The position numbers and the translations under genes were made by a program. Below the pieces are notes generated by a model. The model made no database searches and was not told the origin of the DNA. It was given only the letters and a program-made list of their open reading frames with translations. Source: Escherichia coli (GTDB lineage: Bacteria > Bacillota_I > Bacilli_A > RFN20 > CAG-826). From it: 64,000 bases of DNA. Of the stretch, positions 1 through 64,000 are shown one piece after another (positions within the stretch are counted from its first letter, which is position 1; each line of letters opens with the position of its first letter). Location of the stretch: assembly GCA_963630675.1 (NCBI GenBank), contig CAVGNR010000010.1, positions 15,685 through 79,684 of the forward strand, written 5' to 3'.

Positions 1-15
1 ATTTTTATTTGGGGC

Positions 16-1557
16 ATGTGGCTTTATGCCAAAGGAAGACTCAATGCAGGTAACGCTTGTTTGTTATTGGCTTTGATGGCAATGACGACAGCAATGTGTT
101 ATTCCTTTAGTACACCAATTTGGGATTATGGCCGTCATTGGAACCAACATGACGATTATTATGCGTCTACAGGCGGACAATATCTTATGCAAGATGGGAT
201 TCTTGATGGGGGATCAGGTCATTTTGGTCTTATTATGACTGTTTTCCGTACGGGAAGGGTACCAGAGATTATCTTTCAAAATGGCGCTTACGATTTCTCT
301 TTCTCGGCTGTAGGGGAGAGATATCAACCAAAGACCTTCTATATGCTTACGGGCTTTTTTATGAAGGTTAATTCCCTTATGGTTCATGGAGCGGAAGGAA
401 ACGTTTCTATTTCCTCCTATGTGATGAGCAACACGGAATGGACCTTATTTGAAATGAATAGAATCCTTTGGACGGGTTTTGTTTGGTTCACTTACTACTA
501 TATTTATAAAGCATTGACGGCTTTGGGATTAAAGGGCAAAGCCCTTCCTTTAGCCTACGCTTGCATTGTTTTTTGCCCGATGTTTTTCTTCTTTGCAAAT
601 TGGGATAACAATGATGGCATGTCCGCTTTCTTTGCTTTTGCGGCTCTTTATCGTGGCATTACTTTCATGAAAAAGAGAGATTGGAAGAGTGCTATGCTTT
701 GTGCTTTAGATATAGGACTTTCTATGTCTTGCAAACTTGGCGGAGCGATTGTTGCTTTGGCTCTTATTCCAATGCTTGCGGTCGCTTTCATAGATAGTCT
801 TCGAGCAAGCAAAGGACAAACTCTTTCTTTGAAAACACCTTGGGTTCAACTGCTTTTAAAAGGCGTTTGTTTTGCTTTGATTGTCTTTCCGATCGGTCTT
901 TTCTGGCCAATTTATAGCAAGATTCGTTTTGGACAAGATATTTTCTTCTTCTCTGATGCAAAGAATGAGCGGTTGCTTATCAATATCCCTCTTTGGCAAG
1001 CTTGTTTCCTTTGGCCGAACAAGGAAAGTTTTTGGTCCATCTTCGTTTATCATTTTCAATATCCTGAATGGAATATGATTCAAGATGTTTCCTTAACGAG
1101 CAATGTTTTGAAAAAAGCTCTTTATAACGAATATCAGTGGGGGCATTCTTATTGGCAACTTTCTGTTTTATACGCCACAGCATTTCTGCTTGTCCTTTAT
1201 GCTTTAGTAATGATTCCCATCCGTTTTGTTTTTGCTTTGATTAAAAGGAATAAGCCCAAAGATTGGAGAAGAAGCTTAGCTATCGCATCCATTCTTATTG
1301 CCAATTGGGGATGGCTTGTATGGTTTATTTATAAATCGCCATACACTTGCAATTGCGATATCCGTTACATTCCCACTTTCTTACTTGGATTCGGGGCTTT
1401 ATTTGGGGGCTATGTCGATTCAAGCGATAATATAAGCAATCCTAGATTAAAGAAATTGAACGATGTTTTTCAAATAGGACTTGTTTCTTGCTTCGTTATG
1501 GCTAGCATTGTTACATATATAAGCGTGTGTCAATGGTACGCGCCTTTGCATGTTTAA
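16..1557 (+). CDS. polytopic membrane protein, possible GT-C-type (PMT/ArnT-like) glycosyltransferase
   Basis: 513-aa ORF with many hydrophobic helices. The frame stays open to position 1, so the true start may lie outside the window. It sits directly upstream of a GtrB/CsbB-like GT2 gene. Confidence 0.45.
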   Translation: MWLYAKGRLNAGNACLLLALMAMTTAMCYSFSTPIWDYGRHWNQHDDYYASTGGQYLMQDGILDGGSGHFGLIMTVFRTGRVPEIIFQNGAYDFSFSAVGERYQPKTFYMLTGFFMKVNSLMVHGAEGNVSISSYVMSNTEWTLFEMNRILWTGFVWFTYYYIYKALTALGLKGKALPLAYACIVFCPMFFFFANWDNNDGMSAFFAFAALYRGITFMKKRDWKSAMLCALDIGLSMSCKLGGAIVALALIPMLAVAFIDSLRASKGQTLSLKTPWVQLLLKGVCFALIVFPIGLFWPIYSKIRFGQDIFFFSDAKNERLLINIPLWQACFLWPNKESFWSIFVYHFQYPEWNMIQDVSLTSNVLKKALYNEYQWGHSYWQLSVLYATAFLLVLYALVMIPIRFVFALIKRNKPKDWRRSLAIASILIANWGWLVWFIYKSPYTCNCDIRYIPTFLLGFGALFGGYVDSSDNISNPRLKKLNDVFQIGLVSCFVMASIVTYISVCQWYAPLHV

Positions 1558-1568
1558 GGAGAAGACTT

Positions 1569-2516
1569 ATGGATGAGATTGCCGTATTGATCCCTTGTTA
1601 CAACGAGGGGATTACCATAGCTAAAGTGATTCTAGACGCGAAGAAATATCTTCCTAATGCGACCATTTACGTTTATGACAATAACAGCACGGATAATACT
1701 GTTTCCGAAGCCCTTAAAGCCGGAGCCATTGTTAGAAAAGAAGCTCGCCAAGGCAAAGGAAATGTTGTTCGCAGCATGTTTCGTGATATCGATGCCGAAG
1801 TCTATTTAATGGTGGATGGAGATGATACATACGGGTTAGAAACTTCTCCAGAGATGGTTCGTCGTGTTAAAGAAGAAAACGTTGATATGGTTATTGGCGA
1901 TCGTCTTTCTGGAGCGTATTACACGGAAAATAAGCGCGCTTTTCATAACTTCGGAAATGATTTGGTCCGTTTCCAAGTCAATCATCTTTTCCATGCGAAT
2001 GTGAAAGATGTTATGACTGGCTACCGCGCTTTCTCTTATCGCTTTGTGAAATCCTTCACGATTTCTTCAAAGGGCTTTGAAATTGAGACGGAAATGACTT
2101 CTTTCGCCGCTAACCATAATCTGCTTCTATCAACGCTTCCTATCACATATCGTGATCGTCCTGAAGGCAGTTTCTCTAAACTTCATACGATTCGTGATGG
2201 ATTCAAAGTCTTAAAAACAATCGGAAGATTGTTCCGCGAATATCGTCCTTTAGCATTTTATTCCTTTTTCTTCCTTCTTTTTTCCGCTCTAGGCATTGGT
2301 TTCTTTATTCCTAGTTTCCTTGATTATCTTGCGAATGGAGGGAGGGAGAATCTCGCAATATTCCTCATTTGTTCTTTCTCTCTTTTTGTGGGTATACTTT
2401 GTCTCTTTTTAGGTCTTCTTCTTTCTTCCCTTCAAAAGAAAGAAAAAGAAGAATTCGAAAGATCCTTTATTCAGGCAGAGAGTATCTTTTCTTTAAAGAA
2501 AAATCAGAAATTATAA
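1569..2516 (+). CDS. family-2 glycosyltransferase, GtrB/CsbB-like polyprenol-phosphate hexose synthase
   Basis: ATG at 1569 is preceded by AAGGAGAAG. N-terminal IAVLIPCYNEG, a DGDD motif (MVDGDDTY), and two C-terminal TM helices match the GtrB/CsbB layout. Confidence 0.75.
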   Translation: MDEIAVLIPCYNEGITIAKVILDAKKYLPNATIYVYDNNSTDNTVSEALKAGAIVRKEARQGKGNVVRSMFRDIDAEVYLMVDGDDTYGLETSPEMVRRVKEENVDMVIGDRLSGAYYTENKRAFHNFGNDLVRFQVNHLFHANVKDVMTGYRAFSYRFVKSFTISSKGFEIETEMTSFAANHNLLLSTLPITYRDRPEGSFSKLHTIRDGFKVLKTIGRLFREYRPLAFYSFFFLLFSALGIGFFIPSFLDYLANGGRENLAIFLICSFSLFVGILCLFLGLLLSSLQKKEKEEFERSFIQAESIFSLKKNQKL

Positions 2517-4933
2517 GCAAAGAATATTTCCTTTAAACGAAGAAGCAAGCCAAAGCAACTGCCCGCTTTCATACCATCAAAGGAATCGAAATTAAGGCAA
2601 AGACACACGAATGCGGATATAAGCATTATGAGGAAGCCTCCTCCTAATACCCAATTTTGTACAGGCGTATCTTGAACTCTTTTTTGTAATTGCAAGAAAG
2701 TAAAGACAGAGATAATCGTTGCAAGATGGAAGAATTCAATTAAATAACGTGGGCAAACGCCTGCTTTAGAATAGGTTGTAAAAGCAAAAAAGAAGAGGAA
2801 GAAAGGGAAAATGATACCCATAATTTTCTCCGGGTTTTTAGCCTTTTTTAAGAAAAGGAAAGGTGCAAATAAACTTAACCAGAAGAAAGGGACCCCCAAT
2901 AAACCATAACAAGAAGAGACGTATGGGGCTAAAGCAGTGCTTTCAAAGCTATAACGTTGCACAGTGCAAGATATATAAGGGAAGACGTTATAGAAATTAC
3001 CCCCTTGGCAAAAGAAATGGAAGAAGGTTGGAAGAAGCTTTTCTGCCGAATAAGAAAGATATCTTTGATCGGTGATATTTAACTGATAAGATTGACCAAA
3101 CTCAAAAATAGAATCGAAACGAGCATAATTATATAAACAAGCAAGGATTCCTCCTGTAAGCAAGATTAGGAACATCGGAAGGAATTCGATGACTTTCTTT
3201 TTAGCGGAGGCCTCTTTTTCACGTAATATCCCCAATAAGAAAGGAAGAGCAAGCAATAATCCCAAAAACAAATTTGGGCGGCTAAAAACAAGAAAAACGA
3301 AAGATAATCCAGCAAGTGCTAAAGGAAGAATACGAAGTTTCTTTTTGCGATAAGCATGCAAGATAAAACCAAAGAAAAGGTCAAAGAAAGCCAACCCATA
3401 TATATCAGGAACGTGATAAATCGCTTCATGATAAACTCCATCCTTCCAAGTGTAGGCAAGAATCATCATGGAGGTAACACTTCCGAGGATAGCAAAGAAA
3501 AGATATTGTACCCAATCAAATTTCTTTTGCATGAGTTGGAAAATCTCAAGCAATACAAATAAGAAGGAAGGAATTAAAATAGCCATTCCGATGGTTTCTA
3601 ATCCGAAAGCCGTTAAAACATAACGCATTCCCGTTAAGAAATAAAAAGGGAAGGAAATTAAAAGGACAGGCATTGGCCCATAATAAGAATAATATTTGCC
3701 ATTATAGAAAGCATGGTCCCAATAATAGGAAACATTCGCCCAGCTTCTTTCTGAAGGATTCCAAGGGTTCTTTAAGGATAATAGTTTGGGATCAACAGCC
3801 AAATCCAAATCGATTCTCCCTTTTCTAAAAGCGTCGAAAAGAGAAACGAATATATCCGTTTTCCCGGTGGTAGAAGATATATGGGCATGAAGATCTTCGG
3901 TGGAAATAGGGTAGGGTGTAGCAAAATCAGCTATATTGCCCACCATATAGAAGAAAGTCCCTAAGATTAAAAGACAGGCAAATCCACCTAATATTAGATA
4001 AGGGGTTCTCTCTGAGATTTCTTTTCTGTTTCTATTAAGGAACGTACTTAAAGAAGAGAAGAAAAGCACAACGATGGAAAAGCTTCCAAATCGAAACAAA
4101 GAAAAATGAAAACGAAGGGGGACGTTTAGCGAAAAAGAAGAAAGAATGGCATTCGTAGGTGAGGCATAATATTCATCTTGGAAAGAAAAATCGATACGGT
4201 ATGCCTTGATTGTTTCTTCTGGATAAGTAGGCAAAGATAAGACATTAGAATTCCCGTTACTCGTATCAAGAAGGTAGTTTCCACCTTCACTGAAATTCAC
4301 TAAATCGGTAGAAAAAGAGATTTTTGCCTTAATGGTTGCTCCATTTCTTTCGGAGAAATTCAAATAGATGTTCTTCGGCTTCTCTTCTTCCCCCCAATTT
4401 AAGATGAAATAAGACCTATTCTGTAATTGGATACGCCCATCTTCTAATTTTTCATAGTTTCCTGATATGACAGAAGAAGTGCTAAGCGCATCAAAAGAAT
4501 AAGCATTCCCTCCTAAAGGATAGGCTTGGAGGTTGCTTGTAAAGCTTTCTAAGAAGATGCCTAGTAGGAGTAAGGAAGAGCATATCAGCTTCTTCTTGCT
4601 TGGCTTATTGCTTTTCCAAGGAAAGAAACGATAAGGATGAATGATAAGCAATAGAAGAGAGAGAAAGAAAAAAGGTAATGTCCCATTTAAGTAAGGGAAA
4701 CGAGGGAAACAGAAATAGAAAATCAAAGCAAAAAGAAAGCCTAAACCGAAAGGAATTCCGTAGCGGTAAAGATCGTCTTTAGAAAAAAGAGACTCCGAAG
4801 AATGTTCTTTTTTCTTCTTGAAAAGATGGCAAAGGAAATAAGCAAGAAACGCGATTAAATTTCCTAAAAACCAACTTAAAAATGCCATGGCAAAATTATA
4901 ATCCATGAAGATAAAGGTAAGCAACAAACCCAA
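2504..4933 (-). CDS. large polytopic membrane protein with an extracytoplasmic domain, possible GT-C glycosyltransferase
   Basis: 809-aa ORF with about 20 hydrophobic segments and a soluble insert around residues 140-290. It converges on the GT2 gene with a 13-nt overlap. The track start is TTG; an ATG alternative lies at 4906. Confidence 0.45.
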   Translation of the reverse strand: MGLLLTFIFMDYNFAMAFLSWFLGNLIAFLAYFLCHLFKKKKEHSSESLFSKDDLYRYGIPFGLGFLFALIFYFCFPRFPYLNGTLPFFFLSLLLLIIHPYRFFPWKSNKPSKKKLICSSLLLLGIFLESFTSNLQAYPLGGNAYSFDALSTSSVISGNYEKLEDGRIQLQNRSYFILNWGEEEKPKNIYLNFSERNGATIKAKISFSTDLVNFSEGGNYLLDTSNGNSNVLSLPTYPEETIKAYRIDFSFQDEYYASPTNAILSSFSLNVPLRFHFSLFRFGSFSIVVLFFSSLSTFLNRNRKEISERTPYLILGGFACLLILGTFFYMVGNIADFATPYPISTEDLHAHISSTTGKTDIFVSLFDAFRKGRIDLDLAVDPKLLSLKNPWNPSERSWANVSYYWDHAFYNGKYYSYYGPMPVLLISFPFYFLTGMRYVLTAFGLETIGMAILIPSFLFVLLEIFQLMQKKFDWVQYLFFAILGSVTSMMILAYTWKDGVYHEAIYHVPDIYGLAFFDLFFGFILHAYRKKKLRILPLALAGLSFVFLVFSRPNLFLGLLLALPFLLGILREKEASAKKKVIEFLPMFLILLTGGILACLYNYARFDSIFEFGQSYQLNITDQRYLSYSAEKLLPTFFHFFCQGGNFYNVFPYISCTVQRYSFESTALAPYVSSCYGLLGVPFFWLSLFAPFLFLKKAKNPEKIMGIIFPFFLFFFAFTTYSKAGVCPRYLIEFFHLATIISVFTFLQLQKRVQDTPVQNWVLGGGFLIMLISAFVCLCLNFDSFDGMKAGSCFGLLLRLKEIFFAYNF

Positions 4934-5027
4934 ATACAGGGGACTTCATTGCTTTCATTTGATATTTCTAACCCATGTTTAGAATAATCTTTCTTAAAAG
5001 AATCCCCTCTAATGAGATTATTTCTTT

Positions 5028-5153
5028 ATCTAGAACATCTAGAAATTATCTAGAAACATCTAGAAATTATCTAGAAACATCTAGAAATGTTTTAGACGTA
5101 AAATATTAAAATAGGCTATTCATCGAAAGAAAAATCTAGAAACATCTAGAAAT
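5028..5153. repeat. left copy of the long direct repeat flanking the AlbA_2 gene, rich in TCTAGAA words
   Basis: Matches 6673-6777 with 1 mismatch plus one extra 21-bp unit TATCTAGAAACATCTAGAAAT. It contains 7 TCTAGAA words. Confidence 0.9.
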
Positions 5154-5202
5154 AGTCTAGATACTAGTATAAAATTTAACAGGAATAAAAAGGAGGTGCT
5201 TT

Positions 5203-6678
5203 ATGAAAATTAACGAGCTATTTCCAGAAATAGATAATGAAAATTATGGTGTAGAATTGAAGGCTCGCTTATTAACTGGTCTCGATAAGCAAGGCAACGA
5301 TAACGAATTGAAATGGCTGAAGGAAATTGTTGCTTTCGCTAACACTCAAGGAGGCACCTTATTTGTGGGCGTTAACGATAAAACCCATGAATTGGAACCG
5401 TTAGATCATTCTGGGATTGATGAAGCAGCAAGACTTCTCTATCAAAAAGTGGAAGAAAGAATAGAACCTGATATTTCCTTAAGAATCAAAGAAATAAGCT
5501 TAGGTAAGGCATATAAAGATCAATATATTCTTCGTATCGATGTTGAAAAATCAGAAAAAACCCCTGTCTATGTTCATGTAAATGGGATACCTGTGTGTTA
5601 TATTCGTCAATTCGGTAGAGCGAAAACGGCCACCCCTGAACAAATTGCTCAGCTTGTTGTGAAATCCACAAGGATTGCATACGATTCGGTTTTGACTGAT
5701 GAAATCTATAAGGAAAAAGACTATCAGAAGTTAATTGCTAAATATGAAGAAACGAATCCTGGAAAAAAACTAGATGATAAGACTTTGATTTCTTTCGGAT
5801 TTATGAATAATGAAAAGCGTCTCTTTAAAGGTGCCTTATTATTCAAAGATAATTGCGAAGATTTAATAACTCTTGCTAAATGCTCTGTCTATCCTGGTTT
5901 TGATAAAGGCGGGAATGTTGTTTCCGCCTCTCAATCATATCAGGGATGTCTTATATCGGTCATTTACGAAGTTGTTGACTTTGTTAAAAACCATTCCACG
6001 ATTGGCTATAAAAAAACAAATGATTCGAGGATTGATCTCTCTTCTTATCCAGAAAGAGCGTTGTTTGAAGGGGTGGTTAACGCATTCGCTCATCGAAATT
6101 ATTTTATTTTTGGTTCAGAGATACAGTTTGATATTTTTAAAGACCGCCTAGAAATCACTTCGCCAGGATCGTTACTTGGTGGAAAGAACTTAGAACAAGA
6201 AAAACAAATTAGCCAAATTATGCCAAAAAGAAGAAATGAGCTTATTTGCAAAATACTGGAGTCTTTGCACATGATGGAAGCCAAAGGGACGGGCTTTGAT
6301 AAAATCGTTGAAGATTATCGTCAAGCTAAAGAATCTCAAAAACCATTTGTTAGTTGCAACGATGATTATTTTACTTTGACATTACCTGATTTGACCTTCC
6401 AAAAAGGGGTACTTGGTGAAGGCAATCCTTATCCTGAAATCCATCTTTTAAGGGAAATTGCCTCTTCCTACGATGAGAGAATTCTTTCTTGCTGTTACTT
6501 AAAGGAAAGAGCGATCACTGAAATTGCCTCTTTTTTACAAATATCTTCCTCTTCTCATCTTAGAAACGATATTCTCGAAAAACTAGTTGAAGAAGGATAT
6601 CTTTTTAAAACACAAAAAGGAAAAACGTTCTTTTATCTAACCAATAGGGCGAAGCTCGAAAAAGAAAATGCCATCTAG
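5203..6678 (+). CDS. Schlafen/AlbA_2-domain putative DNA-binding regulator (COG2865-like, C-terminal wHTH)
   Basis: RBS AAGGAGG upstream. N-terminal ELKWLKEIVAFANTQGGTLFVGVND is typical of AlbA_2. The central NAFAHRNY...ITSPG region and the C-terminal winged-helix-like tail fit this family. Confidence 0.7.
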   Translation: MKINELFPEIDNENYGVELKARLLTGLDKQGNDNELKWLKEIVAFANTQGGTLFVGVNDKTHELEPLDHSGIDEAARLLYQKVEERIEPDISLRIKEISLGKAYKDQYILRIDVEKSEKTPVYVHVNGIPVCYIRQFGRAKTATPEQIAQLVVKSTRIAYDSVLTDEIYKEKDYQKLIAKYEETNPGKKLDDKTLISFGFMNNEKRLFKGALLFKDNCEDLITLAKCSVYPGFDKGGNVVSASQSYQGCLISVIYEVVDFVKNHSTIGYKKTNDSRIDLSSYPERALFEGVVNAFAHRNYFIFGSEIQFDIFKDRLEITSPGSLLGGKNLEQEKQISQIMPKRRNELICKILESLHMMEAKGTGFDKIVEDYRQAKESQKPFVSCNDDYFTLTLPDLTFQKGVLGEGNPYPEIHLLREIASSYDERILSCCYLKERAITEIASFLQISSSSHLRNDILEKLVEEGYLFKTQKGKTFFYLTNRAKLEKENAI

Positions 6679-6777
6679 AACATCTAGAAATTATCTAGAA
6701 ACATCTAGAAATGTTTTAGACGTAAAATATTAAAATAGGCTATTTATCGAAAGAAAAATCTAGAAACATCTAGAAAT
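6673..6777. repeat. right copy of the long direct repeat flanking the AlbA_2 gene
   Basis: 105 bp, 104/105 identical to the left copy apart from the 21-bp unit it lacks. It starts at the penultimate codon of the gene (ATC TAG). Confidence 0.9.
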
Positions 6778-6847
6778 TCAAAAAACATAACCAATGTTAA
6801 AACCCATTCATTTTCTAAATGGTTCTGATGGTTTTTCTTTTTGAATA

Positions 6848-7012
6848 TTACTTTCCTTCTTTTTTCTTGGTCTTGTTATAGTCCTTTACAAGCTCTTTGG
6901 CTTTTCTAGAAACCTTTTTCTTTTTGAAAAGAAGGGGATATAGCTTATAGAAAATAACGGCAAGGATTGCTAAAGCAACACATAAAACAACAACGATATC
7001 TACCCAATTCAT
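6848..7012 (-). CDS. small single-TM protein translationally coupled to feoB (FeoB-associated small membrane protein-like)
   Basis: 54-aa ORF MNWVDIVVVLCVALAILAVIFYKLYPLLFKKKK..., not in the ORF track. Its ATG overlaps the feoB TGA (ATGA). It lacks the Cys-rich tail seen in some homologues. Confidence 0.5.
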   Translation of the reverse strand: MNWVDIVVVLCVALAILAVIFYKLYPLLFKKKKVSRKAKELVKDYNKTKKKEGK

Positions 7013-9126
7013 AAGCCACTCACCCCCATAAAACCATTACAGGCCCAGCCAATCGTCCCAATGATTGTAGATATTAGGTAGGCAATAAGTAATTCCATCC
7101 CCATGGTGAAGAGAAGCTTCTTTGTAGAACCTAACTCTCTTCTTAAGGTGGTTACTGCAGAGATGCATGGGATAGAGAAAAGATTAAAACAAAGGAAAGA
7201 TAAAGAAGTAAGTATTCCATTCGCATCCATCGTAGCAAGAAAAGAGAATGGCGAAGAGGGGGAGAGGATGTTACTTCCCCCACCTGCAATAACGGATAAA
7301 GAAGATACGACTTGTTCTTTGGCAATAAGGCCTTGTATAGCAGAAACCGTTAATCCCCAAGAATAATGCCCTCCGAAAGCAGGGATAAACAAATAGGCTA
7401 GAATCTTACCGATGCTTGCAAGAATAGAAGCAGAGACGTTCATTGAATCAAGATTCTTAAAGCTTCCAACGGGTCCAACATATTGCATACCCCAGGTGAA
7501 TCTTGTGAAGAACCATACCAAAAAGGTGCATAAAAAGATAGTGGTTCCCGCTCTTTCAAGGAAGTCTAATGTCTTGTCCTTTGCATCGCGATAAACATAA
7601 TACGCATTAGGCAGTTTATATTCCGGAAGTTCGGAGATAAAAGAGTCATCTCCATCCTTAAAGAAGAATTTCTTCAAGATGATGGCTGCTAGCAAGATTA
7701 TGGCAATAGAGAAGATATAGCAAAGGAAGGTTACTAACCATCCTGCTTTAGGAAAAATAAGGCTAGCTAAAAGAGACATAATAGGAAGTTTGGCATTGCA
7801 AGGAATAAAAGGAACGAGCATTGCTGTCATTTCTTTTTCCTTTGGATTTTCAACCGTTCTTGCCGTCATAATCCCTGGAACGGAGCAACCCGTACCGACA
7901 ATAAAAGGAATAATGGATTTGCCAGATAAACCGAATTTCTTAAAGACTGCGTCTAAGAAAAAGGCAATTCTAGACATATATCCTGTCGCTTCCAAAATGG
8001 ATAAACAAATAAATAACATCACTAATTGAGGAACGAAAGATAAAACAGTGGAGATACCTCCAATAATGCCGTTGGCAATCAAATCAGAAGCCCAAACGGA
8101 ACCGCCTGCATTTTCGATAGCATCGCCTAATATCGGCCCTAAGCCTTCTATCTCAAAAGGAACTTCATGGAAGAAAATGCTTATGGAAGTGGAACCGTTA
8201 AATAAAGCGTCGATGAAATCGCTCGTAATTGAGCCGACAACCCCAACCGATAAGAAATACATCAAACCGATTGCCAACAAGAAAATAGGTAAGGCTAAAA
8301 ACTTATTGAGGACGATTTTGTCTAATTTATCCGTCAAGGATTCTGGCATCGGACTTTGAGCGCAACATTCTTGTTTTATCTTCGTCACATACTGATAACG
8401 ACCATCCGCGATGATTTGTTCCGCGTCCATGTCGTATTTCTTTTCTAAGGATGCAACCTCTTTCTTTGTTGAGCCGTTATTCAATGCTTGATAAAAAGGA
8501 TCGTTTTCAAAGAGTTTTACGGCAGAGAAACGGAGCTCTCTCTTGTCTTCTAGTTCGTTATAGAGGTCATTTTGCAAATGATCCAATTCTTTTTCAACAT
8601 CTGGAGCAAAGATTTTCTTCTTCGGGTTTTTGCGATATTTTCTGTCTCGAATCAAAGAAATAAGGTCGTCAATTCCTTCCCCTGTTTTAGCGGAGATTCG
8701 TACAATGGATACGCCTAATTCTTCTTCAAGCTTCTTAAAATCGATATGGATGCCTTTCTTTTCTAGAATATCCGCCATATTCATTGCAACAATGACGTCC
8801 GCATCTAATTCCATTAACTGCGTTGTTAAATAAAGGGAACGTTCCATAGCGGTAGCATCTACGATATTGACAATTAAATCTGGATTGGCATCTAAGCAAA
8901 AAGAACGCGTTACTTGTTCTTCGCTCGTGTATGGGGAAAGAGAATATACCCCAGGAGTATCCACTAAAAGGAGACTCTTTTCACCTTTGATATATCCTTC
9001 TTTTCTTTCGATGGTCACGCCTGGCCAGTTACCGATTGTAGCGTTTTGACCAGTGAGGGCATTAAATAAAGTTGTTTTGCCAGCGTTCTGGTTACCAACT
9101 AAGCCGATTATCATTTTGTCACTCAT
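7009..9126 (-). CDS. feoB: ferrous iron transporter FeoB
   Basis: N-terminal G-domain GNQNAGKTTLFNALTG, DTPG, followed by a long polytopic permease domain. Confidence 0.95.
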   Translation of the reverse strand: MSDKMIIGLVGNQNAGKTTLFNALTGQNATIGNWPGVTIERKEGYIKGEKSLLLVDTPGVYSLSPYTSEEQVTRSFCLDANPDLIVNIVDATAMERSLYLTTQLMELDADVIVAMNMADILEKKGIHIDFKKLEEELGVSIVRISAKTGEGIDDLISLIRDRKYRKNPKKKIFAPDVEKELDHLQNDLYNELEDKRELRFSAVKLFENDPFYQALNNGSTKKEVASLEKKYDMDAEQIIADGRYQYVTKIKQECCAQSPMPESLTDKLDKIVLNKFLALPIFLLAIGLMYFLSVGVVGSITSDFIDALFNGSTSISIFFHEVPFEIEGLGPILGDAIENAGGSVWASDLIANGIIGGISTVLSFVPQLVMLFICLSILEATGYMSRIAFFLDAVFKKFGLSGKSIIPFIVGTGCSVPGIMTARTVENPKEKEMTAMLVPFIPCNAKLPIMSLLASLIFPKAGWLVTFLCYIFSIAIILLAAIILKKFFFKDGDDSFISELPEYKLPNAYYVYRDAKDKTLDFLERAGTTIFLCTFLVWFFTRFTWGMQYVGPVGSFKNLDSMNVSASILASIGKILAYLFIPAFGGHYSWGLTVSAIQGLIAKEQVVSSLSVIAGGGSNILSPSSPFSFLATMDANGILTSLSFLCFNLFSIPCISAVTTLRRELGSTKKLLFTMGMELLIAYLISTIIGTIGWACNGFMGVSGL

Positions 9127-9415
9127 TTTTATTACCTATTACAACGACATCGATGTTTTTTAAATCTTCGATACGCATCGCTAATTCGTATCCACGTAGC
9201 TCTATGTCAATTGGGTTACCAAATGGCGCGACTTTTTTCACTTTCACTGTAACGCCTCTGGTTATGCCCATATCTAAAAGATGTCTTTTTAATGCAGCAT
9301 TATCATTATGGAAGTCTAAGATTTTTGCAACTTGGCCTTTTCTTAAATCAGATAGATGGCCATGATCGCCTATTTTTAAGTTTTGGCGATGTTTCGTTGA
9401 ATCGTTAACGCTCAT
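9119..9415 (-). CDS. feoA: FeoA-family iron transport protein
   Basis: 98-aa SH3-like FeoA sequence (LSDLRKGQVAKI...GITRGVTVKV...PIDIELRGYELAMR). It overlaps the feoB start. Confidence 0.9.
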   Translation of the reverse strand: MSVNDSTKHRQNLKIGDHGHLSDLRKGQVAKILDFHNDNAALKRHLLDMGITRGVTVKVKKVAPFGNPIDIELRGYELAMRIEDLKNIDVVVIGNKNE

Positions 9416-9569
9416 ACTTATCCTCTATACTGGAATATTATAGCCTTTATCCTTATTAGAATATGCAAGGAAGCATTAAGCTTATTAAAAATGTAATAGT
9501 CTCCCTTGTTACTTAATGCTTTGATGAAATTCCATCGTTTATCATTCTTAAATCATCGATCAATAACAT

Positions 9570-9616
9570 AGTAAAAAGCCACGAAAGCAAAAAATATCGT
9601 TTCGTGGCTTTTTACT
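9570..9616. promoter_or_regulatory. perfect 17-bp-arm palindrome (AGTAAAAAGCCACGAAA / TTTCGTGGCTTTTTACT) between divergent feoA and the AAA ATPase gene
   Basis: Read directly. It has an A-run on the left and a T-run on the right, so it could act as a bidirectional terminator or an operator. A degenerate second copy lies at 9740-9775. Confidence 0.6.
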
Positions 9617-9739
9617 ATATGACTGTTCAAAAAGAACATCTTATTTCTAAAATGAAGAGAAATATGCATAAATACTAATTATCTTCTTATTTAATTGACG
9701 AAATGAATTGTAAAAAGGATAATATTTAAGAAAGGTCTT

Positions 9740-9775
9740 AGCCACGAAACGATATTTTTTAATCTCATGGCTTTT
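9740..9775. promoter_or_regulatory. degenerate second copy of the GCCACGAAA palindrome, immediately upstream of the ATPase start codon
   Basis: AGCCACGAAACGATATTTTTT matches one reading of the 9570-9616 hairpin. The distal arm has decayed to TCTCATGGC. Confidence 0.5.
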
Positions 9776-9783
9776 AATGATTT

Positions 9784-11208
9784 ATGATTGGCAGAAAAAA
9801 AGAAACACAAGAATTAGAAAGACTGTACAATTCAAAACAAGCTGAGCTGGTGGCCGTCTATGGTCGAAGAAGGGTTGGTAAAACCTATTTAGTTAACCAA
9901 TTATTTTCCGATAAATTTCTTTTTAAACATGCTGGTTTAGCTCCTGATGACAACGAAAATTCAATAAAAGAAATGAATCGCCAGTTAAATCAGTTTTATT
10001 TGAATCTCTTAAGCTATGGCCTTAAGGAACGCAATGAACCCAAAAACTGGTTTGAAGCTTTCTTTCTTTTGCGCAAATTAATTGAGGAAAGAGACGATGG
10101 TTCACGAATTGTTATTTTTATAGACGAACTTCCTTGGATGGATTCAAAAGGTTCCGACTTTATCAAGGCTTTTGAAGGCTTTTGGAATTCTTTTGGTTGC
10201 GCAAAAGACAATTTGATGATGATTATTTGCGGTAGTGCAACTTCCTGGATGGAAAACAACTTAATTAATAATCATGGCGGTTTGTATGGGCGCGTTACTT
10301 ATGAAATCAAACTGGCTCCGTTTACTCTTTTTGAGTGTGAAGAATTTTTCAAAAACAAGAATGTTAGCCTCTCTAGATACGAAGTCACCCTTGCCTATAT
10401 GGTTTTTGGCGGTATTCCATATTATTTAAATTACATTGAGAGCCAATATTCGCTTTCGCAAAATATTGACAACCTCTTTTTTAAGAAAACAGCCAAATTA
10501 AAATTAGAATTTGATAGGCTGTTCCGATCCATCTTTGTTTATAGTGAAAAAGCAAAAGACATTGTTAAGCTTTTATATACGAATCGCTTGGGATATACGA
10601 GAAAAGAAATATCATCAAAAACGAAAATTTCCGAAGGTGGTACGTTAACGAATTATTTAAACGGTTTGATTGCAAGCAACTTTATTATCAAATACGTTCC
10701 TTTTGGGCGTAGTAAAAAAGAAGCTTATTACAAATTGGTGGACCCTTTTTGTCTCTTTTATCTTAGCTTTTGCCAGTCTGAAGTAGAAAACGAAAACTTT
10801 TTCAGCCAAAATATCTCCAATTACAAATTGAGTATTTGGTCTGGTTTTTCGTTTGAAAATGTATGTTTTAATCATATTGATCAAATTAAATTTGCTCTTG
10901 GCATATCAGGGGTAAACTCTTCTTCTAGCGCCTATTATTCCAAAGAGGATGAAATGCAAATTGACATGATTTTGTCTCGAAAGGATAACGTCATTAACAT
11001 TTGTGAAATGAAGTTCTATTCTGATGCGTTTAAATTGGATAAAGATAATTATTTAAAGATAAATCGAAGGATGAATTCCATCGCGGGGAAGGTATCTAAA
11101 AAAGCTTCCATAAGAAACGTCTTAATTACCACTTACGGATTATATAAAAACGAATATTCTTCTGTATTTGCAAATGTTATAAACCTAGATGATTTGTTCC
11201 GATTTTGA
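9784..11208 (+). CDS. AAA+ ATPase, archaeal-ATPase/DUF234 type with a C-terminal nuclease-like domain
   Basis: Walker A GRRRVGKT, Walker B IFIDELPW, C-terminal QIDMIL...ICEMKF (PD-(D/E)xK-like). Confidence 0.8.
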   Translation: MIGRKKETQELERLYNSKQAELVAVYGRRRVGKTYLVNQLFSDKFLFKHAGLAPDDNENSIKEMNRQLNQFYLNLLSYGLKERNEPKNWFEAFFLLRKLIEERDDGSRIVIFIDELPWMDSKGSDFIKAFEGFWNSFGCAKDNLMMIICGSATSWMENNLINNHGGLYGRVTYEIKLAPFTLFECEEFFKNKNVSLSRYEVTLAYMVFGGIPYYLNYIESQYSLSQNIDNLFFKKTAKLKLEFDRLFRSIFVYSEKAKDIVKLLYTNRLGYTRKEISSKTKISEGGTLTNYLNGLIASNFIIKYVPFGRSKKEAYYKLVDPFCLFYLSFCQSEVENENFFSQNISNYKLSIWSGFSFENVCFNHIDQIKFALGISGVNSSSSAYYSKEDEMQIDMILSRKDNVINICEMKFYSDAFKLDKDNYLKINRRMNSIAGKVSKKASIRNVLITTYGLYKNEYSSVFANVINLDDLFRF

Positions 11209-11429
11209 TTTTTTCAATTTATAGTCATCGCTTAAAAAAGTGACGCATTAAGAACGTCATTGTTTTTCATTTTCAACAAAAATGCTTCGATAATAAGGTT
11301 TTGTTTAAACACTAGGGAATCTGTTTAAATCATTTTTTCTCTGCCTTTATTACTATTAATTCGATGAAAAAGGAAAACTCATCCGGATAAAAAGAGCAAA
11401 AGAGCAATCAATCGTAAAGGAGAAAGAAT

Positions 11430-12029
11430 ATGGCAGATTTACAGGCGATTTTTGATAAGTGCAAGTTGGCGTATAAAGTAACTTGCGCGGACATTAGTGT
11501 GATGGGGAAGTGGCTTAGCGAACGTTTAGACAACGGGAAAAAGGAAAGATTTAATTCGGAGCTTCTTTGTAAGAACTTTGATATTGTTCTTCAATTCTCT
11601 TTGTTACAAATTGCGGTTGCAGATAATGATTTAGACTCAAAAGAAGTGGTTTTCATTCGGGATTTAACAATAAATGGCGATTTTATTGAGTATCTTAATT
11701 CTCTTGTCGAAAACAAAATTGACTGGGAGACACTCTATAGTGCAGATGTTTTCGAATTGAAGGGATTACTTAAAGATATTGAACCGCTCATGGAAAGTTT
11801 GAGTAACGATCTCGCTGCCGCTTTTGCTATTTGTGATGTAAGTACCATCTATAATTGTGTATCTGATTTGAAAACGTCGATTATGACCATCATCAATGGG
11901 TTAGGCAAAATGGATGGTGATTTCTCTTATTTAGAACAACATGCCGATTGCCTTATTGTTCGTGTGATTTCAGAAATTGAAAACAAAAAAGAAAAGCTGA
12001 AAATACAATTCCCGGAAGATTTTAATTAA
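11430..12029 (+). CDS. hypothetical cytoplasmic protein (weak TerB-like signature)
   Basis: 199-aa ORF with RBS AAGGAGAAAG upstream. IAVADNDLDSKEVVFIRDL resembles a TerB-type motif. No firm assignment. Confidence 0.35.
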   Translation: MADLQAIFDKCKLAYKVTCADISVMGKWLSERLDNGKKERFNSELLCKNFDIVLQFSLLQIAVADNDLDSKEVVFIRDLTINGDFIEYLNSLVENKIDWETLYSADVFELKGLLKDIEPLMESLSNDLAAAFAICDVSTIYNCVSDLKTSIMTIINGLGKMDGDFSYLEQHADCLIVRVISEIENKKEKLKIQFPEDFN

Positions 12030-12175
12030 GGAAAAGTTTTATGGATAAAGCAACATTACAACAACTTAGTTATGCGATTGCGTTTTTAACTTCCTGGATA
12101 AATAAAGGTCCTGGAGTTTGAAGTGAGACCCAAATGTTGGATTTGCTTCTAATATCCCAGTTGAACAAAGGGCTT

Positions 12176-13528
12176 TTAATCGTTTATCGGCACAAAAGTT
12201 TTCATCATTCTTTTTAACAAAAATGTGCAGAAATATGGAAAAGTGTATATATGTTCGTTGTAACCGACATTATTTGTTGATAATTTGAAACCGTATGCAA
12301 TGTCCGGATATTCGTTAGAAGAGATCAATGTTCTTAAAGACTTTGAATGGCCGCCTTTTGCTTTCACTTCGATAGGTATCAGATTATTTGCCGTACGAAT
12401 GAAGAAGTCTTCTTCTAATGTTCCATTGTCTTTTTTGTAGTAGTAGAGCTTGTAACCGGATTTAACTAATGCTTCAGCGACGATGTTTTCATAAAGCGCA
12501 CCTTTATAAACACCAAGATTTTTATTTGCTCGCAAATCTTCTTGCGATTCTTCATCTAAGAGCGAAACAAGCAAACCCGTATCAGAGAAATACAACTTAT
12601 ATTTGTCAATATCGCAATTCCCTGAGAGGGGCAATTCCGCCACATTCAAACAATAACACGCGTTGATGACTCCTACGTCTACAAGCCATTCGGTGCAACC
12701 ACGATAATCACGGAATTTCGCATTTTTTTCGACTTTCGAAATCTGGAATTTTTTGTTTTCCTTCGCTAATTGAGACGGAACGCTATTGAAAACGTTTAAT
12801 ATTCTTGTTTGATCAATCCCCTCTGCATATTTCTTTATGTCTTCTTTATAGTCGGCTATAAGCTGATGTTGGGTATCGAGAGAGCCTTCAAAAGTCCCTT
12901 TCTCTATATATTCTTTTATAACTGCAGGCATTCCGCCAAGAATCACGTAGTCTAGGAAAATCCCATGAAATAGGGACATTTCAAGTTCACTAAAAGGAGT
13001 AAGTGTTTTCATGTGCGAAAGAATATCTTCTATGGTTGCTTCGCTATAACCTTTCGCCCATAGAAATTCTTCGAAATCCATTGAATACATCTCGTAGTCA
13101 GTCTTATATCCAACGCTGTTACTTTCAATCTTTTTGTAATTTATTCCAAGCATAGAGCCGCTGCAAATAACGTCAAAACGCCCATCTTCCTTAAAGAACT
13201 TCAAAGAAGTTGCAATATCGGGAAAATCGCTTATTTCATCAAAAAATATTAATGTTTTCCCAGGTATAAAGGATTTAGAAGGGTCCAGCAATGAAATATT
13301 TTTTATGATTGCTGAAGCACTATACCCATCTAAGGTTATTTTTTTATACTTTTCGTCTTTTACGAAATTGATTTCAATGACACTTTGGTAACCTGCCACT
13401 TTGGCAAAATGCCTAATGGATTCGGTTTTACCTACTTGTCGGCATCCCTTTACTATTAAAGGCTTTTTGTCTTTGTCTTCCTTCCATTTTAAAAGAAAGT
13501 CATCTATCTTACGTTTTAAATAGGTCAT
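12176..13528 (-). CDS. AAA+ ATPase with DUF4143-type C-terminal nuclease-like domain (COG1373 family)
   Basis: Walker A GCRQVGKT, Walker B IFFDEI, C-terminal EEDFFI...IPIEVKAKG. Confidence 0.85.
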   Translation of the reverse strand: MTYLKRKIDDFLLKWKEDKDKKPLIVKGCRQVGKTESIRHFAKVAGYQSVIEINFVKDEKYKKITLDGYSASAIIKNISLLDPSKSFIPGKTLIFFDEISDFPDIATSLKFFKEDGRFDVICSGSMLGINYKKIESNSVGYKTDYEMYSMDFEEFLWAKGYSEATIEDILSHMKTLTPFSELEMSLFHGIFLDYVILGGMPAVIKEYIEKGTFEGSLDTQHQLIADYKEDIKKYAEGIDQTRILNVFNSVPSQLAKENKKFQISKVEKNAKFRDYRGCTEWLVDVGVINACYCLNVAELPLSGNCDIDKYKLYFSDTGLLVSLLDEESQEDLRANKNLGVYKGALYENIVAEALVKSGYKLYYYKKDNGTLEEDFFIRTANNLIPIEVKAKGGHSKSLRTLISSNEYPDIAYGFKLSTNNVGYNEHIYTFPYFCTFLLKRMMKTFVPIND

Positions 13529-13600
13529 TTCTATAAAAACCTCCGAAAAATTCTAAAAATATTATGCTAAGTTTGTAGATAAAAATCAATGTCGCTCACA

Positions 13601-13648
13601 TTTTCGTAGCGAAAAATATTAATGTTAAACACCTTTTCGTAGCGAAAA
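13601..13648. promoter_or_regulatory. two copies of the palindromic word TTTTCGTAGCGAAAA, 33 bp apart, upstream of the 12176-13528 ATPase
   Basis: Exact copies at 13601-13615 and 13634-13648. They lie just upstream of a TTGATT-17-CATAAT promoter-like element on the minus strand. Confidence 0.55.
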
Positions 13649-13914
13649 TAATGCACTCTACACACATTTTATGAGGGAAAAGATGTGTTCAACTGTTTTA
13701 ACCGCCAAGTTTATTGCACTTCATGAGTGAGTTTGGAATTACAAATCGAATTCGATAAGTTTGCGAAGGCTTTATGTTTTGATACTGGAACTCCTTAAAA
13801 ATGTTGTGACAATTTTGGGAATTTCTTAAAAAATTGCTACATTCATGGGAAATCGTCTAAATGCTAACTGAAAGCCTTATGAGACTTATTATGAAATAAA
13901 ATGTCCATCAAGAA

Positions 13915-14958
13915 TCAGTCTTTCTGTTGCTCTTCCATGCCCGCTGAAGCAGTCTTTTGTTCTTCAACAAACTTCTCAGCTTGTTTCTTTGTTTGCTCAG
14001 GAACGTGATATTCTTTCTTTTCCTTTTCTTCTACGACAAGACGTTCATAATCGAAATCGATGCCGTTTTTCAAGAAAATCTGATGGTATTCTCTTAAGAT
14101 ATCTCTTTGCACTTGGAAACGATCCTCTTCTTTGCATTTAGCAAGGAGCTTTAATGCCACATTGCTTTCTTTGTATTCGGAAACGCCTTTGTAGAAAGGC
14201 CCTTCAATGATTTCAGGGATCTTTTCCTTCATGGCAGGAAGGTTCTCTTTCAATATTTTCTCTACCAATTCGATAGGGACATCATAGCTGACTTCACAAT
14301 CTACGACTGCTAAGGATAATTCACGAGAAAGATTAACGACATTCTTAATGTCAGAATTGTTGATGATTTTGATATTTCCAGCAGCATCCGTAATTTTTGT
14401 GGCGCGGATACCAATTTCCGTCACGGTTCCTCTAAAACCATCGATGGATACAATCTCACCGACGTTGTATTCGTTTTCAAAGATGATGAAAACGCCAGCG
14501 ATAATATCAGCGATAAGGGATTGGGCTCCAAGACCTATGATCAGGGTAATAACACCAACGGATTCCCAAATAGCTCTTGTATTCACGCCGAAAGCATTCA
14601 AGATAAGGAAGAAGAGGGCAATTGCACTTCCGTATTTGATAAGGCCATCTAATAGAGTGATAACGGTCTTAGCACGATCAGAGCGTTGCATGATGTTTTT
14701 AAAAATCATTCGAATTAGCTTAGATAAAGCGATAACGATAACAATTAAGATCAAGCAATGGATGAAGACCTTGTAGTTTTCTTGTAACATCCCTGGGATT
14801 GCGCTTAGATCTATGACGTTTTCTTTTGACCAAGGGACGAAACCGTTCTCTGGTGGCAGAGCCAATTGCAAAATGCAAATCAAAACAAATAGAAGCAAGA
14901 TTGCACTTAGCAATATCGTCGAGATCCATTTCGACACCTTTCTCTTTTTCTTTTCCAT
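13915..14958 (-). CDS. small-conductance mechanosensitive channel (MscS family)
   Basis: TM helices followed by GAQSLIADIIAGVFIIFENEYNVGEIVSIDGFRGTVTEIGIRATKI, the MscS pore and beta-domain signature. Confidence 0.9.
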   Translation of the reverse strand: MEKKKRKVSKWISTILLSAILLLFVLICILQLALPPENGFVPWSKENVIDLSAIPGMLQENYKVFIHCLILIVIVIALSKLIRMIFKNIMQRSDRAKTVITLLDGLIKYGSAIALFFLILNAFGVNTRAIWESVGVITLIIGLGAQSLIADIIAGVFIIFENEYNVGEIVSIDGFRGTVTEIGIRATKITDAAGNIKIINNSDIKNVVNLSRELSLAVVDCEVSYDVPIELVEKILKENLPAMKEKIPEIIEGPFYKGVSEYKESNVALKLLAKCKEEDRFQVQRDILREYHQIFLKNGIDFDYERLVVEEKEKKEYHVPEQTKKQAEKFVEEQKTASAGMEEQQKD

Positions 14959-14970
14959 ATCATTTACCTC

Positions 14971-17130
14971 CTATGCATTGATATTGAAATTGTATGTTTT
15001 ATATCGATTACCCTTCATCTCACACTCGGTTGAATAGGACGCATAATTGCCATCATATAAAGTCATACTCAACGTCATCTGTTTTCCTAGGACGTTTCCA
15101 GGAACAAGAGACATATAGGAACCAGCATGTTCTACGTACTCATTAAAGTAATAATAAATTCCATCAATCAAAAGCTCGTTCTTGATGAAATAGTTTGAAT
15201 CGTTATAGACGATAATCTTAGTGGAATTACTTGTTTCATCGTAACTTGCCTCATAACGAATGGGTTCATTCTCTTTTAGCCTTAAAGAACCCGAAGGCAT
15301 CTCTTTACTCATCTGATAGGTGATTCCGTCCTTTTCGTAATTTATAAAATATATTGGGCGATAATCAAGGGCTGGCAAATCCTCCATAATGGAATAGGTA
15401 CCTGTCGTTTTGCTATGTATGGCGTTTATATATTTCATTTCGCCAGTGGTGGTATCTTCAGTGGCTCCTTCATATAGCATCGTGTCTAAATAAATATTTG
15501 GATTAGAAGAAGAGAAACCGACTTTTCGGTAAACGTTAACCGTATCATCATCGTTATAGGTGACGACAAAGTCATTCGGATTGACATAATCAGAGATTGT
15601 CGGTTCAACATAAGTACTACGGATTTCACTTGCACCAAGGATTGTATAATCTGACACTTTCTTCCATTCGTTTCCATCCGGAGAGAGGATAGCAAGGGAA
15701 AGAGTATCCCCATCGGCAGATGGTACCTTCTTTAGATAATAAGAGTCCGTTAATGCGAATTTTTCATCGATTGTTCGATCTTGGTTATAAATTGCAATGG
15801 AATAATCATTTGGAAGAAGATAATCGAATTCAAAACTCAAAGGAATGTAATCAGTTCCTGCCTCTGTCAAATCTGCACGTAACGATGTGACATTGAGGTA
15901 ATATTGCAAATTGTAGGTGTTCTCAATAATAGGCACTTTATGTGTATAACTATCTAAACTCTTGTTTTGGAACTCTAATTCACCAGATAAAACAAGGTTT
16001 CCGATTTCACCTTCATACTCGTCTAAGACAATTGTTCCGGCTTTCTCTAAGTTTTGAATTGTTTTCTTTTTCCTTCCTGCCCCATTATCTAAAGTGAGAT
16101 ATAAGCAAAAAGAAGAAAACTCATAAATGGTGTCAAAAGAATAGGACAAAGTGAAATTTTGACCATCAAAACCAAATGTATTGTCAAAAGAAAGACGAGG
16201 AAGAGAGACTACGCTATAATCGGATGCCATATATTGCTCAGAAACAATCTCTTCATAGGCAAAATAAGAAATATCTTTATAAGTTAAGAAGAGATTCTGA
16301 CCGTATGGGACATGCAATTTCACTAAAGGGTCCGTTCCTTTATAGCTATCTAACACTTCGCCTTCTCTTGTAACAGCGGAAACCTCATATTGGAAAACAT
16401 CTGGATAAGGACTTTGGTACCCCGTATTAATTTCGACTTCATACATATCCGTTTCGGCAAATGTTATCTTTGTTTCTGTTGGTTTTAGTTTCTGATAGTT
16501 CCCTTGGTAACTTTGATCAAGATTAAACGGGATCAAAGAAGAGGAATAAATGACGTTTTCTTTTTCCTCCTCCGAATAGGAAAGAAGAGCATAGCGATAG
16601 GATTCAAGACCATAGATTGTTTCCACATCAAAAGAAAAATGCGTATCGGTAAAGATTAAATCCGTATAGTATTCTTCTTTTCTCTCGTTCTTTCCGTATT
16701 CTTCCACCAATGCGCAATAACGGGAAGCCTCATTGCCAATCTCCATTTCTCCTTCGATAGAAATCTGATGAAAAGAAGTCTTATCGACCAAAGAGTCTGT
16801 AATTAAAGTTCCAAACGGACTTTTCTCTTTAATTACTTCAGGTACAAATCCAAGGACGGTAGCGGAAACAACGGCAACTGCAGTCGTGGTAACAACCGTT
16901 GAAGTATGGGAAACAATCTTATCTTTTAGTTTATCGAACTTGCTAAGCCCCTCTTTTTCTTCTTTCTTAGGAGGCTCTTCCCCTAAAGAGATTTCTTTTA
17001 CGTCAAAATCCTCTTTAGCTTCGTTTTTTAACTCTAGCGTTTTGTAATCTTCCGCAGGAAAAAGGGAATACTCTTCACATGCATTCTCTTCGTTGCCCGA
17101 AAAGATTTCAGAATCCCCTTCGCTTTTCAT
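14971..17130 (-). CDS. hypothetical single-pass membrane protein with a large extracytoplasmic domain
   Basis: 719-aa ORF: acidic N-terminal region, one TM (VVTTTAVAVVSATVLGFV), then about 620 aa rich in Y/S/T/N. No recognisable motif. Confidence 0.5.
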   Translation of the reverse strand: MKSEGDSEIFSGNEENACEEYSLFPAEDYKTLELKNEAKEDFDVKEISLGEEPPKKEEKEGLSKFDKLKDKIVSHTSTVVTTTAVAVVSATVLGFVPEVIKEKSPFGTLITDSLVDKTSFHQISIEGEMEIGNEASRYCALVEEYGKNERKEEYYTDLIFTDTHFSFDVETIYGLESYRYALLSYSEEEKENVIYSSSLIPFNLDQSYQGNYQKLKPTETKITFAETDMYEVEINTGYQSPYPDVFQYEVSAVTREGEVLDSYKGTDPLVKLHVPYGQNLFLTYKDISYFAYEEIVSEQYMASDYSVVSLPRLSFDNTFGFDGQNFTLSYSFDTIYEFSSFCLYLTLDNGAGRKKKTIQNLEKAGTIVLDEYEGEIGNLVLSGELEFQNKSLDSYTHKVPIIENTYNLQYYLNVTSLRADLTEAGTDYIPLSFEFDYLLPNDYSIAIYNQDRTIDEKFALTDSYYLKKVPSADGDTLSLAILSPDGNEWKKVSDYTILGASEIRSTYVEPTISDYVNPNDFVVTYNDDDTVNVYRKVGFSSSNPNIYLDTMLYEGATEDTTTGEMKYINAIHSKTTGTYSIMEDLPALDYRPIYFINYEKDGITYQMSKEMPSGSLRLKENEPIRYEASYDETSNSTKIIVYNDSNYFIKNELLIDGIYYYFNEYVEHAGSYMSLVPGNVLGKQMTLSMTLYDGNYASYSTECEMKGNRYKTYNFNINA

Positions 17131-17243
17131 GTCCTCTTCACTTTATCGAAAAAGGAAGGGATATTCAAAACAAAATATTTGTTTCCTATGAAAAAATGAG
17201 GTCTTCTCCTTTACTACATCATTTCATAGTGAAGTAGAATTTT

Positions 17244-17322
17244 TTGGAAAAGTCCGTTTTTAGACGTCATAATTGTTTGGAAAAGTCCCAAAAACGATAT
17301 AAAAATATATTGGAAAAGTCCC
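17244..17322. promoter_or_regulatory. three copies of the word TTGGAAAAGTCC at exact 33-bp spacing, overlapping the promoter of the 17354 ATPase
   Basis: Copies start at 17244, 17277 and 17310. The last supplies a -35-like TTGGAA, 16 nt before TATAAT (17332-17337). Confidence 0.6.
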
Positions 17323-17353
17323 AAAACGTTTTATAATTCTTTTAAGAAATGTT

Positions 17354-18664
17354 ATGTTTTATAGGAAAATTGAAGAAAGAATAAACGATTATTACTTAGA
17401 TAAGGGTGCCAAAATCCTCGTTATCGATGGAGCGAGACAAATAGGGAAGAGTTTTATTATTAGGGAGACTGGTAAAAGGTTCTTTAAGCATTTCATTGAA
17501 ATAAATCTTAAGGATGATTGGGAAGGAAACAGGTTCTTTGAAAATGTTCGCACAATCGAAGATTTTTACTTGCAGGTTAGTGCTCTTTACGGAAATGATT
17601 TAGGTAATGTTTCCGATACGATGATCTTTTTGGACGAAATACAATCTTATCCTCATTTGCTAACGATGTTAAAGCCGTTAAAGGCTGATGCTAGGTATCG
17701 CTATATCTGTAGTGGTTCTCTTTTAGGGATCACCCTTCAACATACTTTTATTCCAATGGGCAGCATCGACGAAGTGAAAATGTTTCCCATGGATTTTGAG
17801 GAGTTTCTTTTGGCAAGTAACGTTGGGAAGGACGTCATTTCTTATTTAAGAAATTGTTTTGTAAAGCGAACTCCACCCACAGAGGGAATCCATAAAACGA
17901 TACTGGGGCTATTTAAGCGTTATTTGCTTTCTGGCGGTCTTCCTGATTCTGTAAAAGCCTTCGTGGAAGCAAAGAACGTTTATGAGATGAGAGAAAATCA
18001 AACCCTCACCTATAAATATTATTCTGATGATGCAGCAAAATACGACAAGGAACATTCATTAAAAATAAGACGTATCTACGATTATTTGTCTTCCTATATG
18101 GAAAATAAAGTCAAACGTATCCAATTTAATAAGATCGAAGGAACGTCTAAAGCTTCGATGGGTCGTTATCAGGATGAATTTGATTACTTAATCTCTTCTG
18201 GTTGCGTTTTAGATGCTAAAGCCGTTAGTAATCCGGTATTTCCTCTTTGCCAATCAACAAGTAAAAATCTAATAAAACTCTATTATAACGACGTTGGATT
18301 ACTTACTAATATTTTGTATAAGAACAATATCGATGCCCTTTTAAATAAAGACCGTGGAGTTAATTTAGGTAGCGTGTATGAAACGGTTTGTGCGATGGAA
18401 TTATCTGCCCATGGGCATGAATTGTACTATTTTGATAGCAAAAAAGTCGGGGAAGTGGACTTTTTGCTCAATGATTACGAAAACACGTCTATCCTTCCTA
18501 TCGAAATAAAATCGGGGAACGATCAAAATAATTTTAGGGCTATACCCAAGCTCGTAAAAGAGCCTTACAACCTACGGCAAGGCTACATTTTCGGGAATGA
18601 AAACATCATTGAAGAGAAATCGAATTTGATTACTTTTCCAATATACATGATTATGTTCGTTTGA
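17354..18664 (+). CDS. AAA+ ATPase with DUF4143-type C-terminal domain
   Basis: Walker A GARQIGKS, Walker B IFLDEIQ, C-terminal EVDFLL...LPIEIKSGN. Confidence 0.85.
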   Translation: MFYRKIEERINDYYLDKGAKILVIDGARQIGKSFIIRETGKRFFKHFIEINLKDDWEGNRFFENVRTIEDFYLQVSALYGNDLGNVSDTMIFLDEIQSYPHLLTMLKPLKADARYRYICSGSLLGITLQHTFIPMGSIDEVKMFPMDFEEFLLASNVGKDVISYLRNCFVKRTPPTEGIHKTILGLFKRYLLSGGLPDSVKAFVEAKNVYEMRENQTLTYKYYSDDAAKYDKEHSLKIRRIYDYLSSYMENKVKRIQFNKIEGTSKASMGRYQDEFDYLISSGCVLDAKAVSNPVFPLCQSTSKNLIKLYYNDVGLLTNILYKNNIDALLNKDRGVNLGSVYETVCAMELSAHGHELYYFDSKKVGEVDFLLNDYENTSILPIEIKSGNDQNNFRAIPKLVKEPYNLRQGYIFGNENIIEEKSNLITFPIYMIMFV

Positions 18665-18714
18665 GATTTTATTCTTTTCTTACTTATGACTATTTGATGT
18701 GTACGAATCATTAA

Positions 18715-19092
18715 TCAAAGCATGGACTTAACCCAAGAAAGAAAACTAGGATAGTCTATTTTTCCAGATGCTAGGGAGAGGAACTCTTTAATCACTTCCT
18801 CATTTGTTGCTTTTAGTGATATGCCATTGGCATCAAGACTTAAGTCTAGCACTTTTGCGGTGATTCTTTTGTTTCCGTCTACGAAAGGATGATCCATAAC
18901 CAAACCGAATGAAAGCCGGGCTATCTTATCGATTATCGTGGGATAGAGGTCTTGCGAATCAAAGGTTTGAAGAGGGGTGTTTATAGCTGAATCTAACATG
19001 GCCTCATCACGGATTCCGTCACCGCCACCGTAATTGCTGATCAACTCCGAATGAAGGAAAATAATATCTTCTTTCGAAAGGAAGAAACTCAT
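18715..19092 (-). CDS. doc: Doc (death-on-curing) family Fic-fold toxin
   Basis: HPFVDGNKRI motif, 125 aa, 4-nt overlap with the upstream antitoxin gene. Confidence 0.85.
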   Translation of the reverse strand: MSFFLSKEDIIFLHSELISNYGGGDGIRDEAMLDSAINTPLQTFDSQDLYPTIIDKIARLSFGLVMDHPFVDGNKRITAKVLDLSLDANGISLKATNEEVIKEFLSLASGKIDYPSFLSWVKSML

Positions 19093-19343
19093 TTTGCTAA
19101 CTCCTCGTATGCTTTGTGATATTTCTTGTCAGATTTCTTCGAGAGTTCTATAAGCATTTTTCTGTCCATGTATTGGATTTCGGTGTTCTTGGTAATCTTA
19201 AAAGGTATACTTTGTTCTCTAAGAGCTTGTTTGGCAAACATATTGAAGGCTGCATTCATCGTGAGACCAAATTCCGAGAAGAGCTTCTCTACCTGCGCCT
19301 TATCATTGGCGTCCATTCTAATTGTTACATTTACACTTGCCAT
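19089..19343 (-). CDS. RelB/DinJ-type ribbon-helix-helix antitoxin
   Basis: Start at MASVNVTIRMD with RBS GGAG upstream. VNVTIRMDANDKAQVEKLFSEFGLTMNAAFNMFAKQALREQSIPF is the DinJ/RelB pattern. Confidence 0.75.
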   Translation of the reverse strand: MASVNVTIRMDANDKAQVEKLFSEFGLTMNAAFNMFAKQALREQSIPFKITKNTEIQYMDRKMLIELSKKSDKKYHKAYEELAK

Positions 19344-19582
19344 AGGTAATATCTCCTTTTTCTGGATACATTTTAGCACTTGATTGGAAAAGAACAAATA
19401 AAAAAGAAGTGCAATATACGTGCAAAACAAATACATTTGCTCAAAAAGTGTAGCGCCGGAACAACAAACGTCACCACTTTCCTTGTTATAAAAACAGCGA
19501 TTAAAACACTAGCCGACCAGTGTTTTCATCGGAAAATATATAAAAAGCTTACCAACGGATAATTGTGGTGGGAGGCTAATAA

Positions 19583-19822
19583 ATGTATTTAAAACGAGAT
19601 ATCGATCAAAGAGAAATCAATCTTCTTTATGTGGATAGGAATGCCATCTATCCTATCGAAGTCAAAAAAGGCGAAGCACCAAATAAACGGACAAAGAACT
19701 TTAACGTTCTGTCGAAATACCATATGGAGATAAAACCAGGACTGGTGGTGGATTGTTGCGATAAAATGCGTCCAATTAACGAAAAAGCCTATACTTTCCC
19801 CGTTTATTTGTTAGGAGCATAA
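19583..19822 (+). pseudogene. C-terminal remnant of a DUF4143-type ATPase
   Basis: Only the nuclease-like tail survives (EINLLYVDRNAIYPIEVKKGE...YTFPVYLL). There is no AAA domain upstream. Confidence 0.7.
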
Positions 19823-19972
19823 ACATGAAATGAGCTAAGTGGTCTTAAACGACATCGCTCTTTTGAAATGGAGAATAGAGATTTTTGGTGGTTCATCTCC
19901 TTTGTTGATGAATGTCATGTGACTATGTGTCACGTTGTCCATAGGAGAAAAATTTATTTACTTGCTTGAATG

Positions 19973-20002
19973 TCCTAACTAAAATTTTTGCAAGTTCTTG
20001 CA
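19973..20002. repeat. 30-bp direct repeat (TCCTAACTAAAATTTTTGCAAGTTCTTGCA), downstream copy
   Basis: 29/30 identical to 21301-21330. It contains the palindromic word TGCAAG-TT-CTTGCA. Confidence 0.85.
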
Positions 20003-20042
20003 CATTTAAAATTTAGAAATCGATAAGATTATGAGCGAATTT

Positions 20043-21293
20043 CTAGGATTTTATGGAATCTGGATCGATAAGGAATTCCTTCAAACCTAGGAAGAGAGTT
20101 CCCTTATCGTCTTTCCATTTCTTGATGTTATTTCTTACGACGATGATCTTTTTGAAACTGTCGTTGATGTGTAGCAATGATTTTTCTTCCTGCTCTCTTT
20201 TTCCTTTTTCGTCGATAGTAAGTGCAGATTGTATGTAATATCTTTCATATCCGAGATTACAAACAAAATCGACTTCCAGGTTCTTTCTTACATAGTTGTT
20301 GTTCTCATTCTTTTCGCCGATTGTTACAACGCCGACGTCTACTTTATATCCACGGATTATTAGTTCGTTGAAGATAATGTTTTCCATGATGTGATTTTCT
20401 TCTTGCTGCCTAAATCCCAGCCTTGCGTTTCTTAGCCCGATATCGGTGAAATAATATTTTAAGGGAGTGTCTATATATTTCTTTCCTTTGACGTCGTACC
20501 GATACGCTTTCTGTAGCAAAAAAGAGTCGACGCAACAATCCAAATACTGTTTTATCGTGTTGGGCGCCACATCGATGTTTTTAATGGATTTGAATGAATT
20601 TGATAGCTTGTTTGGATTCGTCAATGACCCGACGCTTGAAGAGACGATGTTCAAAACATCTTCTAGAACTTCGGTGTTCCTGATGTTGTTACGATTGACG
20701 ATGTCTTTAATATAGGTCTCAGTGAATAGATTTTCTAAATAATTGATCTTTTGTTCGTCACTCTTGCAGGTTAAAAGGTAAGGCAACCCCCCAAACATAG
20801 AATATTCATTCCACGCGTCATCAAAATCCATTTTGCAATAATCGAAATATTCTTTGAAAGACAGTGGTGATAGGTAGATTTGATCACCTCTTCCTCTAAA
20901 TTCCGTGATAATGTCTGAAGAAAGGAATTTTGCGTTGCTTCCTGTCACATACACATCGACATTTTTAATGTGGAGGAAAGAATTCAGGACGCTTTCAAAG
21001 TCGTGAACAAACTGTACCTCGTCTAAAAGAATATAGTATTTACCATTGTCAATAATTTGATTACGGACGTATTCATATAAATAATCCGGATTTTGGAATT
21101 TGATGTTTGATCTGTCGTCTAACTGTAAGGCGATTATATGGGATTTATCGACGTCGTTTTCTAGTAGATAGTTATAGAATATTTCGAATAAAAGGTATGA
21201 TTTACCGCATCTTCTGATACCAGTGATTACTTTTATCATCCCGTTGCCCATTCGGTCGATGAGCTTTTTTAGATAATCATTTCTTTTAATCAT
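20043..21293 (-). CDS. AAA+ ATPase with DUF4143-type C-terminal domain
   Basis: Walker A GIRRCGKS, Walker B ILLDEVQ, C-terminal EVDFVC. Confidence 0.85.
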   Translation of the reverse strand: MIKRNDYLKKLIDRMGNGMIKVITGIRRCGKSYLLFEIFYNYLLENDVDKSHIIALQLDDRSNIKFQNPDYLYEYVRNQIIDNGKYYILLDEVQFVHDFESVLNSFLHIKNVDVYVTGSNAKFLSSDIITEFRGRGDQIYLSPLSFKEYFDYCKMDFDDAWNEYSMFGGLPYLLTCKSDEQKINYLENLFTETYIKDIVNRNNIRNTEVLEDVLNIVSSSVGSLTNPNKLSNSFKSIKNIDVAPNTIKQYLDCCVDSFLLQKAYRYDVKGKKYIDTPLKYYFTDIGLRNARLGFRQQEENHIMENIIFNELIIRGYKVDVGVVTIGEKNENNNYVRKNLEVDFVCNLGYERYYIQSALTIDEKGKREQEEKSLLHINDSFKKIIVVRNNIKKWKDDKGTLFLGLKEFLIDPDSIKS

Positions 21294-21300
21294 GGCCTTC

Positions 21301-21330
21301 TCCTAACTAAAATCTTTGCAAGTTCTTGCA
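21301..21330. repeat. 30-bp direct repeat, upstream copy abutting the RBS of the 20043-21293 ATPase
   Basis: TCCTAACTAAAATCTTTGCAAGTTCTTGCA. The TCCT end is part of the minus-strand AGGAGAAGG RBS. Confidence 0.85.
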
Positions 21331-21379
21331 TAAATATTATACAGCATGACGTTGACAGTAACGATTAATAAATAAAATT

Positions 21380-21395
21380 TTTGCAAGTTCTTGCA
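21380..21395. promoter_or_regulatory. third copy of the word TTTGCAAGTTCTTGCA
   Basis: Exact 16-mer, 65 bp from the copy at 21315-21330. Confidence 0.55.
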
Positions 21396-21617
21396 TTTTT
21401 TTAACCAAAAAGCCGTCTAATCCAAAGAACGCCGCAAAAAACTGTTTTGAAAGTGCCTAAATCTTCGATTGACCTTGGATTTCTTATTTACTAGATTTGG
21501 TTTGAGGACGATGTTCTTGTTCAAGGGCGTTATAACCGCCATACAAAGCATGATTCCTTGTTGATTTGAAAAAAACAACGCTCTTGCGGAAATATGTCTT
21601 GAAATGGTACGCAAAAC

Positions 21618-21711
21618 TGTTCATTTGTAGTGAACAATATTGCTAAATAGTGAAAAAGTGTTCAGTAGTAGTGAACAATAATGTTGTATAGAGACAAAGT
21701 GTTCAGTAAAA
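21618..21711. repeat. three GTTCA-N7-TGAAC-type words at 41-bp spacing with no intact gene attached
   Basis: TGTTCATTTGTAGTGAACAATA (21618), TGTTCAGTAGTAGTGAACAATA (21659), TGTTCAGTAAAA (21700). The first overlaps the ATG of a 46-aa minus-strand ORF (21484-21624). Confidence 0.6.
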
Positions 21712-22003
21712 TTTTGACTTTGCTAAGCCGAAGGTTCGTTCATGAAATGCTTTGTTCCATTTCGATAGCAAAAACATCTTGCTTAATATCTTACTTAAAA
21801 AAGAAGCTAAATCGTTGATAGATTTACAAGTCTTTTATCATCGCCTTTATGAACAAACTGTGTCTGCTAGGTAAATCTTTATTCTCCAAACAAAGGGCTA
21901 TGAGAGCCAGTTCTAGCTAATGTCAGGATAAGCTCGCCATTCACAGCTCTTAAAAATGAGAAACCAATCCCACTTTCTAAGCATCACACACATAAAAATG
22001 GTA

Positions 22004-22054
22004 CTCTCTTACAAAAACTCGCTCATTTTTTAGTAATTATTGATTAAAACTCGC
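22004..22054. repeat. two copies of AAAACTCGCTCATTTTTTA, 32 bp apart, with no intact gene attached
   Basis: Exact 19-mers at 22004 and 22036. The reverse complement reads AAAAATGAGCGAGTTTT, which is a start codon followed by an early stop. Confidence 0.6.
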
Positions 22055-22211
22055 TCATTTTTTATACAAAGACTAGAGTTTATCTTTATAGTTTTTGCGG
22101 GCTTATCATTCGTTATGGTGGTGAGCAGCAAAATTATTTGGATGAAGTTAAAAAACGGCGTCGATATTAACAAAGACCATATTGGAATTGAATGCGAATT
22201 AAAAGGAACCG

Positions 22212-23501
22212 CTAGTCTTTTAGACAACCAATAGGAATGACAAAAACGCCATCCTCTCTTCGATAACCATATTCGGTTCCAGTGATGACAATCTTCAAAT
22301 CAGGGAGTCTCAATGGCATTTGTTTTTCTTTTTCGTTGTATTCTTTGATCAATCTTTCGATTTCACAGAGATGCTTTGCGCCTTCGTCGATTTCACTTGA
22401 ACCTAACTTGAATTCGAGCAAAGCATATCTTCCGTCTTTCAAATGCAACACGCCGTCAGCTTCTAATCCGTATCTGTCATGATAATAAGACATTTCCCCA
22501 CGCATCTTAGAAGAATATATTTTCAGATCTCTTATGCATAATGATTCAAATAGAAAACCGAGTGTTTTGAAATCGGTGTAAAAGTATTCAGGCGATATTC
22601 CAAGAGAAGCGACAGCGATTGATGGATCTATCAAATTTCTTTTTTTACCGGACCTTATCGCTGTTTTGGATCTGATTGCAGGACACCACGGATTGATATC
22701 TTCTATGATATAAAGTTTTTCTAATGCTTCAATGTAATTGCTGATGCTTTTATCGGACGTATCATTTGTTGATTTGACATCCTGATAGATAGTTTTATAG
22801 TCGCATAGTGTACAGATGTTTCTTGAATAGGATCTTAAAATCGCATTTGTCAACTTAGGGCTCCTATTTGCATCATCAATGGACGAGATATCTTTGTTGC
22901 AAATCTGGTATACCAAATCATCGGCAACATCTAATTTGTTGTTTTCATTTTTGATTTTAAAACAGGCTGGCCATCCGCCTCTACAGATTGCAAAGATAAG
23001 CTCTTTTATTGTCAAATTGGAAATACATCCCTTGAAAGAATTCGGATTATCAAATAATTCCATCAGTGAAACTGAACCGTTGGATTCTTCGGATTCATAT
23101 AAACTCAGAGGGTACATTTTCATTGTGCTGATACGCATCGTGCCGGTGTGAGAGACTTGGACATTCTTTGATGTTGAACCAGTCAGAATATATAAACCTG
23201 TTTTCTGCTCGTCATCAACTGACTTACGAATTGCACCCCATATTTTAGGAGCATCTTGCCACTCATCGAACAGCCGAGGTTTGTCGCCGATTAAAAGCAT
23301 GCTCGGTGCATCTTTTGCTGTGCTCAAATATTGGTCCCTTTTTTCTTCATCTTGAAATTCGATAACGCTTTTTGATTGCTGTTTTGCTGTTGTTGTTTTT
23401 CCACATCCCTTAGGGCCGATAATCAGTACTGCTCCGAATGCGTTCAATTTGTCTTTTAAAAGACTGTCCGCGATTCTTGCTTTATATTTCATATACCTCA
23501 C
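22212..23501 (-). CDS. AAA+ ATPase with DUF4143-type C-terminal domain
   Basis: Walker A GPKGCGKT, Walker B RLFDEWQ, C-terminal EADGVL...LLEFKLGS. Confidence 0.85.
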   Translation of the reverse strand: MRYMKYKARIADSLLKDKLNAFGAVLIIGPKGCGKTTTAKQQSKSVIEFQDEEKRDQYLSTAKDAPSMLLIGDKPRLFDEWQDAPKIWGAIRKSVDDEQKTGLYILTGSTSKNVQVSHTGTMRISTMKMYPLSLYESEESNGSVSLMELFDNPNSFKGCISNLTIKELIFAICRGGWPACFKIKNENNKLDVADDLVYQICNKDISSIDDANRSPKLTNAILRSYSRNICTLCDYKTIYQDVKSTNDTSDKSISNYIEALEKLYIIEDINPWCPAIRSKTAIRSGKKRNLIDPSIAVASLGISPEYFYTDFKTLGFLFESLCIRDLKIYSSKMRGEMSYYHDRYGLEADGVLHLKDGRYALLEFKLGSSEIDEGAKHLCEIERLIKEYNEKEKQMPLRLPDLKIVITGTEYGYRREDGVFVIPIGCLKD

Positions 23502-23532
23502 CTCGTTAATATTGTAGCAATTCTAGCTTCCA

Positions 23533-23594
23533 TTTCCAATATTTGTGGCATTTCATTTCCAATATTTGCGGTATCTTGTTTCCAACTTTTGTGG
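23533..23594. promoter_or_regulatory. three copies of the word TTTCCAAYWTTTGYGG at exact 23-bp spacing upstream of the 22212-23501 ATPase
   Basis: Copies start at 23533, 23556 and 23579. Confidence 0.55.
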
Positions 23595-23618
23595 ATACGA
23601 AAGCACTTATTTATAGAC

Positions 23619-23813
23619 ATGGTCGTTCTCTTTGACAAAGAAAAGACAAGGGAATACTCCGGTATAACGAAAAACTTCTTTGACGAATATTTTAAGGACA
23701 GAAAGGTTGCTTACACTTACAAACTTGGGAAAATCAAAGTATACGATGAGCCAAAGACTTTAAAGGAATTTGGTTTAAGAGCTGCTCCTCAATCGTTTGC
23801 TTATGCAAAATAA
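23619..23813 (+). CDS. short ORF, probable remnant related to an internal segment of the 25705-28671 protein
   Basis: MVVLFDKEKTREY... parallels FIDMFVLFGEEKTKEY of the large protein. Nucleotides 23604-23657 resemble 26334-26388 (about 85% by eye). Confidence 0.35.
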   Translation: MVVLFDKEKTREYSGITKNFFDEYFKDRKVAYTYKLGKIKVYDEPKTLKEFGLRAAPQSFAYAK

Positions 23814-23891
23814 CTTTTGTCCTTTTAAAGAATTATTATTCGCACTTATAACAAAAGCCTCCGGTTCCCTGGAGGCAATCTATCTATTTGA

Positions 23892-23943
23892 TGCGCCTGG
23901 CAGGAATTCAACCTGTATGAGTTGCCTCATTAGATCCTAAGTC
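23892..23943 (-). repeat. decayed copy of the 3' half of tRNA-Leu (att-like direct repeat)
   Basis: 50/52 identical to 28747-28798. One mismatch destroys the T-loop (TTCAATT to TTGAATT) and CCA reads TCA. Weaker similarity continues over the adjacent terminator hairpin. Confidence 0.85.
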
Positions 23944-24308
23944 CTATATAGTCCTTTCTTTTCTTTGGAAGAGCAAAGTGCATCCGATCGGAACAGGACG
24001 GAAAATAGTGTATTGTTTCCAGTCAAAAACACGAAAAAGAATGCCAACAGCATGCGTATATTGTCTTTGCGGACGTGCTGTGGGTGGAAGCAGAGGGCTA
24101 TGACAAGCCTGCTTTTTGAGACCCGCCAAGTGACCGTGTTTCATCAGTCGGAACACCCTTTGTTCTTGAGAAAAATATAACAAAACAAAATGCGAATGCA
24201 AGGGGAAAAGAGCAAAGATTTCATTGAACTTTTTTGATGTTCGGATAGGGTTTTATTTAAGGGATTCGGGCACATCGATTTCTTAATAAAAATTATAAAA
24301 TTCGAACA

Positions 24309-25098
24309 CTATACTCGCTTTATTTCCACTGGTATTTCTTTATATTGTTCTTCATCTATCGCTTTCAGTATTCCGCATAAAGGGACGGGTTCATTCTTGT
24401 TTTTAATCATGGTGAGCCGGAACGGAAAATCTGGAGCTAATCCGCGACTGATTGAACGAAATAACCCATTATGAAACGAGCCGTCGTCTAACTCGATATT
24501 CTCCGCTTCGCCAGCCATCATCATGGAATCGCTTTTGCTTTTTACCGAAATTTCATTTAGTTTTTCATCCGTAAGAATTAGGAATCGTGTTATAGGTTCT
24601 AAATAAGTGATAGCTTTTATCTCTATTTCTGTATTTTTGCTTGAATATGTGATAATCGCACGAATGTTCTCGTATGTTTGAAAAGATGGGACAAAAGTAT
24701 TCTCACCTCTTATAACATCGATTATTTGTCTAATTCCGAATTCTAATCCTTTGCCGAAAATATCGATGTATAAATTTTGCATCAATAAATCGGGCATTAG
24801 GCAATCATCTAATTTGACTGGTACTAGTTTAATTTTGCTGTTAGTTGTTTTGTACAAAGCGTTCTGCCACTCAAGTTCTACCATTTTGCTTTGAAGACTG
24901 TTTTTCGAAACAAAAAAAGAAAAAGAAGTCACAGTCGAAAAGGCCTTTGTTCATTTTATCGATAATCCCCTCCCCAGGTTGTATCGACCAGGAATCATAA
25001 AAGACATTTTCTTTTCCGAAAACGTCTGCTAATCGTAATGCTATGGGCTCTACGACGATTTTGTCCTTGCAATTGTGGCTAATAAATATATGTGGCAT
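24309..25098 (-). pseudogene. Toll/interleukin-receptor (TIR) domain protein with an unassigned C-terminal domain, interrupted by a +1 slip in a T7 tract
   Basis: N-terminal ORF HIFISHNCKDK...SWSIQPGE...LFDCDFFFFF. The second frame continues VSKNSLQSKMVELEWQNA. Removing one A from the A7 run at 24912-24918 joins them into about 262 aa. Confidence 0.75.
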
Positions 25099-25369
25099 TT
25101 AAAATTTCCTTTCTTCAAACAAAAAAGTTTGATAATTCGTGCGATTCAATAATTAATTATATAGTACAGCATTTTATATAACACGGCATTGGCCATATCT
25201 CGGATCCTTGGAGAAACAATTTGCCTACTTTGGCACCCAATATCTATAAATGTCATCTTCATAGCCGGCAATAGGATTTCGGTTATTGAATGGTTTTTTA
25301 GAAAACAAAGCACGATAGTTTTTTGCTTAGCTACCATTTCGTTTTGTAGCAGTTGATAAGGGGGTTTTT

Positions 25370-25489
25370 ATGGATATCTATGAGAAATACAAAATCCACG
25401 TTATAAACGGGAGACGCTACTACGAGTGCAATGTGAATGAAAAAGCTTCCCTTTTTAGACAATACGACTCCCTATTATTTCAAATATAA
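25370..25489 (+). CDS. small ORF (39 aa) upstream of the metallophosphoesterase gene, possibly itself frameshifted
   Basis: RBS AAGGGGG lies 6 nt before the ATG. An adjacent out-of-frame segment continues KDIEIYDNRWMMLALRLSRKLDN. No recognisable family. Confidence 0.3.
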   Translation: MDIYEKYKIHVINGRRYYECNVNEKASLFRQYDSLLFQI

Positions 25490-25704
25490 GGATATAGAAA
25501 TCTACGATAACCGGTGGATGATGCTGGCTTTAAGATTATCCAGAAAATTAGATAACCGGCCTGATGAGGCGAGAGGACCCCGTTCCTAAATCTCCATAAA
25601 AAGAATGCAGAAGAAGGAGAATATTTCCCTTTTGCAGTATGATAGAACTTAGTTGGAATTCTATTCATAACGGAATGACAAAGGGCGTTCAGGAGGAGCG
25701 AATA

Positions 25705-28671
25705 ATGAATGGCCTGGATTTGATGAAAGTTGAAAAAGAATTATTTGAGACTGAAAAAGGTTTCGAAAATCTAAAACAAAGCCAACAAACCCTCTTTTTA
25801 AAATATTTAAAGAAGACGAATAAAACGAAAACCGTTTTATCCAAAAGGGGATACGACATCCTTTCGGATAAATTTTTCGCCCAAACATACACCTTAGAAA
25901 GAAATGATGAAGGCAAACTGTTGCCTGTTATGCATCATGAAATGTTTGCCACCTTTAAGGCATATTTTGATTATTTGGGCGGGGACATGTATACGAATTC
26001 CTGCTATTTCGGGTATGAATTCAGCGAAAAAGAAATTAAAGAATTCAATCTTCAAACAGAGCATTTGAATTTCGAATCGTTTATTGATTTTGATGTAGAC
26101 GATGCGAAAAACGAACTGATTCATGAACAAGAAAAGAGCGACCGCTCGACTACTAAATCTAGAAATGGGTTCCACAAATGGATTATGCAAGAGCATTCTG
26201 TAGATACTCCAGAAGAATTTGGCAAATTACTAAAAAAATATGACTACAGCAAAGGGGTTGCCTTTCTTTTGATAAAAAACGGCGATCAAAAGTTAAAAGA
26301 CGCAGCATATAAATGGTTTTGTGAATATCAATTCACTTGTTTTATAGACATGTTCGTTCTCTTTGGCGAGGAAAAGACGAAGGAATACATCGATGGATAC
26401 AATCCGATTAATTACGTTAAACAAACTATCTATCGAAAGAAACGGGAACTGAAGGATATGTTCGAGGCCTGGAAGAACGGGGAGGTGTATTCTGAAATCA
26501 AGGAGAAAGGCTATAACGAGGACATCGGAGTTTATTATGTTACAAGGAACTATAAAGCTCCCGGTTTTTTCTTTACTTCTTTCACGAAATATTTTCTTAC
26601 CTTCGGGGAGTTTGCTAAAGAAGTGAATTACGATTTAAAGGGCGCTTATTTATCGAAGGCCCCGCTTGATGAAATTTCTTTGAAGAATTGTATCGTTGAT
26701 GACACGACAAAATTACCAACCACTTCGGTCAAGGGAGAACCATCGTTTAGCATCGTTGGAAAACGTTATAGTGAGGAACATTTTTATGCGAGCGTCGAGA
26801 TGACTTATGGGAAAACCACGACGAGAAAAGACTATACTTTCGACTACATATGTGATTTCATCCATTTTTTGAAGAAAGACTTGTCAAATGCAGACTTATA
26901 TGACTGCAATAATATTTCACGCCTAAGTAAAATAACGGGTCTAAACGTTGAGCGAGCAAAAATGAAATTGGATGGCATTGAAGCTTTTAACTTGCAAAAA
27001 GAGAAGAATCTTATTCTCCCTTCTTTGCCTTGTGTCTCTTTCGAGGTAACAAAAGACAATGAACTAGAAACCCTTGGCCAATATAGATTGGTTTCAGCAG
27101 AGCAAAACGAATACACGCTCCCCGTATCTTATATGAGTGACATACATCTTACGCATAAATTATTGGCTCATTCTTGCAAGACGATATACGATGCGGAAGA
27201 AGAAATTCATGAACTCTCGAATGTTTTCTTTAATGGAACGCAAACTAAGATTTCTTTGTTTGCAGGCGACCTTACTGACAAATTCGATTTATATGAGAAA
27301 TTTTTGAAGCGTCCGAGTTTGTTTCGTCACAGGAATAAGTTTTTCTTCACCTTAGGGAATCACGAGCTTTGGGCTTTCCCGAATCAAAGTTTGGAAGAAA
27401 GAATAACCAAATACAGATGTCTTTTGGAAGATGAAGGCCTCAATCTTGTTCAAAACGATGTCTATTATTTTCCATCTGCTGACCTCTTTTTCTCAAGAGA
27501 TCCTATTAGGATTAGCGAACAAGAATTGAAGACTCTATCCTCTAATGAGCTTCATAAAAAACTGAGGGATGCCTCTCTCATTATTTTTGGAGGCATTGGT
27601 TTTGCTGGCGCCAATCCTACGTTTAACGCTACGAGCGGCATTTATCAAAACGTTTTGAGTAGAGAAGAAGAAATAGAGGAGACAAAAAAGTTCTGTGATT
27701 ATTACAAGAAAGTTATCGATGCGACAAAGGGAATGCATCTTATTGTGCTGACCCACATGCCAGTGAAGGATTGGCTTGGCGAAGAAAAATACGAGCCTGG
27801 AGTCTTATACGTTAATGGTCACACTCACAATAACTATAGATACGACGATGGGATAAAAAGAGTCTATTCAGATAACCAATCGGGATACATGTCTAAATCG
27901 ATTTCGTGGAAAGAAACTTCCACTGACTTTGGATTCGACTGGTTCAAAGATTATAAAGATGGCATTTATCCAATAAGCCTTGCTGATTACCGAGTGTATT
28001 ATCGTGGAATCAATGAGAGGATGAACCTCAAGAAAGAACCTGGGCAACTATATCTTTTAAAACGAGATGGCTTGTATATGTTCCTTTGCAAAGATGAAAA
28101 ACTGTATTTCATGCAAGGCGGGAAGAAGCTTAAATTAGAGAGCCAAGATGTTCATTATTATTACGAAAAGATGAGAATTTATGCACGTTCTATCAAACAA
28201 AGTCTTTCCGAATATGAATCGGCCCAAAATCGTATAGCAAGCGAAATCAAAAAGATTGGCGGTAGTGGTCTTATCCATGGTTGTATCATCGATATCGATT
28301 ATTTCAATCACATCTACCTTAACCCTCTTGATGGCAAGATAACGCCTTACTATGCGTCTTTCATGACCGCTAAAACAGCCTATCAAAATATCGTCAGTCT
28401 TCTAAGTGATAAATGTCCAACGTTGTATTTCAAATATCAAGCTCTCATTGACGGTACAAAAAGCAACTCATTAACGATTTTAGGCGATAATAAGATTTCA
28501 AAAAAGACGCATTTCGTAACGGATACCAAGATATATCGTATTTCTAGACTGATTAAACAACTTCAATTCATTGGGGACCATGGCTTGGTAAGACAATGGA
28601 ATGACGAGATTTCCAGTAAAGAGAACGAGTCTCTTATTTTGAGAGATATGCTTATCGGAGAAGAACAATAA
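25705..28671 (+). CDS. 988-aa multidomain protein with a central calcineurin-like metallophosphoesterase domain
   Basis: RBS AGGAGG lies 8 nt before ATG 25705. The five MPE motifs occur in order: SDIHL, AGDLTD, GNHELW, LTHMP, GHTHNN. The N-terminal ~480 aa carries three degenerate F-x2-F/Y...L-x2-D-L modules. The C-terminal ~260 aa is unassigned. Confidence 0.8.
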   Translation: MNGLDLMKVEKELFETEKGFENLKQSQQTLFLKYLKKTNKTKTVLSKRGYDILSDKFFAQTYTLERNDEGKLLPVMHHEMFATFKAYFDYLGGDMYTNSCYFGYEFSEKEIKEFNLQTEHLNFESFIDFDVDDAKNELIHEQEKSDRSTTKSRNGFHKWIMQEHSVDTPEEFGKLLKKYDYSKGVAFLLIKNGDQKLKDAAYKWFCEYQFTCFIDMFVLFGEEKTKEYIDGYNPINYVKQTIYRKKRELKDMFEAWKNGEVYSEIKEKGYNEDIGVYYVTRNYKAPGFFFTSFTKYFLTFGEFAKEVNYDLKGAYLSKAPLDEISLKNCIVDDTTKLPTTSVKGEPSFSIVGKRYSEEHFYASVEMTYGKTTTRKDYTFDYICDFIHFLKKDLSNADLYDCNNISRLSKITGLNVERAKMKLDGIEAFNLQKEKNLILPSLPCVSFEVTKDNELETLGQYRLVSAEQNEYTLPVSYMSDIHLTHKLLAHSCKTIYDAEEEIHELSNVFFNGTQTKISLFAGDLTDKFDLYEKFLKRPSLFRHRNKFFFTLGNHELWAFPNQSLEERITKYRCLLEDEGLNLVQNDVYYFPSADLFFSRDPIRISEQELKTLSSNELHKKLRDASLIIFGGIGFAGANPTFNATSGIYQNVLSREEEIEETKKFCDYYKKVIDATKGMHLIVLTHMPVKDWLGEEKYEPGVLYVNGHTHNNYRYDDGIKRVYSDNQSGYMSKSISWKETSTDFGFDWFKDYKDGIYPISLADYRVYYRGINERMNLKKEPGQLYLLKRDGLYMFLCKDEKLYFMQGGKKLKLESQDVHYYYEKMRIYARSIKQSLSEYESAQNRIASEIKKIGGSGLIHGCIIDIDYFNHIYLNPLDGKITPYYASFMTAKTAYQNIVSLLSDKCPTLYFKYQALIDGTKSNSLTILGDNKISKKTHFVTDTKIYRISRLIKQLQFIGDHGLVRQWNDEISSKENESLILRDMLIGEEQ

Positions 28672-28692
28672 GAATCAATACTCTCTTTTAAC

Positions 28693-28727
28693 AAAAAAGC
28701 CTTGAAGATAGTCTTACTCCCCAAGGC
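28693..28727 (-). terminator. rho-independent terminator of tRNA-Leu
   Basis: GCCTTG...CAAGGC stem followed by a T6 run on the minus strand. Confidence 0.6.
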
Positions 28728-28743
28728 AAATTTCTTATATTTT

Positions 28744-28827
28744 TGGTGCGCCTGGCAGGAATTGAACCTGTATGAGTCGCCTCATTAGATCCTAAGTCTA
28801 ACGTGTCTACCATTCCACCACAGGCGC
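28744..28827 (-). tRNA. tRNA-Leu, anticodon UAG, with encoded CCA
   Basis: Hand-folded. 7-bp acceptor stem GCGCCTG/CAGGCGC, anticodon stem TTAGA/TCTAA with loop CTTAGGA, long variable arm, T-loop TTCAATT. There is one A-C mismatch at position 49:65. Confidence 0.9.
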
Positions 28828-28921
28828 AGTGAGGTTATTATAAGCGTCCAGAGGGAAAGAAAAAATAAGGAAAAACGACTTTCTTTCTAAGATTTTAGAG
28901 GAATGCTATACTACATCCGTT

Positions 28922-29497
28922 ATGAAAAAAGTCATTGTTTCAGATTTCTTTGGCGTGATAAGCGATGAAGACGCGCCTGTTTTCTTTAAGAAATACGTTA
29001 CCTCACAAGGTTATAACCTCTTAACAGACAAATATTTCCATCCAGGAGATAGGGGAGAGGTCACCTTTGAAGACATTGTGGAGAATGTCCACAAGGACTT
29101 CGGGTTTGATAAAGAGCTATTAAGAAAAGAATTTCTTGATAGACCCGCTCCACATACGGAATATATTAATCTTCTTAAAAAACTTAAAAACGAAGGATAT
29201 CGTATCCTCCTTCTTTCTAATACCTGCGATACGATTGTCCCTTATTTATTGAATAGATTTGGCATATCCGATCTTTTTGATCACCTATATCTTTCTTATG
29301 AGATAAAGAAAGCCAAGCCTTCTTTGGAGATATTCCGTTACCTTCTTAAAGAAGAAAAACTTTCACCTAACGACGCTATCTTTATTGATGATAATCCAAC
29401 CAACATTGACGCTTCTCTTCAAGTGGGGATGCATGGCGTTCTCTTCCATAACGATCAAGAAAGTTTGGAACTCATTGAACATTTAGCGAAAGAATAA
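28922..29497 (+). CDS. HAD-superfamily hydrolase
   Basis: Motif I VSDFFGVI (the second Asp is replaced by Phe), LLSNT, K, and FIDDNPTN. Confidence 0.65.
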   Translation: MKKVIVSDFFGVISDEDAPVFFKKYVTSQGYNLLTDKYFHPGDRGEVTFEDIVENVHKDFGFDKELLRKEFLDRPAPHTEYINLLKKLKNEGYRILLLSNTCDTIVPYLLNRFGISDLFDHLYLSYEIKKAKPSLEIFRYLLKEEKLSPNDAIFIDDNPTNIDASLQVGMHGVLFHNDQESLELIEHLAKE

Positions 29498-29514
29498 TCA
29501 GGAGAAACAACTAT

Positions 29515-30090
29515 ATGAAAAAAGATTTAGGAGTTAAACCATATCTCTTCCCAATGCCTGTCGCTTTGATTGCAACATACGATGGAAACGACAAAGTAGA
29601 CGTCATGAATATGGCATGGGGAACATTGGTAGACAATAACATGGTCCTTTGTTGCCTTAGTGAAGATCATAAAACCGTTAAAAACTTAAAATTAGGGAAA
29701 GACTTCACTATATCTATTGCAAGTAAGGAACACGCCCCTGAAGCGGATTATTTTGGAATCGATTCTGGGAATACGGTTCTTGATAAATTCGAAAGAAGTG
29801 GTCTTCACGCAAGTAAATCCAAACATGTAGATGCGCCTATTCTTGAGGAATATCCTCTAACCATTGAATGCAAACTCCATGCCTTAAGACATGATGAAGA
29901 TGGTAACTTCTTTGCCTATGGTGAAATCGTGAATGTTTTGGCTGATGAGTCTGTACTTGATACGAAAGGTAAAGTGGATGTCTCTAAACTCCACGCTATC
30001 CTTTTCTCCCAAATTGATTCTACTTACTACGAAATAGGGAAACCTGTAGGAAAGGCTTGGAATATCGGTCTTCCTTATCATAAAAAATAA
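29515..30090 (+). CDS. flavin reductase-like FMN-binding protein
   Basis: PMPVALIATYDGNDKVDVMNMAWG pattern, about 190 aa. Confidence 0.75.
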   Translation: MKKDLGVKPYLFPMPVALIATYDGNDKVDVMNMAWGTLVDNNMVLCCLSEDHKTVKNLKLGKDFTISIASKEHAPEADYFGIDSGNTVLDKFERSGLHASKSKHVDAPILEEYPLTIECKLHALRHDEDGNFFAYGEIVNVLADESVLDTKGKVDVSKLHAILFSQIDSTYYEIGKPVGKAWNIGLPYHKK

Positions 30091-30198
30091 CAAAGATAAT
30101 AAATGAAATGCCAAGGATAGGAACTTGGCGTTTTTATTTGACTTCGTGCTCTTAATAAGAAAGAAGAAAATGCCTATAATCTTTTTAGAGGTTTAATT

Positions 30199-31182
30199 AT
30201 GGTCAAAGCTTATGTAACTGGTGCTGGTGGAATCATTGGAAGCCACCTTGTCGAATATCTTCATAAATTAGGATACGAAGTCAAAGGTTCTTATTACACT
30301 CCAACAGTGGATTTAAACGATATCAATAAAGAAGGAGTGGACCTTTTTGAATTAGATGTTCGCAATCATGAAAAGATGAAGAAGTTCATCAACGAATATC
30401 TTCCAGATAAGATTTTCCATCTTGCTGCTCAATCTCGTCCTACTGAATCCTGGGAAGACCCATATTATACGATGGATGTGAATGTGAAAGGGACGGTTGG
30501 CCTTTTTGAGGCCATTAAAGCAGCAAAGAAAGACCATCCTGAATATGACCCTATGGTGGTGGCTATCTCTTCTAGCGCTATCTATGGTGAAGCTCTTCTT
30601 TCCTATTCACCTGATAATCTTCCTAAAGAAGACTGCGCTTTGCTCCCTCTCCATCCTTATGGTGTATCCAAGGCTGCAGAAGACCTTACTTGTTTCCAAT
30701 ATTTTAGAAACTTTGGCATCAAGAATGCGAGAGTCCGTCTTTTTAATTGTACAGGCCCTCGTAAGATTCAAGACATTACTGGCGACTTCACTAAGCGTGC
30801 AGTGGAATTAGAGATGAAAGGGGATAACCATTTGGTTGTAGGAAACCTTTCCGCTTTAAGAGCCATTATTGATGCTCGCGATGTTTGTGTTGCCTTGGAA
30901 ATCCTTTCCCGTAAAGGCGTTCCAGGCGAAGCCTACAATATTTGTTCCTCCCATATCTTTAAGATGTCCCATGTTGTGGAATGCATCGAAAAGATCATGG
31001 GTGTTAAATACGAACTTGTTTTAGATCCAAAGCTTCTTCGCCCAGCCGATGAAAAACTCTATGCCGGCAATTGCGATAAGATGAAAGCTCTTGGTTGGAA
31101 AGAGACTTACGAGTATGAGCAAACCGTAAGAGATTGCATCGACTATTGGCGATACAAACTCGAAGGAAAGAAACTTTCCTGA
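30199..31182 (+). CDS. NAD-dependent epimerase/dehydratase (extended SDR, sugar-nucleotide modifying)
   Basis: TGAGGIIGSHL Rossmann motif and the YGVSK catalytic motif. Confidence 0.8.
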   Translation: MVKAYVTGAGGIIGSHLVEYLHKLGYEVKGSYYTPTVDLNDINKEGVDLFELDVRNHEKMKKFINEYLPDKIFHLAAQSRPTESWEDPYYTMDVNVKGTVGLFEAIKAAKKDHPEYDPMVVAISSSAIYGEALLSYSPDNLPKEDCALLPLHPYGVSKAAEDLTCFQYFRNFGIKNARVRLFNCTGPRKIQDITGDFTKRAVELEMKGDNHLVVGNLSALRAIIDARDVCVALEILSRKGVPGEAYNICSSHIFKMSHVVECIEKIMGVKYELVLDPKLLRPADEKLYAGNCDKMKALGWKETYEYEQTVRDCIDYWRYKLEGKKLS

Positions 31183-31206
31183 TCTCTACTTTATAAGGAA
31201 GATATA

Positions 31207-31232
31207 AGCCGGGTTCCGCCCGGTTCTTTTTT
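31207..31232 (+). terminator. rho-independent terminator
   Basis: AGCCGGG-TTCCG-CCCGGTT stem-loop followed by a T6 run. Confidence 0.7.
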
Positions 31233-31584
31233 ATCTAATAGATTTCATACACTGTATGAAAAGCATTCTCTCTATCCCTTTTTGAGACAACATATTCGTT
31301 TGAAACAATATCAAGAAATGATATTCAAACGAAGAAAGCAAAAAGGAGATAGAAAGAGAAAAACTTTATTTGATAAACCTTTGACGAAAAGAGATGAAAA
31401 AGAGTTTTCTTTTCTTTACAAAAATTAAAAACATACGATAAAAACTAATAAAAACAAGCATTTTTAATGCTTTACATCTTTTTCTTCCCCTTTCCATAAT
31501 AGGTCGAATTCAGGTGTGCTAGGTGGGGATTAGCATGTCTCATTCTTTGAAATGTAGCCTTTGCTAAAAAGAAGCCTTTGAGAT

Positions 31585-32337
31585 ATGAATGTGAATCCGT
31601 TTTCCTTTCTTTCCTATGAAGAATTAAGGAAGATTGTTCAAAAAGGCGATGATTCTTTTTTGGCAAAGGCTACCTTGGCCTATAAGAATCCTAACTATCA
31701 AAGAAGCATATCATCCTTAGAAAAACTCTTGCCTTCTTTTCCTTTGGCTATAGAGTTTCTTTATTTCCGTTCTCTTGCAAAGATTCATCTTAAGGACAAC
31801 GAGAGATATAAAGACCTAAACGATTCTCTTATTGCTCATGCAGAAGATCTTTTCGTTTTCTTTGAAACTCATCCTTCTTTTGAAGAGGCCCTTCAAAGGA
31901 ATCTCTATCTAGCCTTTCTTTTATCTTATCTTCCTAACTATGGTAAGCAAGAATTGGTATATGGCTACCCAAATAGCCTTTATGGGGCAGGGGTATATGA
32001 TTATTCTCTTCTTTTAAATAGATATGGATTAACTTATCTAAGGAAAGAGTGCTCTAAATCTTTTCAAATAGAAGGGGACGTACGTCATTTCTTCACCCTC
32101 TTAGAAAGAGAAACCCTTTCTTTGTTATTAGAGAATCCGTTTATAAAAGAGGAAGATTACTTGAAACATAAAAACATCAAAGGAAGATACCTAGAACTAA
32201 GAAAAGCCTCGATCAAAGAGAAAGAGAATATTCTCCTTCGTCTTCAAACGCTTGATTGCATAGAGGAAGTCTCCTCCCATCTTAATCTCCTTGAAGGAGG
32301 CTTCTTTCTCTACTCTTGTTTTTCCTTTGAAAAATAA
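31585..32337 (+). CDS. hypothetical protein
   Basis: 250-aa ORF with no recognisable motif. Confidence 0.5.
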   Translation: MNVNPFSFLSYEELRKIVQKGDDSFLAKATLAYKNPNYQRSISSLEKLLPSFPLAIEFLYFRSLAKIHLKDNERYKDLNDSLIAHAEDLFVFFETHPSFEEALQRNLYLAFLLSYLPNYGKQELVYGYPNSLYGAGVYDYSLLLNRYGLTYLRKECSKSFQIEGDVRHFFTLLERETLSLLLENPFIKEEDYLKHKNIKGRYLELRKASIKEKENILLRLQTLDCIEEVSSHLNLLEGGFFLYSCFSFEK

Positions 32338-32503
32338 TCGTTGAAATGATTTATCCCCTATGTATCATAAGATTGTAAAGAGATAACCAAATAAAAACAT
32401 CGAAGGCGTTTTTTGCTTTATGGAACCTTATTATGCCCAAGAAGATGATAAGTGAGACGAAAAAGGAACGATATATCTTTGCTTGCCTTGGGAGAGAAAA
32501 ACA

Positions 32504-33199
32504 ATGAGTTTTAGAAGAATAAAAGCTTTCCCTTTGTTGTTTATATTCTTGCCTTTTTCTCTTTGCTCATGCTCTAAAAGTCCTATCACTTTCTTTAATT
32601 CCTTTAGTAGATATGTTTCGGAAGATGGAGTCATGATCTTAGAATGCCAGCTGAATAAGAAATCCGGTTTTGGCAAATTAAAAATCAATGATAAATATGA
32701 GATGTTTAAATGGCGATCTGACTGGGACGGATACGGACTATGGACGATAATGGACAAGGATATCTCTCTTTCTTTTTCCATTGATTTTCCTAAAAGTTAT
32801 GGCTTCACCCTAACAAGAGATGAAATAACCATATCCCGCGATCATCTGAATGGGGATAGGAATGTCTTGCCTGAGCTTGCCAATTGGACTTCCACGATTT
32901 CTAAAGAAAAAGATCTTTCTGACGAAGAAGTTGATGCTAGATATTGCACGAACGTCCTCTTTGAAAACCAAGACCTTAACCTCCGGTTCTATCTTGATAA
33001 AATCGGCGTCTTACTCGATGGAAAATATACTCTTGTTTTGAATGAAGACAACATTTTCTATTTGAAAAGAGACTACGCAAAAAGAGGAGAAGGAACGTAT
33101 CAAACAACGAAAGATTGTTTATATCTTTCTTTCATTAGAGACGATCTTTTTAATTCCGCGGGAGAAACCGTTCCGTTTAAAATGATTGATAGAGACTAA
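32504..33199 (+). CDS. hypothetical lipoprotein
   Basis: MSFRRIKAFPLLFIFLPFSLCSCSKS signal peptide with a lipobox. RBS GGGAGAG upstream. Confidence 0.6.
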   Translation: MSFRRIKAFPLLFIFLPFSLCSCSKSPITFFNSFSRYVSEDGVMILECQLNKKSGFGKLKINDKYEMFKWRSDWDGYGLWTIMDKDISLSFSIDFPKSYGFTLTRDEITISRDHLNGDRNVLPELANWTSTISKEKDLSDEEVDARYCTNVLFENQDLNLRFYLDKIGVLLDGKYTLVLNEDNIFYLKRDYAKRGEGTYQTTKDCLYLSFIRDDLFNSAGETVPFKMIDRD

Positions 33200-33321
33200 A
33201 AACATAACCGTCGGTTCCGTTTTCTATAAGAACGATGAAGGGCAACGGCGATTCATAAAGAAATGCCTTTGATAAATGATGGCATCTACTCTTCCTAGCC
33301 TCTTTTTGCTAGTATATTGAT

Positions 33322-34773
33322 GTGAAAAACTATCTTTCGATTTTAGACAATCTGCCTTCTACTATCCTCCAAAGAGGTAAAGAGTATTTTCAAGAAGGCA
33401 AAGTGAAAGATTTTCAATACGTAAATGGGGAATGTTCCGCAAATATCGAAGGAAAAGAAAAATATCATGTCTCCTTGCGTTTAAATGACGATGGGTCATT
33501 TTCTTATCACTGTTCTTGCCCTTATCCCCATCTTTGCAAGCATGTTGTTGCTTTAGCATATATGGCAAACGAAGAAGACAAGAAAAAATACCAAAATATC
33601 TATGCGGAGCTTCTTTCCAAAATCCGTTCCGTTTCTTTTTCAGAATCTTTAGAAGAATTTAAAGGTTTGCCTTATAAGATAAATGGCTTTTCTGCCCAGT
33701 TAAGTGAGGAAGAGAGAAAGAAACTAATCATTCTCTACCTTAGCAATATGGCAAAAGTCCTTCCTTTCTTTGAGAATGGAAATATCGTGGAACGTATCTC
33801 TTTATTTGAGGAGAAAGGGAAATGGAACGACGCTTATTTAGAAGAAATTATTCAAGGCGTTCTATTATCTTTAAAAGATGATCTAGAAGGAAGTCTTCGT
33901 TTCCTTACTTCTCTTCTAAAAGAAGAAAGAACGTCCTCTTTCATTCAACGTTACCTAGTGCGTGGAGATATCTCTAATGAAGCACAAGCTAAGAATTGCC
34001 TCGTTTGCCTTTCAGGAAAGAATCTTCCCCATAAATTATTGCCTGAATTCGTTCTTCTTTTAGCAAAGAAGTCTCCTCGTCTTTTACTTGAGAAAGACCT
34101 ACGTAACGCCATCAATTTCTATAAAGAAGAAAGAGATGGGAATGATGTCTCTTTCCTTTTGAAGCTTCTTTTCGTTAGGGGAGGGGAAGAAACCCTCCGC
34201 GAAGAGGATTTTATTTTCCTTCAAAAGATGGGTCTAACGAATGATGCAAGAGAACTTGCTCTTTCCATTCTTAAGAAGTCTGAGGAGTTATCCTCCTACC
34301 TTCGTTACCGCAAGATGTTCTCTCCTTCAGAATTCTTTCGTGTTTCTTATGAGTTAGAGAATATCATTCGTTATAAGAAATTCAAAAATGCTGCTCTTCT
34401 TATCGACGGGAAAGAATATTTCCCTGACCTTTATGAAGATTTCTCCTATGCCCTTCTCTCTCCAAAAGATATCTTTCTTCTCAAGGATTTCTTAAAAGAA
34501 AAGAAAGAGATTTCTCATCTTGTTCAGATATCTCATAGAAGACTAGAGATGGAATTTAAGAAAAAGAAGAGAAACAAAGAATATTTCTTCTATCTTCTTT
34601 TTCTAGATTTCTATCAAGACGATTCTCTTTCTTATTATCTATTGTCCAATGAAGTCAAAGAAGACATATCTGAATCCTATTGGAAAGGAATATGGCTCTA
34701 TCTTCTTGAAAGAAATCATCTTCTAGGACGTATCTCTTTTTATCCTTATGAAGGAGTATCCCCATGTTTTTAA
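33322..34773 (+). CDS. SWIM zinc-finger protein (YwqB-like partner of the SNF2 helicase)
   Basis: CSCPYPHLCKHVVALAY (CxC...CxH). GTG start. It overlaps the downstream SNF2 gene. Confidence 0.7.
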   Translation: MKNYLSILDNLPSTILQRGKEYFQEGKVKDFQYVNGECSANIEGKEKYHVSLRLNDDGSFSYHCSCPYPHLCKHVVALAYMANEEDKKKYQNIYAELLSKIRSVSFSESLEEFKGLPYKINGFSAQLSEEERKKLIILYLSNMAKVLPFFENGNIVERISLFEEKGKWNDAYLEEIIQGVLLSLKDDLEGSLRFLTSLLKEERTSSFIQRYLVRGDISNEAQAKNCLVCLSGKNLPHKLLPEFVLLLAKKSPRLLLEKDLRNAINFYKEERDGNDVSFLLKLLFVRGGEETLREEDFIFLQKMGLTNDARELALSILKKSEELSSYLRYRKMFSPSEFFRVSYELENIIRYKKFKNAALLIDGKEYFPDLYEDFSYALLSPKDIFLLKDFLKEKKEISHLVQISHRRLEMEFKKKKRNKEYFFYLLFLDFYQDDSLSYYLLSNEVKEDISESYWKGIWLYLLERNHLLGRISFYPYEGVSPCF

Positions 34774-37700
34774 GAAGAAACAAAGAAAAAGGGATAGAGA
34801 GGGTGAAGGATTATCTAACCTTCTATGGGGTAAAAGATATTTTAAACGATCTTGAAAAAGGGAAATACCACCTCTGTTTCCAATATAATCAAACGAAAGA
34901 GTGTTTGATTTATAACGCCTATTGGAGTGATTATTCTTTTCTTCCGAAGAACACTTTCATTGAGATAGAAGTCTCTTCGAATGGTCTTCTTTTAGAAGAG
35001 GAGCCAGACATCTATCAAATGGCTCTTTATGTTTATCTTTTTCAAATTGAAAACGAATTAGACCTAGATACCCTTAAAAACCGTTACTTAAGCATCCTCC
35101 CTCTTCTTAAGGAAGCCCCATCCTTAGAAGAAAAAGAGCAACTTGAACGTAGCAAACTCCGCCAAGAATTCCTCTCTCTTTTCGATGAAAAAGGCGGGGA
35201 AAGCCCTCTTCCTTTAAATGAACCATCGAGTGGAAAATGGGAACTTATTACCAGTTTTCAACAAAAAGAGGGGAGATATGCGCTTTCTTTGGAGATGTGG
35301 GATGGAGAAGAAAAGAAAATACCTATCTCGCCCATCATTCCTTTCTTAGAAAAATATTCTGAAGAAGGAGCGTATTTCTACCATGCTTCGCTATATTCTT
35401 TAGAACATCGTTTCTTCTTAGAAAAGGGACAAAGAATCTTAGGATACCTTGTCGCATTAACGCGTGGGAAAAACGATTCTTTTTCGAGTGAGATTCTTCT
35501 TGATGAGGAAGAATTTGGGGATATGGTGGAAATCCTTTTGGGGGAAAACCTCTATCTTAATGGGGAAAGCTATTATGTGATGAAGGATTCTCTTAAAGCA
35601 GGTTTCCGTTATAAGAATAACGGGGACGTGGAGTTAATTCCACCCATTGAGGAATATAAACGTTGTCATTCTTTGCTATTGCATAATGGTCTTCTTTATT
35701 TTGATGATTATTCTTATGTCGTCACCCTTTATCGTTTTGCAAATTTAACATCTAAAAAGGTCTTTGCTTTCTTCTTAAAACACGGTTTAAAGGATGCGTC
35801 TTTAGTAAACGACATCCTTAAAAAGAAGATGGTTCTTTCTTCTTCTTTAAAGAGTGAGGATATAGCAGATCGTTTTCAAATCAATCTATATGTGGATATA
35901 TCCGATAATGGGTCCCTTTCTTTTAAAACGGTCTATCTTCTTTGTGAAAGAGAAGTTAAGAAAGAAGAAGCAGTGCTTAACGCTTCTTTTGGCAGTGAGA
36001 TTGCTCTTTATTTAGCCGAATTAGAAAACCTTGGTGGAAAAGAAGAGGGTATCCAGGATAATCAAAAAGAAGCCTTGAAATTCCTTCAAAGCGATCTTTC
36101 TTCCTTGAAAAAGAAAGCGAAAATCTTTCTCTCAAAGAAGCTATCTCGAAGCAAAATCACCCATATGGGTGCCATATCTTTGCATATTGAACGTCATGAA
36201 GATTGGCTTTCCTTGAATGTGAAATCGAAGAATTTCTCTTCGGAACAGCTTTCTTTGATTCTCGAAGCCTATCGTAAGAAAAAAACCTACCTTCTTTTAG
36301 GGGATAATATCATTCTCCTTGATGATCCAAAGATACAAGAATTAAACGAAATCAAACAAAAAGAGAAACTAGACCGTTCTTTTGGCAAAGAGAGCATGGC
36401 TTTCTCTGAAGCTTTCCGTCTCGAAAATGAATATGGGGATGGCCAGATTAAGCTAGAGAAAGACTCTTCTTTAAAAGAAGCCTTCCTTTCCTTAAAGAAC
36501 TTCAAAGAAAACAAAGTGGAATTAAAACCTTCTATTGAGAAAGTCCTTCGTCCTTATCAGAGAATTGCAGTTCAATGGCTAAATTGTCTTTATGAAAATC
36601 ATCTTGGTGGCATTCTTGCAGACGATATGGGATTAGGAAAAACATTAGAGACCATAGCTTTCTTATCTAGTTTAAAGAAAAACGAACCATCTCTGATCAT
36701 TGCGCCAAAAAGTGTTATCTATAACTGGGAAAAAGAGTTCTATACCTGGGATAAAGAAACAAAAGTTATTGTCATTGATGGCTCAAGAGATAAGAGATTA
36801 GAAATCATCTCTTCCATAAAGAAAGATGAAAAGGTCATATACATTACCTCTTATGATTCATTAAGAAATGATTTATCAAGCTATCTTCCTCATCATTTCG
36901 ATACTCTTATCACCGATGAAGCCCAGTTGATTAAGAACTATTCTGCTCTTAAATCGAAAGCGGTCCGTAACATATCTTCTTACACTCGTTTTGCTTTAAC
37001 GGGAACTCCAATTGAGAATTCCATGGGGGACCTATGGTCGATTTTCGATTTCTTGATGCCAAATTACTTGAATACATATGGTATTTTCAAACAACGTTAT
37101 ATTCTGGCGGGGAATCAAGAAGAGGCACGTTCCTCTTTAAGAAAGAGAATAACGCCATTCTTGCTTAGAAGAACAAAGAAAGAGGTTCTAAAGGAATTAC
37201 CACAAAAAGTGACGGAAGTAGTTACTTTAACAATGGATGAAGAATCGAGGATCCTTTATTCATCCGTTTTAGAAAAAGCCAAGAAAGAACTTCAAAAGAG
37301 CAAAGAAAACATCGCCGAGAACCATGATCGTTTCTCCTCTTTCTCTTTTTTGCCTGTGCTAACTTCTCTTCGAGAAATCTGTGTTAATCCATCCTCATTC
37401 TTTGAAAATATCAAAGGAATGTCCACCAAATTCTCCTATGTTACGGAATATGCGGAAAAGAGCATTTCCAATGGCCATAAGCTTTTGATTTTCTCTTCCT
37501 TTACGAAGGTGTTAGACAACCTTCGTGACCTTTTAAAAGATGAAGGCATTGCTTCTTATTATATTTATGGCGAAGTGGATGCTAAAAAACGACTCGAATT
37601 GTCTAATAAATTCAACAAAGAAAAAGACGTGTCTGTGATGCTCGTTTCCTTAAAAGCAGGGGGGACGGGTCTTAATTTAGCGGGTGCCGATGTCGTCATT

Positions 37701-37934
37701 CATCTTGATCCATGGTGGAACATTGCTTCGGAAGAGCAAGCGACAGACCGAGCCTACCGTATCGGTCAAAAACGTCCTGTTACCGTTTTAAAACTAATTT
37801 GTCATGATTCCATTGAAGAGAAGGTTCTTCTCCTTCAACAATATAAAAAGACTTTATATGACGAATTGATTCGCTCTGGCGAAAATGCAATTTCTTCTCT
37901 CTCTGAAGATGATATCGCTTTCTTGCTTTCTTAG
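34764..37934 (+). CDS. SNF2-family DEAD/H helicase (RapA/HepA/YwqA-like)
   Basis: DDMGLGKT, DEAQLIKN, TGTPIEN, and the C-terminal helicase motifs LKAGGTGLNL and QATDRAYRIGQ. Confidence 0.9.
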   Translation: MFLRRNKEKGIERVKDYLTFYGVKDILNDLEKGKYHLCFQYNQTKECLIYNAYWSDYSFLPKNTFIEIEVSSNGLLLEEEPDIYQMALYVYLFQIENELDLDTLKNRYLSILPLLKEAPSLEEKEQLERSKLRQEFLSLFDEKGGESPLPLNEPSSGKWELITSFQQKEGRYALSLEMWDGEEKKIPISPIIPFLEKYSEEGAYFYHASLYSLEHRFFLEKGQRILGYLVALTRGKNDSFSSEILLDEEEFGDMVEILLGENLYLNGESYYVMKDSLKAGFRYKNNGDVELIPPIEEYKRCHSLLLHNGLLYFDDYSYVVTLYRFANLTSKKVFAFFLKHGLKDASLVNDILKKKMVLSSSLKSEDIADRFQINLYVDISDNGSLSFKTVYLLCEREVKKEEAVLNASFGSEIALYLAELENLGGKEEGIQDNQKEALKFLQSDLSSLKKKAKIFLSKKLSRSKITHMGAISLHIERHEDWLSLNVKSKNFSSEQLSLILEAYRKKKTYLLLGDNIILLDDPKIQELNEIKQKEKLDRSFGKESMAFSEAFRLENEYGDGQIKLEKDSSLKEAFLSLKNFKENKVELKPSIEKVLRPYQRIAVQWLNCLYENHLGGILADDMGLGKTLETIAFLSSLKKNEPSLIIAPKSVIYNWEKEFYTWDKETKVIVIDGSRDKRLEIISSIKKDEKVIYITSYDSLRNDLSSYLPHHFDTLITDEAQLIKNYSALKSKAVRNISSYTRFALTGTPIENSMGDLWSIFDFLMPNYLNTYGIFKQRYILAGNQEEARSSLRKRITPFLLRRTKKEVLKELPQKVTEVVTLTMDEESRILYSSVLEKAKKELQKSKENIAENHDRFSSFSFLPVLTSLREICVNPSSFFENIKGMSTKFSYVTEYAEKSISNGHKLLIFSSFTKVLDNLRDLLKDEGIASYYIYGEVDAKKRLELSNKFNKEKDVSVMLVSLKAGGTGLNLAGADVVIHLDPWWNIASEEQATDRAYRIGQKRPVTVLKLICHDSIEEKVLLLQQYKKTLYDELIRSGENAISSLSEDDIAFLLS

Positions 37935-37990
37935 TGTTCTCTCTTTCGAAGAATGATAAAATAAGATAGTTTCTTAGAAACTATTTTGAT

Positions 37991-39397
37991 ATGGCCGAGA
38001 ATATTCAGACAACAAAGGAAAAAAAGAAGACCAAGAAATCTTATGCGATTTCTTTTGCTTTAGTGGCCGTTTTAACAATCGCTACCCTCTTTATTTCTCT
38101 CTATGGTGCTGGAGAAGGAGATTTTGTTTTAGGCGCAAAACAAATATGGAACGCCTTAATCACCTGTTCACCGCTTTATTTGGCTGTTATCGCCTTGGTG
38201 ATGATTCTAACTTATTTCATTGAAGCACTTGTCATGGTGGTTTTCTGCCGTCTTTATACCCGTCATTATTATTTTCACCAAGGTTTAGCGAATTCTTTTA
38301 TCGGAGCTTTTTATAATAACGTCACACCTGGTGCTTCAGGGGGACAGGTGATGCAAGTCTATACCTTGAAAAAGCAAGGTATTGAAGTTTCTAATGCCGC
38401 TTCGATTATGGTCATGTGGTTTATTATTTATCAAATGGCGTTAATTTCTTTTGACGTTCTTGCCATCATTTTCGAATGGAATGCTATCTCTTCCATCGGT
38501 TCATTTAAGATTCCTAATGTTGATTTGTTTGGCTGGGATGGAACAGTTACTCTTCTTCCTCTTATCGTTATCGGCTTTGTTTTGAATTTAGGCGTTATTG
38601 TCGTTCTTTTCTTAATGAGCTATTCCCATCATTTCCATAACTTCATCATGCATTATATCGTTGGTTTCTTAGGAAAGATTCATATCTTAAAGAACCCAGA
38701 TAGAACAAGAGAAAACCTTCGTGTTCAAGTAGAGAACTTCAAAATAGAATTACGTCGTCTTCAATCAAATATTCCTGTCACCGTTTTTATTTATCTATGC
38801 CTTCTTTTGGTTTTAGTTCTTCGTTTTTCCATCCCTTATTTTTCTGGTCTTGCCTTAGGCGCTTTCGGACCGAATGAAGGATTTGATATCCGCATGTTTT
38901 TTGATTGCGCTTTCCGAAGTGCCTTTCACCAAATGATCACGGGTTTGATTCCTTTACCAGGTTCAGCGGGTGTTTCCGAACTCTTCTTCAATGCTGTTTT
39001 CAATGGCTTTTATGTCGAAACACAAGCAGTGGTTAACGGTTCCTTGGTAATTACAAGAAACGCTTCATCGAATATTGTTGCTGCACAGATCCTTTGGCGT
39101 GTTGCGACCTACCACCTTTTGGTAATTGTTTCTGGCTTTGTCGCTTCTTTATACCATTCTCGTCCGAGAGAGAATTATTCCTACGCCAACCGTCAGACTT
39201 TTGTTAATCTTCAATTAGACACCTATGAAGAAAGAAGGCATTCTGTGGAAACCATGTTTGAGACAAGGCAACTTTCTCGCTCCTCTATAAGAAAGAAGGT
39301 CGTTTCGAATGTCCTTATGAAAGATTTTGGGCAAGAAACGGGGGATGATTATATCGTGACGAATTTGCCGAGTAAGAAAAAGAGGAAAGACGAATGA
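37991..39397 (+). CDS. UPF0104 / lysyl-phosphatidylglycerol-synthase-TM-like flippase-type membrane protein
   Basis: Polytopic protein with the NNVTPGASGGQVMQVY motif. It overlaps the downstream GT4 gene. Confidence 0.65.
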   Translation: MAENIQTTKEKKKTKKSYAISFALVAVLTIATLFISLYGAGEGDFVLGAKQIWNALITCSPLYLAVIALVMILTYFIEALVMVVFCRLYTRHYYFHQGLANSFIGAFYNNVTPGASGGQVMQVYTLKKQGIEVSNAASIMVMWFIIYQMALISFDVLAIIFEWNAISSIGSFKIPNVDLFGWDGTVTLLPLIVIGFVLNLGVIVVLFLMSYSHHFHNFIMHYIVGFLGKIHILKNPDRTRENLRVQVENFKIELRRLQSNIPVTVFIYLCLLLVLVLRFSIPYFSGLALGAFGPNEGFDIRMFFDCAFRSAFHQMITGLIPLPGSAGVSELFFNAVFNGFYVETQAVVNGSLVITRNASSNIVAAQILWRVATYHLLVIVSGFVASLYHSRPRENYSYANRQTFVNLQLDTYEERRHSVETMFETRQLSRSSIRKKVVSNVLMKDFGQETGDDYIVTNLPSKKKRKDE

Positions 39398-40566
39398 GAC
39401 CGATTATTTTTTCTGACACCTTTCCACCGGAAATTAACGGGGTTTCTACGTCTGCGGGAACTCTTTACCAGGCTTTTAAAAACCATGGGGAGAGTATCAT
39501 GGTTTGCACGACCAATTTCTATGGCAACGAAATGAATCTGGATGGAGATATCCTTCGCCTTCCTGGTGTTCGTATGAAAATCTACGATTATCGCTTGGCT
39601 GGCTTATATTCTCCAAAAGGAAAGAAACTTATTGCCGAATTTAAACCGGATGTCGTTCATATCCAAACCGATGCCGGGGTTGGTCAGTTTGGTTTCCTTA
39701 TTGCTAAACAACTGCATATACCGGTTGTCTATACCTTCCATACCGCTTTAGAGGACTACACCTATTATGCGACAAAAGGATATTTTGATCGTATCGCAAA
39801 AGGAGCGGTTCGTTCCTACGTCCGTTATAAATCCTCGGAAGCGACAGAATTTATCACTCCATCGATAAAAACGATGGAATATATGCGTTCTATTGGCGTT
39901 GACTCCTATATTAATGTCATTCCAACGGGAATTGATTTCTCTAAATTTGCTAAAGAGAACGTCGATTTCAATAAAGTTCAAGAGATTAAGAAAGCGGCTG
40001 GCATAAGCCCGGATACGTTTGTCATTCTCTCTTTAGGAAGAGTTGCTAAAGAAAAAAGTATCGATGTTTGTTTAAAAGGATATGCCCGATATCTATCCTC
40101 CTCGCCAAAAAGAAAGACGGTATTTGCCATTGTTGGTGGAGGGCCCGCATTAAATGAGCTCAAAGAGCTTGTTAAAGAACTTCATATTGAAGAACATGTT
40201 GTTTTCTTTGGCTCAGTAAAACCAACGGAAACCCCACTCTATTACCAAATTGGGGATCTTTTCGTGAGTGCCTCTATTACGGAGACGCAGGGTCTTACTT
40301 TCATGGAAGCAATGGCATCGAACGTTCTTCTTCTTGCTCGATATGACGATACCCTTCTAGGAACCATTCATGATGGAAAGAACGGCTTCTTTTTTCTTGA
40401 TGAAGAAGACATGGCTAAGAAGATGGATAGAATTATCTCTCTCCCTGAAAAAGAGAAAGAACGTATTCGTTTAGAAGCACTTAACGGCCTTTCTGATTAT
40501 TCCATTGATAAATTCTATGAACGTATAAAGAAAGTCTATGAAAGAGCCATTCAGAGGAACTGGTAA
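39394..40566 (+). CDS. GT4 glycosyltransferase, diacylglycerol glucosyltransferase-like (glycolipid synthase)
   Basis: N-terminal IIFSDTFPPEINGVSTS and the C-terminal ETQGLTFMEAMA (EX7E region). Confidence 0.75.
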   Translation: MRPIIFSDTFPPEINGVSTSAGTLYQAFKNHGESIMVCTTNFYGNEMNLDGDILRLPGVRMKIYDYRLAGLYSPKGKKLIAEFKPDVVHIQTDAGVGQFGFLIAKQLHIPVVYTFHTALEDYTYYATKGYFDRIAKGAVRSYVRYKSSEATEFITPSIKTMEYMRSIGVDSYINVIPTGIDFSKFAKENVDFNKVQEIKKAAGISPDTFVILSLGRVAKEKSIDVCLKGYARYLSSSPKRKTVFAIVGGGPALNELKELVKELHIEEHVVFFGSVKPTETPLYYQIGDLFVSASITETQGLTFMEAMASNVLLLARYDDTLLGTIHDGKNGFFFLDEEDMAKKMDRIISLPEKEKERIRLEALNGLSDYSIDKFYERIKKVYERAIQRNW

Positions 40567-40567
40567 G

Positions 40568-41350
40568 ATGGGGAAAAGAGTCACAAGCATTAAGGAAAAC
40601 AAAAAGAAAAAGACCTTTGAAGTATCTTTTGGCTTAGAAAAACTCACTTTATCTGAGGATGCTTTCACAGATTATCTTCTTTATGTTGGCAAAGAAATTA
40701 GCTCGTCCCTTTTTCTTCTAATGAAAAAGGAATCGGAATTAGAAGGAATATACGAATATGCGTTATCTCTTCTTAGCAAAGGTTCTTATAGTTCCTACGA
40801 AATCGAAGAGAAAATCAAAAAGAAACTCCCTGAAGGAGAAACTCCTTATCCTATCTTGAAACGTTTACGGATGAATCATCTGCTTAACGATGAGGAATAC
40901 GCCAAAGAATACAAAGAGGAAAAAGAGGAGCAAGGATACGGTTCTATCCGTATTCGCGACGATCTTTTGAAAAAGAAGAGGATTTCCTTAGATATCGTGG
41001 ATTCCCTTTCTTTCCAAAATGAAGAAGAGAAAGCCAAAGCCATTGCTTCATCAATGGAGAAAAGACTAGAGACATATCCTTTGAAACAAAAAAGAGAAAA
41101 AGCCATTTCTTGTCTTCTTAGACGTGGCTTCCCAATGGAGACTTGTCTTGAAGCAGTTTCTTCTTTCCGAGAAAACAAAGAAGAATCAAGAAAACGATTG
41201 GAAAGAGATTATTCTTTATTAAGAAAACGTTACGAAAAGAAATATTCGGGATATGCTTATAGGCAACATTTATTTGAAGGCCTTCTTCGAAGAGGATATA
41301 ACAAAGAAGATATTCAAGGAATAATGGAGGAAAATATATATGATGATTAA
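40568..41350 (+). CDS. recX: RecX-like regulatory protein
   Basis: Start at MGKRV just after the GT4 stop. It has repeated three-helix modules, and LNDEEYAKEY...GYGSIRIRDDLLKKKRIS is a RecX-type pattern. Confidence 0.6.
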   Translation: MGKRVTSIKENKKKKTFEVSFGLEKLTLSEDAFTDYLLYVGKEISSSLFLLMKKESELEGIYEYALSLLSKGSYSSYEIEEKIKKKLPEGETPYPILKRLRMNHLLNDEEYAKEYKEEKEEQGYGSIRIRDDLLKKKRISLDIVDSLSFQNEEEKAKAIASSMEKRLETYPLKQKREKAISCLLRRGFPMETCLEAVSSFRENKEESRKRLERDYSLLRKRYEKKYSGYAYRQHLFEGLLRRGYNKEDIQGIMEENIYDD

Positions 41351-42290
41351 AGATTTAAAAGATGGCGATCATATCGTCAGCCAATACCTCATCGTGAATT
41401 TTGCTAAATGCGTGACTACGGCTGGGAAAAACTATTTGAATTTAACATTACAAGATTCTACTGGCAGTATCGATGGTAAGAAATGGGATGTGAATGAAGA
41501 AGATTTAGATACCTTCTTACCAGGAAATATTGTTTCCATTGAAGGGGATGTGCTCAATTATCGTGACCATCTTCAAATGAAAATTCTTTCGGGAAAGAAG
41601 CTTGAGCAAGACCAAATTGATGTGACTCGTTTTGTACCAGCTGCCCCCGTTCCAGAAAAAGTCTTAGAAGAAAAACTTAATGCCTATATCGATTCCTTAA
41701 AAGATTCGGATTTAAAAACCATCACCAAATACTTGATTCAAAAATACCATGATTGTTATGTTTCCTATCCAGCCGCGGTAAGAAACCATCATAATTTTGC
41801 TTCAGGTCTTCTTTACCACTCTATTTCGATGGCGGACATGGCGGAAAAAGTCTGCACCCTTTATCCGGAAATCAACCGTGATTTCGTTATTGCAGGGGCT
41901 TTAATCCATGACTTAGGAAAGACATTGGAATTATCCGGTCCTATTGCAACAAAATACACCCTTGAAGGAAAACTTCTTGGTCATATTTCCATTATGGTCG
42001 CAGAGATCCGTATGGCAGCTAAAGAATTACATACTGATGGAGAAACCCCGTTGTTATTAGAACATATGATTCTTTCCCACCATAGCAAGCCTGAATTTGG
42101 CTCACCCGTTCCTCCATTAACCAGAGAGGCTTTTGTTCTTGCTTCTATCGATGATTTTGATGCCAAAATGAATATCATCTCGAAAGCGGAGGAAAACCTT
42201 AAACCAGGAGAATGGACAGAAAAAGTCTTCGCGATGGATAATCGCGCTTTCTATATTCCTGAATACAAGCAAAATCCAAACGACAAATAA
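41340..42290 (+). CDS. yhaM: 3'-5' exoribonuclease YhaM (OB-fold plus HD domain)
   Basis: N-terminal OB-fold region (NYLNLTLQDSTGSIDGKKWD) and HD domain (HHNFASGLLYHS, IHDLGK). Confidence 0.85.
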   Translation: MMIKDLKDGDHIVSQYLIVNFAKCVTTAGKNYLNLTLQDSTGSIDGKKWDVNEEDLDTFLPGNIVSIEGDVLNYRDHLQMKILSGKKLEQDQIDVTRFVPAAPVPEKVLEEKLNAYIDSLKDSDLKTITKYLIQKYHDCYVSYPAAVRNHHNFASGLLYHSISMADMAEKVCTLYPEINRDFVIAGALIHDLGKTLELSGPIATKYTLEGKLLGHISIMVAEIRMAAKELHTDGETPLLLEHMILSHHSKPEFGSPVPPLTREAFVLASIDDFDAKMNIISKAEENLKPGEWTEKVFAMDNRAFYIPEYKQNPNDK

Positions 42291-42309
42291 GAATCCCCCT
42301 TCTTAAAAA

Positions 42310-42333
42310 GGCTCTCCAAAATCTAATGGGGAT
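42310..42333. repeat. left terminal inverted repeat GGCTCTCCAAAATCTAATGGGGAT
   Basis: Exact reverse complement of 43794-43817. Similarity continues inward at about 75% for about 20 more bp, including a small hairpin. Confidence 0.9.
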
Positions 42334-42647
42334 AGCGATTTTTGCCATCCCCATTAAAAGCTACAAAGCCTCTTTTGCCTACAAGTTGATATTCTGCTCT
42401 CTTAGAGCAATTAATACATACGAAAAGGTGATAATTAAGATTGGAGAAGTTCTTTTCATCGACGATAGCAATCAGATCCATGACACTTGATAGAGCAAAA
42501 AGAAATAAAGGAGAGACTTTTGATTCAGTTTATGATTCGAGAGCTTTTTGTTTATATAAAACTTTTGGCAAGATTACCGATTTTATTCTCGTAATTCATT
42601 GACTATTCTCGTAAAAAGCACTATAAAATACGAGAAAAGAGTTAAAA

Positions 42648-43697
42648 ATGAGAGAATTCGATTATAAAAAATTTGTAAATTGTAAATGGGATAACGCAAT
42701 CATCGAGTACCTTGTCAAAATTCACGAGATGAAAGGCAGGCAAGAGTTATACCTTTCTCAAAAGAAATTGGAACTTGACAGGCTTGTTGAAATTGCAAAG
42801 ATTCAAAGCACGGAAGCTAGCAATGCGATTGAGGGTATCGGAACAACGGAAACAAGGCTAAAGCAATTGATTTTACAAAAGACGGCACCGAGAAACCGAA
42901 ACGAAAAAGAGATTGCTGGATATCGTGACGCACTTGCCACAATTCATGAGAGTTTTGAGTATATTCCGATAACTCCGAACTATATTTTGCAACTTCACAA
43001 GATATTGTTTTCCCACAATACTGAGGCGACTTTCGGAGGTTGTTTCAAGAACTCGCAGAATGAGATTTCCGCTATAGACGAAAAAGGGAATAAGGCCGTT
43101 TTGTTTGTGCCGCCTGATCCGTTTGAAACACCGATAGCGATAGAAAATCTTTGCAAAACATTCAACGAAGTAATGGAAGATGGGCGCGTGGACCCGCTCT
43201 TGCTGATACCTATCTTCATACACGATTTTCTTTGCATTCACCCTTTCCGTGACGGCAATGGCAGGATGAGTAGACTTCTGACAACGTTGCTTTTGTATCG
43301 CTCGGGATATTTTGTTGGCAAGTATATATCGCTTGAAAGCAAAATCGCAAAATATAAGGATCTGTATTACGACGCATTATATGACAGCCAAATCAATTGG
43401 CGTGAGGGGGAAGACGATCCGACTCCCTTCATAAAATATATGCTTATGACGATTTATTCCGCATATAACGATTTTGAAGAAAGACTGAGCCTTGTCGGCA
43501 AGAAGAAAACGGCAACGGAACTTGTCGAAAGTGCATTCGAAGCTAAAATCGGAAAACTTACGAAATCTGACATTGCAGAGCTTTGCCCGACGATTTCCGT
43601 CAGTGCGGTTGAAAAAGCGATAGCGGCCTTGATAAAGAATGGAAAAGTCAAAAAATACGGCCAGGGCAAAAACACGTATTACGTGCTACTAAAATAA
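42648..43697 (+). CDS. Fic-family protein (class II, N-terminal inhibitory helix, C-terminal wHTH)
   Basis: HPFRDGNGRMSRLL active-site motif, inhibitory SNAIEG ((S/T)xxxE(G/N)), and a C-terminal winged-helix-like tail. Confidence 0.9.
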   Translation: MREFDYKKFVNCKWDNAIIEYLVKIHEMKGRQELYLSQKKLELDRLVEIAKIQSTEASNAIEGIGTTETRLKQLILQKTAPRNRNEKEIAGYRDALATIHESFEYIPITPNYILQLHKILFSHNTEATFGGCFKNSQNEISAIDEKGNKAVLFVPPDPFETPIAIENLCKTFNEVMEDGRVDPLLLIPIFIHDFLCIHPFRDGNGRMSRLLTTLLLYRSGYFVGKYISLESKIAKYKDLYYDALYDSQINWREGEDDPTPFIKYMLMTIYSAYNDFEERLSLVGKKKTATELVESAFEAKIGKLTKSDIAELCPTISVSAVEKAIAALIKNGKVKKYGQGKNTYYVLLK

Positions 43698-43793
43698 TTA
43701 TTCTCATAAAAACATAATAAAATTACGAGAAAGCGAAATAATGAGAGAAAGCATTTAGGTTATCCAAAAATCGATGGGGGTAACGAAAAATCC

Positions 43794-43817
43794 ATCCCCA
43801 TTAGATTTTGGAGAGCC
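43794..43817. repeat. right terminal inverted repeat ATCCCCATTAGATTTTGGAGAGCC
   Basis: 24/24 reverse complement of 42310-42333. Confidence 0.9.
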
Positions 43818-43826
43818 CTTAAAAAT

Positions 43827-43861
43827 AAGGATGTTCCCTTGATAAGATAAGGAACATCCTT
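43827..43861 (-). terminator. terminator hairpin downstream of the LacI-family gene
   Basis: AAGGATGTTCC...GGAACATCCTT 11-bp stem with T-runs on both strands. Confidence 0.7.
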
Positions 43862-43863
43862 TT

Positions 43864-44892
43864 TCATTTTGAAGTGTTGTTGGTGTTTTTAAGGGGACCC
43901 GTTGATTCTCCTTTAATGAAGCTTGCTTCGACTTTGATTAAGCGTTTAGGGGAATTCTTATTCTCCATCTGCCTGATTAATTCGTCAGCAAGGCTTCGAC
44001 CGATTGCTTTCGTGTCTTGCTTTATCGTTGTGATAGTAGGGCAGACAATTTGCGAGAAAATGGTTCCATCAAATCCCGTTATTGAAATATCCTCTGGGAT
44101 AGATAAGCCCATTTCTTTGAGGGTTTTCATTCCTTCGACCGCACTTAAATCGTCAGGGAACATGATGGCTGTCGGTGGAACGATTCTTCTGAGAATATCG
44201 CGTGTTAGATTTTTGACTTTGGCGTTGTCTAGATAATCGCTTTGGACAAAAGAACGTTCATTAAATGGGATGTTTCTTTCCTTGAAAGCGTCTTTGAATC
44301 CTCTCATTCTTTCTCTTGTAACAAAAGAGTCTTCACCATGGATAAAGACGATATTTCTATGACCTAAAGAGATTAAATGAAGAGTTAGCTCTTTCATTTT
44401 TTCGTAGTTATCAATGGAAACCCCAGACATTTTATCGCCAATATAGTCAAAGGCAACGGAAGGTATTTCACTATCGATCACCTCTCTGATTTCAGGGGAA
44501 TTTAGATCGCCGAAAAGCAAAGCCCCAGCAACATCTCTTGAGACACAATTCTCATAATAGCTGCCCTCTTGTCCTGCAACGTTTGAGGAGACGAAAAGAA
44601 GATCATAGTTTTTTGCGTTCATCTCTTGTTGGAAGGAATCTAGAATTTCGGTGAATAGTGGATGTTTAAAAGGGGAAACGTCCATTCTTAAATAGGCTAA
44701 AACACCCACATTGTAGGAATGGCCTTTGGAGAGAGCTTTTGCGCCTGTGTTAGGGATGTAATTAAGCTCACTCATCGCCTTTCTTACTTTTTTCTTGGTG
44801 TCTTCAGGAATGGAGCTGTAGTTGTTTACAACTTTAGAGACTGTCGAAGGAGACACTCCCGCTTTGATTGCAATGTCATAAATCGTTATCAT
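43864..44892 (-). CDS. LacI-family transcriptional regulator
   Basis: Start MITIYDIAIKAGVSPSTVSKVVNN (HTH_LacI) with RBS GGAGGAG. ATGA overlap with the upstream GH30 stop. Confidence 0.9.
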   Translation of the reverse strand: MITIYDIAIKAGVSPSTVSKVVNNYSSIPEDTKKKVRKAMSELNYIPNTGAKALSKGHSYNVGVLAYLRMDVSPFKHPLFTEILDSFQQEMNAKNYDLLFVSSNVAGQEGSYYENCVSRDVAGALLFGDLNSPEIREVIDSEIPSVAFDYIGDKMSGVSIDNYEKMKELTLHLISLGHRNIVFIHGEDSFVTRERMRGFKDAFKERNIPFNERSFVQSDYLDNAKVKNLTRDILRRIVPPTAIMFPDDLSAVEGMKTLKEMGLSIPEDISITGFDGTIFSQIVCPTITTIKQDTKAIGRSLADELIRQMENKNSPKRLIKVEASFIKGESTGPLKNTNNTSK

Positions 44893-46154
44893 TCGTTCTC
44901 CTCCCAAACAGTAATTGTTTCTTTTGGTTCTAAAAGATAATTCAAACCAATTTCATTAATAGTGATTATCGCATTATTTTTACGATTGTTCGACATGGTT
45001 GTGGCTATTTTCCCAAATTCATCAACGCTTGAAGCAATGAGTATATCCTGTAATTCATTCGTTTCCATGTACGTTTTGTTTTTCTTTACGACTTTGCTTA
45101 GATGTTTTAAAGCGTAGTATGAAGGATTGATGAAGATCTTATTTCCCTTTCGCATTATAGGGGCTTCGCAATAATTGCCTACATGGTTAGGACCGCCTTT
45201 ATCATCCAGGAGAATGTTCCAATCAATAAATCCGTTTGACCCATATAGTAGATCTTTAACATGATCCTGATAATATCTTTCAAATGATGCGTATCTTCCA
45301 ACGAGTTCATCTTCTTTTTTATCTAGGAGAAGAAGTTCTACGCAGGCTTCGGTTTGAAGGAGAAGCTTATTTTTATGTCTTTCCCTTACTTTAGCTAATT
45401 CTTCATGCTTGTCGCCATCATACCAATGATAAGCAAATCCAGCGCACATCTTAAGGACTTCATCTTTGTAATTAGATGCTCTTCTAAGCATCACGTCTCG
45501 GTTATGATCCCATAAAAGAAGGTTTAGTTCTGGGCATAGTTTTTTGATTTTTAAGGCAAGCTTTCCTTCTTCCTTTTCATCCATTAAGCAGGACTCCCAA
45601 ACTTGTTTTGCTTCAGGTTCGTTTTGTGGGGAGAGGTATTGGATGTCATACCCTCTTTTTAGAAGGGCTTTTGTGACAGAAACGTAATATCTAGCGCATT
45701 CATCAAGATTTTCTTCCTTTAAATGCCCTCCGTGTTCTTTAGAAAGATTGTCTTTCCATTTGGCTAAAGGAGACCAAGAAGATAGTAAGATATCCTGATG
45801 ATTCATCTTGTTTGCCTCATCTAAGAGGGAAAGAACATCCTCCTCGTTCTTTAAATCAATTTCGCCATGCTCATTTATATCATCATATATATAGGGAGAA
45901 AAATCGTTGCTGCCAATGGATAATCTTGAAAGGTTATAATCCAGCCCATTAGATGAATAATACAAGTTCAAGATGAGCTTTTTATTCTCTTCATCAAGTA
46001 AGGCGTAGTTGTAAGCGCTGGATTTGGTTATTGCCCCACCTAAACCTAGTAAAATCTGTTTCTTCTTTTTAAAAATGATGGGTTCTCCTTCGATATCTAT
46101 TGGTCGTTTTTCTTTCCAATAAGAACCTTTTTTGCTTGCGTATGCCTTAATCAT
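44889..46154 (-). CDS. glycoside hydrolase family 30-like (glucosylceramidase / beta-1,6-glucanase type), cytoplasmic
   Basis: N-terminal GLGGAITKSSAYNYALLDEE...LSRLSIGSNDFS pattern typical of GH30. No signal peptide. Confidence 0.65.
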   Translation of the reverse strand: MIKAYASKKGSYWKEKRPIDIEGEPIIFKKKKQILLGLGGAITKSSAYNYALLDEENKKLILNLYYSSNGLDYNLSRLSIGSNDFSPYIYDDINEHGEIDLKNEEDVLSLLDEANKMNHQDILLSSWSPLAKWKDNLSKEHGGHLKEENLDECARYYVSVTKALLKRGYDIQYLSPQNEPEAKQVWESCLMDEKEEGKLALKIKKLCPELNLLLWDHNRDVMLRRASNYKDEVLKMCAGFAYHWYDGDKHEELAKVRERHKNKLLLQTEACVELLLLDKKEDELVGRYASFERYYQDHVKDLLYGSNGFIDWNILLDDKGGPNHVGNYCEAPIMRKGNKIFINPSYYALKHLSKVVKKNKTYMETNELQDILIASSVDEFGKIATTMSNNRKNNAIITINEIGLNYLLEPKETITVWEENE

Positions 46155-46944
46155 TTTTTAACCCCTTCCTATACATTTCTGGGTAGTCTTTGTTAAGTGT
46201 TAAATCAAAGAAATAATCACTCGATAAAACCATGATCAATTCCCCGAAAACGAGGTAGAAGAATGCTTCCAGGAAAAGAAGAACCATTTGGGATTCATAC
46301 AAAGGAATGGCCTCAAAAAGAAGCAGAGGAAGATAGGCGAATAATGCGATTCCGATGGATACGTGTGGTTTTCCAAAGGTGAAAATCAAGGAATTCTTAA
46401 GATGAGTCAAAAAGCTTCCTTTGTAGGTAAGTGACTCAATATTGCTTCTTAAAAAGACAAAGAGGAAAAAGAAATACAGGACATACATTACTGCCGTGAA
46501 AACAACCCTAAGATATCCATTGATTTGCGTATCACTAGAGAAATAACCGACACTAACTCTAAGTAAGAAGGAAATCATCCAAATACAAGTGAATGAAAGA
46601 AGATATTCTTTGAAATTCTTGCTTATTCCTTCAAAGAATGTAGAGAGAAAACTTACCCCTTCGTTGTAGATTTGCTTTTGCAAATAATAATCCAATCCTG
46701 CAAAGCCTAGCGAAGCAAAAAGAAAAAGAGGAAGGGCAATAAGATACGTATATAGCGTTTTATAAAACAATAAACCGTCAAATAGATCAGCATAGGAAGA
46801 AAAGAAAAACCAAACAAAGAGAGGAATGACGAATATGGAAGTGAACAAAGAGAAAAAGAAATAATTCAAAACGTTTTCTTTAAGCAGTATTTTGAATTGT
46901 TCTCTTCTGTTTTTAGGTAAAAGAATGTTGTTTTCTTTCATCAT
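46147..46944 (-). CDS. YesL/DUF624-like integral membrane protein
   Basis: About 6 TM helices. Start at ATGATGA, overlapping the upstream stop, with RBS GAGAGG. This family often accompanies sugar ABC or GH operons. Confidence 0.5.
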   Translation of the reverse strand: MMKENNILLPKNRREQFKILLKENVLNYFFFSLFTSIFVIPLFVWFFFSSYADLFDGLLFYKTLYTYLIALPLFLFASLGFAGLDYYLQKQIYNEGVSFLSTFFEGISKNFKEYLLSFTCIWMISFLLRVSVGYFSSDTQINGYLRVVFTAVMYVLYFFFLFVFLRSNIESLTYKGSFLTHLKNSLIFTFGKPHVSIGIALFAYLPLLLFEAIPLYESQMVLLFLEAFFYLVFGELIMVLSSDYFFDLTLNKDYPEMYRKGLKND

Positions 46945-47588
46945 CTGTACCTCTCTATAAAAAACGGTAAACATTTCTTTGCGTTTTGAGTTAATGAAGA
47001 AGAAAGATAATCACCCCAATTTGGTGTTTTTGAGTTCAATAACATATACACGGGTTCGCTATCTTCAAAAGAAACGAAGTTTTCGATTTGAGAAAGTCTA
47101 CTGCCATTTGGGTTGTATATTTCAAAAGCGTAATCCAACCCATTAACATTATAAAAAACATCGTTTTCCATGCATTTCGCATCTTCTTTGATTTTATTTG
47201 ACCAGGGTAAAAAAGAAGAAGTGACTCCTTCTAAAGCATCTTTGAACATTTCATTTAAATCAGATTCATAAAGGAAGATAAAGTCGCTTTCCTCCCCAAA
47301 ACGTTCGTAATAGGAAACAAGATAATTATCTTTTGGCGAATAACAATGAATATTCACCTCATAGCAGCCATCATCCTTTAACAAAGAGTGAATATCGTTT
47401 TCTAAAGAATCGTCATTGAACGTATAACCGGTAATGAAGAAATTGATTTGCTCATCACTTCGCACTTCATTGATAGCGTTTAGAGGGTAATACCAAAGAA
47501 GATAGGAAAGGAAGGGGACGATTAAAAACAAATAGCCGTAATTTATAAAGAAGTTACGAAAAGAGCCTTTCTTTAGAGGAGTCTTCAT
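46941..47588 (-). CDS. hypothetical N-terminally anchored protein
   Basis: 215-aa ORF with one TM. It is translationally coupled on both sides. Confidence 0.5.
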   Translation of the reverse strand: MKTPLKKGSFRNFFINYGYLFLIVPFLSYLLWYYPLNAINEVRSDEQINFFITGYTFNDDSLENDIHSLLKDDGCYEVNIHCYSPKDNYLVSYYERFGEESDFIFLYESDLNEMFKDALEGVTSSFLPWSNKIKEDAKCMENDVFYNVNGLDYAFEIYNPNGSRLSQIENFVSFEDSEPVYMLLNSKTPNWGDYLSSSLTQNAKKCLPFFIERYR

Positions 47589-48058
47589 TTTCCTTCCTCC
47601 TTTAAAAGAATAAACGAATCGTGACTTAGGATTTTATATTCCTTTTCTTTTTGAAAAGAACATTCGCTTTCTTCGATTAAAAACTCCTTTTCTTCCTCTT
47701 CGTCCTTATCTTTTAGAAGAACCCTTTTACAAGCGATTCCTTCGTAGGTTTCATCTTTCACTTCTTTAATAAACAAAACAGTGTTGCTATATAGGTTTGT
47801 ATACATCGACTTCTTAAGCAATTTGACGTAATTGAATCTTGGCAAGAGGTTATGAATGAACAAGAAGAGGAATAATAGCAATAATATGGATGAGATGATC
47901 GTTCCAAGGTAAACAAAGAGCATATAAGTTTCTCGAGTTTGGAAGTGGTAGAAGAGAATACAAACAGCAATTAACAAAGACAAAATGAAAAAAAGATACA
48001 AAGAATGTAATCCAATCTCTTTTCTTAGTTCCTTTATCTTCGTTTGTAAAATATCCAT
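47585..48058 (-). CDS. hypothetical membrane protein
   Basis: 157-aa ORF with two TM helices. It is the first gene of the minus-strand operon that ends with the LacI regulator. Confidence 0.5.
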   Translation of the reverse strand: MDILQTKIKELRKEIGLHSLYLFFILSLLIAVCILFYHFQTRETYMLFVYLGTIISSILLLLFLFLFIHNLLPRFNYVKLLKKSMYTNLYSNTVLFIKEVKDETYEGIACKRVLLKDKDEEEEKEFLIEESECSFQKEKEYKILSHDSFILLKEEGK

Positions 48059-48134
48059 GAATAAAATAACGATAAAGCAAACGGGACAAAAAGCAAGTGA
48101 AGATGTAAGAGGTTACATCATTTAAAAATGCGAT

Positions 48135-48276
48135 AAAACCGATTTTTATTAGTTAGGAAGCCACTTTTTAGGAAACCGATTTCCAAAAAAATAAAAAATC
48201 TTTTTGTAAGCGCTTTCTATTTTTGTTGACAAAAGATACCTTTCAGTCGACAATAATGCTAAGGAAACTGATTTCC
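48135..48276. promoter_or_regulatory. three related palindromic sites (A/G)(A/G)AAAC(C/T)GATTT(C/T)(C/T) in the divergent promoter region
   Basis: AAAACCGATTTTT (48135), GGAAACCGATTTCC (48171), GGAAACTGATTTCC (48263). They bracket a TTGACA at 48225. Confidence 0.5.
48204..48217. promoter_or_regulatory. cre-like site TGTAAGCGCTTTCT
   Basis: Fits the WTGNAANCGNWNNCW catabolite-responsive element consensus as I remember it. It lies 7 nt upstream of TTGACA. Confidence 0.4.
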
Positions 48277-48336
48277 TAACAATCGTTTGATGCTAGAATC
48301 TCGTTCCAAATAGTCTTTGATTTATAAGGAGAAATC

Positions 48337-50919
48337 ATGAAAAAAGCAAAGAGTTTATTCGTTTTAGCAGCCAGTGCTTTTATTTTGGCGGGTTGCGGTC
48401 CTACCTCCAATGAAAATTCTGAAACAGGATCTTCTGTCGCTCCAAAGCCAGCAACTTCGGAAACGAAAACATCTTCTAACGAACCCACTCCAACACCTGA
48501 ACCTCAACCATCCTCTTCTGAAGAGCCTAAGCCAGCTAAAGCCACTGATGTTTTTGATTTAATCGATAGCGAAATCATCACTGGTGGATCTGGACTTGCC
48601 CAAGTTGGCAAATTTACTGTTTATGGCGGTGACGGTGGTAGTGTTGAAAATAAAGCTTACGATACTGCAACATCAACCTTAAAAGTAGATTTCAAAAACA
48701 CCTGGGGAGCTACTGCTCATCCATGGGACGTGCAAGTTTTCTATAAAGCACCATATGCGAAAGCCGGAAACCAATATGACATCAAGATGAAAGTCACCTC
48801 AACCGTTACTGGCGAAATGACAATCAACAATCAAGTCCTAGCCGTGACCGCCAATCAAGAAGCGTCTTTTGAAATGACAGATTGGACGATTGGCGCAAAT
48901 GAACTAGATACAACCATTTGCGTTCTCTTTGGTTCTACAGCCAAGGGTTTGCTTGCTTCTGGCAGTGTATCTATTAAAGACGTTCAAGTAATCGATAAGA
49001 CAAACGATTACCATACTCTCACTTTCAAAAACGGTGAAGAAACGGTTCGAACCGAAAAAGTTCTTTCTGGCGATAAAGCATGGTTTGTCCCTACAATCGC
49101 TACTCCAGAAGGAAAGATCTTTAAAGGCTGGTTCATCGGAGAAAACAAAGTCGATCCAGCTGAAGTGGTCGTATCTGCTGATACAACCATTGAAGCGAAA
49201 TTCATCGATAGAAGCGAAGCAACCATTTACCAAGTTAAGTATTGCTTAGGTGATAAAGAACTCGCTTCCGATGATGTCATCGATGGCGAAATGGCCAAAG
49301 GAAAAGAATTTGGCTATAACGAAGTTGGTTTTGGCTATAAAGTCGCTGGTTGGTATTCCGATAAAGAATTGACAACCAAATATGATTTCTCTACGCCAGT
49401 CACAGCCGCTTTAACTCTCTATGCAAAAGTAGAAGTTACACCTAGCGACACCTATAACTGGGACCAAGCCTTCCCAGCCGAAGCTTTGACTCATGGTGAA
49501 GATGGAAGCCTTATTTATACCGAAAACGTTGCCAAAGGTGACAAAACTTGGGGAAAACAAATTAACTTCTCTGGCATTCCAGCTGGTGAGGCAGGAAAGA
49601 AATATGCCTTAAGCTTTGACTATAAGATGAGCGCAGCTGGAGGAGAAGTTAAAATTTTCGATAACGGTAACGCCGTTGGTGGAGTAAAGACTCTCGAAGT
49701 AACAAGCGAATGGAAGAATATTAGCATCGAATTCGATGGTGGAACTCTTACTGCCGCTAATAAATTAACCTTCGAATTAGGCTGCGTTGATGGTGAAAGA
49801 AAACTGGAAATCGGTAACATGAAATTGGCTGAAAAGGGATCTTCAACAACGGATCCAACACCAGAACCCGAACCTGAACCAGAGCCAAATCCAGATCCTT
49901 CTACTCAGACGGCTTTCCCATTCGATTATCTTGATGCAACTCATTCTGAGGGTGCGGGCGTCTTTGTTTGGGTCAAACCATCCTTATTTGGTGAAGGATT
50001 AACAGGCGCGAATCACACTGAAATTTTAAAGAAAGCGATCGCAGATAAGAAACTTACTGCAACATATACTGGCGATGGAAACTTCCAAGTGATGGATATT
50101 GTTCCTCAACAATGGGGCGCAAAAGGCGAAGATTCCTTATGTCTCTATATAATCTTAAGCGGTGCTCCAGTTGATAATTTCAAATGGACCCTCACACTCT
50201 CTTACACCAATGCTGTCTCTAACTTCAAAGGAAGCCTTGCCTTCAAAGGGTCAAAACTTGCCAAAGATATTGAGATTACTGCGGACAAGAATGCTATCGA
50301 TATTGGCGATACACTTGCTTTAACTGCTACAAGCGAAGGCGAATTAAGCGAAGTCACATGGACTGTTGCACCTGAAGATGTTGCTAGCTTAGTTTCTGAA
50401 GGTACGAGCGCAACATTAACCGCTTTAAAAGCAGGAACAGCCACAGTTACAGTTACCGCTAAACTTGGTGATAAGACCGTCACAGATTCCTATGCTGTCA
50501 CAGTTAGAGCAAAGGCTACCTCTACAGAAACTCTTCCTATCGTTGCAAACGAAGGCCAAACCAGAGTGGATGGCGCACAAGCCTGGATCTATATCGACAA
50601 TAGCCAGATCGGCATCACGCAAGAGGAAGCCGCAACCCTAGATTGGGAATACACAATCAAAGGTGTTTCTCATGACGAAGCTTCGAAACCACATGATTCT
50701 GAAACTGGTACAGCCAAGATCACTCCTGTTGGAAAACATGTTGATGGACCGGTTACGGATAGTTTAGTTTGTTTATATGTTAACTTCAGCGCTGGTCTTC
50801 CTGCGACTTGGGATTTCGATTTAATCATTACCATCACGCTTAACCATGGTGGAAAGCAATACGTCGGAAGCGCAAAGTTCAATAAACTCAAATACGTCGC
50901 CCCAACCACAGCTGAATAG
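48337..50919 (+). CDS. surface lipoprotein with Listeria-Bacteroides-type repeats, a PEPEPE linker and a Big_2 domain (probable glycan-binding)
   Basis: Lipobox FILAGC. KGWF.../AGWYSDKELTTKYDF repeat signatures. Big_2-like DTLALTATSEG...LKAGTATVTVTA. Confidence 0.7.
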   Translation: MKKAKSLFVLAASAFILAGCGPTSNENSETGSSVAPKPATSETKTSSNEPTPTPEPQPSSSEEPKPAKATDVFDLIDSEIITGGSGLAQVGKFTVYGGDGGSVENKAYDTATSTLKVDFKNTWGATAHPWDVQVFYKAPYAKAGNQYDIKMKVTSTVTGEMTINNQVLAVTANQEASFEMTDWTIGANELDTTICVLFGSTAKGLLASGSVSIKDVQVIDKTNDYHTLTFKNGEETVRTEKVLSGDKAWFVPTIATPEGKIFKGWFIGENKVDPAEVVVSADTTIEAKFIDRSEATIYQVKYCLGDKELASDDVIDGEMAKGKEFGYNEVGFGYKVAGWYSDKELTTKYDFSTPVTAALTLYAKVEVTPSDTYNWDQAFPAEALTHGEDGSLIYTENVAKGDKTWGKQINFSGIPAGEAGKKYALSFDYKMSAAGGEVKIFDNGNAVGGVKTLEVTSEWKNISIEFDGGTLTAANKLTFELGCVDGERKLEIGNMKLAEKGSSTTDPTPEPEPEPEPNPDPSTQTAFPFDYLDATHSEGAGVFVWVKPSLFGEGLTGANHTEILKKAIADKKLTATYTGDGNFQVMDIVPQQWGAKGEDSLCLYIILSGAPVDNFKWTLTLSYTNAVSNFKGSLAFKGSKLAKDIEITADKNAIDIGDTLALTATSEGELSEVTWTVAPEDVASLVSEGTSATLTALKAGTATVTVTAKLGDKTVTDSYAVTVRAKATSTETLPIVANEGQTRVDGAQAWIYIDNSQIGITQEEAATLDWEYTIKGVSHDEASKPHDSETGTAKITPVGKHVDGPVTDSLVCLYVNFSAGLPATWDFDLIITITLNHGGKQYVGSAKFNKLKYVAPTTAE

Positions 50920-50937
50920 TTGTAATTTCTAAAGACA

Positions 50938-50966
50938 TGGGCCACTCTTGGGAGTGGCCATTTTTG
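50938..50966 (+). terminator. rho-independent terminator
   Basis: GGCCACTC-TTGG-GAGTGGCC stem-loop followed by TTTTTG. Confidence 0.8.
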
Positions 50967-51037
50967 TTTCAAAATAGATGTAATATGGTGATTTTTTTGA
51001 AGTTACTCTTCTGTATTTTTGTGTTAAACTTTGTTTA

Positions 51038-51770
51038 TGTATAGCAAGACTGTAAAGAAAAGAAAAATAGTTCCTGCATTTGCGGGGGTATTAATACTAA
51101 GCACTCTTTCTCTTTTAGCGTTGGTTTTGCTAGTTGGTGTATAGGCGCAAACGATAATGCGGCACTTTCCTTTGATGTAAGTGCGGACAATATTATCAAC
51201 ATCAACGATTTTATTCAATTAGACAAAAGCCAAGGGGATAACAATACAGGTATCGCTTGTTTTGACTATTGCAAAGATGGCTTTGTGAATAATGGAGAAG
51301 TGGATGTTAATAACGGATTTTTCTATGTATATGCAAAGCTAAATCTCGATGAGATAAGAAATATATATGGTGAAGTTAGCGACGAGAACACATACACGTC
51401 GTTCGCGATAACTACGAAACTTAGTTTCTCTTCGGGAGATGGAAGCATCTTTTCTCTTATCGCTTTGAACTACATCTACCCATACACCGATTCAGGTGAT
51501 AACAAATGTGGCGTTCAAGCAAACTATAGAAGTGAAAATGAGGCAGCGATTCATAATCTCGTCTCGAATAATGAAATAAACGACTCCGTGTTATCAAGTG
51601 ACTTCAATGGTTTCCAAAAAGAACTCTTTCAGTCAAACAATCATTTTGCTTACATTACTATTTCTTACAATTTCAAAATTGACTATACAAAATGCAGTTT
51701 TGACACGGACATATACCCGCATCTAAAAAATGGTAAGTTCTACGTTTCCTTCGGAATGGGAGGCTATTAA
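51038..51770 (+). pseudogene. secreted protein gene apparently split by a frameshift between the signal peptide and the mature part
   Basis: MYSKTVKKRKIVPAFAGVLILSTLSLLALVLLVGV stops at 51143. The downstream frame (open from 51045) has no ATG before GTG 51285 and continues to 51770. Confidence 0.4.
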
Positions 51771-54700
51771 TGAGAAAACATAGCTCCCTTCTATATATTT
51801 TGTTATCGGTTTTGATACTTATTCCTACTGCATATGCTGCATGGTATATTAGTGGACTCACGATTGAAGAAGCAATAAACGAAAGCACGATCAAACCTGT
51901 TTGCTATATCAATACGAACGAGGCCAAGAATCAATACTATTCCATTGAAACCGCTTTGAATAAATCCAAAAGCGGCGACACGGTATATGTAATTCCGAAA
52001 ACAAACCCGATCATCAAATATAATTGTACGATTCCAAGCAATGTCACCTTGACAATAGGTGGACTTACCAAAATTGAAAATAATGTTCGCAAGTATCTTT
52101 TTTTGGATTCAAAAGGGAACTATACATATACGGACACTGGTGCTTATGCGTATAAAGATAGAGGAGTCGAAAACGAATCTTCCGATAGTTCAAACGAAAA
52201 TTTACCAGAGAATAGAGGACCGCATATTAAAACAGAAGGTTTTGATGACTCTAAACCAGAGTATTATTGCCAAAACAGCGTCACTCTTGAAGCAAAGCTC
52301 ACCATCTCGAAAGGGGCAACCCTTAACATTGCAGGTCGCTTAGGCTCAGAAGGCTGGGGATTAAGCGGAGCTACAACAGGGGATTATTGCGAAATCGTAT
52401 TTAGTAGCAATCAGGCTTCCATAAACAATAGCGGGACAATTGATTGTTGTGGATACATCAAACCAAAAGATAAAAACGTAACCTTAGCGAGCGTGACTTC
52501 TTTAGATGGATCGAAGATCTATATGCCTTTCGTTATTCGTGACTTCAGTGGTGGAACATATTCGGTTGCGTGTAACCCTAAAAAAGGTGATAAAGTCATG
52601 CCTTTTAATGAATGGCTGGTTTGTAACATACAAGTAAGACAAATATTTAGGCATGGTTCGATTCTACAAGGGTATTATGATGCGTATAATTCCCAGTATA
52701 TAAGCAAGGTCATTACGATTAAAAAAGGACATAAGGTGGGGTTAGTCAACATGATTGGTGTGAATAATTCCATAGTTAACGTTCTTTCAACTGACGCAAG
52801 AATAACGATAGATACATCTTCGGATGACTGTTCTAAGACAATTATCGGCACCAACGGAATCATTAACAAAAAAATGAAAATCCGTTTTGAAGGAAAATGC
52901 GAAATCGCCAAAATGGTTATTCCTAATCCTATGCCTGCGCTTTCTTCGCTTAGCTTTCTAACCAACGTAGAAATTGCGGATGTCGACTCTTCAAAATTCT
53001 TCTTTAGCCTTAACCATTATTATGATTTCGAAATACGTGGAACAGTAAATGTAACAACAAGCCAAAAGGTATTGCCAGGATGTAACGTCAAAGTTACCAA
53101 CACAGGCGTGCTTAATATCAATGCGCCCGCAATTTTTGTTGAAAATCTTGATGAAGCGGCTAATGGCGCGACTAAAGCGTACAAATATCCAACGATTTAT
53201 AACCAAGACGTAAAGCCTGATGAAGTCAGGAACGCTCTTATAAATGATGGAACGGTAAACGTAAGTTCGAATGGCAAATTAGCGGGAAAAATACATTCTT
53301 CGAATATAGATTCGACTTTGAATCTAAGCGAAGCTAGCGCGTTGAGCATTTCTTATAAAGAAGGGGCATATGGGAAAATGGAAATCCCTAATTTTCATAT
53401 CACTTATCAAAATAAAGATATTTCTGGAAACGCTAACGGGCCTCTTCTTTCGGATGCGGGTGTGGCAGTATCTAATCTTGATAAGAAAATCTATATCTAT
53501 ACATCAGAAAACAATAGCAGCGGCTGGAAAGAAGCGACAAATTTAGACTCATATTCCATCACGTATCACTTAAATGGTGGTAGTGCAGACGTGAAAGACG
53601 GACAAACAAAGACTTCATACCTTAAGCAAGGCGAATCGAAAATCTTATACTCTGCGTCTATAGCAGATCCTAGCAAGAAATATTATGTGTTTGCTGGTTG
53701 GTATATGGATGCCGCATTCACTAAGTCTCTTAGAGCTGGTATTGAGGTAAAGAACGGAACTCATTTAGACTTGTATGCTAAATACTCATACGAGAAATAC
53801 AAAGTCGAATATCAAATTGAGAACCAATCCGGCATCGAAGCAACTATAACAAATCCTAACGCATCATTTACGTCATTTACTCAAAAAGATCTTACGGATC
53901 AAGGTGGAAGTTTCCTCCTTCAAGAAGCAACATCTGATAAACCAGAACAAATCATGTTTGATGGTTGGTACACATCATCTGACTATTCTGCTGCAAGCAA
54001 ATTAAGTGGTAATGAAATTAACCAATGCCAAAGCTATATGCTTTATGCAAGGTTTGTTAAAGTGCGTCCTACAATTACGATAGATGACAGCTTTTTCGAT
54101 GGAGTTACAAACGCTTTTGTTGTTGAAGAAAATGGAAAACTCTCGTCCACAGATATCGCTTCAATAAGCCAACGATTAAGCATGATACGTACGGACTCCG
54201 ACAAACCACGATACGCTACCGGATATAAGAACGGTGACGTTTCTATTGCTCTCAATGAATTAAAGGATTATGTATTTAAAGAAAATACTACTTTAACGAT
54301 AACCAAATCTGATAAATACTGCATTTCATACGTTTTTGATGCAAATACGATTGAAAATAAGTATTACACAAGAACATCTTCTGGAGCGGTTGAAGGAGAT
54401 CCTTCCTTAAGCGATCCAACGATTCATAACAACAACGATAGACATTTCTATAAATTGAAAAATGGAAACGATTCATTCAACAATGAAACTGTCAAAATCG
54501 TCTCCTTACTAAACGAAAGCAAAGATAAAAATGATTTCAAACTTAATGTATGGTGGGCCTACCATTTTACATTTAATGTCGAAAGTGCAGGGCAAACTCC
54601 GCGATTAACCATATCTTATTTAGGAATAAATAATAAAGAATATGGCAAAGGCGAGAGCATTGATGAATACATTCCTAATGAAGAGACGATAGAAATTGCC

Positions 54701-54853
54701 ATTCCAAATTATTGGGTGTCGAATGGAAAAACAAAAGTGAATTCAACAGATGGCTTTTTGAATGGCTCAAATTCATTCGGTTTGTCGGAAGAATTCCACA
54801 AAACGTCTAAAATGCTCGAGAAAGCAGTAACAGTAACGGTTAAGAAAGGTTAG
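51770..54853 (+). CDS. large secreted or anchored protein with Listeria-Bacteroides-type repeats
   Basis: ATG overlaps the upstream TAA. N-terminal signal or anchor. FAGWYMDAAF and FDGWYTSSDY repeat signatures. Confidence 0.6.
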   Translation: MRKHSSLLYILLSVLILIPTAYAAWYISGLTIEEAINESTIKPVCYINTNEAKNQYYSIETALNKSKSGDTVYVIPKTNPIIKYNCTIPSNVTLTIGGLTKIENNVRKYLFLDSKGNYTYTDTGAYAYKDRGVENESSDSSNENLPENRGPHIKTEGFDDSKPEYYCQNSVTLEAKLTISKGATLNIAGRLGSEGWGLSGATTGDYCEIVFSSNQASINNSGTIDCCGYIKPKDKNVTLASVTSLDGSKIYMPFVIRDFSGGTYSVACNPKKGDKVMPFNEWLVCNIQVRQIFRHGSILQGYYDAYNSQYISKVITIKKGHKVGLVNMIGVNNSIVNVLSTDARITIDTSSDDCSKTIIGTNGIINKKMKIRFEGKCEIAKMVIPNPMPALSSLSFLTNVEIADVDSSKFFFSLNHYYDFEIRGTVNVTTSQKVLPGCNVKVTNTGVLNINAPAIFVENLDEAANGATKAYKYPTIYNQDVKPDEVRNALINDGTVNVSSNGKLAGKIHSSNIDSTLNLSEASALSISYKEGAYGKMEIPNFHITYQNKDISGNANGPLLSDAGVAVSNLDKKIYIYTSENNSSGWKEATNLDSYSITYHLNGGSADVKDGQTKTSYLKQGESKILYSASIADPSKKYYVFAGWYMDAAFTKSLRAGIEVKNGTHLDLYAKYSYEKYKVEYQIENQSGIEATITNPNASFTSFTQKDLTDQGGSFLLQEATSDKPEQIMFDGWYTSSDYSAASKLSGNEINQCQSYMLYARFVKVRPTITIDDSFFDGVTNAFVVEENGKLSSTDIASISQRLSMIRTDSDKPRYATGYKNGDVSIALNELKDYVFKENTTLTITKSDKYCISYVFDANTIENKYYTRTSSGAVEGDPSLSDPTIHNNNDRHFYKLKNGNDSFNNETVKIVSLLNESKDKNDFKLNVWWAYHFTFNVESAGQTPRLTISYLGINNKEYGKGESIDEYIPNEETIEIAIPNYWVSNGKTKVNSTDGFLNGSNSFGLSEEFHKTSKMLEKAVTVTVKKG

Positions 54854-54904
54854 TTTCTATTTTTCGATTTTAAAAAATATCGATAAATGCTAACTTTTTA
54901 AAAA

Positions 54905-54949
54905 ACATTTTACACAAACTCAAAAAGTTTCGAAGTTTGTGTAAAATGT
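54905..54949. terminator. bidirectional terminator between convergent genes
   Basis: Perfect 16-bp arms ACATTTTACACAAACT / AGTTTGTGTAAAATGT. Confidence 0.7.
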
Positions 54950-54965
54950 CAAGTTAACCAAGTAT

Positions 54966-56288
54966 CTAGATGATCCTATTCCCAGAAACGTAATCGAATA
55001 TGCTCAATGAATCATATGGCAAATATAAGGAATACGTTTTATTGATTTCTAAAGGCATACCATCGTTTAGTGAAGCATTGACGATAAAAGAGGATGAACC
55101 AACGACAAAACGTAACTGATAATCCGCTCCAAGAAGTTCTTTTGTCTCTAATTGAGCGTGGAAAGAAAGCCCCTTTATTTCTTTTAAAGAGATATCTTCT
55201 GGCCTTAAACCAAGTAAGACATCCATATCATTTTTCTTTTCTTCTTCGGATATTCTATTTAACTCGTTAGTTAAATCATCGATCTTTTTCTTGTTGACTT
55301 GCAAAAGAGCGGAAACACTTTCGTCACGTTTTCTTTTTGGAACGTTCTCATATTCTTTTACTTTGGACTCAGAATATTCTTTTTCTTTTTGAACGGTTTC
55401 TTTTTCCTTGGCGTAGAAACCTTTTATGTCTACTTTTGAATGGAGCTTGATTTCTTGCCCATCTTCCAAAGAGAAAGAATCACCATGTAAGTTTGCTTTG
55501 ATGATATTCATTGCAGGTGAGCCAATAAAGGCTGCAACGAAAGAATTGGCAGGATTCTCGTATATTTCTTTAGGTGTGCCAATTTGTTGAATGACGCCTT
55601 TATTCATAATGACAAGTTTGCTTGCCATTGTCATTGCTTCGATTTGGTCATGAGTGACATAGACGATCGTGTTTTTTAATTGTTCGTGGAGCTTGATGAT
55701 TTCGCTTCTCATCTGGACACGTAATTTGGCATCTAAGTTACTTAAAGGTTCGTCTAAAAGAAAGATAGGACTTTCTCTAACGATTGCTCTTCCTAATGCA
55801 ACTCTTTGACATTGCCCGCCCGATAAAGCGGATGGCTTTCTATCTAAATATTCATCCAACCCGAGAATTGAACTAGCGTAATGGATTCTTCTTTCGATTT
55901 CTTTTTTATCCAACTTGTCCAAACCGAAAGTCATGTTTTCTTTAACGCTCATGTGAGGGTAGAGGGCATAGCTTTGGAAAACCATGCTCACGCCTCTTTC
56001 TCTGGGTTCTGCTTTATTTGCTTTCTTTCCAGATATATAAAGGGAACCGGCAGTTATATCTTCTAATCCGGCGAGCATTCTTAAAGTAGTGGACTTGCCA
56101 CACCCCGAAGGGCCGACTAAAACGACGAAATCACCTTTTTTGATTTCTAAAGAAAAGTCATGCACGGCTTCAAGGCCATTGCTATAGACCTTAGAGACAT
56201 GGTCTAAAACGACCAAATTTTCCGAGATCTTTTTTTGAAGTTCTTTGGAGAGGTTCTCTTCTTCGTTTTCTTTTTTCTTTCCAAACAT
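54966..56288 (-). CDS. sugar ABC transporter ATP-binding protein (MsmX/MalK/UgpC family) with a charged insertion
   Basis: Walker [10 protein letters not shown], signature LSGGQCQRV, Walker B FLLDEPLS. There is a Lys/Glu-rich insert of about 70 aa in the C-terminal regulatory domain. Confidence 0.9.
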
Positions 56289-56292
56289 TCAT

Positions 56293-57168
56293 CTACCCCC
56301 GTTTTTGATATATGCGCACGTAATCGACGAGCATAGCCGCTTCCGTAAAATCGCTAGGAACACTGACGCCACCATCAAAATTTCCACCTATCGCCATATT
56401 CAAAAGAATGTGGAAGTCTTTGTTAAATGGAGCGTTCTCTTCCTCCCTATATAACGTGTCGTTATTCCAAGTTCTTGCTTCTAAAACAAAATATGGGTTA
56501 TTTTCATCATCTACATACCATGAGATACTTTCTTCATCCCAGATAATTCCATAGGTGTGGAAATCTCTTACGCTTTCGCCGTTTCTTTTGGAAAATGATT
56601 TCACTTTCGTTTCGTAGGTGTGCTGTCCATTTCTTGTCGCATAGTGGAGAGCCCCACTTACTGAGGAATCGCTTCTTCCACGGTTTTCCATGATGTCAAT
56701 TTCACCGCTAATAGGCCAGCCTGCACGGTTATATTCTTCTTCTGGCAACATCCAAAAAGCGGGCCAAGTTCCTTGAATAGCAGGAAGAGAAATCCTCGCT
56801 TCGATTTTGCCATATGTTACAGCCATTTTCTTATAAGAACGAATTCTTGCACTGGTAACATGGAAGACTTTATCGCCAATTGTCGTTTCTTCTTTCTTTG
56901 CGATGATCTTTAAATTTCCATCGCTAACAACAGCGTTCTCTTTTTGATAGTTCTGCTCCTCGCCGTTTCCCCAACCAGGATTGCCATATTTTTCCCCATT
57001 TCCAAGCATGACTTCCCATTTGCTTTCATTCAATTCGTTTCCGTCGAATTCGTCTGAATAGACTAATTCATAGCCATTTTGATCTACTTTGCTTTCGGAA
57101 CAAGAAGATATGCTAGGCAAAAGGAAAAAGAGAGGGATTAAAAATGCTTTATTTATAGACACGGACAT
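56293..57168 (-). CDS. GH16 beta-glucanase (laminarinase-type) lipoprotein
   Basis: Lipobox SISSC and the catalytic EIDIMEN motif. Confidence 0.85.
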   Translation of the reverse strand: MSVSINKAFLIPLFFLLPSISSCSESKVDQNGYELVYSDEFDGNELNESKWEVMLGNGEKYGNPGWGNGEEQNYQKENAVVSDGNLKIIAKKEETTIGDKVFHVTSARIRSYKKMAVTYGKIEARISLPAIQGTWPAFWMLPEEEYNRAGWPISGEIDIMENRGRSDSSVSGALHYATRNGQHTYETKVKSFSKRNGESVRDFHTYGIIWDEESISWYVDDENNPYFVLEARTWNNDTLYREEENAPFNKDFHILLNMAIGGNFDGGVSVPSDFTEAAMLVDYVRIYQKRG

Positions 57169-58075
57169 AATCTACCTCCATTTGAGCTGGCATGAATGCG
57201 GAATTAGGCAATGCTTGATTGATAAATTGCCCACCTATGGCGAGGTTTAGAATCAAATAGAAACGTTTGTTAAACGGTTCGCCTTTTTGATAGGAACTGT
57301 AGTTAGGGCTCTTCCAAGAATCTTCTGTGACCGTGTGGAAAAGATTGTTATCAACAAAGAAGGAAATCTTTCCTTCACGCCAATCCACGCTATACGTGTG
57401 CCAATTATCGACTCCACTTGCTAGAGTGTATTCTTTTGTTACGTAATGGGAATATGTTTGAGTCTGATCACCTGCCGAATGAACGGTGGAGGAGGTTTTA
57501 TTATATTCATTCCCTTTATTCTCCATGATGTCTATTTCACCATTCCATGGCCATCCTTTGTTATTCAGGGTGTTTGTTGGCAACATCCAAAATGCTGGCC
57601 AAGTTCCAGATATAGCGGGGAGCTTGATTCTTGCTTCAACACGGCCATAAGTAAAATCAAATTTGCCTAAGGTCTTTAATTTGGCTGAAGTGTATTGGAA
57701 ACCGCCATAGTTTTCGTTTTTGGCCACGATTTTTAACGTTCCATTCGATACGTAGGCGTTTTCTTTGCGGTAATATTCTTTTTCCCAATTACCCCATCCT
57801 TGGCTACCATTACCAATATCGAAAGCCCATTTATTTTCGTCGATGGTTTTCCCATTGAATTCATCGCTCCATAACAAATTGCTATCTTGAGAAGAAACAG
57901 GGGCCGAGGAAGTTTCTGATTTGGAAGAAGAAACCGGATTTGTAGAGTTTTCTATTTGAGAGGAAGAAGCTTCATCGCTTTTTGATGGGTTTTCTTCGCT
58001 TGAAGAAGACATAAGAAAATCACAGGAGGTAAGTAAAAGAAAGAAAAGAGGGGATATACGAATGATTTTTTTCAT
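57149..58075 (-). CDS. GH16 beta-glucanase (laminarinase-type) lipoprotein, Ser-rich linker
   Basis: Lipobox LLTSC and the catalytic EIDIMEN motif. Confidence 0.85.
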   Translation of the reverse strand: MKKIIRISPLFFLLLTSCDFLMSSSSEENPSKSDEASSSQIENSTNPVSSSKSETSSAPVSSQDSNLLWSDEFNGKTIDENKWAFDIGNGSQGWGNWEKEYYRKENAYVSNGTLKIVAKNENYGGFQYTSAKLKTLGKFDFTYGRVEARIKLPAISGTWPAFWMLPTNTLNNKGWPWNGEIDIMENKGNEYNKTSSTVHSAGDQTQTYSHYVTKEYTLASGVDNWHTYSVDWREGKISFFVDNNLFHTVTEDSWKSPNYSSYQKGEPFNKRFYLILNLAIGGQFINQALPNSAFMPAQMEVDYVRVYK

Positions 58076-61000
58076 TATTGAATCTCCACGATAACTTTCT
58101 TTACCTTGCCATTACGGATGGAAAGAGCCAGGTCGCCCTTTACTTCATCGTATTCTTTGTCGTTGATTATGTATGTCATCTTATAGGAATCTTTTAAAAG
58201 ATTGATGGATGGGTCTTTCTTATAAATGATGGTAGTTTTTCCAAATAATAAGAAAGAGGCTTCGTTGTTTTTGTCAAAGAACTCATTCGAAAGCAAAGGC
58301 TTCAAGTGGAATTTTAAAACTCCATCTTCATATGTGAAGATATGTTCGCCCGCAAAAAGAATGACATACATGTTAAGGAATTCCGCATTCGCACCAGAAA
58401 GCCTAGCAAAGAAACCTTGACCATGTTTACTCTTGTCTGGATTGCAAGTTGGGACGATGAAAGAAGACGCTTCAAGAGGATTTCTTCCATAGACCTCAGG
58501 ATCCATGTTAAGGGTTAGATTTGTTTTCATTTCTTTGTAGAATTCATCAACATATCCACCTTTAAGCAATCCAAGAAGATATTTATAGGACATATGAAGG
58601 AAGTTACATTCTCTTTCTAACCAGCCTTTTGTGAAGGCATGTACACGTCCTATCTCAAATGGAGCGTCATCAAGTGCGGCAGCCGTCTTGTAGAAATGAT
58701 ACGTTTTATCATATAGGTCGCTTTCTTTGATTACTTTGATGTCGTTTTCGTTAATTAATTCTTTACCAACTTTCAAAGCTCTTGCGCTTGCTTCGAGGAA
58801 CGGTGGAATTGTTTTTGTTTCAAAAGAATGGATTACCACGGTATCTAATCCCATGAAATTCTTCTTACCGGTTTTGCTGTAGTCTTTTGCTTCGTGAATA
58901 AGGTAAGAAGGTAAGATGCCGTTACCTAGTTTCTTTGCTCTCAATATGCCATCCTCAAGGATTTTTGCGATATCTTTTAGGAAAGGTAAGAAAGAGGAAA
59001 CCTTTTCGTTTTTATATGTACCTAAAGCTCTATCTTTAAGAGACAGACGTAATTCTTCACGTGCCGATGTCATTTCATCCCAATAAGCAAATCTAGATAA
59101 TTTGTTTTCAAGATATTGAGAAGTTAATGAAATCAGTTTATTAACGAAGGTGTCCTGCTCGTCTAAAAGATGAATTTCTTTGTTTTGGAATGGGGTTAAA
59201 TGCTCGATGGCATAGTTCGTTAAACGAAGAAGCTCAACACTTTCAGAAAGCCCTGAACCAAATAAGCCAGGAAGGCCGTTCATCGCGTCATTCCACCCTG
59301 GTTTCTCACATTCCATCTCGATACCCATTTGTTCCATATCAAGCGTGGAGAACTTAACGAATATCAAAGAAAGAATCTTACTGGCAAGGTTGGTTTTTAT
59401 TTCGTTGCCATCTTTGCTAAGAAGGTATCCACCCTTAGACATGTCATAACCGATTTCTTTTGCTTTTTCGTTGGCTTCCTTAAGGTTTAACGCCCCATAT
59501 TGACGCACTCTTCCATCGTTTAGAAGAACGTATTTTTCCTTACGAGGATTAACATATACGGGCGAATAGAAATAACGGTATTCTTTATCGAAGAAAAGTT
59601 CTTCTTCTTTATCTGGATAGATACTCGAATAATCTTCTAATAAATCGACGTTATACGTCCAATGATCAACCCAATATCCTTCAGAGAAAGACGCTTGATT
59701 CCTTTCTTCCGATGCACGTAATATCTTTGACCATAATTCTAATAAGTCATTTTCTTTTAGATAGGTATATAGTTCGCTAGGACTATATCCTTTTTCTAAG
59801 AGATTCGTTAAATATTCTTTCTTATTCTCATCTAATTGGTTTAAGAAAGAGAGACTCGCTTTATCTTTCTTAAAGAAAAGAGGAGACTTTACCGTTAATG
59901 GATTCTGCCCATCCGCCTGGATGAGTTCAAAGAAAAGTTTGATATTGTAATCCCCAACGAAAGGTGAGAAGAACAAGTCGTTTCGACGGTTCTGATTAAC
60001 ATCTCTGAAATTGCCTGGCCCAGAAGAATAATAAGCGCTAGGAATAACGAAATTGTTATAGTCTCTTTCCATGTCGCCATGTTTACGCGAATAAAGATAA
60101 TAAATGGAATCCTTATTCTTATTGTCTAAAAGGCAAGGGAATCCTCCACGGAGGCCATTATCGAGGTAACTTTGTTTCAAGAAAGAATCGAAATGGGGGT
60201 AGGCTGTTTTAGAAAAGGCTTTTGAAAGAATGTTTTTTGTAACCAGTTCGTTTTCCTTTAATAATTCGTTTAACGCTACAGGGGTTAGCTCTTTTTCAGC
60301 TTTAGTGAATTGTTCCTTCGTATCGTATGCGCCATATACTTCATAGAAAGTGTATGTTTCTCCTTGAGAAAGAGAGAATTCTGAACTAACGAAAGCGCAC
60401 GGCAATTTATTTTCCGTTTGGCCTAATTGGTTAGAGAACTCTTGATAGGTTTTCTCCATGAAAGGCCTTACGGTCATCAATGATGGGTCAATGCCAAAAA
60501 TTAAGCTTGGATCAACATATGTTTTTAGAAGATTGCCATTAGAATCTTTCGCAAAGAAAGCGTTGCCAGAGAGCTTTTCTTTTACCTCAGATTCATCGCT
60601 AGTGGAGGTTTTGAATTTCACAAAAGGCGTGTTATTCTCCAAAGAATGGATTTCACAATATGCCGCCATTAAGGAGACTAATTCCTTATAGCAGAAATTG
60701 CTTAAACCTAATGGGAAAAAGATTGGAAGACCATCAAGAAGAGTATATGTGTGCGTCTTTTTGCTTGTGTTCTTAATTGTCACCTTACGAATTAAAGCTG
60801 CGTATTCCTTATGTGGAACGGTCGCATATTCGACCATATATTCGTAGCCCTTTCCATGTTCTTTTATCATTAATGAGGCAGGGCTTATTTTCATATCACG
60901 GCGATTTTCTTGGAAATGATAGAAAGGCGTTTTAAGAGAACCATCAATTTTCAGAAAACTTCTGAAGGACTTATTAGCAATATTTTGATAGGCAAGGGTT

Positions 61001-61197
61001 GCCGAATCGAATGGAGTGATAGGCGTGTCTTTGCTTGTAACACCAAAAGAGGAAACCCCCTGTGCTAAATTCGTAAAGAAAACCCATAAAGGCTTTCCAT
61101 CTTTTCCGCTTAAGGCAGGAAGAAAAGAAGCGAAAGTTTTGCAATGTTCGTAATCGTTTATTACGAAAACGTTGTCTTTTAAAACGTATTTATTCAT
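58075..61197 (-). CDS. large cytoplasmic glycoside hydrolase/phosphorylase-like protein (possibly a beta-1,3-glucan phosphorylase of the GH149/GH161 type)
   Basis: 1040 aa with no signal peptide, embedded between GH16 genes and a sugar ABC transporter. The family assignment rests on size and context only. Confidence 0.4.
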   Translation of the reverse strand: MNKYVLKDNVFVINDYEHCKTFASFLPALSGKDGKPLWVFFTNLAQGVSSFGVTSKDTPITPFDSATLAYQNIANKSFRSFLKIDGSLKTPFYHFQENRRDMKISPASLMIKEHGKGYEYMVEYATVPHKEYAALIRKVTIKNTSKKTHTYTLLDGLPIFFPLGLSNFCYKELVSLMAAYCEIHSLENNTPFVKFKTSTSDESEVKEKLSGNAFFAKDSNGNLLKTYVDPSLIFGIDPSLMTVRPFMEKTYQEFSNQLGQTENKLPCAFVSSEFSLSQGETYTFYEVYGAYDTKEQFTKAEKELTPVALNELLKENELVTKNILSKAFSKTAYPHFDSFLKQSYLDNGLRGGFPCLLDNKNKDSIYYLYSRKHGDMERDYNNFVIPSAYYSSGPGNFRDVNQNRRNDLFFSPFVGDYNIKLFFELIQADGQNPLTVKSPLFFKKDKASLSFLNQLDENKKEYLTNLLEKGYSPSELYTYLKENDLLELWSKILRASEERNQASFSEGYWVDHWTYNVDLLEDYSSIYPDKEEELFFDKEYRYFYSPVYVNPRKEKYVLLNDGRVRQYGALNLKEANEKAKEIGYDMSKGGYLLSKDGNEIKTNLASKILSLIFVKFSTLDMEQMGIEMECEKPGWNDAMNGLPGLFGSGLSESVELLRLTNYAIEHLTPFQNKEIHLLDEQDTFVNKLISLTSQYLENKLSRFAYWDEMTSAREELRLSLKDRALGTYKNEKVSSFLPFLKDIAKILEDGILRAKKLGNGILPSYLIHEAKDYSKTGKKNFMGLDTVVIHSFETKTIPPFLEASARALKVGKELINENDIKVIKESDLYDKTYHFYKTAAALDDAPFEIGRVHAFTKGWLERECNFLHMSYKYLLGLLKGGYVDEFYKEMKTNLTLNMDPEVYGRNPLEASSFIVPTCNPDKSKHGQGFFARLSGANAEFLNMYVILFAGEHIFTYEDGVLKFHLKPLLSNEFFDKNNEASFLLFGKTTIIYKKDPSINLLKDSYKMTYIINDKEYDEVKGDLALSIRNGKVKKVIVEIQ

Positions 61198-61219
61198 AGA
61201 TAAGCCTCCAAGTTGCTTA

Positions 61220-62662
61220 TTATTCTGCTGAAGAAGTTAGGGTGTAGTAATGTTTAAGGGTAGGTATTTTATTGTCTTCGATATTCCAAAGATCTGTATC
61301 AAAAGAAGAATAGTTTGTAGAACTCTTCATCTCCGCTTCGCTTAATAAAAGGTCGTTTGTAAGTGCGCCTAAATCCGTTTCCCCAGATGTTGGTTTATTG
61401 GAACCCTTATGCGTTTGGGAGAAGAAAACGTCACGTTGAGTACCGTTCATTGGGGTAATTTTGAATCCTTTGGCTACGCAATCTTTAATTTCACCCCAGG
61501 TTTTACCAGCGAAAGCGTAAACGCCATTTGTGTTGGAGTTATTGCTATCAACTGTCTTTGCTGTGGAATTAGCTAATTGCTTATCGGCTGCGGCAAATCT
61601 CCACCAAGGGTCTGTGTTATTTGCTTGGGCAGTATGATCCCAACCATTTCCCGTTTTGCCAACATAATCATTGCCAAAATCAAGATATACGCCAGGTTGA
61701 ACATCAATGTTTGCGCCATTGTAAGAATAAGATGTACCTCCTGTTGCACCTAAGCTTAAGTTCGTGACTTCCGAAATGACGTTAGAGACGTATCCTGAAC
61801 CGCCAACAATGCCAAAGGCGCCACCCATATTGCAATCATCGTCATAGAAATGAGTGGACATTTCAACACGGTTGCTGGAAGTCAAACGTACATTCTCAAC
61901 AGTTCCTGCCACGTTTCCTGCTAAAGCTCCGCAGATTGTCCTTCCACGCACATGGATGTTGTCAAATGTCGTATTTCTTACGACGCCACTCTTACCAATG
62001 ATTTGGAAAAGGCCGACGTTGTCACCCGCTTTATGGTGGTCGTGGGTAAACATCGTTCCTGTTCCGTTATAGACGTTGAAGTTACTGGCAACGCTATCAG
62101 AATATAAAACGTTCGCGTTTTTGACGGTATAGCCATTCCCATCGAGGATACCATGGAAATATTCATTTGTTGGATCGGTTTCTTCACCCATATGGCCAAT
62201 CGGTTCAAAATTAGAAATCGTTGATAAGTCAATGTCATTTCCAAGGATGTAATAATAGGTAAGGTTATTGTTGATATCTTGGAATTCCTGGGCAGTGGTA
62301 ATGACTTTATTCACGAAATATCCTGGCACGCTAACTCTTTTGCCAGATATTTCAACAGAAACGGTTTTCTCTCCTGGGTTGATCTTTCCTAAAAAGTTTT
62401 TAGAGAGGGTGAGTATACCGTTTTTATAGGAATAATCGCCTGCTTCCGCTTTAACCTTTCCAGAAGAAACGTTGGAAACGTCTCCTTCTTTTCCTAACTT
62501 TACGGAAATGTTGTAATCCGCTTTAGACGTATCGTAATAGAAACGACCATTTTCAAAAACGTTCGCTTCAATCGGTAAGGAGTTTGCTCCTTGGCAAGAA
62601 ATGAGTCCTAAGGAAGCTAATAACGCTCCCCCTAAAACGATGATGTTGCTTTTCTTTTTCAT
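61220..62662 (-). CDS. lipoprotein with GLUG-like repeats
   Basis: Lipobox GLISC. Repeated VGLFQIIGKSGVVRN / GALAGNVAGTVENV / GGAFGIVGGSGYVSN motifs. Confidence 0.45.
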   Translation of the reverse strand: MKKKSNIIVLGGALLASLGLISCQGANSLPIEANVFENGRFYYDTSKADYNISVKLGKEGDVSNVSSGKVKAEAGDYSYKNGILTLSKNFLGKINPGEKTVSVEISGKRVSVPGYFVNKVITTAQEFQDINNNLTYYYILGNDIDLSTISNFEPIGHMGEETDPTNEYFHGILDGNGYTVKNANVLYSDSVASNFNVYNGTGTMFTHDHHKAGDNVGLFQIIGKSGVVRNTTFDNIHVRGRTICGALAGNVAGTVENVRLTSSNRVEMSTHFYDDDCNMGGAFGIVGGSGYVSNVISEVTNLSLGATGGTSYSYNGANIDVQPGVYLDFGNDYVGKTGNGWDHTAQANNTDPWWRFAAADKQLANSTAKTVDSNNSNTNGVYAFAGKTWGEIKDCVAKGFKITPMNGTQRDVFFSQTHKGSNKPTSGETDLGALTNDLLLSEAEMKSSTNYSSFDTDLWNIEDNKIPTLKHYYTLTSSAE

Positions 62663-62681
62663 AATAACAATGTCCTTTCTA

Positions 62682-63653
62682 TTATCCTTTTAAGCCTCCA
62701 ACGGCTGTGTTATTCATGATTGTTTTGCTAAATAAACAGAAAACGAGAAGAATTGGAATGATGGTAACGATAATTGTCGCAAAGAAGAGAGGGTATTCTC
62801 CTTTTGTGACAAGCATTGCTTGTTGCATATAGTAGATACCAACGGCAATGGTTGGTTTCTTTGATAAGAAAATCGACGGGTTGAAATAATCGTTCCATAA
62901 GCCAATCAAAGAGAGAATGCCAACGGCGATAATAGGTCCTTTAGCCATTGGAACAATGATTTGGAAGAAGATACGGAAATCAGATGCTCCATCAATTTTG
63001 GCTGCTTCGACATATGTCCAGGAAAGATTCTTGAAGAAGGAATAAAGCAGCAAGAAATTGGAGCCGAATCCTCCAGAATAAAGGAAGATTAAACCTATTT
63101 CAGTTTGATCAAGATGCATCGCTTTCATGAATTGAATTTGCGAAGGCAAGACGCCAACCAAAGGTACAATCATAGAGAAGATAACGACGCCAAAGATTAA
63201 TCCACGTCCTGGGAATTTGTATTTGGCAACGACATAGGCTGCACAAGAAGAAGTAAGAACCGTAGCAAGCGTTCCTCCTCCTGCGACGATAATGGACATT
63301 CCCATCATTTGGAAAACGGTATAGTTCTTAGTAGTGGCGTTTTTAAACGCAAAAGCTCTAGCAAAATTGTCCCAATTCCACGCTGCTGGCCAAGACATAA
63401 AGTCTTTTGCAAACTCGCTTTTTGTTTTGAAAGAGTTCATCAAAATCCAAAGGAAAGGGAAGATAAATGACAAAGCGAATAAAGCAAAAACAACAAACAT
63501 GATCACGAAAGCGACTTTCTCTGCTTTCTTTCTTTTAAAAAGCAAATCGTGTTCTTTTTCGTATTTTTCTTGCTTAACGCTCTCTCGATGATTTTGGAAT
63601 TTCTCTTTAAAGAAATGACCAACTGAGTTGAAGAATGATTTTATTTTTTTCAT
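62682..63653 (-). CDS. carbohydrate ABC transporter permease (MalG-like)
   Basis: Start at MKKIKSFF. 6 TM helices with the EAA-like loop EAAKIDGASDFRIFFQIIVP. Confidence 0.85.
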   Translation of the reverse strand: MKKIKSFFNSVGHFFKEKFQNHRESVKQEKYEKEHDLLFKRKKAEKVAFVIMFVVFALFALSFIFPFLWILMNSFKTKSEFAKDFMSWPAAWNWDNFARAFAFKNATTKNYTVFQMMGMSIIVAGGGTLATVLTSSCAAYVVAKYKFPGRGLIFGVVIFSMIVPLVGVLPSQIQFMKAMHLDQTEIGLIFLYSGGFGSNFLLLYSFFKNLSWTYVEAAKIDGASDFRIFFQIIVPMAKGPIIAVGILSLIGLWNDYFNPSIFLSKKPTIAVGIYYMQQAMLVTKGEYPLFFATIIVTIIPILLVFCLFSKTIMNNTAVGGLKG

Positions 63654-63654
63654 A

Positions 63655-64000
63655 TCAGAACCCCGCATTGGCAAAGCATTTGTTTAAGAAATGCCTGACT
63701 GTTACAACAATTGGTGCGGCTATAAGGGTGCAAAATAAGCCCAATGTAGCAGGGGTTTGCAAAGAAGAACCCCCTGATTGTTGATAAATTTGTAATCCGA
63801 TTGTCATCGTTCCAAAACGTCCACTTGTCAAGAAGAACGGCTGAAATGTAACCGAGAAAACGGACATCATTCCGAAGATAAATAAGGTCGTTATTGTTGG
63901 CCAAGCGAGAGGGATAATAATCTTAAAGAACTCTTTAAAAGGGGAAACCCCATCCATTTTGCAACTCTCTAAGATGTCTCTTGGGATTCTGCTCATCCCT
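63655..64000 (-). CDS. carbohydrate ABC transporter permease (MalF-like), 5' end outside the window
   Basis: C-terminal part only: ESCKMDGVSPFKEFFKIIIPLAWP (EAA loop) plus TM helices. Confidence 0.8.
   Translation of the reverse strand, partial: GMSRIPRDILESCKMDGVSPFKEFFKIIIPLAWPTITTLFIFGMMSVFSVTFQPFFLTSGRFGTMTIGLQIYQQSGGSSLQTPATLGLFCTLIAAPIVVTVRHFLNKCFANAGF

Follow-up and report, generated by a model that had tools for sequence, protein, structure and literature searches.

Archaeal Orc1/Cdc6 proteins on origin recognition boxes (2qby) and DnaA on the boxes upstream of dnaA are built, like the proteins considered here, from AAA+, lid and winged-helix domains, and they share with them an arrangement in which several recognition boxes, apparently bipartite in word, adjoin the protein's own gene. 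MalT-type STAND transcription factors have a STAND-like ATPase fold in common with these proteins and assemble cooperatively, under nucleotide control, on short asymmetric direct-repeat arrays in promoters; in MalT, DNA reading falls to a dedicated LuxR-type HTH at the C-terminus, and the operons activated are other than its own. The C proteins of restriction-modification systems and the BrxR/CapW-type regulators bind operators on their system's own promoter within a portable module, with tight control of a potentially toxic defence gene, and are separately encoded small regulators. For plasmid iterons and Rep, phased direct repeats adjoin the gene of the binder, specificity is private to the element, and the gene is autorepressed.

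The genes described here are members of PDC-S01 and PDC-S27 (COG1373; ATPase_2 with a sub-threshold DUF234-like tail), both reported among the most abundant prokaryotic candidate defence genes and not validated; by reported frequency, PDC-S01 ranks fourth among defence candidates across prokaryotes and first among single loci in rumen genomes (PMC12988326, PMC13356809). Most candidates of this kind are reported as still awaiting validation in phage defence (PMC12988326). In the literature searched, neither a cis element nor DNA-binding specificity nor regulation was found for PDC-S01 or PDC-S27, nor any earlier description of word arrays before these genes, in line with the original remark that no account of this property was known for the family.

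Compared with Orc1/Cdc6 and DnaA, the family proteins carry an additional C-terminal PD-(D/E)xK nuclease, and their sites overlap the gene's promoter. There is no membership at the sequence level: the window proteins gave no Pfam match to the Cdc6/ORC families and no PDB sequence match at E<=0.01. A replication-origin role for the arrays is implausible, given that 14 kb of a chromosomal defence island contains five different ones. The resemblance to MalT lies in direct-repeat box arrays at promoters and is one of mode of action only; the C-terminal domain of the family is a nuclease (DUF4143 / PD-(D/E)xK) rather than a dedicated HTH, and the putative target is the gene's own promoter. Unlike the C protein and BrxR/CapW systems, the family modules have no plausible regulator ORF in their upstream regions, which would leave regulation to the effector enzyme itself. 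Iterons and Rep differ in protein fold, in replicon context, of which there is none here, and in period (about 22 bp against 32-33 or 23 bp).

Genes and predicted protein architecture

The window, the whole 64-kb stretch of DNA that was analysed, contains five intact family genes (g1-g5) and one internally deleted gene. They are set in a chromosomal defence island whose content varies by deletions between strains; in the sister strain L214, the g1 coding sequence is deleted. g1 (9784-11208, plus strand) is an ATPase_2 / PDC-S27 gene (PDLC04984, 5e-183) with a predicted winged helix and a PD-(D/E)xK-like tail. The other four are AAA_14+DUF4143 / PDC-S01 genes: g2 (12176-13528, minus strand; model match 2.7e-154), g3 (17354-18664, plus strand; 8.4e-150), g4 (20043-21293, minus strand; PDLC04787, 1.6e-114) and g5 (minus strand; PDLC04790, 1.3e-51). 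The g5 ORF spans 22212-23501 and the gene 22212-23492, the start codon most likely being the ATG at 23492, which is preceded by GAGGTGAGG. The deleted sixth paralogue (19583-19822, plus strand) joins the start codon region to the last 78 residues, which match residues 339-416 of an intact L006 paralogue at 85% identity; the expected count of five intact genes and one truncated gene is thus borne out by the ORFs.

PADLOC matches are full length, to the PDC-S01 model for g2-g5 and to PDC-S27 for g1. The N-terminal P-loop domain of g2-g5, with its Walker A and B motifs, matches Pfam AAA_14 at 2e-15 to 6e-33, and the C-terminal domain matches DUF4143 at 5e-17 to 5e-36. g1 matches ATPase_2, the sister family of AAA_14+DUF4143, at 2.9e-20, and its tail matches DUF4143 (4e-4) and DUF234 (2e-3) below the Pfam cut-offs. 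Pairwise identity among the window paralogues is 28% at most; g2 has 47 orthologues at 53-65% identity.

AlphaFold models of g1 and g3 (pLDDT 89.7 and 86.3, respectively, with pTM 0.88 for g3) are composed of AAA+, lid and winged-helix domains followed by a PD-(D/E)xK nuclease domain (a PD-(D/E)xK-like tail in g1), positioned in g3 at residues 1-155, 159-227, about 232-311 and 314-436. In the AAA_14 domain, G31, K32, D94 and E95 are invariant. The PD-(D/E)xK motif residues D369, E384 and K386 of g3 are invariant in 27 relatives, and D394, E408 and K410 of g1, whose tail is modelled as alpha/beta, are invariant in 42 homologues. The top Foldseek match of the g3 model is 2qby_A (Orc1/Cdc6 on origin DNA; 6e-6, 367 columns), accompanied by many ORC/Cdc6 chains, and that of g1 is the Pyrococcus ATPase 2qen (E 2.5e-12), with MalT as the second match. 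The search places the modelled proteins between ORC/Cdc6 and the STAND ATPases.

Each ATPase had been expected to read its promoter through a winged HTH. A winged helix is indeed modelled with good confidence; the assignment of the reading to it is less secure, since in STAND-type ATPases the winged helix is usually a structural piece of the nucleotide switch rather than a DNA reader, and the nuclease domain could therefore read the word instead. In the g3 clade, word-residue covariation falls on a cluster at 263-268 and 273, immediately N-terminal to the putative recognition helix, in a phylogeny-confounded test that did not reproduce the cluster in the g2 clade.

Repeated words upstream of the five genes

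The words repeated at each gene, which had been noted originally, are all exact in the window, and each is site-unique in the 64 kb on both strands, even at <=2 mismatches. The g1 word GCCACGAAA (w1) occurs at 9578 and 9741 on the plus strand and at 9600 on the minus strand. It had been taken as a palindrome in two copies; the two copies stand, and the unit is a 33-bp operator-like palindrome, AGCCACGAAA-N13-TTTCGTGGCT, at 9577-9609, of which the second, proximal example (9740-9772, between the -10 and the ATG) is imperfect with a degenerate right half, TCTCATGGCT. The pair brackets the g1 promoter-like site (9695-9723, plus strand; TTGACG-17-GATAAT, 10/12). A 10+13+10 palindrome is found at the equivalent place in the g1 orthologues L088, L089, L091 and L092 and a similar 10+15+10 palindrome in L090, with a half-site that varies with lineage. 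L214 retains the proximal palindrome as AGCCACGAAA-N13-TTTCACGGCT despite the loss of the g1 coding sequence. An intrinsic terminator at 9574-9613 was considered and rejected: the terminator scan gives no call, the loop is 13 nt, and the element sits between two divergent gene starts and recurs in orthologues as one of a pair with lineage-specific half-sites.

The g2 array (13596-13677, minus strand) is composed of three units in a 33-bp register, CTCATAAAATGTGT, CGCTACGAAAAGGTGT and CGCTACGAAAATGTGA on the gene strand, rather than the two copies first counted; the exact w2 copies, at 13601 and 13634, are 33 bp apart, and TRF reports a period of 33 at 13581-13648. The clade-conserved core of the g2 word is AAAATGTGA, and the palindromic appearance of TTTTCGTAGCGAAAA is therefore lineage-specific. 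The g2 promoter-like site is TTGATT-17-CATAAT (13561-13589, minus strand; 9/12). Within the gap of only 223 bp 5' of g3, the g3 array (17244-17321, plus strand) consists of TTGGAAAAGTCC three times, at 17244, 17277 and 17310, spaced 33/33. The last copy forms the -35 of TTGGAA-16-TATAAT (17310-17337, plus strand; 10/12), in agreement with the spacing and promoter given originally.

At g4, the palindrome TGCAAGAACTTGCA occupies a proximal operator-like site (21304-21335, minus strand), flanked by a TATAAT on one side and the ribosome-binding site on the other, and a distal one (21369-21400, minus strand), upstream of the -35 region. The w4 copies are at 19987, 21315 and 21380, so that three copies exist as counted but the first is located 3' of g4, not in its 5' region. 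This extra copy (19976-20007, minus strand) is a direct, not inverted, repeat and, by likeness to the L214 deletions, is interpreted as a relic of the g4 operator region. The g5 array (23531-23594, minus strand; CCACAAAWRTTGGAAA on the gene strand) has three units, with w5 at 23533, 23556 and 23579; the 23/23 spacing reported earlier is matched by a TRF period of 23. The -35 of the g5 promoter-like site (23511-23539, minus strand; TTGGAA-17-TACAAT, 9/12, with a TG before it) lies within the proximal word.

Two general descriptions of the words required narrowing. Only w1, w2 and w4 are inverted repeats, and w2 is so only in this lineage; w3 and w5 are plain direct repeats, and the statement that most words are palindromic holds to that extent. 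Helical phasing applies to the 32-33 bp spacings, which approximate three helical turns, but not to 23 bp, which is a non-integral number. The promoter-like sites are consensus matches only and are not enriched over shuffles; relative to such consensus-matched promoters, sites across the family overlap the -35, extended -10 or +1 region, or bracket the promoter. The majority of word copies lie upstream of the promoter, and in every case the copy nearest the gene falls on a promoter element or the +1 region.

The window has 21 intergenic gaps measuring 80 bp or more, and exact 12-mer direct repeats are restricted to six of them: the four that lie upstream of the DUF4143 genes and the two on either side of one further gene of defence type. 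Upstream of g1 the gap contains an inverted 12-mer repeat in their place, as does the unrelated gap 54854-54965. Rfam gave no match to a structured RNA leader or riboswitch at the gathering threshold over 4500-25000.

Conservation and spread of the arrays

The layout recurs in about 130 relatives from other genomes. Genes of the g2 and g3 clades are preceded by 2-5 direct repeats, 32-33 bp apart, running up to the promoter. The g5 clade has 23-bp repeats, with 23-24-bp arrays in L018 (4 copies), L009 and L026 (3 each) and L087 (8). The g4 and g1 clades have a palindrome pair bracketing the core promoter, and the g4-type two-site layout is also present in L051, L055, L083, L085 and L086. Within at most 200 nt of upstream sequence, with 1 mismatch allowed, at least three copies of a 10-mer were found for 49/79 family genes and 19/175 other genes (p=1e-16), and at least four copies for 25/79 and 1/175; repeat spacings were 32 or 33 bp in 109/150 family cases against 13/134 controls. 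Neighbourhoods of the orthologues are unrelated, homology to the window beginning at the first word and stopping at the stop codon.

The conserved part is the 13-15-nt word only. At unit positions 9-13 in the g3 clade, identity is 0.59-0.85 within a locus against 0.26-0.33 between loci, and the spacers are at background both within and between loci; the g2 clade behaves likewise. This bears on the possibility that the repeats are slippage or recombination by-products of gene turnover in the island (cassette junctions or duplication scars) with no sequence-specific reader. That g4 and an AlbA_2 gene are each flanked by direct repeats made from their own array, that relic arrays persist after gene loss and that strains differ in the island by deletions would fit such an origin. 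Scars, however, would keep entire units alike, whereas here the words are near-identical and the spacers are not, to the point that TRF cannot detect the g3 array; period, orientation and promoter-relative position are kept across phyla at 30-60% protein identity, and flanking copies are exceptional (2 of about 60 loci). We regard this explanation as very improbable. Ends of a Tn7- or Mu-type transposon were likewise considered and rejected: there are no inverted word arrays at both ends, words are confined to the 5' side of the gene and to its strand, and the extra g4 copy is direct.

Within the word, one half is constant in a clade and the other is variable between lineages yet the same in every copy of a locus. 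The g3-clade paralogues L005 and L006 (both UQCQ01000001.1) have TTGGAAAA in common and differ in the variable half, and the tandem paralogues in L017 and in L072 have unrelated words. One word per paralogue, as proposed, is thus seen within a genome. The claim that no word is shared needs qualifying, in that a single ancestral word, GGAAAA...TGTGA, underlies those of both g2 and g3.

When metagenomes were scanned without bias for three TTGGAAAA at 32-34 bp, 34 of the 73 assessable arrays had a same-strand family gene starting no more than 250 nt downstream (p=4e-58 against an assumed 0.5% baseline), and two further arrays are followed by gene remnants. About 15 g3-like metagenome arrays precede other genes (HU-like, integrase-like, ABC-transporter-like and S24-peptidase-like), so arrays can exist without a family gene in cis. 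Such orphan arrays would suit a reader other than the adjacent product, either a host regulator or RNA polymerase recruited by stacked promoter elements (-35/extended -10); the constant halves are promoter-like, TTGGAA approximating a -35 and TGTGA belonging to an extended -10, and the proximal copy also serves as that promoter element. A half that is locus-specific, has no promoter role and is still identical in all copies of its locus is difficult to accommodate in this way, as are upstream copies with no usable -10 and the five different factors needed in one 14-kb stretch. Additionally, the g2 core ATGTGA is kept in Firmicutes beside an extended -10 and in Bacteroidales, whose promoter type differs, beside TAnnTTTG, which argues that it is not a host promoter element. 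A reader of this kind is accordingly improbable.

Candidate reader and mode of action

Of the readings of the arrays, autogenous repression, with the gene's own product as repressor, has the best support and, judged from sequence comparison, is probably correct. The gene's own product is the simplest trans factor because arrays are inherited with the gene across contexts and phyla, sites lie on and around the core promoter, words but not spacers are conserved, the lineage-specific half changes in concert and differs between paralogues of one genome, and the module encodes no other regulator. Since the array pattern holds across phyla, the enzymes of this family probably bind at their own genes and shut them down. 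The repeated words would act as operators recognised by the protein that the adjacent gene encodes. The ATPase-nuclease, probably as an ATP-dependent oligomer, would occupy 2-5 copies of its own 13-15-bp word over and beside the core promoter, contacting DNA through its winged helix and/or another surface, and would thereby repress its own transcription. Array, promoter and gene would form a single-gene module carrying its own regulation, which could thus move between genomes and operate without cross-talk beside paralogues. The comparative evidence fits the insulated, self-regulated module of the original prediction, with the reservation that words are not wholly private and orphan and relic arrays occur.

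The same protein may instead bind the array chiefly as a nucleation or parking site for head-to-tail assembly of the ATPase-nuclease, held inactive or licensed there as part of immunity, with autoregulation as a side effect. Orc1 contacts its boxes in a bipartite manner, and the bipartite word, the Orc1/Cdc6-like architecture and the top structural match to Orc1/Cdc6 on origin DNA are consistent with this role, as are strict head-to-tail repeats at 32-33 bp in up to 5 copies (8 in L087), more than simple repression needs. The proximal copy, by contrast, is always where a repressor site is required to be, and the two promoter-bracketing sites of the g4 and g1 clades are a classic repression or looping layout; a parking role is unlikely. 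A more speculative extension, to which we attach a similarly low likelihood, is that PDC-S01 and PDC-S27 proteins are sequence-programmable DNA readers of Orc1/Cdc6-STAND type that polymerise head-to-tail on the bipartite word, with recognition also serving immunity. One half of the word would then diversify rapidly, and the promoter array would be a resting-state sensor platform rather than just an operator; foreign DNA or a phage factor, for example, might titrate or remodel the promoter-parked oligomer, both inducing the gene and freeing active ATPase-nuclease.

The lineage-specific conserved cis array is a first concrete molecular handle on the PDC-S01 family. It predicts sequence-specific DNA binding by these ATPase-nucleases, with a readable and evolving code, and would explain how numerous paralogues can be neighbours with no cross-talk and how one gene alone can pass between phyla. 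Arrays could also mark family genes and decayed remnants in annotation. A gene's own word and that of its neighbour are ready-made probes for gel-shift, reporter and ChIP experiments; over about 0.55 Mb of flanks, the locus-specific 13-14-mers are confined to the array, with 2 exceptions.

ATPase-nuclease genes of the window and their upstream words

Between 9.5 and 23.6 kb the window holds five intact ATPase-nuclease genes (g1 to g5) and one gene remnant. On the forward strand, g1 (9784–11208) is assigned to Pfam ATPase_2 and PADLOC PDC-S27, while g3 (17354–18664, forward) and g2 (12176–13528), g4 (20043–21293) and g5 (22212–23492), all three on the reverse strand, are assigned to Pfam AAA_14+DUF4143 and PADLOC PDC-S01. 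All five match single-gene PADLOC phage defence candidates over their full length (best 5e-183), and a search of NCBIfam found no model for the proteins. [quoted passage not shown] The window paralogues are old, and no pair exceeds 28% identity. The remnant (19583–19822) consists of a start region fused to the C-terminal 78 residues of a sixth paralogue, and it is 85% identical to an intact copy at L006, a locus from another genome. The neighbours are also of defence or toxin-antitoxin type (a RelB/Doc pair, a TIR-domain gene and a Schlafen-AlbA_2 gene), and the placement of the Doc (Fic/DOC) and RelB pair (18715–19436) and the TIR_2-domain gene (24309–24932) among the ATPase genes supports a defence or toxin island. 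Two large ORFs, 2504–4906 (800 residues) and 14971–17130 (719 residues), match nothing in Pfam or PADLOC. Uncultured gut 'Bacilli/Mollicutes' genomes are the source of close relatives.

The original prediction gave each gene a private, mostly palindromic word repeated at helical-phase spacing and used in self-regulation. All of the listed words were recovered in place as exact copies, and they are unique on both strands of the 64-kb window even at two mismatches. Of the 21 intergenic gaps that reach 80 bp, only the four in front of DUF4143 genes and the two on either side of the AlbA_2 gene contain exact 12-mer direct repeats. In the gap upstream of g1 an inverted 12-mer takes their place. Several details of the prediction required revision. 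The g1 'word' is really a 33-bp palindrome, AGCCACGAAA-N13-TTTCGTGGCT, that occurs twice, at 9577–9609 and 9740–9772, once on either side of a promoter-like TTGACG-17-GATAAT (a consensus match). The g2 word, counted as two copies, is present as three units in a 33-bp register; the g3 and g5 words are direct repeats and not palindromes; and the 23-bp spacing is a non-integral number of helical turns. The g4 copy at 19987 lies not in the 5′ region of the gene but 3′ of it, where a 32-nt copy of the operator-like region (19976–20007) is found in direct orientation, so that direct repeats 1328 bp apart flank g4.

The hairpin at 9574–9613 upstream of g1 was considered as a terminator and rejected: a terminator scan does not call it, it lies between divergent gene starts, and it belongs to a conserved pair with changing half-sites. 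Rfam gave no match, and hence no known RNA element.

Recurrence across the family and in metagenomes

A survey taking one genome per species yielded 80 loci, of which about 30 are g3 orthologues (52–89% identity) and 47 are g2 orthologues (53–65%), the latter from Lachnospiraceae, other Clostridia and Bacteroidales. Most of these loci have two to five direct repeats, with the last one on the promoter. Three or more copies of a 10-mer were present upstream of 49 of the 79 family genes and of 19 of the 175 other genes (p=1e-16), and four or more upstream of 25 and 1, respectively; several of the control 'positives' are the same intergenic region counted from the divergent neighbour. A spacing of 32 or 33 bp accounts for 109/150 cases in the family and 13/134 in controls. 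The g3 orthologue with 89% identity is in a wholly different context, downstream of a YoeB/Phd pair, with four TTGGAAAAGT copies at 33 bp, and its homology to the window extends from the first word to the stop codon. Words were one-sided in about 60 loci, and transposon ends or flanking repeats were therefore rejected as a general feature. Locus-specific 13–14-mers are confined to the array and to the gene strand, with two exceptions in about 0.55 Mb of flanks.

The other clades have their own arrangements. Relatives of g5 have 23–24-bp arrays of 3, 4 and 8 copies, and in relatives of g4 there is a pair of sites, in many cases palindromic, with one ahead of the −35 and the other past the −10. 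In four g1 relatives (L088, L089, L091 and L092; 64–84% identity) a 33–41-nt palindromic unit occurs twice, 73–165 bp apart, while L090 has one clear palindrome and a second, degenerate copy, and L093 (57%) has only one, of different sequence; the proximal copy in g1 relatives is positioned between the −10 and the ATG. At L091 (1187–2989) the only gene separating rpmF (ribosomal protein L32) from plsX is the g1 orthologue, with its two palindromes, and this looks like a single-gene insertion in a housekeeping gene row. A g5 relative (54% identity) is found on an IMG/VR contig classed as viral (L087), with the 23–24-bp unit AGAGAAATTGCCAAATGAAATTC repeated eight times at about 1240–1430, some 95 bp upstream of the start; a search for g1 relatives on viral contigs found none.

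The association was also examined from array to gene, by a gene-blind metagenome scan for three TTGGAAAA at 32–34 bp. A family gene lies within 250 nt downstream on the same strand in 34 of the 73 arrays with enough downstream sequence (p=4e-58 against an assumed baseline of 0.5%, called generous), many of these genes being just 33–40% identical to g3, and two further arrays precede a C-terminal remnant. Some 17–20 of the 73 are unrelated satellites or coding repeats, and about 15 are g3-like arrays with other genes downstream. Examples of g3-like TTGGAAAA(G/A)TGT arrays ahead of unrelated genes are L097, L143, L154, L105/L149, L123 and L131; the genes behind such orphans are HU-like, integrase-like, ABC-transporter-like and S24-peptidase-like, as judged by eye from translations. 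The orphan arrays may be left over from lost genes, or they may mark targets under control in trans. At L110 and L156 an TTGGAAAAGTG array is followed by a gene for a 106-residue XRE-type HTH protein and then by a distant g1-like ATPase, which may be a variant with a separate regulator.

Word structure, promoter position and the candidate reader

An alignment anchored on TTGGAAAA took in the 33-nt units from 23 non-redundant loci of the g3 clade. At the five positions that follow it, identity is 0.59–0.85 among copies of one locus and 0.26–0.33 across loci, and the other 14 unit positions are at background both within and between loci. The g2 clade has a constant ATGTGA core and locus-specific positions −7 to −4 (0.56–0.89 within a locus, 0.32–0.39 between loci). 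We regard it as very improbable that the repeats are functionless recombination scars: spacers would have stayed alike after recent duplication and instead differ, and TRF did not detect the g3 array. The word is therefore bipartite, with one half fixed per clade and the other varying by lineage but jointly in all copies of a locus. Joint change of this kind is the mark of a reader specific to the locus. On one contig, two paralogues of the g3 clade (L005 and L006) have the constant half in common but different variable halves, and the words of tandem paralogues at L017 and L072 are unrelated. Intermediate words such as TTGGAAAAATGTA and CGGAAAAATGTGA show that the g2 and g3 words descend from one GGAAAA...TGTGA ancestor. 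The predicted privacy of the words thus holds within a genome, where they are distinct, and not across the family.

In the g3 clade one word provides the −35 (TTGGAA), and most g3 orthologues of about 65% identity have an extra copy between the −10 and the ribosome-binding site. The proximal word of Firmicute g2 orthologues continues into the extended −10 (TGTGATATAAT), and Bacteroidales g2 orthologues have the same ATGTGA core ahead of TAnnTTTG, so the core is not a host promoter element. These positions are repressor-type, the promoter calls being consensus matches only, with no enrichment over shuffles. The overlap with promoter elements could be read as recognition by RNA polymerase or by another factor, a reading we consider unlikely given the g2 core. 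A separate small regulator was rejected because the upstream gaps hold no plausible ORF, and a CRP-type site for TGTGA because, by inspection, the listed units have no TCACA partner at N6.

AlphaFold models of g3 (pLDDT 86.3, pTM 0.88) and g1 (pLDDT 89.7, pTM 0.89) are composed of an AAA+ domain, a helical lid, a canonical winged helix (residues ~232–311 in g3) and an alpha/beta PD-(D/E)xK domain in which D...ExK is invariant. A sequence search of the PDB gave no match to family proteins. Among solved structures Foldseek ranks Sulfolobus Orc1/Cdc6 bound to origin DNA (2qby, 367 columns) first for g3, ahead of ORC subunits, RuvB, RFC and MuB; for g1 it ranks the Pyrococcus ATPase 2qen first, ahead of MalT, NLRs, Apaf-1 and ORC/Cdc6. 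With matches in both groups, the fold is intermediate between initiators that bind DNA and switches of the STAND type. The winged helix of STAND proteins usually does not read DNA, so this domain is only one candidate for reading the words. A covariation test between residues and words, which is confounded by phylogeny, picks out a suggestive cluster in the g3 clade, residues 263–268 and 273, lying immediately ahead of the putative recognition helix; this cluster was not reproduced in the g2 clade and is given no weight here.

On the most economical reading, which is also the probable one, each protein occupies the array in front of its gene and thereby represses its own transcription, and array, promoter and gene would then form a portable, insulated module. 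A reading in which the array mainly gives the immune mechanism a place to assemble or park is unlikely; the initiator-like matches speak for it and the repressor-type word positions against it. Autogenous control through operator arrays is of an already known kind; new here are an effector ATPase-nuclease that would regulate itself and a word code that is family-wide, clade-specific and fast-diversifying. In the literature searched, neither arrays upstream of these genes nor a DNA specificity or autoregulation of their products is mentioned.

Gene loss, relic arrays and the AlbA_2 gene

A sister strain (L214; g3 97% identical) shows three differences from the window. It lacks the g1 coding sequence (window 9773–11133) and keeps both g1 palindromes; it lacks 13694–17214 (an MscS gene and the 719-residue ORF), so that 48 bp separate the g2 array from the g3 array and the two lie back to back; and it lacks 22436–23555, a loss that removes the promoter and first word of g5 together with the 5′ part of the gene. 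The Doc gene of L214 also has a small deletion. Breakpoints at word edges were considered as a sign of self-cleavage, and this was dropped, the g5 junction showing TTCC microhomology.

Two gene-less tandem arrays lie within the 918-bp gap between g4 and g5. The array at 21613–21708 has 2.3 copies of a 41-nt unit containing TGTTCA..TGAACA, and that at 22014–22064 has two copies of AAAACTCGCTCATTTTTTA, 32 bp apart, resembling the AAAACTCGCT words upstream of the L017 and L022 paralogues. Both are probably relics of lost paralogues. Since operators survive gene deletion in L214, relic arrays arise by gene loss, which most simply accounts for the 3′ g4 word copy, both gene-less arrays and at least some of the metagenomic orphans.

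A gene of another family, the AlbA_2 + HATPase_c_4 Schlafen gene (5203–6678, 491 residues), is likewise preceded by a tandem array of words (5026–5161), with ATCTAGAAACATCTAGAAAT at 5034, 5055, 5076 and 5141 and a 21-bp period. A block of about 105 bp of this array recurs directly 3′ of the stop codon (6673–6779), placing the gene between direct repeats of its own array, and the same flanking duplication is found in L214.

Follow-up and report, generated by a model that had tools for sequence, protein, structure and literature searches.

The 64-kb stretch of DNA analysed here (hereafter, the window) contains one tRNA gene, a minus-strand tRNA-Leu(UAG) that was detected by both ARAGORN and Rfam (56.6 bits in Rfam). 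A 4.8-kb islet separates this gene from a partial copy of its 3' part, which extends from the anticodon loop to CCA in direct orientation and is identical to the intact gene at 52 of 55 positions (Table 1). The original prediction gave the repeat as 23892-23943 and 28747-28798 with 50 of 52 positions identical, and this count was reproduced in that narrower range. It listed two differences in the copy, a change of the T-loop C to G and a change of CCA to TCA. Both changes exist, but the total is three over the 55 nt: the second difference inside the narrower range is in the loop of the variable arm, where G has become A, and the change of CCA falls just outside that range, so that it is the third. 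The 9-bp core TCCTAAGTC is unmutated in the distal copy (23935-23943) as well as in the live tRNA, and the three substitutions lie elsewhere in the copy.

Table 1. Positions of the features at the tRNA-Leu(UAG) islet in the window
Feature	Position	Strand	Remark	Source
Older, probably native tRNA terminator hairpin (GCCTCCAGGGAACCGGAGGC, then T-run)	23857..23876	-	just downstream of the decayed tRNA part	terminator scan
Probably displaced, decaying tRNA-Leu(UAG) 3' part	23889..23943	-	anticodon loop to CCA; putative distal att site
Left arm, non-coding	23944..24290	+	common to a family of units at tRNA-Leu(UAG)	alignments
Intact iteron GCGGACG	24069-24075
Decayed iteron GTGGGTG	24080-24086
Decayed iteron GCAGAGG	24090-24096
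Decayed iteron TCGGGCA	24266-24272
TIR-domain gene, frameshifted	24309..25098	-	262 aa on read-through	both halves match Pfam TIR_2
Homology breakpoint inside the islet	25560..25562	.		blastn and boundary sequences
Mre11/SbcD-like metallophosphoesterase gene, main cargo	25639..28671	+	1010 aa	Pfam Metallophos, E = 7e-11
Hairpin GCCTTG...CAAGGC, then T-run, probably element-borne	28699..28727	-	putative terminator for the rebuilt tRNA	read from sequence
Functional tRNA-Leu(UAG)	28744..28827	-	28744-28798, 3' part probably supplied by the islet	ARAGORN, Rfam
Putative crossover core TCCTAAGTC in the live tRNA	28790-28798		anticodon loop, 28790-28796

A 30-mer search of the window with up to three mismatches found just these two sites, with 0 expected, and an ungapped 55-mer scan of both strands scored 52 and 55 matches there and no more than 29 elsewhere. 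Thus, the copy is not one of many dispersed tRNA-Leu fragments; had it been one, this would have counted against an insertion, as was named in advance. No additional decayed tRNA part, arm or integrase remnant turned up in a search of the window. In the related strains L053 and L054, the orthologous distal copy matches at 51 of 55 positions, and its four substitutions are all different from the three in the window; the copies therefore appear to have drifted independently from a perfect repeat.

The islet carries two cargo genes. The TIR gene is split by a frameshift, a single additional base in a homopolymer that reads A7 on the plus strand (24912-24918). More than 1100 homologues, about 260 aa long, were found for the read-through protein; one of them (P0028) is intact, 99% identical and encoded in the same islet of L053 and L054. 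The TIR segment is confined to the window and these two strains. The matches of the TIR protein in PADLOC and NCBIfam are at the domain level only (TIR-NLR, PDC-S66, retron-TIR and ThcB4) and far below the curated cut-offs, although judging from its sequence the TIR domain resembles those of anti-phage proteins. The metallophosphoesterase is much rarer, with 12 homologues among 5.8 billion proteins. Its phosphoesterase domain is central (about residues 495-760), and the catalytic residues D518, D544, GNHE 573-576, H706 and GH-H 727-730 are invariant in the alignment. The AlphaFold2 model of the protein has a mean pLDDT of 75.8, and its best fold matches in the PDB are Mre11 and SbcD (E about 2e-4). 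The protein had no match in PADLOC and NCBIfam. Since these genes lie in a region full of candidate defence genes, both are probably anti-phage.

As the original prediction stated, there is no integrase or recombinase gene between the repeats, where the split TIR gene and the metallophosphoesterase gene are the only sizeable genes. The integrase and excisionase of a related conjugative element (ICE, described below) gave no tblastn match in the whole window, and no recombinase domain was found in the scanned window ORFs of at least 150 aa (the ORFs at 33.3-40.6 kb were judged from precomputed annotations). An integrase and a conjugation module, by which an ICE is recognised, are both missing from the window and both present in the element of the relatives, as in L018. 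Base composition does not set the islet apart: its GC content is 0.33-0.40, against 0.33-0.42 outside. Within the islet, homology to other strains changes sharply: to the right of 25560 there is a Metallophos module common to L003, L007 and L014-16, and to the left the cargo differs by lineage, so that the unit is a mosaic and not a single inherited block. A core-like site at 25584 (TCCTAAATC), 25 nt from this breakpoint, was attributed to chance; it is not kept in L014 or L003. The only Rfam match in 23500-25700 at a relaxed threshold, a snoRNA, was likewise judged to be due to chance. To the left of the decayed copy, 12 of 17 residues of a 74-aa ORF equal residues 234-250 of the metallophosphoesterase, a similarity too short to interpret.

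Both copies of the tRNA 3' part are followed by a hairpin. The hairpin beside the decayed copy has its homologue directly after the intact tRNA in L005, L010 and L012, which are metagenome contigs of a sister lineage with core DNA about 83% identical to that of the window. Over the decayed copy and this hairpin, these contigs are 88.9% identical to the window (99 nt, including the tRNA part); the decayed copy thus adjoins what is the tRNA terminator of the empty allele. The same contigs match the window at 23845-23943 and then again from 28743 onwards, and because the two blocks of homology overlap by exactly the 55-nt tRNA part, they contain a precise empty site, as had been proposed to be looked for in relatives. 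To the left of 23845 they have no homology to the window, and thus the allele is empty only with regard to this unit. If all relatives had carried the same 4.8 kb with the same flanks, a fixed duplication would have been indicated; instead, the relatives are polymorphic here, and contigs with an identical HAD protein carry the Metallophos unit, the ICE or neither, which is polymorphism within single lineages.

The hairpin next to the live tRNA, the live 3' part and the Metallophos gene occur together in every strain that has them (the window, L003, L007, L014-16 and L053). This co-occurrence bears out the claim that a tRNA 3' end and a terminator came in with the inserted DNA. The loop of this hairpin is 17 nt, which is longer than the terminator scan accepts. 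A further claim, that the similarity of the two sites continues for about 50 bp beyond the tRNA end, turned out to be marginal: it is not significant at 50 nt, where about 20% of shuffles score as high, and borderline at 80 nt, where 14 of 2000 shuffles and 24 of 2000 genomic windows do so. Together, the sequences support the view that the decayed copy is the displaced older 3' part and that the live 3' part arrived with the islet and its own terminator. The islet bounded by tRNA sequence and devoid of an integrase is confirmed as a genuine observation, and the interpretation of its repeats as attL and attR gains support from the polymorphism of the site, the precise empty site and the uniqueness of the copy in the window.

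Next to the decayed copy, on its islet side, lies a non-coding left arm that is also present in other units at tRNA-Leu(UAG). It is 83% identical to the arm of a GmrSD-containing unit in L014, 80% and 73% to arms 2 and 3 of L053, respectively, and 64% to the arm of a decaying ICE in L033. The other integrase-less units have four near-invariant GCGGACG iterons in this arm, whereas three of the four are mutated in the window, whose arm also lacks a 10-nt block. Among the four other arms, 26 of the 28 iteron columns are invariant, as against 179 of 363 columns elsewhere (Fisher p = 4.6e-6), which makes the iterons the best conserved stretches of those arms; they are presumed to be binding sites for integrase or excisionase. 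Window-specific changes affect 7 of 26 iteron columns and 26 of 179 elsewhere, which is not a significant difference (p = 0.15); the loss of iterons in the window therefore looks like general decay and not a specific event. The single hexamer GTCCGC is not enriched over the whole window (4 occurrences versus 2.7 expected), and only its clusters in the arms, not its single occurrences across the window, are meaningful. An exact 22-mer of the arm had no match in the metagenome collection, nor had the iteron block and the ICE ATPase in viral contigs.

In the sister strains, one to three such units are arranged in tandem. The order in L014 is Metallophos, terminator, a perfect 55-nt tRNA part and an arm with four GCGGACG iterons, followed by GmrSD, a DUF4143 ATPase, an integrase fragment, a hairpin and then the tRNA. 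This integrase fragment is 85% identical to residues 32-71 of the ICE integrase, and the L014 arm is a mosaic of other arms. L053 has the islet of the window with an intact TIR gene and then two more units, in each of which the arm starts directly after ...CCTAAGTC. The motif ATTCCTGTAATTA, common to the right ends of the ICE and the L014 unit, is not present in the window.

The ICE of the relatives joins the host tRNA at TCCTAAG, and identity begins there in L004, L018, L024, L027 and L031. It encodes a tyrosine integrase of 452-455 aa, an HTH_17 excisionase-like protein, a TraG/VirB4-like ATPase, ArdC and a primase-polymerase. One end of the ICE has seven GTCCGC repeats at most 165 nt from the tRNA junction, which is the same hexamer as in the iterons of the arms. 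The carrier L018, part of contig UQFY01000001.1, is the GTDB representative 'uncultured Mollicutes bacterium UMGS237', and its core DNA is 94.9% identical to that of the window. In the same five contigs, the intact ICE does not restore the host tRNA and carries a whole tRNA of its own. Its integrase is 100% identical in two different chromosomal backgrounds (L006 and L024), which suggests that the ICE is currently spreading. In the decaying ICE of L033, the integrase is truncated, and the right-hand part of the element shares 98.8% identity with the ICE; at the left junction, the tRNA 3' part is followed by an iteron-containing CTATAGAG-arm homologous to that of the window. Flanks of 10 kb did not reach the left end of the intact ICE, which places this end more than 10 kb away from the integrase.

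We consider it probable that the region 23944-28743 is a decayed, CIME-like remnant, one unit of an array formed by site-specific accretion at tRNA-Leu(UAG). In this scheme, a tyrosine recombinase would insert a unit by crossing over in the anticodon loop, at the 9-bp core. The unit would bring along a tRNA segment from anticodon loop to CCA together with a terminator, and the junction on the right would thus restore the tRNA. The older 3' part and terminator would be pushed to the left-hand junction, where they would drift as a pseudo-site. A unit without an integrase is expected if it is a decayed derivative or a dependent of an ICE family that uses the same core. From the shared core, the shared hexamer, the arm of L033 and the integrase fragment of L014, we infer that the unit descends from the ICE by deletion; an intact parent that combines an arm of the window type, a full integrase and a right end that restores the tRNA was not found. 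The missing integrase, which the original prediction regarded as unusual, is indeed absent; given a family of decayed units tied to an ICE, it is not an anomaly that requires a new mechanism.

The age of the islet bears on whether it can still move. The Metallophos module is 84% identical between the window and L003, with core DNA of about 83% identity, and 92.9% identical between the window and L014, with core DNA of 94.7% identity; the unit is present in every assessable contig of the lineage of the window. By these comparisons, and by the independent decay of the distal copy in the window and L053, the islet is old: it has co-diverged with the chromosome, and its insertion is no recent event but precedes the separation of lineages whose present divergence is about 17%. 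An alternative is that the islet is still active and can be mobilised in cis or in trans, an ICE integrase encoded elsewhere in the genome or brought in by conjugation acting at the two cores. This would agree with the unmutated state of both cores and of the adjacent left half-site, with the one remaining iteron and with the present spread of the ICE itself. Furthermore, strains differ by whole units, and the perfect 55/55 repeats of the L014 unit suggest a recent insertion in a sister strain. However, the damage to the near-invariant iterons and the deleted arm block, the divergence that tracks the core genome throughout the lineage and the absence of an integrase from the 64 kb make activity unlikely, and the mosaic arm of L014 suggests that units are lost by homologous recombination from arm to arm and not by site-specific excision. 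With three of the four iterons mutated, three substitutions in the distal att site and co-divergence with the chromosome, the islet is most likely immobile in this strain.

The co-divergence of the Metallophos module with the core DNA could also mean that the islet is not unitary: the Metallophos gene, terminator and tRNA would be native, and 23845-25560 would be the left junction of another element, moved here by a separate rearrangement. The sharp left edge of the module at 25560, the variation of its neighbours by lineage and the occurrence of the TIR segment only in the window, L053 and L054 fit this explanation. Nevertheless, it demands an additional, unexplained transposition that placed a tRNA 3' part upstream in direct orientation, and it does not account for the contigs L005, L010 and L012 from the same population, which lack Metallophos and have the other terminator directly at the tRNA. 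In L014 and L053, moreover, Metallophos, terminator and 3' part act as the right end of a unit and the next arm follows them; we thus regard a native Metallophos module as quite improbable. Still less credible is that the repeat is an artefact of a chimeric metagenome assembly, in which variants of different strains were fused at a conserved tRNA, or that it arose when the tRNA region was locally duplicated in tandem. A reason for caution is that two Logan contigs from the only sample with these exact proteins (SRR13434651) both end inside the tRNA, one on each side. However, independent assemblies cross the left junction (L053 and L054), and the junction of Metallophos, tRNA and HAD on the right is also found in independent sister-lineage assemblies (L003, L007 and L017). 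The boundaries also match, to the base, the anticodon-loop core used by an integrase-bearing element, and the interior of the islet is unrelated to its flanks, which argues against a tandem duplication.

Integrase-less remnants of the type that we favour are already well known, and the islet adds another example. It resembles the CIMEs and tandem accretions described for ICESt1/ICESt3 of Streptococcus thermophilus and the streptococcal tRNA-Lys islands (PMC5704250), since it is flanked by att repeats, lacks integration and transfer genes and is related to an ICE with the same att site; in both cases, newer elements insert at the target-proximal att site to give tandem arrays, and decayed and intact elements coexist. 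It differs in its target, the anticodon loop of tRNA-Leu(UAG), and in its host, an uncultured gut lineage that depositors have labelled Mollicutes or Bacilli. Moreover, its cargo is made up of candidate defence genes, and its arm sites and distal att site are decayed, so that it is to be seen as a fossil and not as a CIME of proven mobility. With genomic islands integrated at tRNA genes by tyrosine recombinases it shares a direct repeat from the anticodon loop to CCA (55 bp), an empty site in relatives, a tRNA apparently rebuilt by element DNA and a displaced 3' part at the far end. Unlike these islands, it has no integrase beside the tRNA and no compositional anomaly, and it is old enough to have co-diverged with its host.

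The tRNA-dependent lysogeny of actinobacteriophages (Guerrero-Bustamante and Hatfull 2024, PMC10865867) is comparable with the ICE of the relatives alone, which disrupts the tRNA and supplies its own, although that element is conjugative rather than a phage and occurs in gut bacteria to which depositors gave the labels Mollicutes or Firmicutes. In contrast, the islet of the window has the ordinary design in which the tRNA is restored from a 55-nt copy. As in defence islands at tRNA-linked hotspots, variable cargo (TIR, GmrSD, restriction-modification, DUF4143/PDC-S01 ATPase and Fic/RelB) is swapped between strains; here, however, each unit is set off by the repeat of the tRNA part and the conserved iteron arm after it, and this gives the array a cassette-like regularity that accounts of defence islands do not usually mention. 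A tentative and somewhat doubtful possibility is that the locus is an integron-like array of defence genes, in which the integrase of the co-circulating ICE acts in trans to insert, excise and reorder the cassettes. Each cassette, itself without an integrase, may then run from an iteron arm through cargo and terminator to a tRNA 3' part, and the islet of the window would be the oldest, fossilised cassette. The ICE itself may use a 'tRNA-dependent' integration that disrupts the host tRNA and supplies its own.

Our results remove the apparent paradox of a tRNA-bounded island without an integrase, as the family of the enzyme that would have made it is identifiable in the same lineage. They also document, for a human-gut lineage that is uncultured and has received little study, an ICE family aimed at the anticodon loop of tRNA-Leu(UAG), for which the conserved iteron arm may serve as a mark of the dependent units. 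The locus is a hotspot at which candidate defence genes are exchanged, among them those for a TIR protein, GmrSD, a restriction-modification system, DUF4143 ATPases and the Mre11-like phosphoesterase. The 1010-aa phosphoesterase family has no described function and is a reasonable candidate for a new single-gene defence protein.

The source of the window, identified from the HAD protein that flanks the tRNA locus, is an uncultured human-gut bacterium, whose relatives carry the depositors' labels 'Firmicutes bacterium' or 'uncultured Mollicutes bacterium'. Sister-lineage contigs were retrieved (L numbers denote related metagenome contigs), all of which encode an identical HAD protein and have core DNA approximately 83% identical to that of the window. 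Downstream of the tRNA, they have three different states: the hairpin CCTCCAGTTTCCTGGAGG directly after the tRNA (state 1; L005, L010, and L012), the metallophosphoesterase (Metallophos) gene after the tRNA with the GCCTTG...CAAGGC hairpin as in the window (state 2; L003, L007, and L017), or a large element that cuts the tRNA in the anticodon loop (state 3; L004, L006, L008, L009, and L013). L005 matches window 23845-23943 at 88.9% identity and the sequence from 28743 onwards at 82.9%, and the stretch common to both matches is exactly the 55-nt repeat. State 1 is a precise empty site for the islet. The decayed copy and its terminator are therefore the displaced older 3' end, and the live tRNA 3' part and its own hairpin arrived with the islet, as originally proposed. 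In L005, an older unit with a DUF4143 ATPase and an integrase fragment is broken by a truncated piece of an IS30-like transposase (L005:2745-3300); debris of several kinds of mobile elements accumulates at the tRNA locus.

Features of the window around tRNA-Leu(UAG), and arms homologous to that of the islet
Feature	Location	Strand	Remarks
Schlafen/AlbA_2 protein	5203-6678		
PDC-S27 ATPase	9784-11208		
DUF4143/PDC-S01 ATPases (four)	12176-13528, 17354-18664, 20043-21293, 22212-23501		
Fic/RelB pair	about 18.7-19.4 kb		
Terminator of decayed copy	23857-23876		
Decayed copy	23889-23943		matches tRNA 3' part (28744-28798) at 52/55
Islet	23944-28743		
Islet arm	23944-24290		non-coding, first ~350 nt of islet
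TIR-domain gene	24309-25098	minus	split by one extra base in a homopolymer (A7/T7; A7 at 24912-24918)
Metallophosphoesterase gene	25639-28671	plus	1010 aa
tRNA-Leu(UAG)	28744-28827	minus	single tRNA in window by ARAGORN and Rfam
Homologous arm, unit with GmrSD	L014 and L015		83% identity
Homologous arms, two further units	L053		80% and 73% identity
Homologous arm, left end of decaying ICE in another host	L033		64% identity

On the tRNA strand, the decayed copy differs from the live tRNA by CCA to TCA, the conserved T-loop C to G, and G to A in the variable-arm loop. The identity of 50/52 reported originally for a narrower range was counted correctly, and the differences, given as two, total three, with the CCA change just beyond that range. 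Past the tRNA end, the similarity said to continue is weak, falling short of significance over 50 nt and being borderline over 80 nt (p ~0.01). Neither an ungapped 55-mer scan nor a search tolerant of mismatches found a further copy of the tRNA part in the window. The original observation is confirmed, and the interpretation of the repeats as attL and attR is supported. Logan contigs L001 and L002, from the one sample containing the exact proteins of the window (SRR13434651), both end inside the tRNA, at about window 28782-28785. Because they stop there although the two window copies of the tRNA part have no common exact 31-mer, the co-existence of strain variants at the tRNA locus in this sample is suggested.

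Two sizeable genes, encoding the TIR-domain protein and the metallophosphoesterase, lie between the repeats. No recombinase was found in the islet or among the scanned ORFs of at least 150 aa across the 64 kb, and the integrase of the relatives, used as a tblastn query, had no match in the 64 kb; both searches agree with the earlier remark that an integrase is absent between the repeats. The large element of state 3 is an integrative conjugative element (ICE) with genes for a 452-455-aa tyrosine integrase, an HTH_17 excisionase-like protein, a TraG/VirB4-like ATPase, ArdC, and a primase-polymerase. The ICE joins the host tRNA at TCCTAAG in the anticodon loop (window 28790-28796), the same point where the repeat of the window ends. 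Beside the junction, the ICE has seven GTCCGC repeats in approximately 165 nt. Behind them, at a distance of approximately 290 nt from the junction, lies a complete 85-nt tRNA-Leu(UAG) gene that belongs to the ICE. The ICE does not rebuild the tRNA; it shares with the host site only the 9-bp core TCCTAAGTC, and the host 5' half is orphaned. This tRNA-replacing design was found in L018 (L018:14882-15280) and also in L004, L006, L008, L009, L013, L024, L025, L027, and L031. The orphan 5' half and its promoter are oriented towards the tRNA of the ICE, and, speculatively, read-through expression of that tRNA is conceivable.

L018 (UQFY01000001.1, 'uncultured Mollicutes bacterium UMGS237') is the one species-representative genome with the ICE integrase, and its core DNA is 94.9% identical to that of the window; therefore, the ICE resides at tRNA-Leu(UAG) in the lineage of the window itself. 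The same integrase (100% identity) occurs in tRNA-Leu(UAG) of L024, which has another chromosomal background, and L027 and L031 have the same design with integrases 68-70% identical to it; the family is therefore active and spreading. L036, L038, L043, and L044 have integrases 87-89% identical to that of the ICE, without GTCCGC clusters and with a tRNA-Leu(GAG) gene 4-5 kb away; these integrases may be a sister subfamily with another target and other arm sites.

The arms homologous to that of the islet begin immediately after ...CCTAAGTC. In the other arms, four GCGGACG repeats (iterons), the reverse complement of the ICE hexamer, are almost invariant (26/28 invariant columns in the iterons versus 179/363 elsewhere, p = 4.6e-6), and they are presumed to be bound by the integrase. 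In the window arm, only the first iteron is intact, and the rest read GTGGGTG, GCAGAGG, and TCGGGCA. Just past the iterons, two plus-strand terminator-like hairpins (window 24095-24156), conserved in other arms, may shield the cargo from outside transcription. In the closely related L014 (core DNA 94.7% identical to the window), the order is Metallophos, hairpin, a perfect 55-nt tRNA part, arm, GmrSD, DUF4143 ATPase, an integrase-gene fragment (residues 32-71, 85% identical, with a stop codon inside), hairpin, and intact tRNA. L053, 94.5% identical to window 17216-28798, has the islet of the window, with its TIR gene intact, and two additional units behind it. The 3' half of the ICE-type tRNA closes one of these units. 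This 3' half, not that of the host tRNA, is used at the third unit junction of L053 (reverse complement, 15446-15500), and therefore a unit must at some time have entered a tRNA-Leu gene carried by an ICE. In L033, ICE decay itself can be seen: the right-hand part of the ICE is retained at 98.8% identity with a truncated integrase, without conjugation genes, and with new cargo. The arm of L014 (L014:3649-4002) is a mosaic, similar to arm 2 of L053 on the left, to window 23944-24290 in the middle, and to arm 3 of L053 on the right, which suggests that arms and units exchange sequence by homologous recombination or gene conversion, and that this is how whole units are lost.

The Metallophos module is 84% identical to that of L003 (core DNA ~83%) and 92.9% identical to that of L014 (core DNA 94.7%), and it has diverged at the pace of the chromosome. 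The displaced tRNA part has three substitutions in the window and four different ones in the L053/L054 orthologue; thus, each drifted independently from a perfect repeat. Furthermore, the window arm deviates at 14.5% of the columns invariant in other arms and has a 10-nt deletion. The insertion of the islet is ancient, not recent. The cargo left of 25560 varies between lineages: the window has TIR, L003 a restriction-modification system, and L015 a gene of 281 aa together with a Ham1-like gene. The unit is therefore a mosaic.

In the published scheme, an ICE or IME integrates and loses its integration and transfer genes to become a cis-mobilisable element (CIME) with att sites kept, and in tandem accretion, later elements enter the att site beside the target gene (PMC5704250). 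The islet structure fits this scheme, and att sites that extend from the anticodon loop as far as CCA form a recognised sublocation class (bioRxiv 10.1101/2020.11.02.365908). The islet has lost its recombination genes and is related to an ICE at the same site, and it is doubtful that its att sites are still functional. We therefore regard the islet as a probable decayed CIME-like remnant that functions like a CIME, with putative membership of that class. Decay, together with an ICE family acting in trans, would account for the missing integrase. The ICE of the relatives matches the recently described 'tRNA-dependent lysogeny' of actinobacteriophages in its short common core, disrupted host tRNA, and own tRNA of the same isotype (PMC10865867); this likeness holds for the ICE, a conjugative-element analogue, but not for the islet of the window. 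Of interest are the cassette-like regularity of the array, the conservation of the iteron arm, the tRNA-replacing design of the ICE, and the rare phosphoesterase.

The 1010-aa phosphoesterase belongs to a very rare family (12 homologues were found), and its metallophosphoesterase catalytic motifs are all invariant in the alignment. Its predicted structure, of medium confidence, is most like the Mre11/SbcD nuclease domain, and a distant homologue neighbours NOV_C, Fic, and AAA+/S8-protease genes. Proteins of ~260 aa make up the large family of the TIR protein, which is spread across phyla and often in defence-rich neighbourhoods; the domain of the islet protein resembles the TIR domains of anti-phage proteins and scores below family cut-offs. 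An intact TIR allele, 99% identical, sits in the same islet of L053 and L054, and the frameshift in the window could be a strain-specific pseudogene, phase variation, or a homopolymer sequencing error. Neighbourhood context and domain content point to a possible role of the islet cargo in defence, and the rare phosphoesterase may be a new defence protein.

Candidate defence genes are densely packed in the 18 kb left of the islet (window 5203-23501). Three of the DUF4143 ATPases (PADLOC candidate PDC-S01) and the Fic/RelB pair lie at 17-23.5 kb, and such genes are also cargo in the related units of L033, L005, and L014. The region at 17.2-23.9 kb may represent what is left of earlier units of this accretion array after erosion; neither att nor arm remnants were found in it. 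Just left of the decayed tRNA part, 12/17 residues of a 74-aa ORF (window 23589-23813) match residues 234-250 of the phosphoesterase, which may reflect chance or a remnant of an older, paralogous unit. On the downstream side of the tRNA locus, all relatives have a conserved pair made up of a 1056-aa SNF2-family helicase and a SWIM-domain protein (window 33322-37934).

Follow-up and report, generated by a model that had tools for sequence, protein, structure and literature searches.

How did a Fic gene with phage-type neighbors come to lie between two convergent chromosomal genes, enclosed by perfect inverted repeats, and is it still able to move? We addressed this question in a 64-kb stretch of DNA (hereafter, the window) by analyzing the ends of the element, its insertion site, its contents, and its copies in other assemblies. 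We find that a non-autonomous, ISL3-derived mobile insertion cassette (MIC) most probably brought a phage Fic gene into the chromosome of a gut Mollicutes-like bacterium, between two core genes, a reading to which we assign a probability of roughly 0.77.

The element and its insertion site

The element is 1508 bp long (42310-43817) and is bounded by a 24-bp inverted repeat, GGCTCTCCAAAATCTAATGGGGAT, found at 42310-42333 on the forward strand and at 43794-43817 on the reverse strand without a single mismatch. Even when up to three mismatches were allowed, the window held just these two matches, and none arose in 100 shuffles. The same 8-mer, CTTAAAAA, adjoins both ends in direct orientation, giving a left (42302-42309) and a right (43818-43825) copy of a target-site duplication. 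This 8-mer occurs 20 times in the window (14 expected); identical 8-mers beside the given termini would arise by chance with a probability of about 2.5 × 10−5 at the window's base composition. The perfect terminal repeats and 8-bp duplication described in the first-pass annotation of this DNA are thus real.

The insertion lies where that annotation had placed it, between a convergent OB-fold/HD (YhaM-like) gene (41340-42290, forward strand) and a LacI-family gene (43864-44892, reverse strand). Deleting the element and one 8-mer in silico restores 65 bp of intergenic DNA that contains a bidirectional terminator. The empty site reconstructed in this way has a predicted fold of −17.8 kcal/mol (z = −3.2), its stem being preceded by a run of A and followed by a run of T. 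The terminator hairpin (43824-43864, inverted repeat I7) predates the insertion, and the insertion point is the A-tract upstream of it. The Fic gene (42648-43697) is the sole long open reading frame within the element. As had been noted from the reading frames, there is no transposase inside: a tblastn search with 67 ISL3-type transposase fragments detected neither a transposase nor a remnant of one anywhere in the 64-kb window. What we observe is a passenger gene between insertion sequence (IS)–related inverted repeats, with no transposase gene between them and with a target duplication flanking the whole unit, which indicates insertion by transposition. The earlier proposal of a transposition-type insertion is therefore backed by the duplication, by the clean reconstructed site, and by the same termini occurring elsewhere with 8-bp duplications of their own.

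At either end, the 24-bp repeat and an inverted subterminal copy of it together form a longer palindromic unit (42310-42375 and 43758-43817). The left unit (42310-42375, forward strand; repeat pairs I1 and I2) consists of the outer repeat (42310-42333), a 13-nt loop, and the inverted copy (42352-42375), and its predicted fold is −23.1 kcal/mol (z = −4.2). We call this a type A end and infer that it is the right end (IRR) of the IS. Type A ends with the 10-bp GATGAATGGG repeat also occur in the UMGS237 assembly (L012), in three further contigs (L004, L013, and L015), and at the right end of the L014 element. The right unit (43758-43817, reverse strand; outer repeat at 43794-43817 plus inverted subterminal copy) is a type B end, the IRL hairpin of the IS, and folds at −23.7 kcal/mol (z = −4.6). 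Over 52 to 62 bp, it shares 85 to 89% identity with L009 and with the left end of each of two ISL3 deletion derivatives, L014 and L024. Three independent insertions combine an end of type A with one of type B. Rfam returned only sub-threshold, generic hairpin matches.

Between the left unit and the cargo lies a stretch of about 100 bp (42376-42479) with no significant match to IS remnants or to phage DNA. IS-internal sequence between the terminal hairpins is undetectable in the cassette; other derivatives retain some. A by-eye suggestion that 42323-42481 (reverse strand) is a transposase C-terminus remnant found no tblastn support and was dropped.

The same termini at other loci

ISL3-family elements generate 8-bp target-site duplications (a family feature in ISfinder), and their terminal inverted repeats of about 15 to 40 bp have a GGCTCT-type tip. 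The 24-bp repeat starts with GGCTCTCC, and has variants starting with GGTTCTCC (L014) and GGCTCTGT (L021 and L003). Elements with these termini are present at other loci. One, from Bacillales UBA743 (L014), is 476 bp long and has flanks ATTTTATT and ATTTTATC, which match at seven of eight duplication positions. Two contigs from sample H07683-L1 (L015 and L009), each ending inside identical termini, together show a further insertion, which separates a stop codon from its terminator and is flanked on either side by AAAGATTT (8/8). A 414-bp derivative is carried by L024-L033, and a separate remnant (L011) is found in UMGS237, a genome that also bears the Fic element. No recognizable target duplication was seen at L024 or L021.

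Three elements with the same termini (L014, L024, and L011) enclose remnants of internally deleted transposase genes, and the derivatives encode remnants of both the N- and the C-terminus of the transposase. Homologous fragments match the Pfam model DDE_Tnp_ISL3 (cutoff 23 bits) with 51 (P0133), 50 (P0136), and 25 bits (P0124), and another (P0147) weakly matches Zn_ribbon_ISL3. A full-length relative (P0189, 422 amino acids) scores 70.5 bits against PF01610, and its sole NCBIfam match is transpos_ISL3 (NF033550; 122 bits, below the cutoff of 180). All models matched by homologues of the remnants are ISL3 models: PF01610, PF14690 and PF13542 (both below the gathering cutoff), and NF033550. Since the elements sharing these termini hold remnants of a transposase with relatives above the Pfam threshold, sequence comparison indirectly supports membership of the ends in the ISL3 family, as had been suggested earlier from their tips and the 8-bp duplication.

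We did not recover a full-length transposase gene with exactly these termini. Every relative retrieved through the word index (67 of 67) is 146 amino acids or shorter, one fragment (P0138) sits at a contig end, and the nearest full-length relative is only 48% identical over the N-terminus. A 20-mer from the terminus had no matches in viral contigs; its matches in genomes and metagenomes were confined to derivatives, contig-edge tips, and four apparent chance matches (L008, L010, L019, and L020). Plasmids gave no match either to P0136 (tblastn) or, among plasmid records, to the element itself. A hairpin-based pattern returned 67 generic terminator hairpins from viral contigs, none of them resembling an IS end. 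The terminus search proposed in the first-pass annotation has thus produced copies at other loci and in other gut genomes, with 8-bp duplications, but not the full-length master element.

A phage-derived cargo and its Fic gene

The cargo is a 1.38-kb prophage fragment. In order, it holds what is left of the 3′ end of a terminase large-subunit gene (terL), a promoter, the Fic gene (class II and intact), and the first five codons of the next open reading frame. In Anaeroplasmataceae phage NatCom_34063 (PV036447.1), the gene that immediately precedes the portal gene ends in a sequence to which the terL remnant (42480-42558, forward strand) aligns over 80 bp with 88.8% identity; the translation of the remnant, MTLDRAKRNKGETFDSVYDSR, agrees with the C-terminus of the NatCom_34063 protein. 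Note that this gene is annotated as 'hypothetical protein' in PV036447.1, and we read it as a putative terL from its position and sequence. The same neighborhood recurs elsewhere. In L037, a Fic homologue with 88% identity directly follows a degraded terL (tblastn, 1.6 × 10−45). Fic comes after terL, with a gap of at most about 200 bp, in 8 of the 16 viral contigs with a Fic homologue (L043-L047 and L050-L052), and terL lies about 1.3 kb upstream of Fic in two further viral contigs (L048 and L049).

The right edge of the cargo is a second, diverged copy of the Fic 5′ region (43699-43757, forward strand), recognizable by TTCTCATAA, TTACGAGAA, and ATGAGAGAA and by direct repeats D2 and D3, with a stop after five codons. 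L037 shows the same arrangement after Fic, and homology with it ceases at 43757. The junctions between cargo and IS ends (…GAGAGAAAGCATTTA/GGTTATCCAAAAATCG… on one side and within 42360-42400 on the other) are known from this one locus only. Taken at the level of sequence, these matches establish that the cargo originated in a phage. A terL fragment in the yhaM-lacI spacer makes sense only if the whole block arrived together; its truncated presence inside the element thus argues for arrival as a unit. Neither the phage nature of the cargo nor the likeness of its Fic protein to SoFic had been remarked upon at first pass.

The Fic gene (42648-43697, forward strand) encodes a class II, SoFic-like protein of 349 amino acids (Pfam Fic, 68 bits). 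Upstream of it, we read a promoter and operator-like region (42586-42647, forward strand), with TTCTCGTA at 42586 and 42606, an inverted TACGAGAA at 42629, and a promoter-like site formed by TTGACT (42599-42604), a 17-nt spacer, and TATAAA (42622-42627). This site was not listed by a consensus promoter scan, the final T being absent from its −10 hexamer. The same region precedes, in conserved form, the Fic homologues of 88 to 90% identity in L005 and L037, neither of which has the termini. Relative to these homologues, the dN/dS of the Fic gene is about 0.06.

The active-site motif HxFx(D/E)GNGRxxR is present as HPFRDGNGRMSR (residues 198-209) and is invariant in 26 homologues. The inhibitory motif SNAIEG (residues 58-63) is N-terminal to the Fic core, in keeping with the class II assignment made earlier; S58 and E62 are invariant in the 26 homologues, and residue 63 is variable. 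Homology predicts that the protein has AMP-transferase activity and that Glu62, in the N-terminal SxxxEG helix, auto-inhibits it. The PADLOC SoFic model matches at 5.5 × 10−43 (protein residues 18-346, profile positions 25-350 of 361), and sequence matches to structures include PDB 8uqu (7.7 × 10−70) and SoFic (2 × 10−7). An AlphaFold model (pLDDT 81) ends in a helix-helix-helix-strand-strand arrangement and aligns in Foldseek with the SoFic structures 3eqx, 3zec, and 3zcn over about 350 to 370 columns (TM 0.53 to 0.62). The protein therefore has the full-length SoFic architecture, including the C-terminal winged-helix-like domain. It falls outside the Shewanella SoFic orthologue group (NCBIfam equivalog NF046030; 61 bits against a cutoff of 550). 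SoFic has been described as a single-gene anti-phage system and AMPylating toxin (10.1101/2022.05.11.491447; PMC12249575). By analogy, the role of the Fic protein would be that of a toxin or abortive-infection defense, originally a phage superinfection exclusion gene.

Origin, present state, and known relatives

The Fic reading frame is intact at the same site in all six same-species contigs that span it. The right transposon end is damaged in three of these (L003, L004, and L038), by two distinct lesions. L004 also carries an 84-bp deletion on the left, which runs from the inner arm of the terminal unit to about 42448. The window, L034, and UMGS237 copies still have both duplications and perfect 24-bp termini. 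In the UMGS237 assembly, an exact 20-mer from the terminus has only three matches, two of which belong to the Fic element. We also looked for the empty yhaM-lacI site envisaged in the first-pass annotation, using exact-protein look-ups of YhaM, LacI (347- and 342-amino-acid starts), and near-identical Fic proteins. These returned occupied or truncated loci only; no empty site was found, and all eight same-species contigs that reach the position of the element are occupied. Nor do these eight contigs contain a second locus for the cassette, so that the copies at several sites that would mark a MIC were not seen. Movement of the cassette is evidenced once only, and it now behaves as a resident chromosomal gene. 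The separate idea of a recent Fic sweep, with synonymous divergence lower than that of yhaM and lacI, was dropped because a sliding window shows the whole locus to be a mosaic (0 to 7%) in which Fic is no outlier.

We propose that the MIC was assembled from the two ends of one ISL3-family IS around a prophage fragment, and that it would have been put together in the prophage before moving. An ISL3 DDE transposase from a related full-length IS may then have acted in trans on the identical 24-bp termini. The whole 1508-bp unit would have inserted into the A-tract just upstream of the yhaM/lacI terminator, duplicating CTTAAAAA.

Other histories can be imagined for this locus. A small transposase-less ISL3 remnant, such as L011, L014, or L024, could have inserted at CTTAAAAA, with the phage Fic fragment entering later by illegitimate or hairpin-mediated recombination, in which case the element never moved Fic. 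Small derivatives are frequent for this IS, L011 being one from the same genome; the cargo starts exactly at the base of the right hairpin, a plausible recombination end-point; and the Fic junctions come from a single locus. We nevertheless consider such a two-step origin improbable, as it needs a 1.38-kb phage fragment to have replaced precisely the whole interior and left both terminal units untouched, as the 5′ or 3′ transposase gene remnants kept by every other derivative examined are absent, and as none of the eight same-species contigs has a Fic-less version of the locus. We give similarly little weight to a cassette that is mobile today, moved by a master ISL3 element in the population and spreading a defense gene between phages and chromosomes. 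The three copies with perfect termini and both duplications would fit present mobility, as would contigs of one gut sample, which end 30 to 55 bp into identical termini and suggest that an element is present there in several copies. Against it stand the single known locus, the damaged right ends, the scarcity of the 20-mer in UMGS237, and a window without a transposase.

Two further readings concern the termini themselves. A GGCTCT/GGTTCT tip with an 8-bp duplication is not unique to ISL3, so the ends might derive from another family with GG(C/T)TCT tips and 8-bp duplications, such as IS6/IS26-like elements or IS1595. This is very improbable, given that remnants inside elements with exactly these termini have homologues that match ISL3 models only (Pfam and NCBIfam NF033550). 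It is more improbable still that there was no transposon at all, and that a native Fic gene is simply flanked by chance repeats or by the two halves of an old palindromic terminator. Although a real terminator adjoins the insertion and each arm can form a hairpin, the expected number of chance matches to the 24-mer is zero, and the interior holds a truncated phage terL fragment. The palindromic-terminator reading, raised earlier as a possible refutation, is ruled out because ISL3 remnants at unrelated loci and in other genomes have these termini as their boundaries, with 8-bp duplications of their own. More speculatively, the 60- to 66-bp palindromic end units could be free-standing miniature elements, any two of which, with a rarely assembled master transposase, move the DNA between them. 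We think this doubtful; if true, phage accessory genes such as SoFic-like defenses or toxins would be shuttled routinely between prophages and chromosomes in gut Anaeroplasmataceae-like bacteria, and the Fic cassette would be one still-mobile example.

The single-transposition MIC that we favor is a concrete case of how a Fic gene from a phage can settle stably in a chromosome: it is captured between IS ends, moves once by transposition to a harmless site by a terminator, and is retained after mobility is lost. The locus also points to an ISL3 lineage of uncultured human-gut Mollicutes-like bacteria that is present mostly as fragments in short-read assemblies. For annotators, it is a worked example of a cargo-carrying, transposase-less element that transposase-based tools miss.

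Transposase-less cassettes bounded by IS ends form an established class, the MICs (PMC4337579; PMC4133298), and the earlier view of a cargo-carrying non-autonomous element as unusual was therefore overstated. Known examples include the IS231-derived MIC231 of Bacillus cereus and the TnXax1-derived MICs of Xanthomonas that carry TALE or T3SE genes (PMC4337579). The Fic cassette shares with them IS- or transposon-type inverted repeats around a passenger, the absence of a transposase, a family-typical target duplication, and presumed mobilization in trans. It differs in its ISL3 ends and 8-bp duplication (theirs are IS4/IS231 or Tn3, the latter with 5 bp), in being known as one copy at one locus with trans-mobilization presumed, in its cargo of a phage fragment with Fic, and in having a complete palindromic unit (repeat, loop, repeat) at each end. 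It is a clear but ordinary case of a known type and brings no new mechanism to light.

Passenger-carrying members such as ISPpu12 are known among ISL3-family insertion sequences (PMC4133298). The Fic element resembles this family in its 8-bp duplication, AT-rich target, and terminal repeats of about 24 bp with a GGCTCT start, and the transposase encoded by its relatives is of the DDE_Tnp_ISL3 type and has a zinc ribbon at the N-terminus. Unlike an ISL3 IS, it lacks a transposase entirely. Its lineage, which our search met chiefly in the form of deletion derivatives or fragments at contig edges, is remote from the ISL3 copies of plasmid records, where tblastn gave no match. In TIME-COMP mosaics, composite non-autonomous transposons bounded by two miniature elements (PMC4133298), unrelated DNA likewise lies between two short inverted-repeat units, and the composite transposes as one piece with a single target duplication, but those units are Tn3-derived and give 5- to 6-bp duplications. 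The 60- and 66-bp units described here may be independent miniature elements of this kind or the natural ends of one IS.

Last, the Fic protein resembles SoFic (structures 3eqx and 3zcn; Millman et al., preprint 10.1101/2022.05.11.491447; PMC12249575) in belonging to class II, with the inhibitory SxxxEG helix at the N-terminus, and in having the active site HPFxDGNGRxxR and a winged-helix-like domain at the C-terminus, and it matches SoFic both over the full-length PADLOC model and in fold. No AS1-like antitoxin reading frame was recognized downstream of it. Unlike the Shewanella protein, to which it is only about 20% identical (below the NCBIfam equivalog cutoff), it belongs to a lineage in which the gene is typically phage-borne, next to terL.

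Structure and target site of the cassette

The first-pass annotation placed the Fic gene inside a transposase-less element with perfect inverted termini and a direct target duplication. We confirm these termini without a single mismatch. The 24-bp repeat at the left end, GGCTCTCCAAAATCTAATGGGGAT (42310-42333, plus strand, as read from the window sequence), recurs as its exact reverse complement at the right end (43794-43817, minus strand). These two termini are the only matches in the window with up to three mismatches, and none was found in 100 shuffles. The 8-mer CTTAAAAA flanks the element as a direct repeat, adjoining each terminus (42302-42309 and 43818-43825). It has 20 copies in this AT-rich window; the chance that the 8-mers beside given termini match each other is ~2.5e-5. 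Both ends are complete palindromic units (repeat, loop, repeat) of 60-66 bp. The sole long open reading frame in the 1508-bp element (42310-43817) is the Fic gene (42648-43697), and the claimed lack of a transposase also holds: a tblastn search of the 64-kb window with 67 transposase fragments of the lineage concerned gave no significant transposase or remnant at any position. Nor was IS-internal sequence detectable in the cassette, in contrast to every other derivative examined.

The element separates two convergent genes, a YhaM-like gene with an OB fold and an HD domain (41340-42290) and a LacI-family gene (43864-44892). Deleting the element and one 8-mer in silico leaves a 65-bp spacer that runs from the yhaM stop codon through an A-run and a 14-bp stem to a T-run leading into the lacI stop codon. 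This reconstructed spacer, which folds at -17.8 kcal/mol (z = -3.2), is a bidirectional terminator, and the insertion point is the A-tract immediately 5' of its stem.

ISL3 origin of the termini

In a scan of one genome per species, 'uncultured Mollicutes bacterium UMGS237' had the terminal 20-mer both at this locus (L012 and L007) and at a second site (L011). The UMGS237 assembly holds only three exact copies, two of them from the Fic element. The 20-mer was also found in Bacillales bacterium UBA743 (L014, an element of 476 bp flanked by ATTTTATT and ATTTTATC), and three contigs with a GC content of 35-37%, from an 'Alistipes communis' bin, have it at their tips (L009, L013 and L015). The latter, GenBank CAVKFY01 contigs of bin H07683-L1, are almost certainly mis-binned and from a low-GC bacterium. 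Contigs L015 and L009 are two sides of one insertion, because AAAGATTT adjoins the terminus in both and the joined flanks restore a stop codon followed by its terminator; the interior of this insertion was left unresolved by the assembler.

Elements with these termini enclose remnants of one gene (L014; L024-L033, 414 bp; L011, ~280 bp), whose N-terminal part reads MDSNSFLLSFGM/LRPEDFGRTDGPIESDEGF…CPKC and whose C-terminal part reads …IDGAYGY.NFERLRKRLLLMRRSKKK. Homologous fragments extend into a zinc ribbon, a helix-turn-helix and a DDE domain, and three of them reach the Pfam DDE_Tnp_ISL3 cutoff of 23 (P0133, 51 bits; P0136, 50; P0124, 25). An exhaustive HMMER search recovered full-length relatives of ~420 amino acids. 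The nearest, P0189, is 48% identical over the N-terminus, scores 70.5 bits on PF01610 and has transpos_ISL3 as its sole NCBIfam match.

Alignment of all ends revealed two types. Type A bears a GATGAATGGGGAT repeat (window left end, 42310-42375; L012, L004, L013, L015 and the right end of L014), and type B is a hairpin 5' of the transposase gene (window right end, 43758-43817; L007, L009 and the left ends of L014 and L024). Three independent insertions pair an A end with a B end, and all three show 8-bp duplications. Because of the same-terminus copies, the family scores and this end pairing, the suggested resemblance of the termini to ISL3 elements is supported, and the alternative that the arms are an old palindromic terminator is excluded, as the same ends bound ISL3 transposase remnants elsewhere.

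A full-length master with these exact termini was not recovered. The 67 word-index relatives of the remnants in a set of 5.8 billion proteins (P0121-P0187) are all ≤146 amino acids, which fits a repeat at which short-read assembly fails. These proteins (with loci L021-L033 and L039) are in-frame N-/C-terminal fusions, fragments at contig edges or pieces of pseudogenes, and among short-read metagenomes from the gut the lineage is represented almost exclusively by deletion derivatives.

The Fic protein and the phage origin of the cargo

Residues 58-63 of the encoded protein form the class II inhibitory motif SNAIEG, and residues 198-209 the canonical Fic active site HPFRDGNGRMSR. The PADLOC model of SoFic, a reported anti-phage protein of Shewanella, matches the protein over its full length (5.5e-43), with further matches to PDB 8uqu (7.7e-70) and SoFic itself (2e-7). 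By NCBIfam it is no SoFic orthologue, scoring 61 bits against a cutoff of 550. An AlphaFold model (pLDDT 81) of it aligns to SoFic structures over 350-369 columns and ends in a winged-helix-like helix-helix-helix-strand-strand arrangement. According to published work, SoFic is a single-gene defence against phages (10.1101/2022.05.11.491447) and a toxic AMPylase working through abortive infection (PMC12249575). By inference, the cassette protein would have a similar kind of activity, and its probable role when carried by a phage was to keep other phages out.

Upstream of Fic are two direct TTCTCGTA boxes, one inverted TACGAGAA and a promoter-like TTGACT-17-TATAAA; we speculate that the boxes are a candidate operator for the protein's own C-terminal domain. 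About 50 bp of this region (42604-42655) recurs in diverged form just after the Fic stop codon (43699-43750); the repeated part takes in the ribosome-binding site, ATGAGAGAA and the TTCTCGTA…TACGAGAA palindrome. L037, a contig from another organism, shows this arrangement too, and the repeat could be left over from tandem Fic genes or could be a second operator. At L005 (2539-6009), a 90% Fic homologue without IS ends sits beside a PhdYeFM/ParE toxin-antitoxin pair and an AbiEii gene, a setting like that of a defence island.

BLASTN of the element against phage records found one matching place, in Anaeroplasmataceae phage NatCom_34063, where the final 80 bp of the gene immediately 5' of the portal gene match 42480-42558 at 88.8% identity. 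We read its product, annotated 'hypothetical protein', as the large terminase from its pre-portal position and sequence; the window translation MTLDRAKRNKGETFDSVYDSR aligns with the C-terminus of this putative terminase. In L037, an 88% Fic homologue directly follows a degraded terminase gene, terL (tblastn, 1.6e-45), and homology to the cassette spans 42545-43757, ending exactly at the base of the right terminal hairpin. Among 16 viral contigs with Fic homologues of 50-62% identity, Fic lies within ~200 bp after terL in eight (L043-L047 and L050-L052), and terL is ~1.3 kb 5' of Fic in two more (L048 and L049). These ten are IMG/VR contigs with Fic homologues of 56-59% amino acid identity. The terL 3' end is partly repeated after Fic in three: the last ~72 codons in L044 and L045 (in the latter, terL 1259-2917, Fic 3001-4047, terL copy 4055-4279) and 25 codons (residues 462-486) at the contig edge in L046. 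In such phages, Fic seems to have been added to the terL 3' end as an accessory gene.

Within the cassette, the phage-derived cargo consists of a terL remnant, the promoter of Fic, Fic itself and the first five codons of the next reading frame; a further ~100 bp (42376-42479) match neither IS remnants nor phage DNA significantly. As a truncated terminase fragment sits between yhaM and lacI and the 8-bp duplication flanks the element as a whole, arrival of the entire block in one transposition is the best explanation; that a small remnant inserted first and acquired its cargo later is improbable. The cargo may have come to lie between the ends when two palindromic end units bracketed Fic within a prophage, or when a single IS lost its interior to the phage fragment.

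Persistence of the cassette and comparison with known elements

All eight same-species contigs that reach the element's position are occupied (L001-L004, L017, L034-L036 and L038), with no empty yhaM-lacI site among them. The Fic reading frame is intact in all six that span it. Its dN/dS is ~0.06 against 88-90% homologues; within the species the ratio is noisy, from 0.08 to 0.79 on 9-30 substitutions. Divergence along the locus forms a 0-7% mosaic in which Fic is no outlier, so nothing marks the element as younger than the strains sampled. Independent metagenome assemblies (ends of L001 and L002, and of L035 and L036) break at a shared base, which lies 50 nt into Fic or else ~60 nt within the right end; this points to the coexistence of several strains or Fic variants in the samples concerned.

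The ends themselves vary. In L003, where Fic is 99% identical, the right repeat (6147-6170) carries four clustered changes (GGCTCTGTGAATTC…) and the right CTTAAAAA is missing; recombination with a related IS end, or conversion by one, could account for this. The changes resemble another repeat subtype of the ISL3 lineage (L021 and L039). In L004 and L038, a deletion between GAGAG microhomologies has removed the inner part of the right hairpin. At the left end, a 10-bp GATGAATGGG unit (at 42334; L012 7755-7764, L004 4772-4781) is present in UMGS237, L004, L013, L015 and L014 and absent from the window, L001, L003 and L034, a slippage polymorphism between GGGGAT repeats. Because L021 carries an analogous tandem repeat at its right end, such a repeat may be typical of that IS end. 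Taken as a whole, the pattern suggests a cassette that transposed a single time and is now retained for its cargo as its ends degenerate.

The cassette is real and well explained. Transposase-less cassettes with IS or transposon ends are an established class, including IS231-MIC231, the TnXax1 mobile insertion cassettes with TALE genes, and mosaics between Tn3-derived miniature elements (PMC4337579, PMC4133298). ISL3 members with passenger genes, such as ISPpu12, are also known (PMC4133298). The present cassette belongs with these elements; it combines ISL3-derived ends with a phage-derived SoFic-like Fic gene as cargo, and its host is among uncultured gut Mollicutes-like bacteria.
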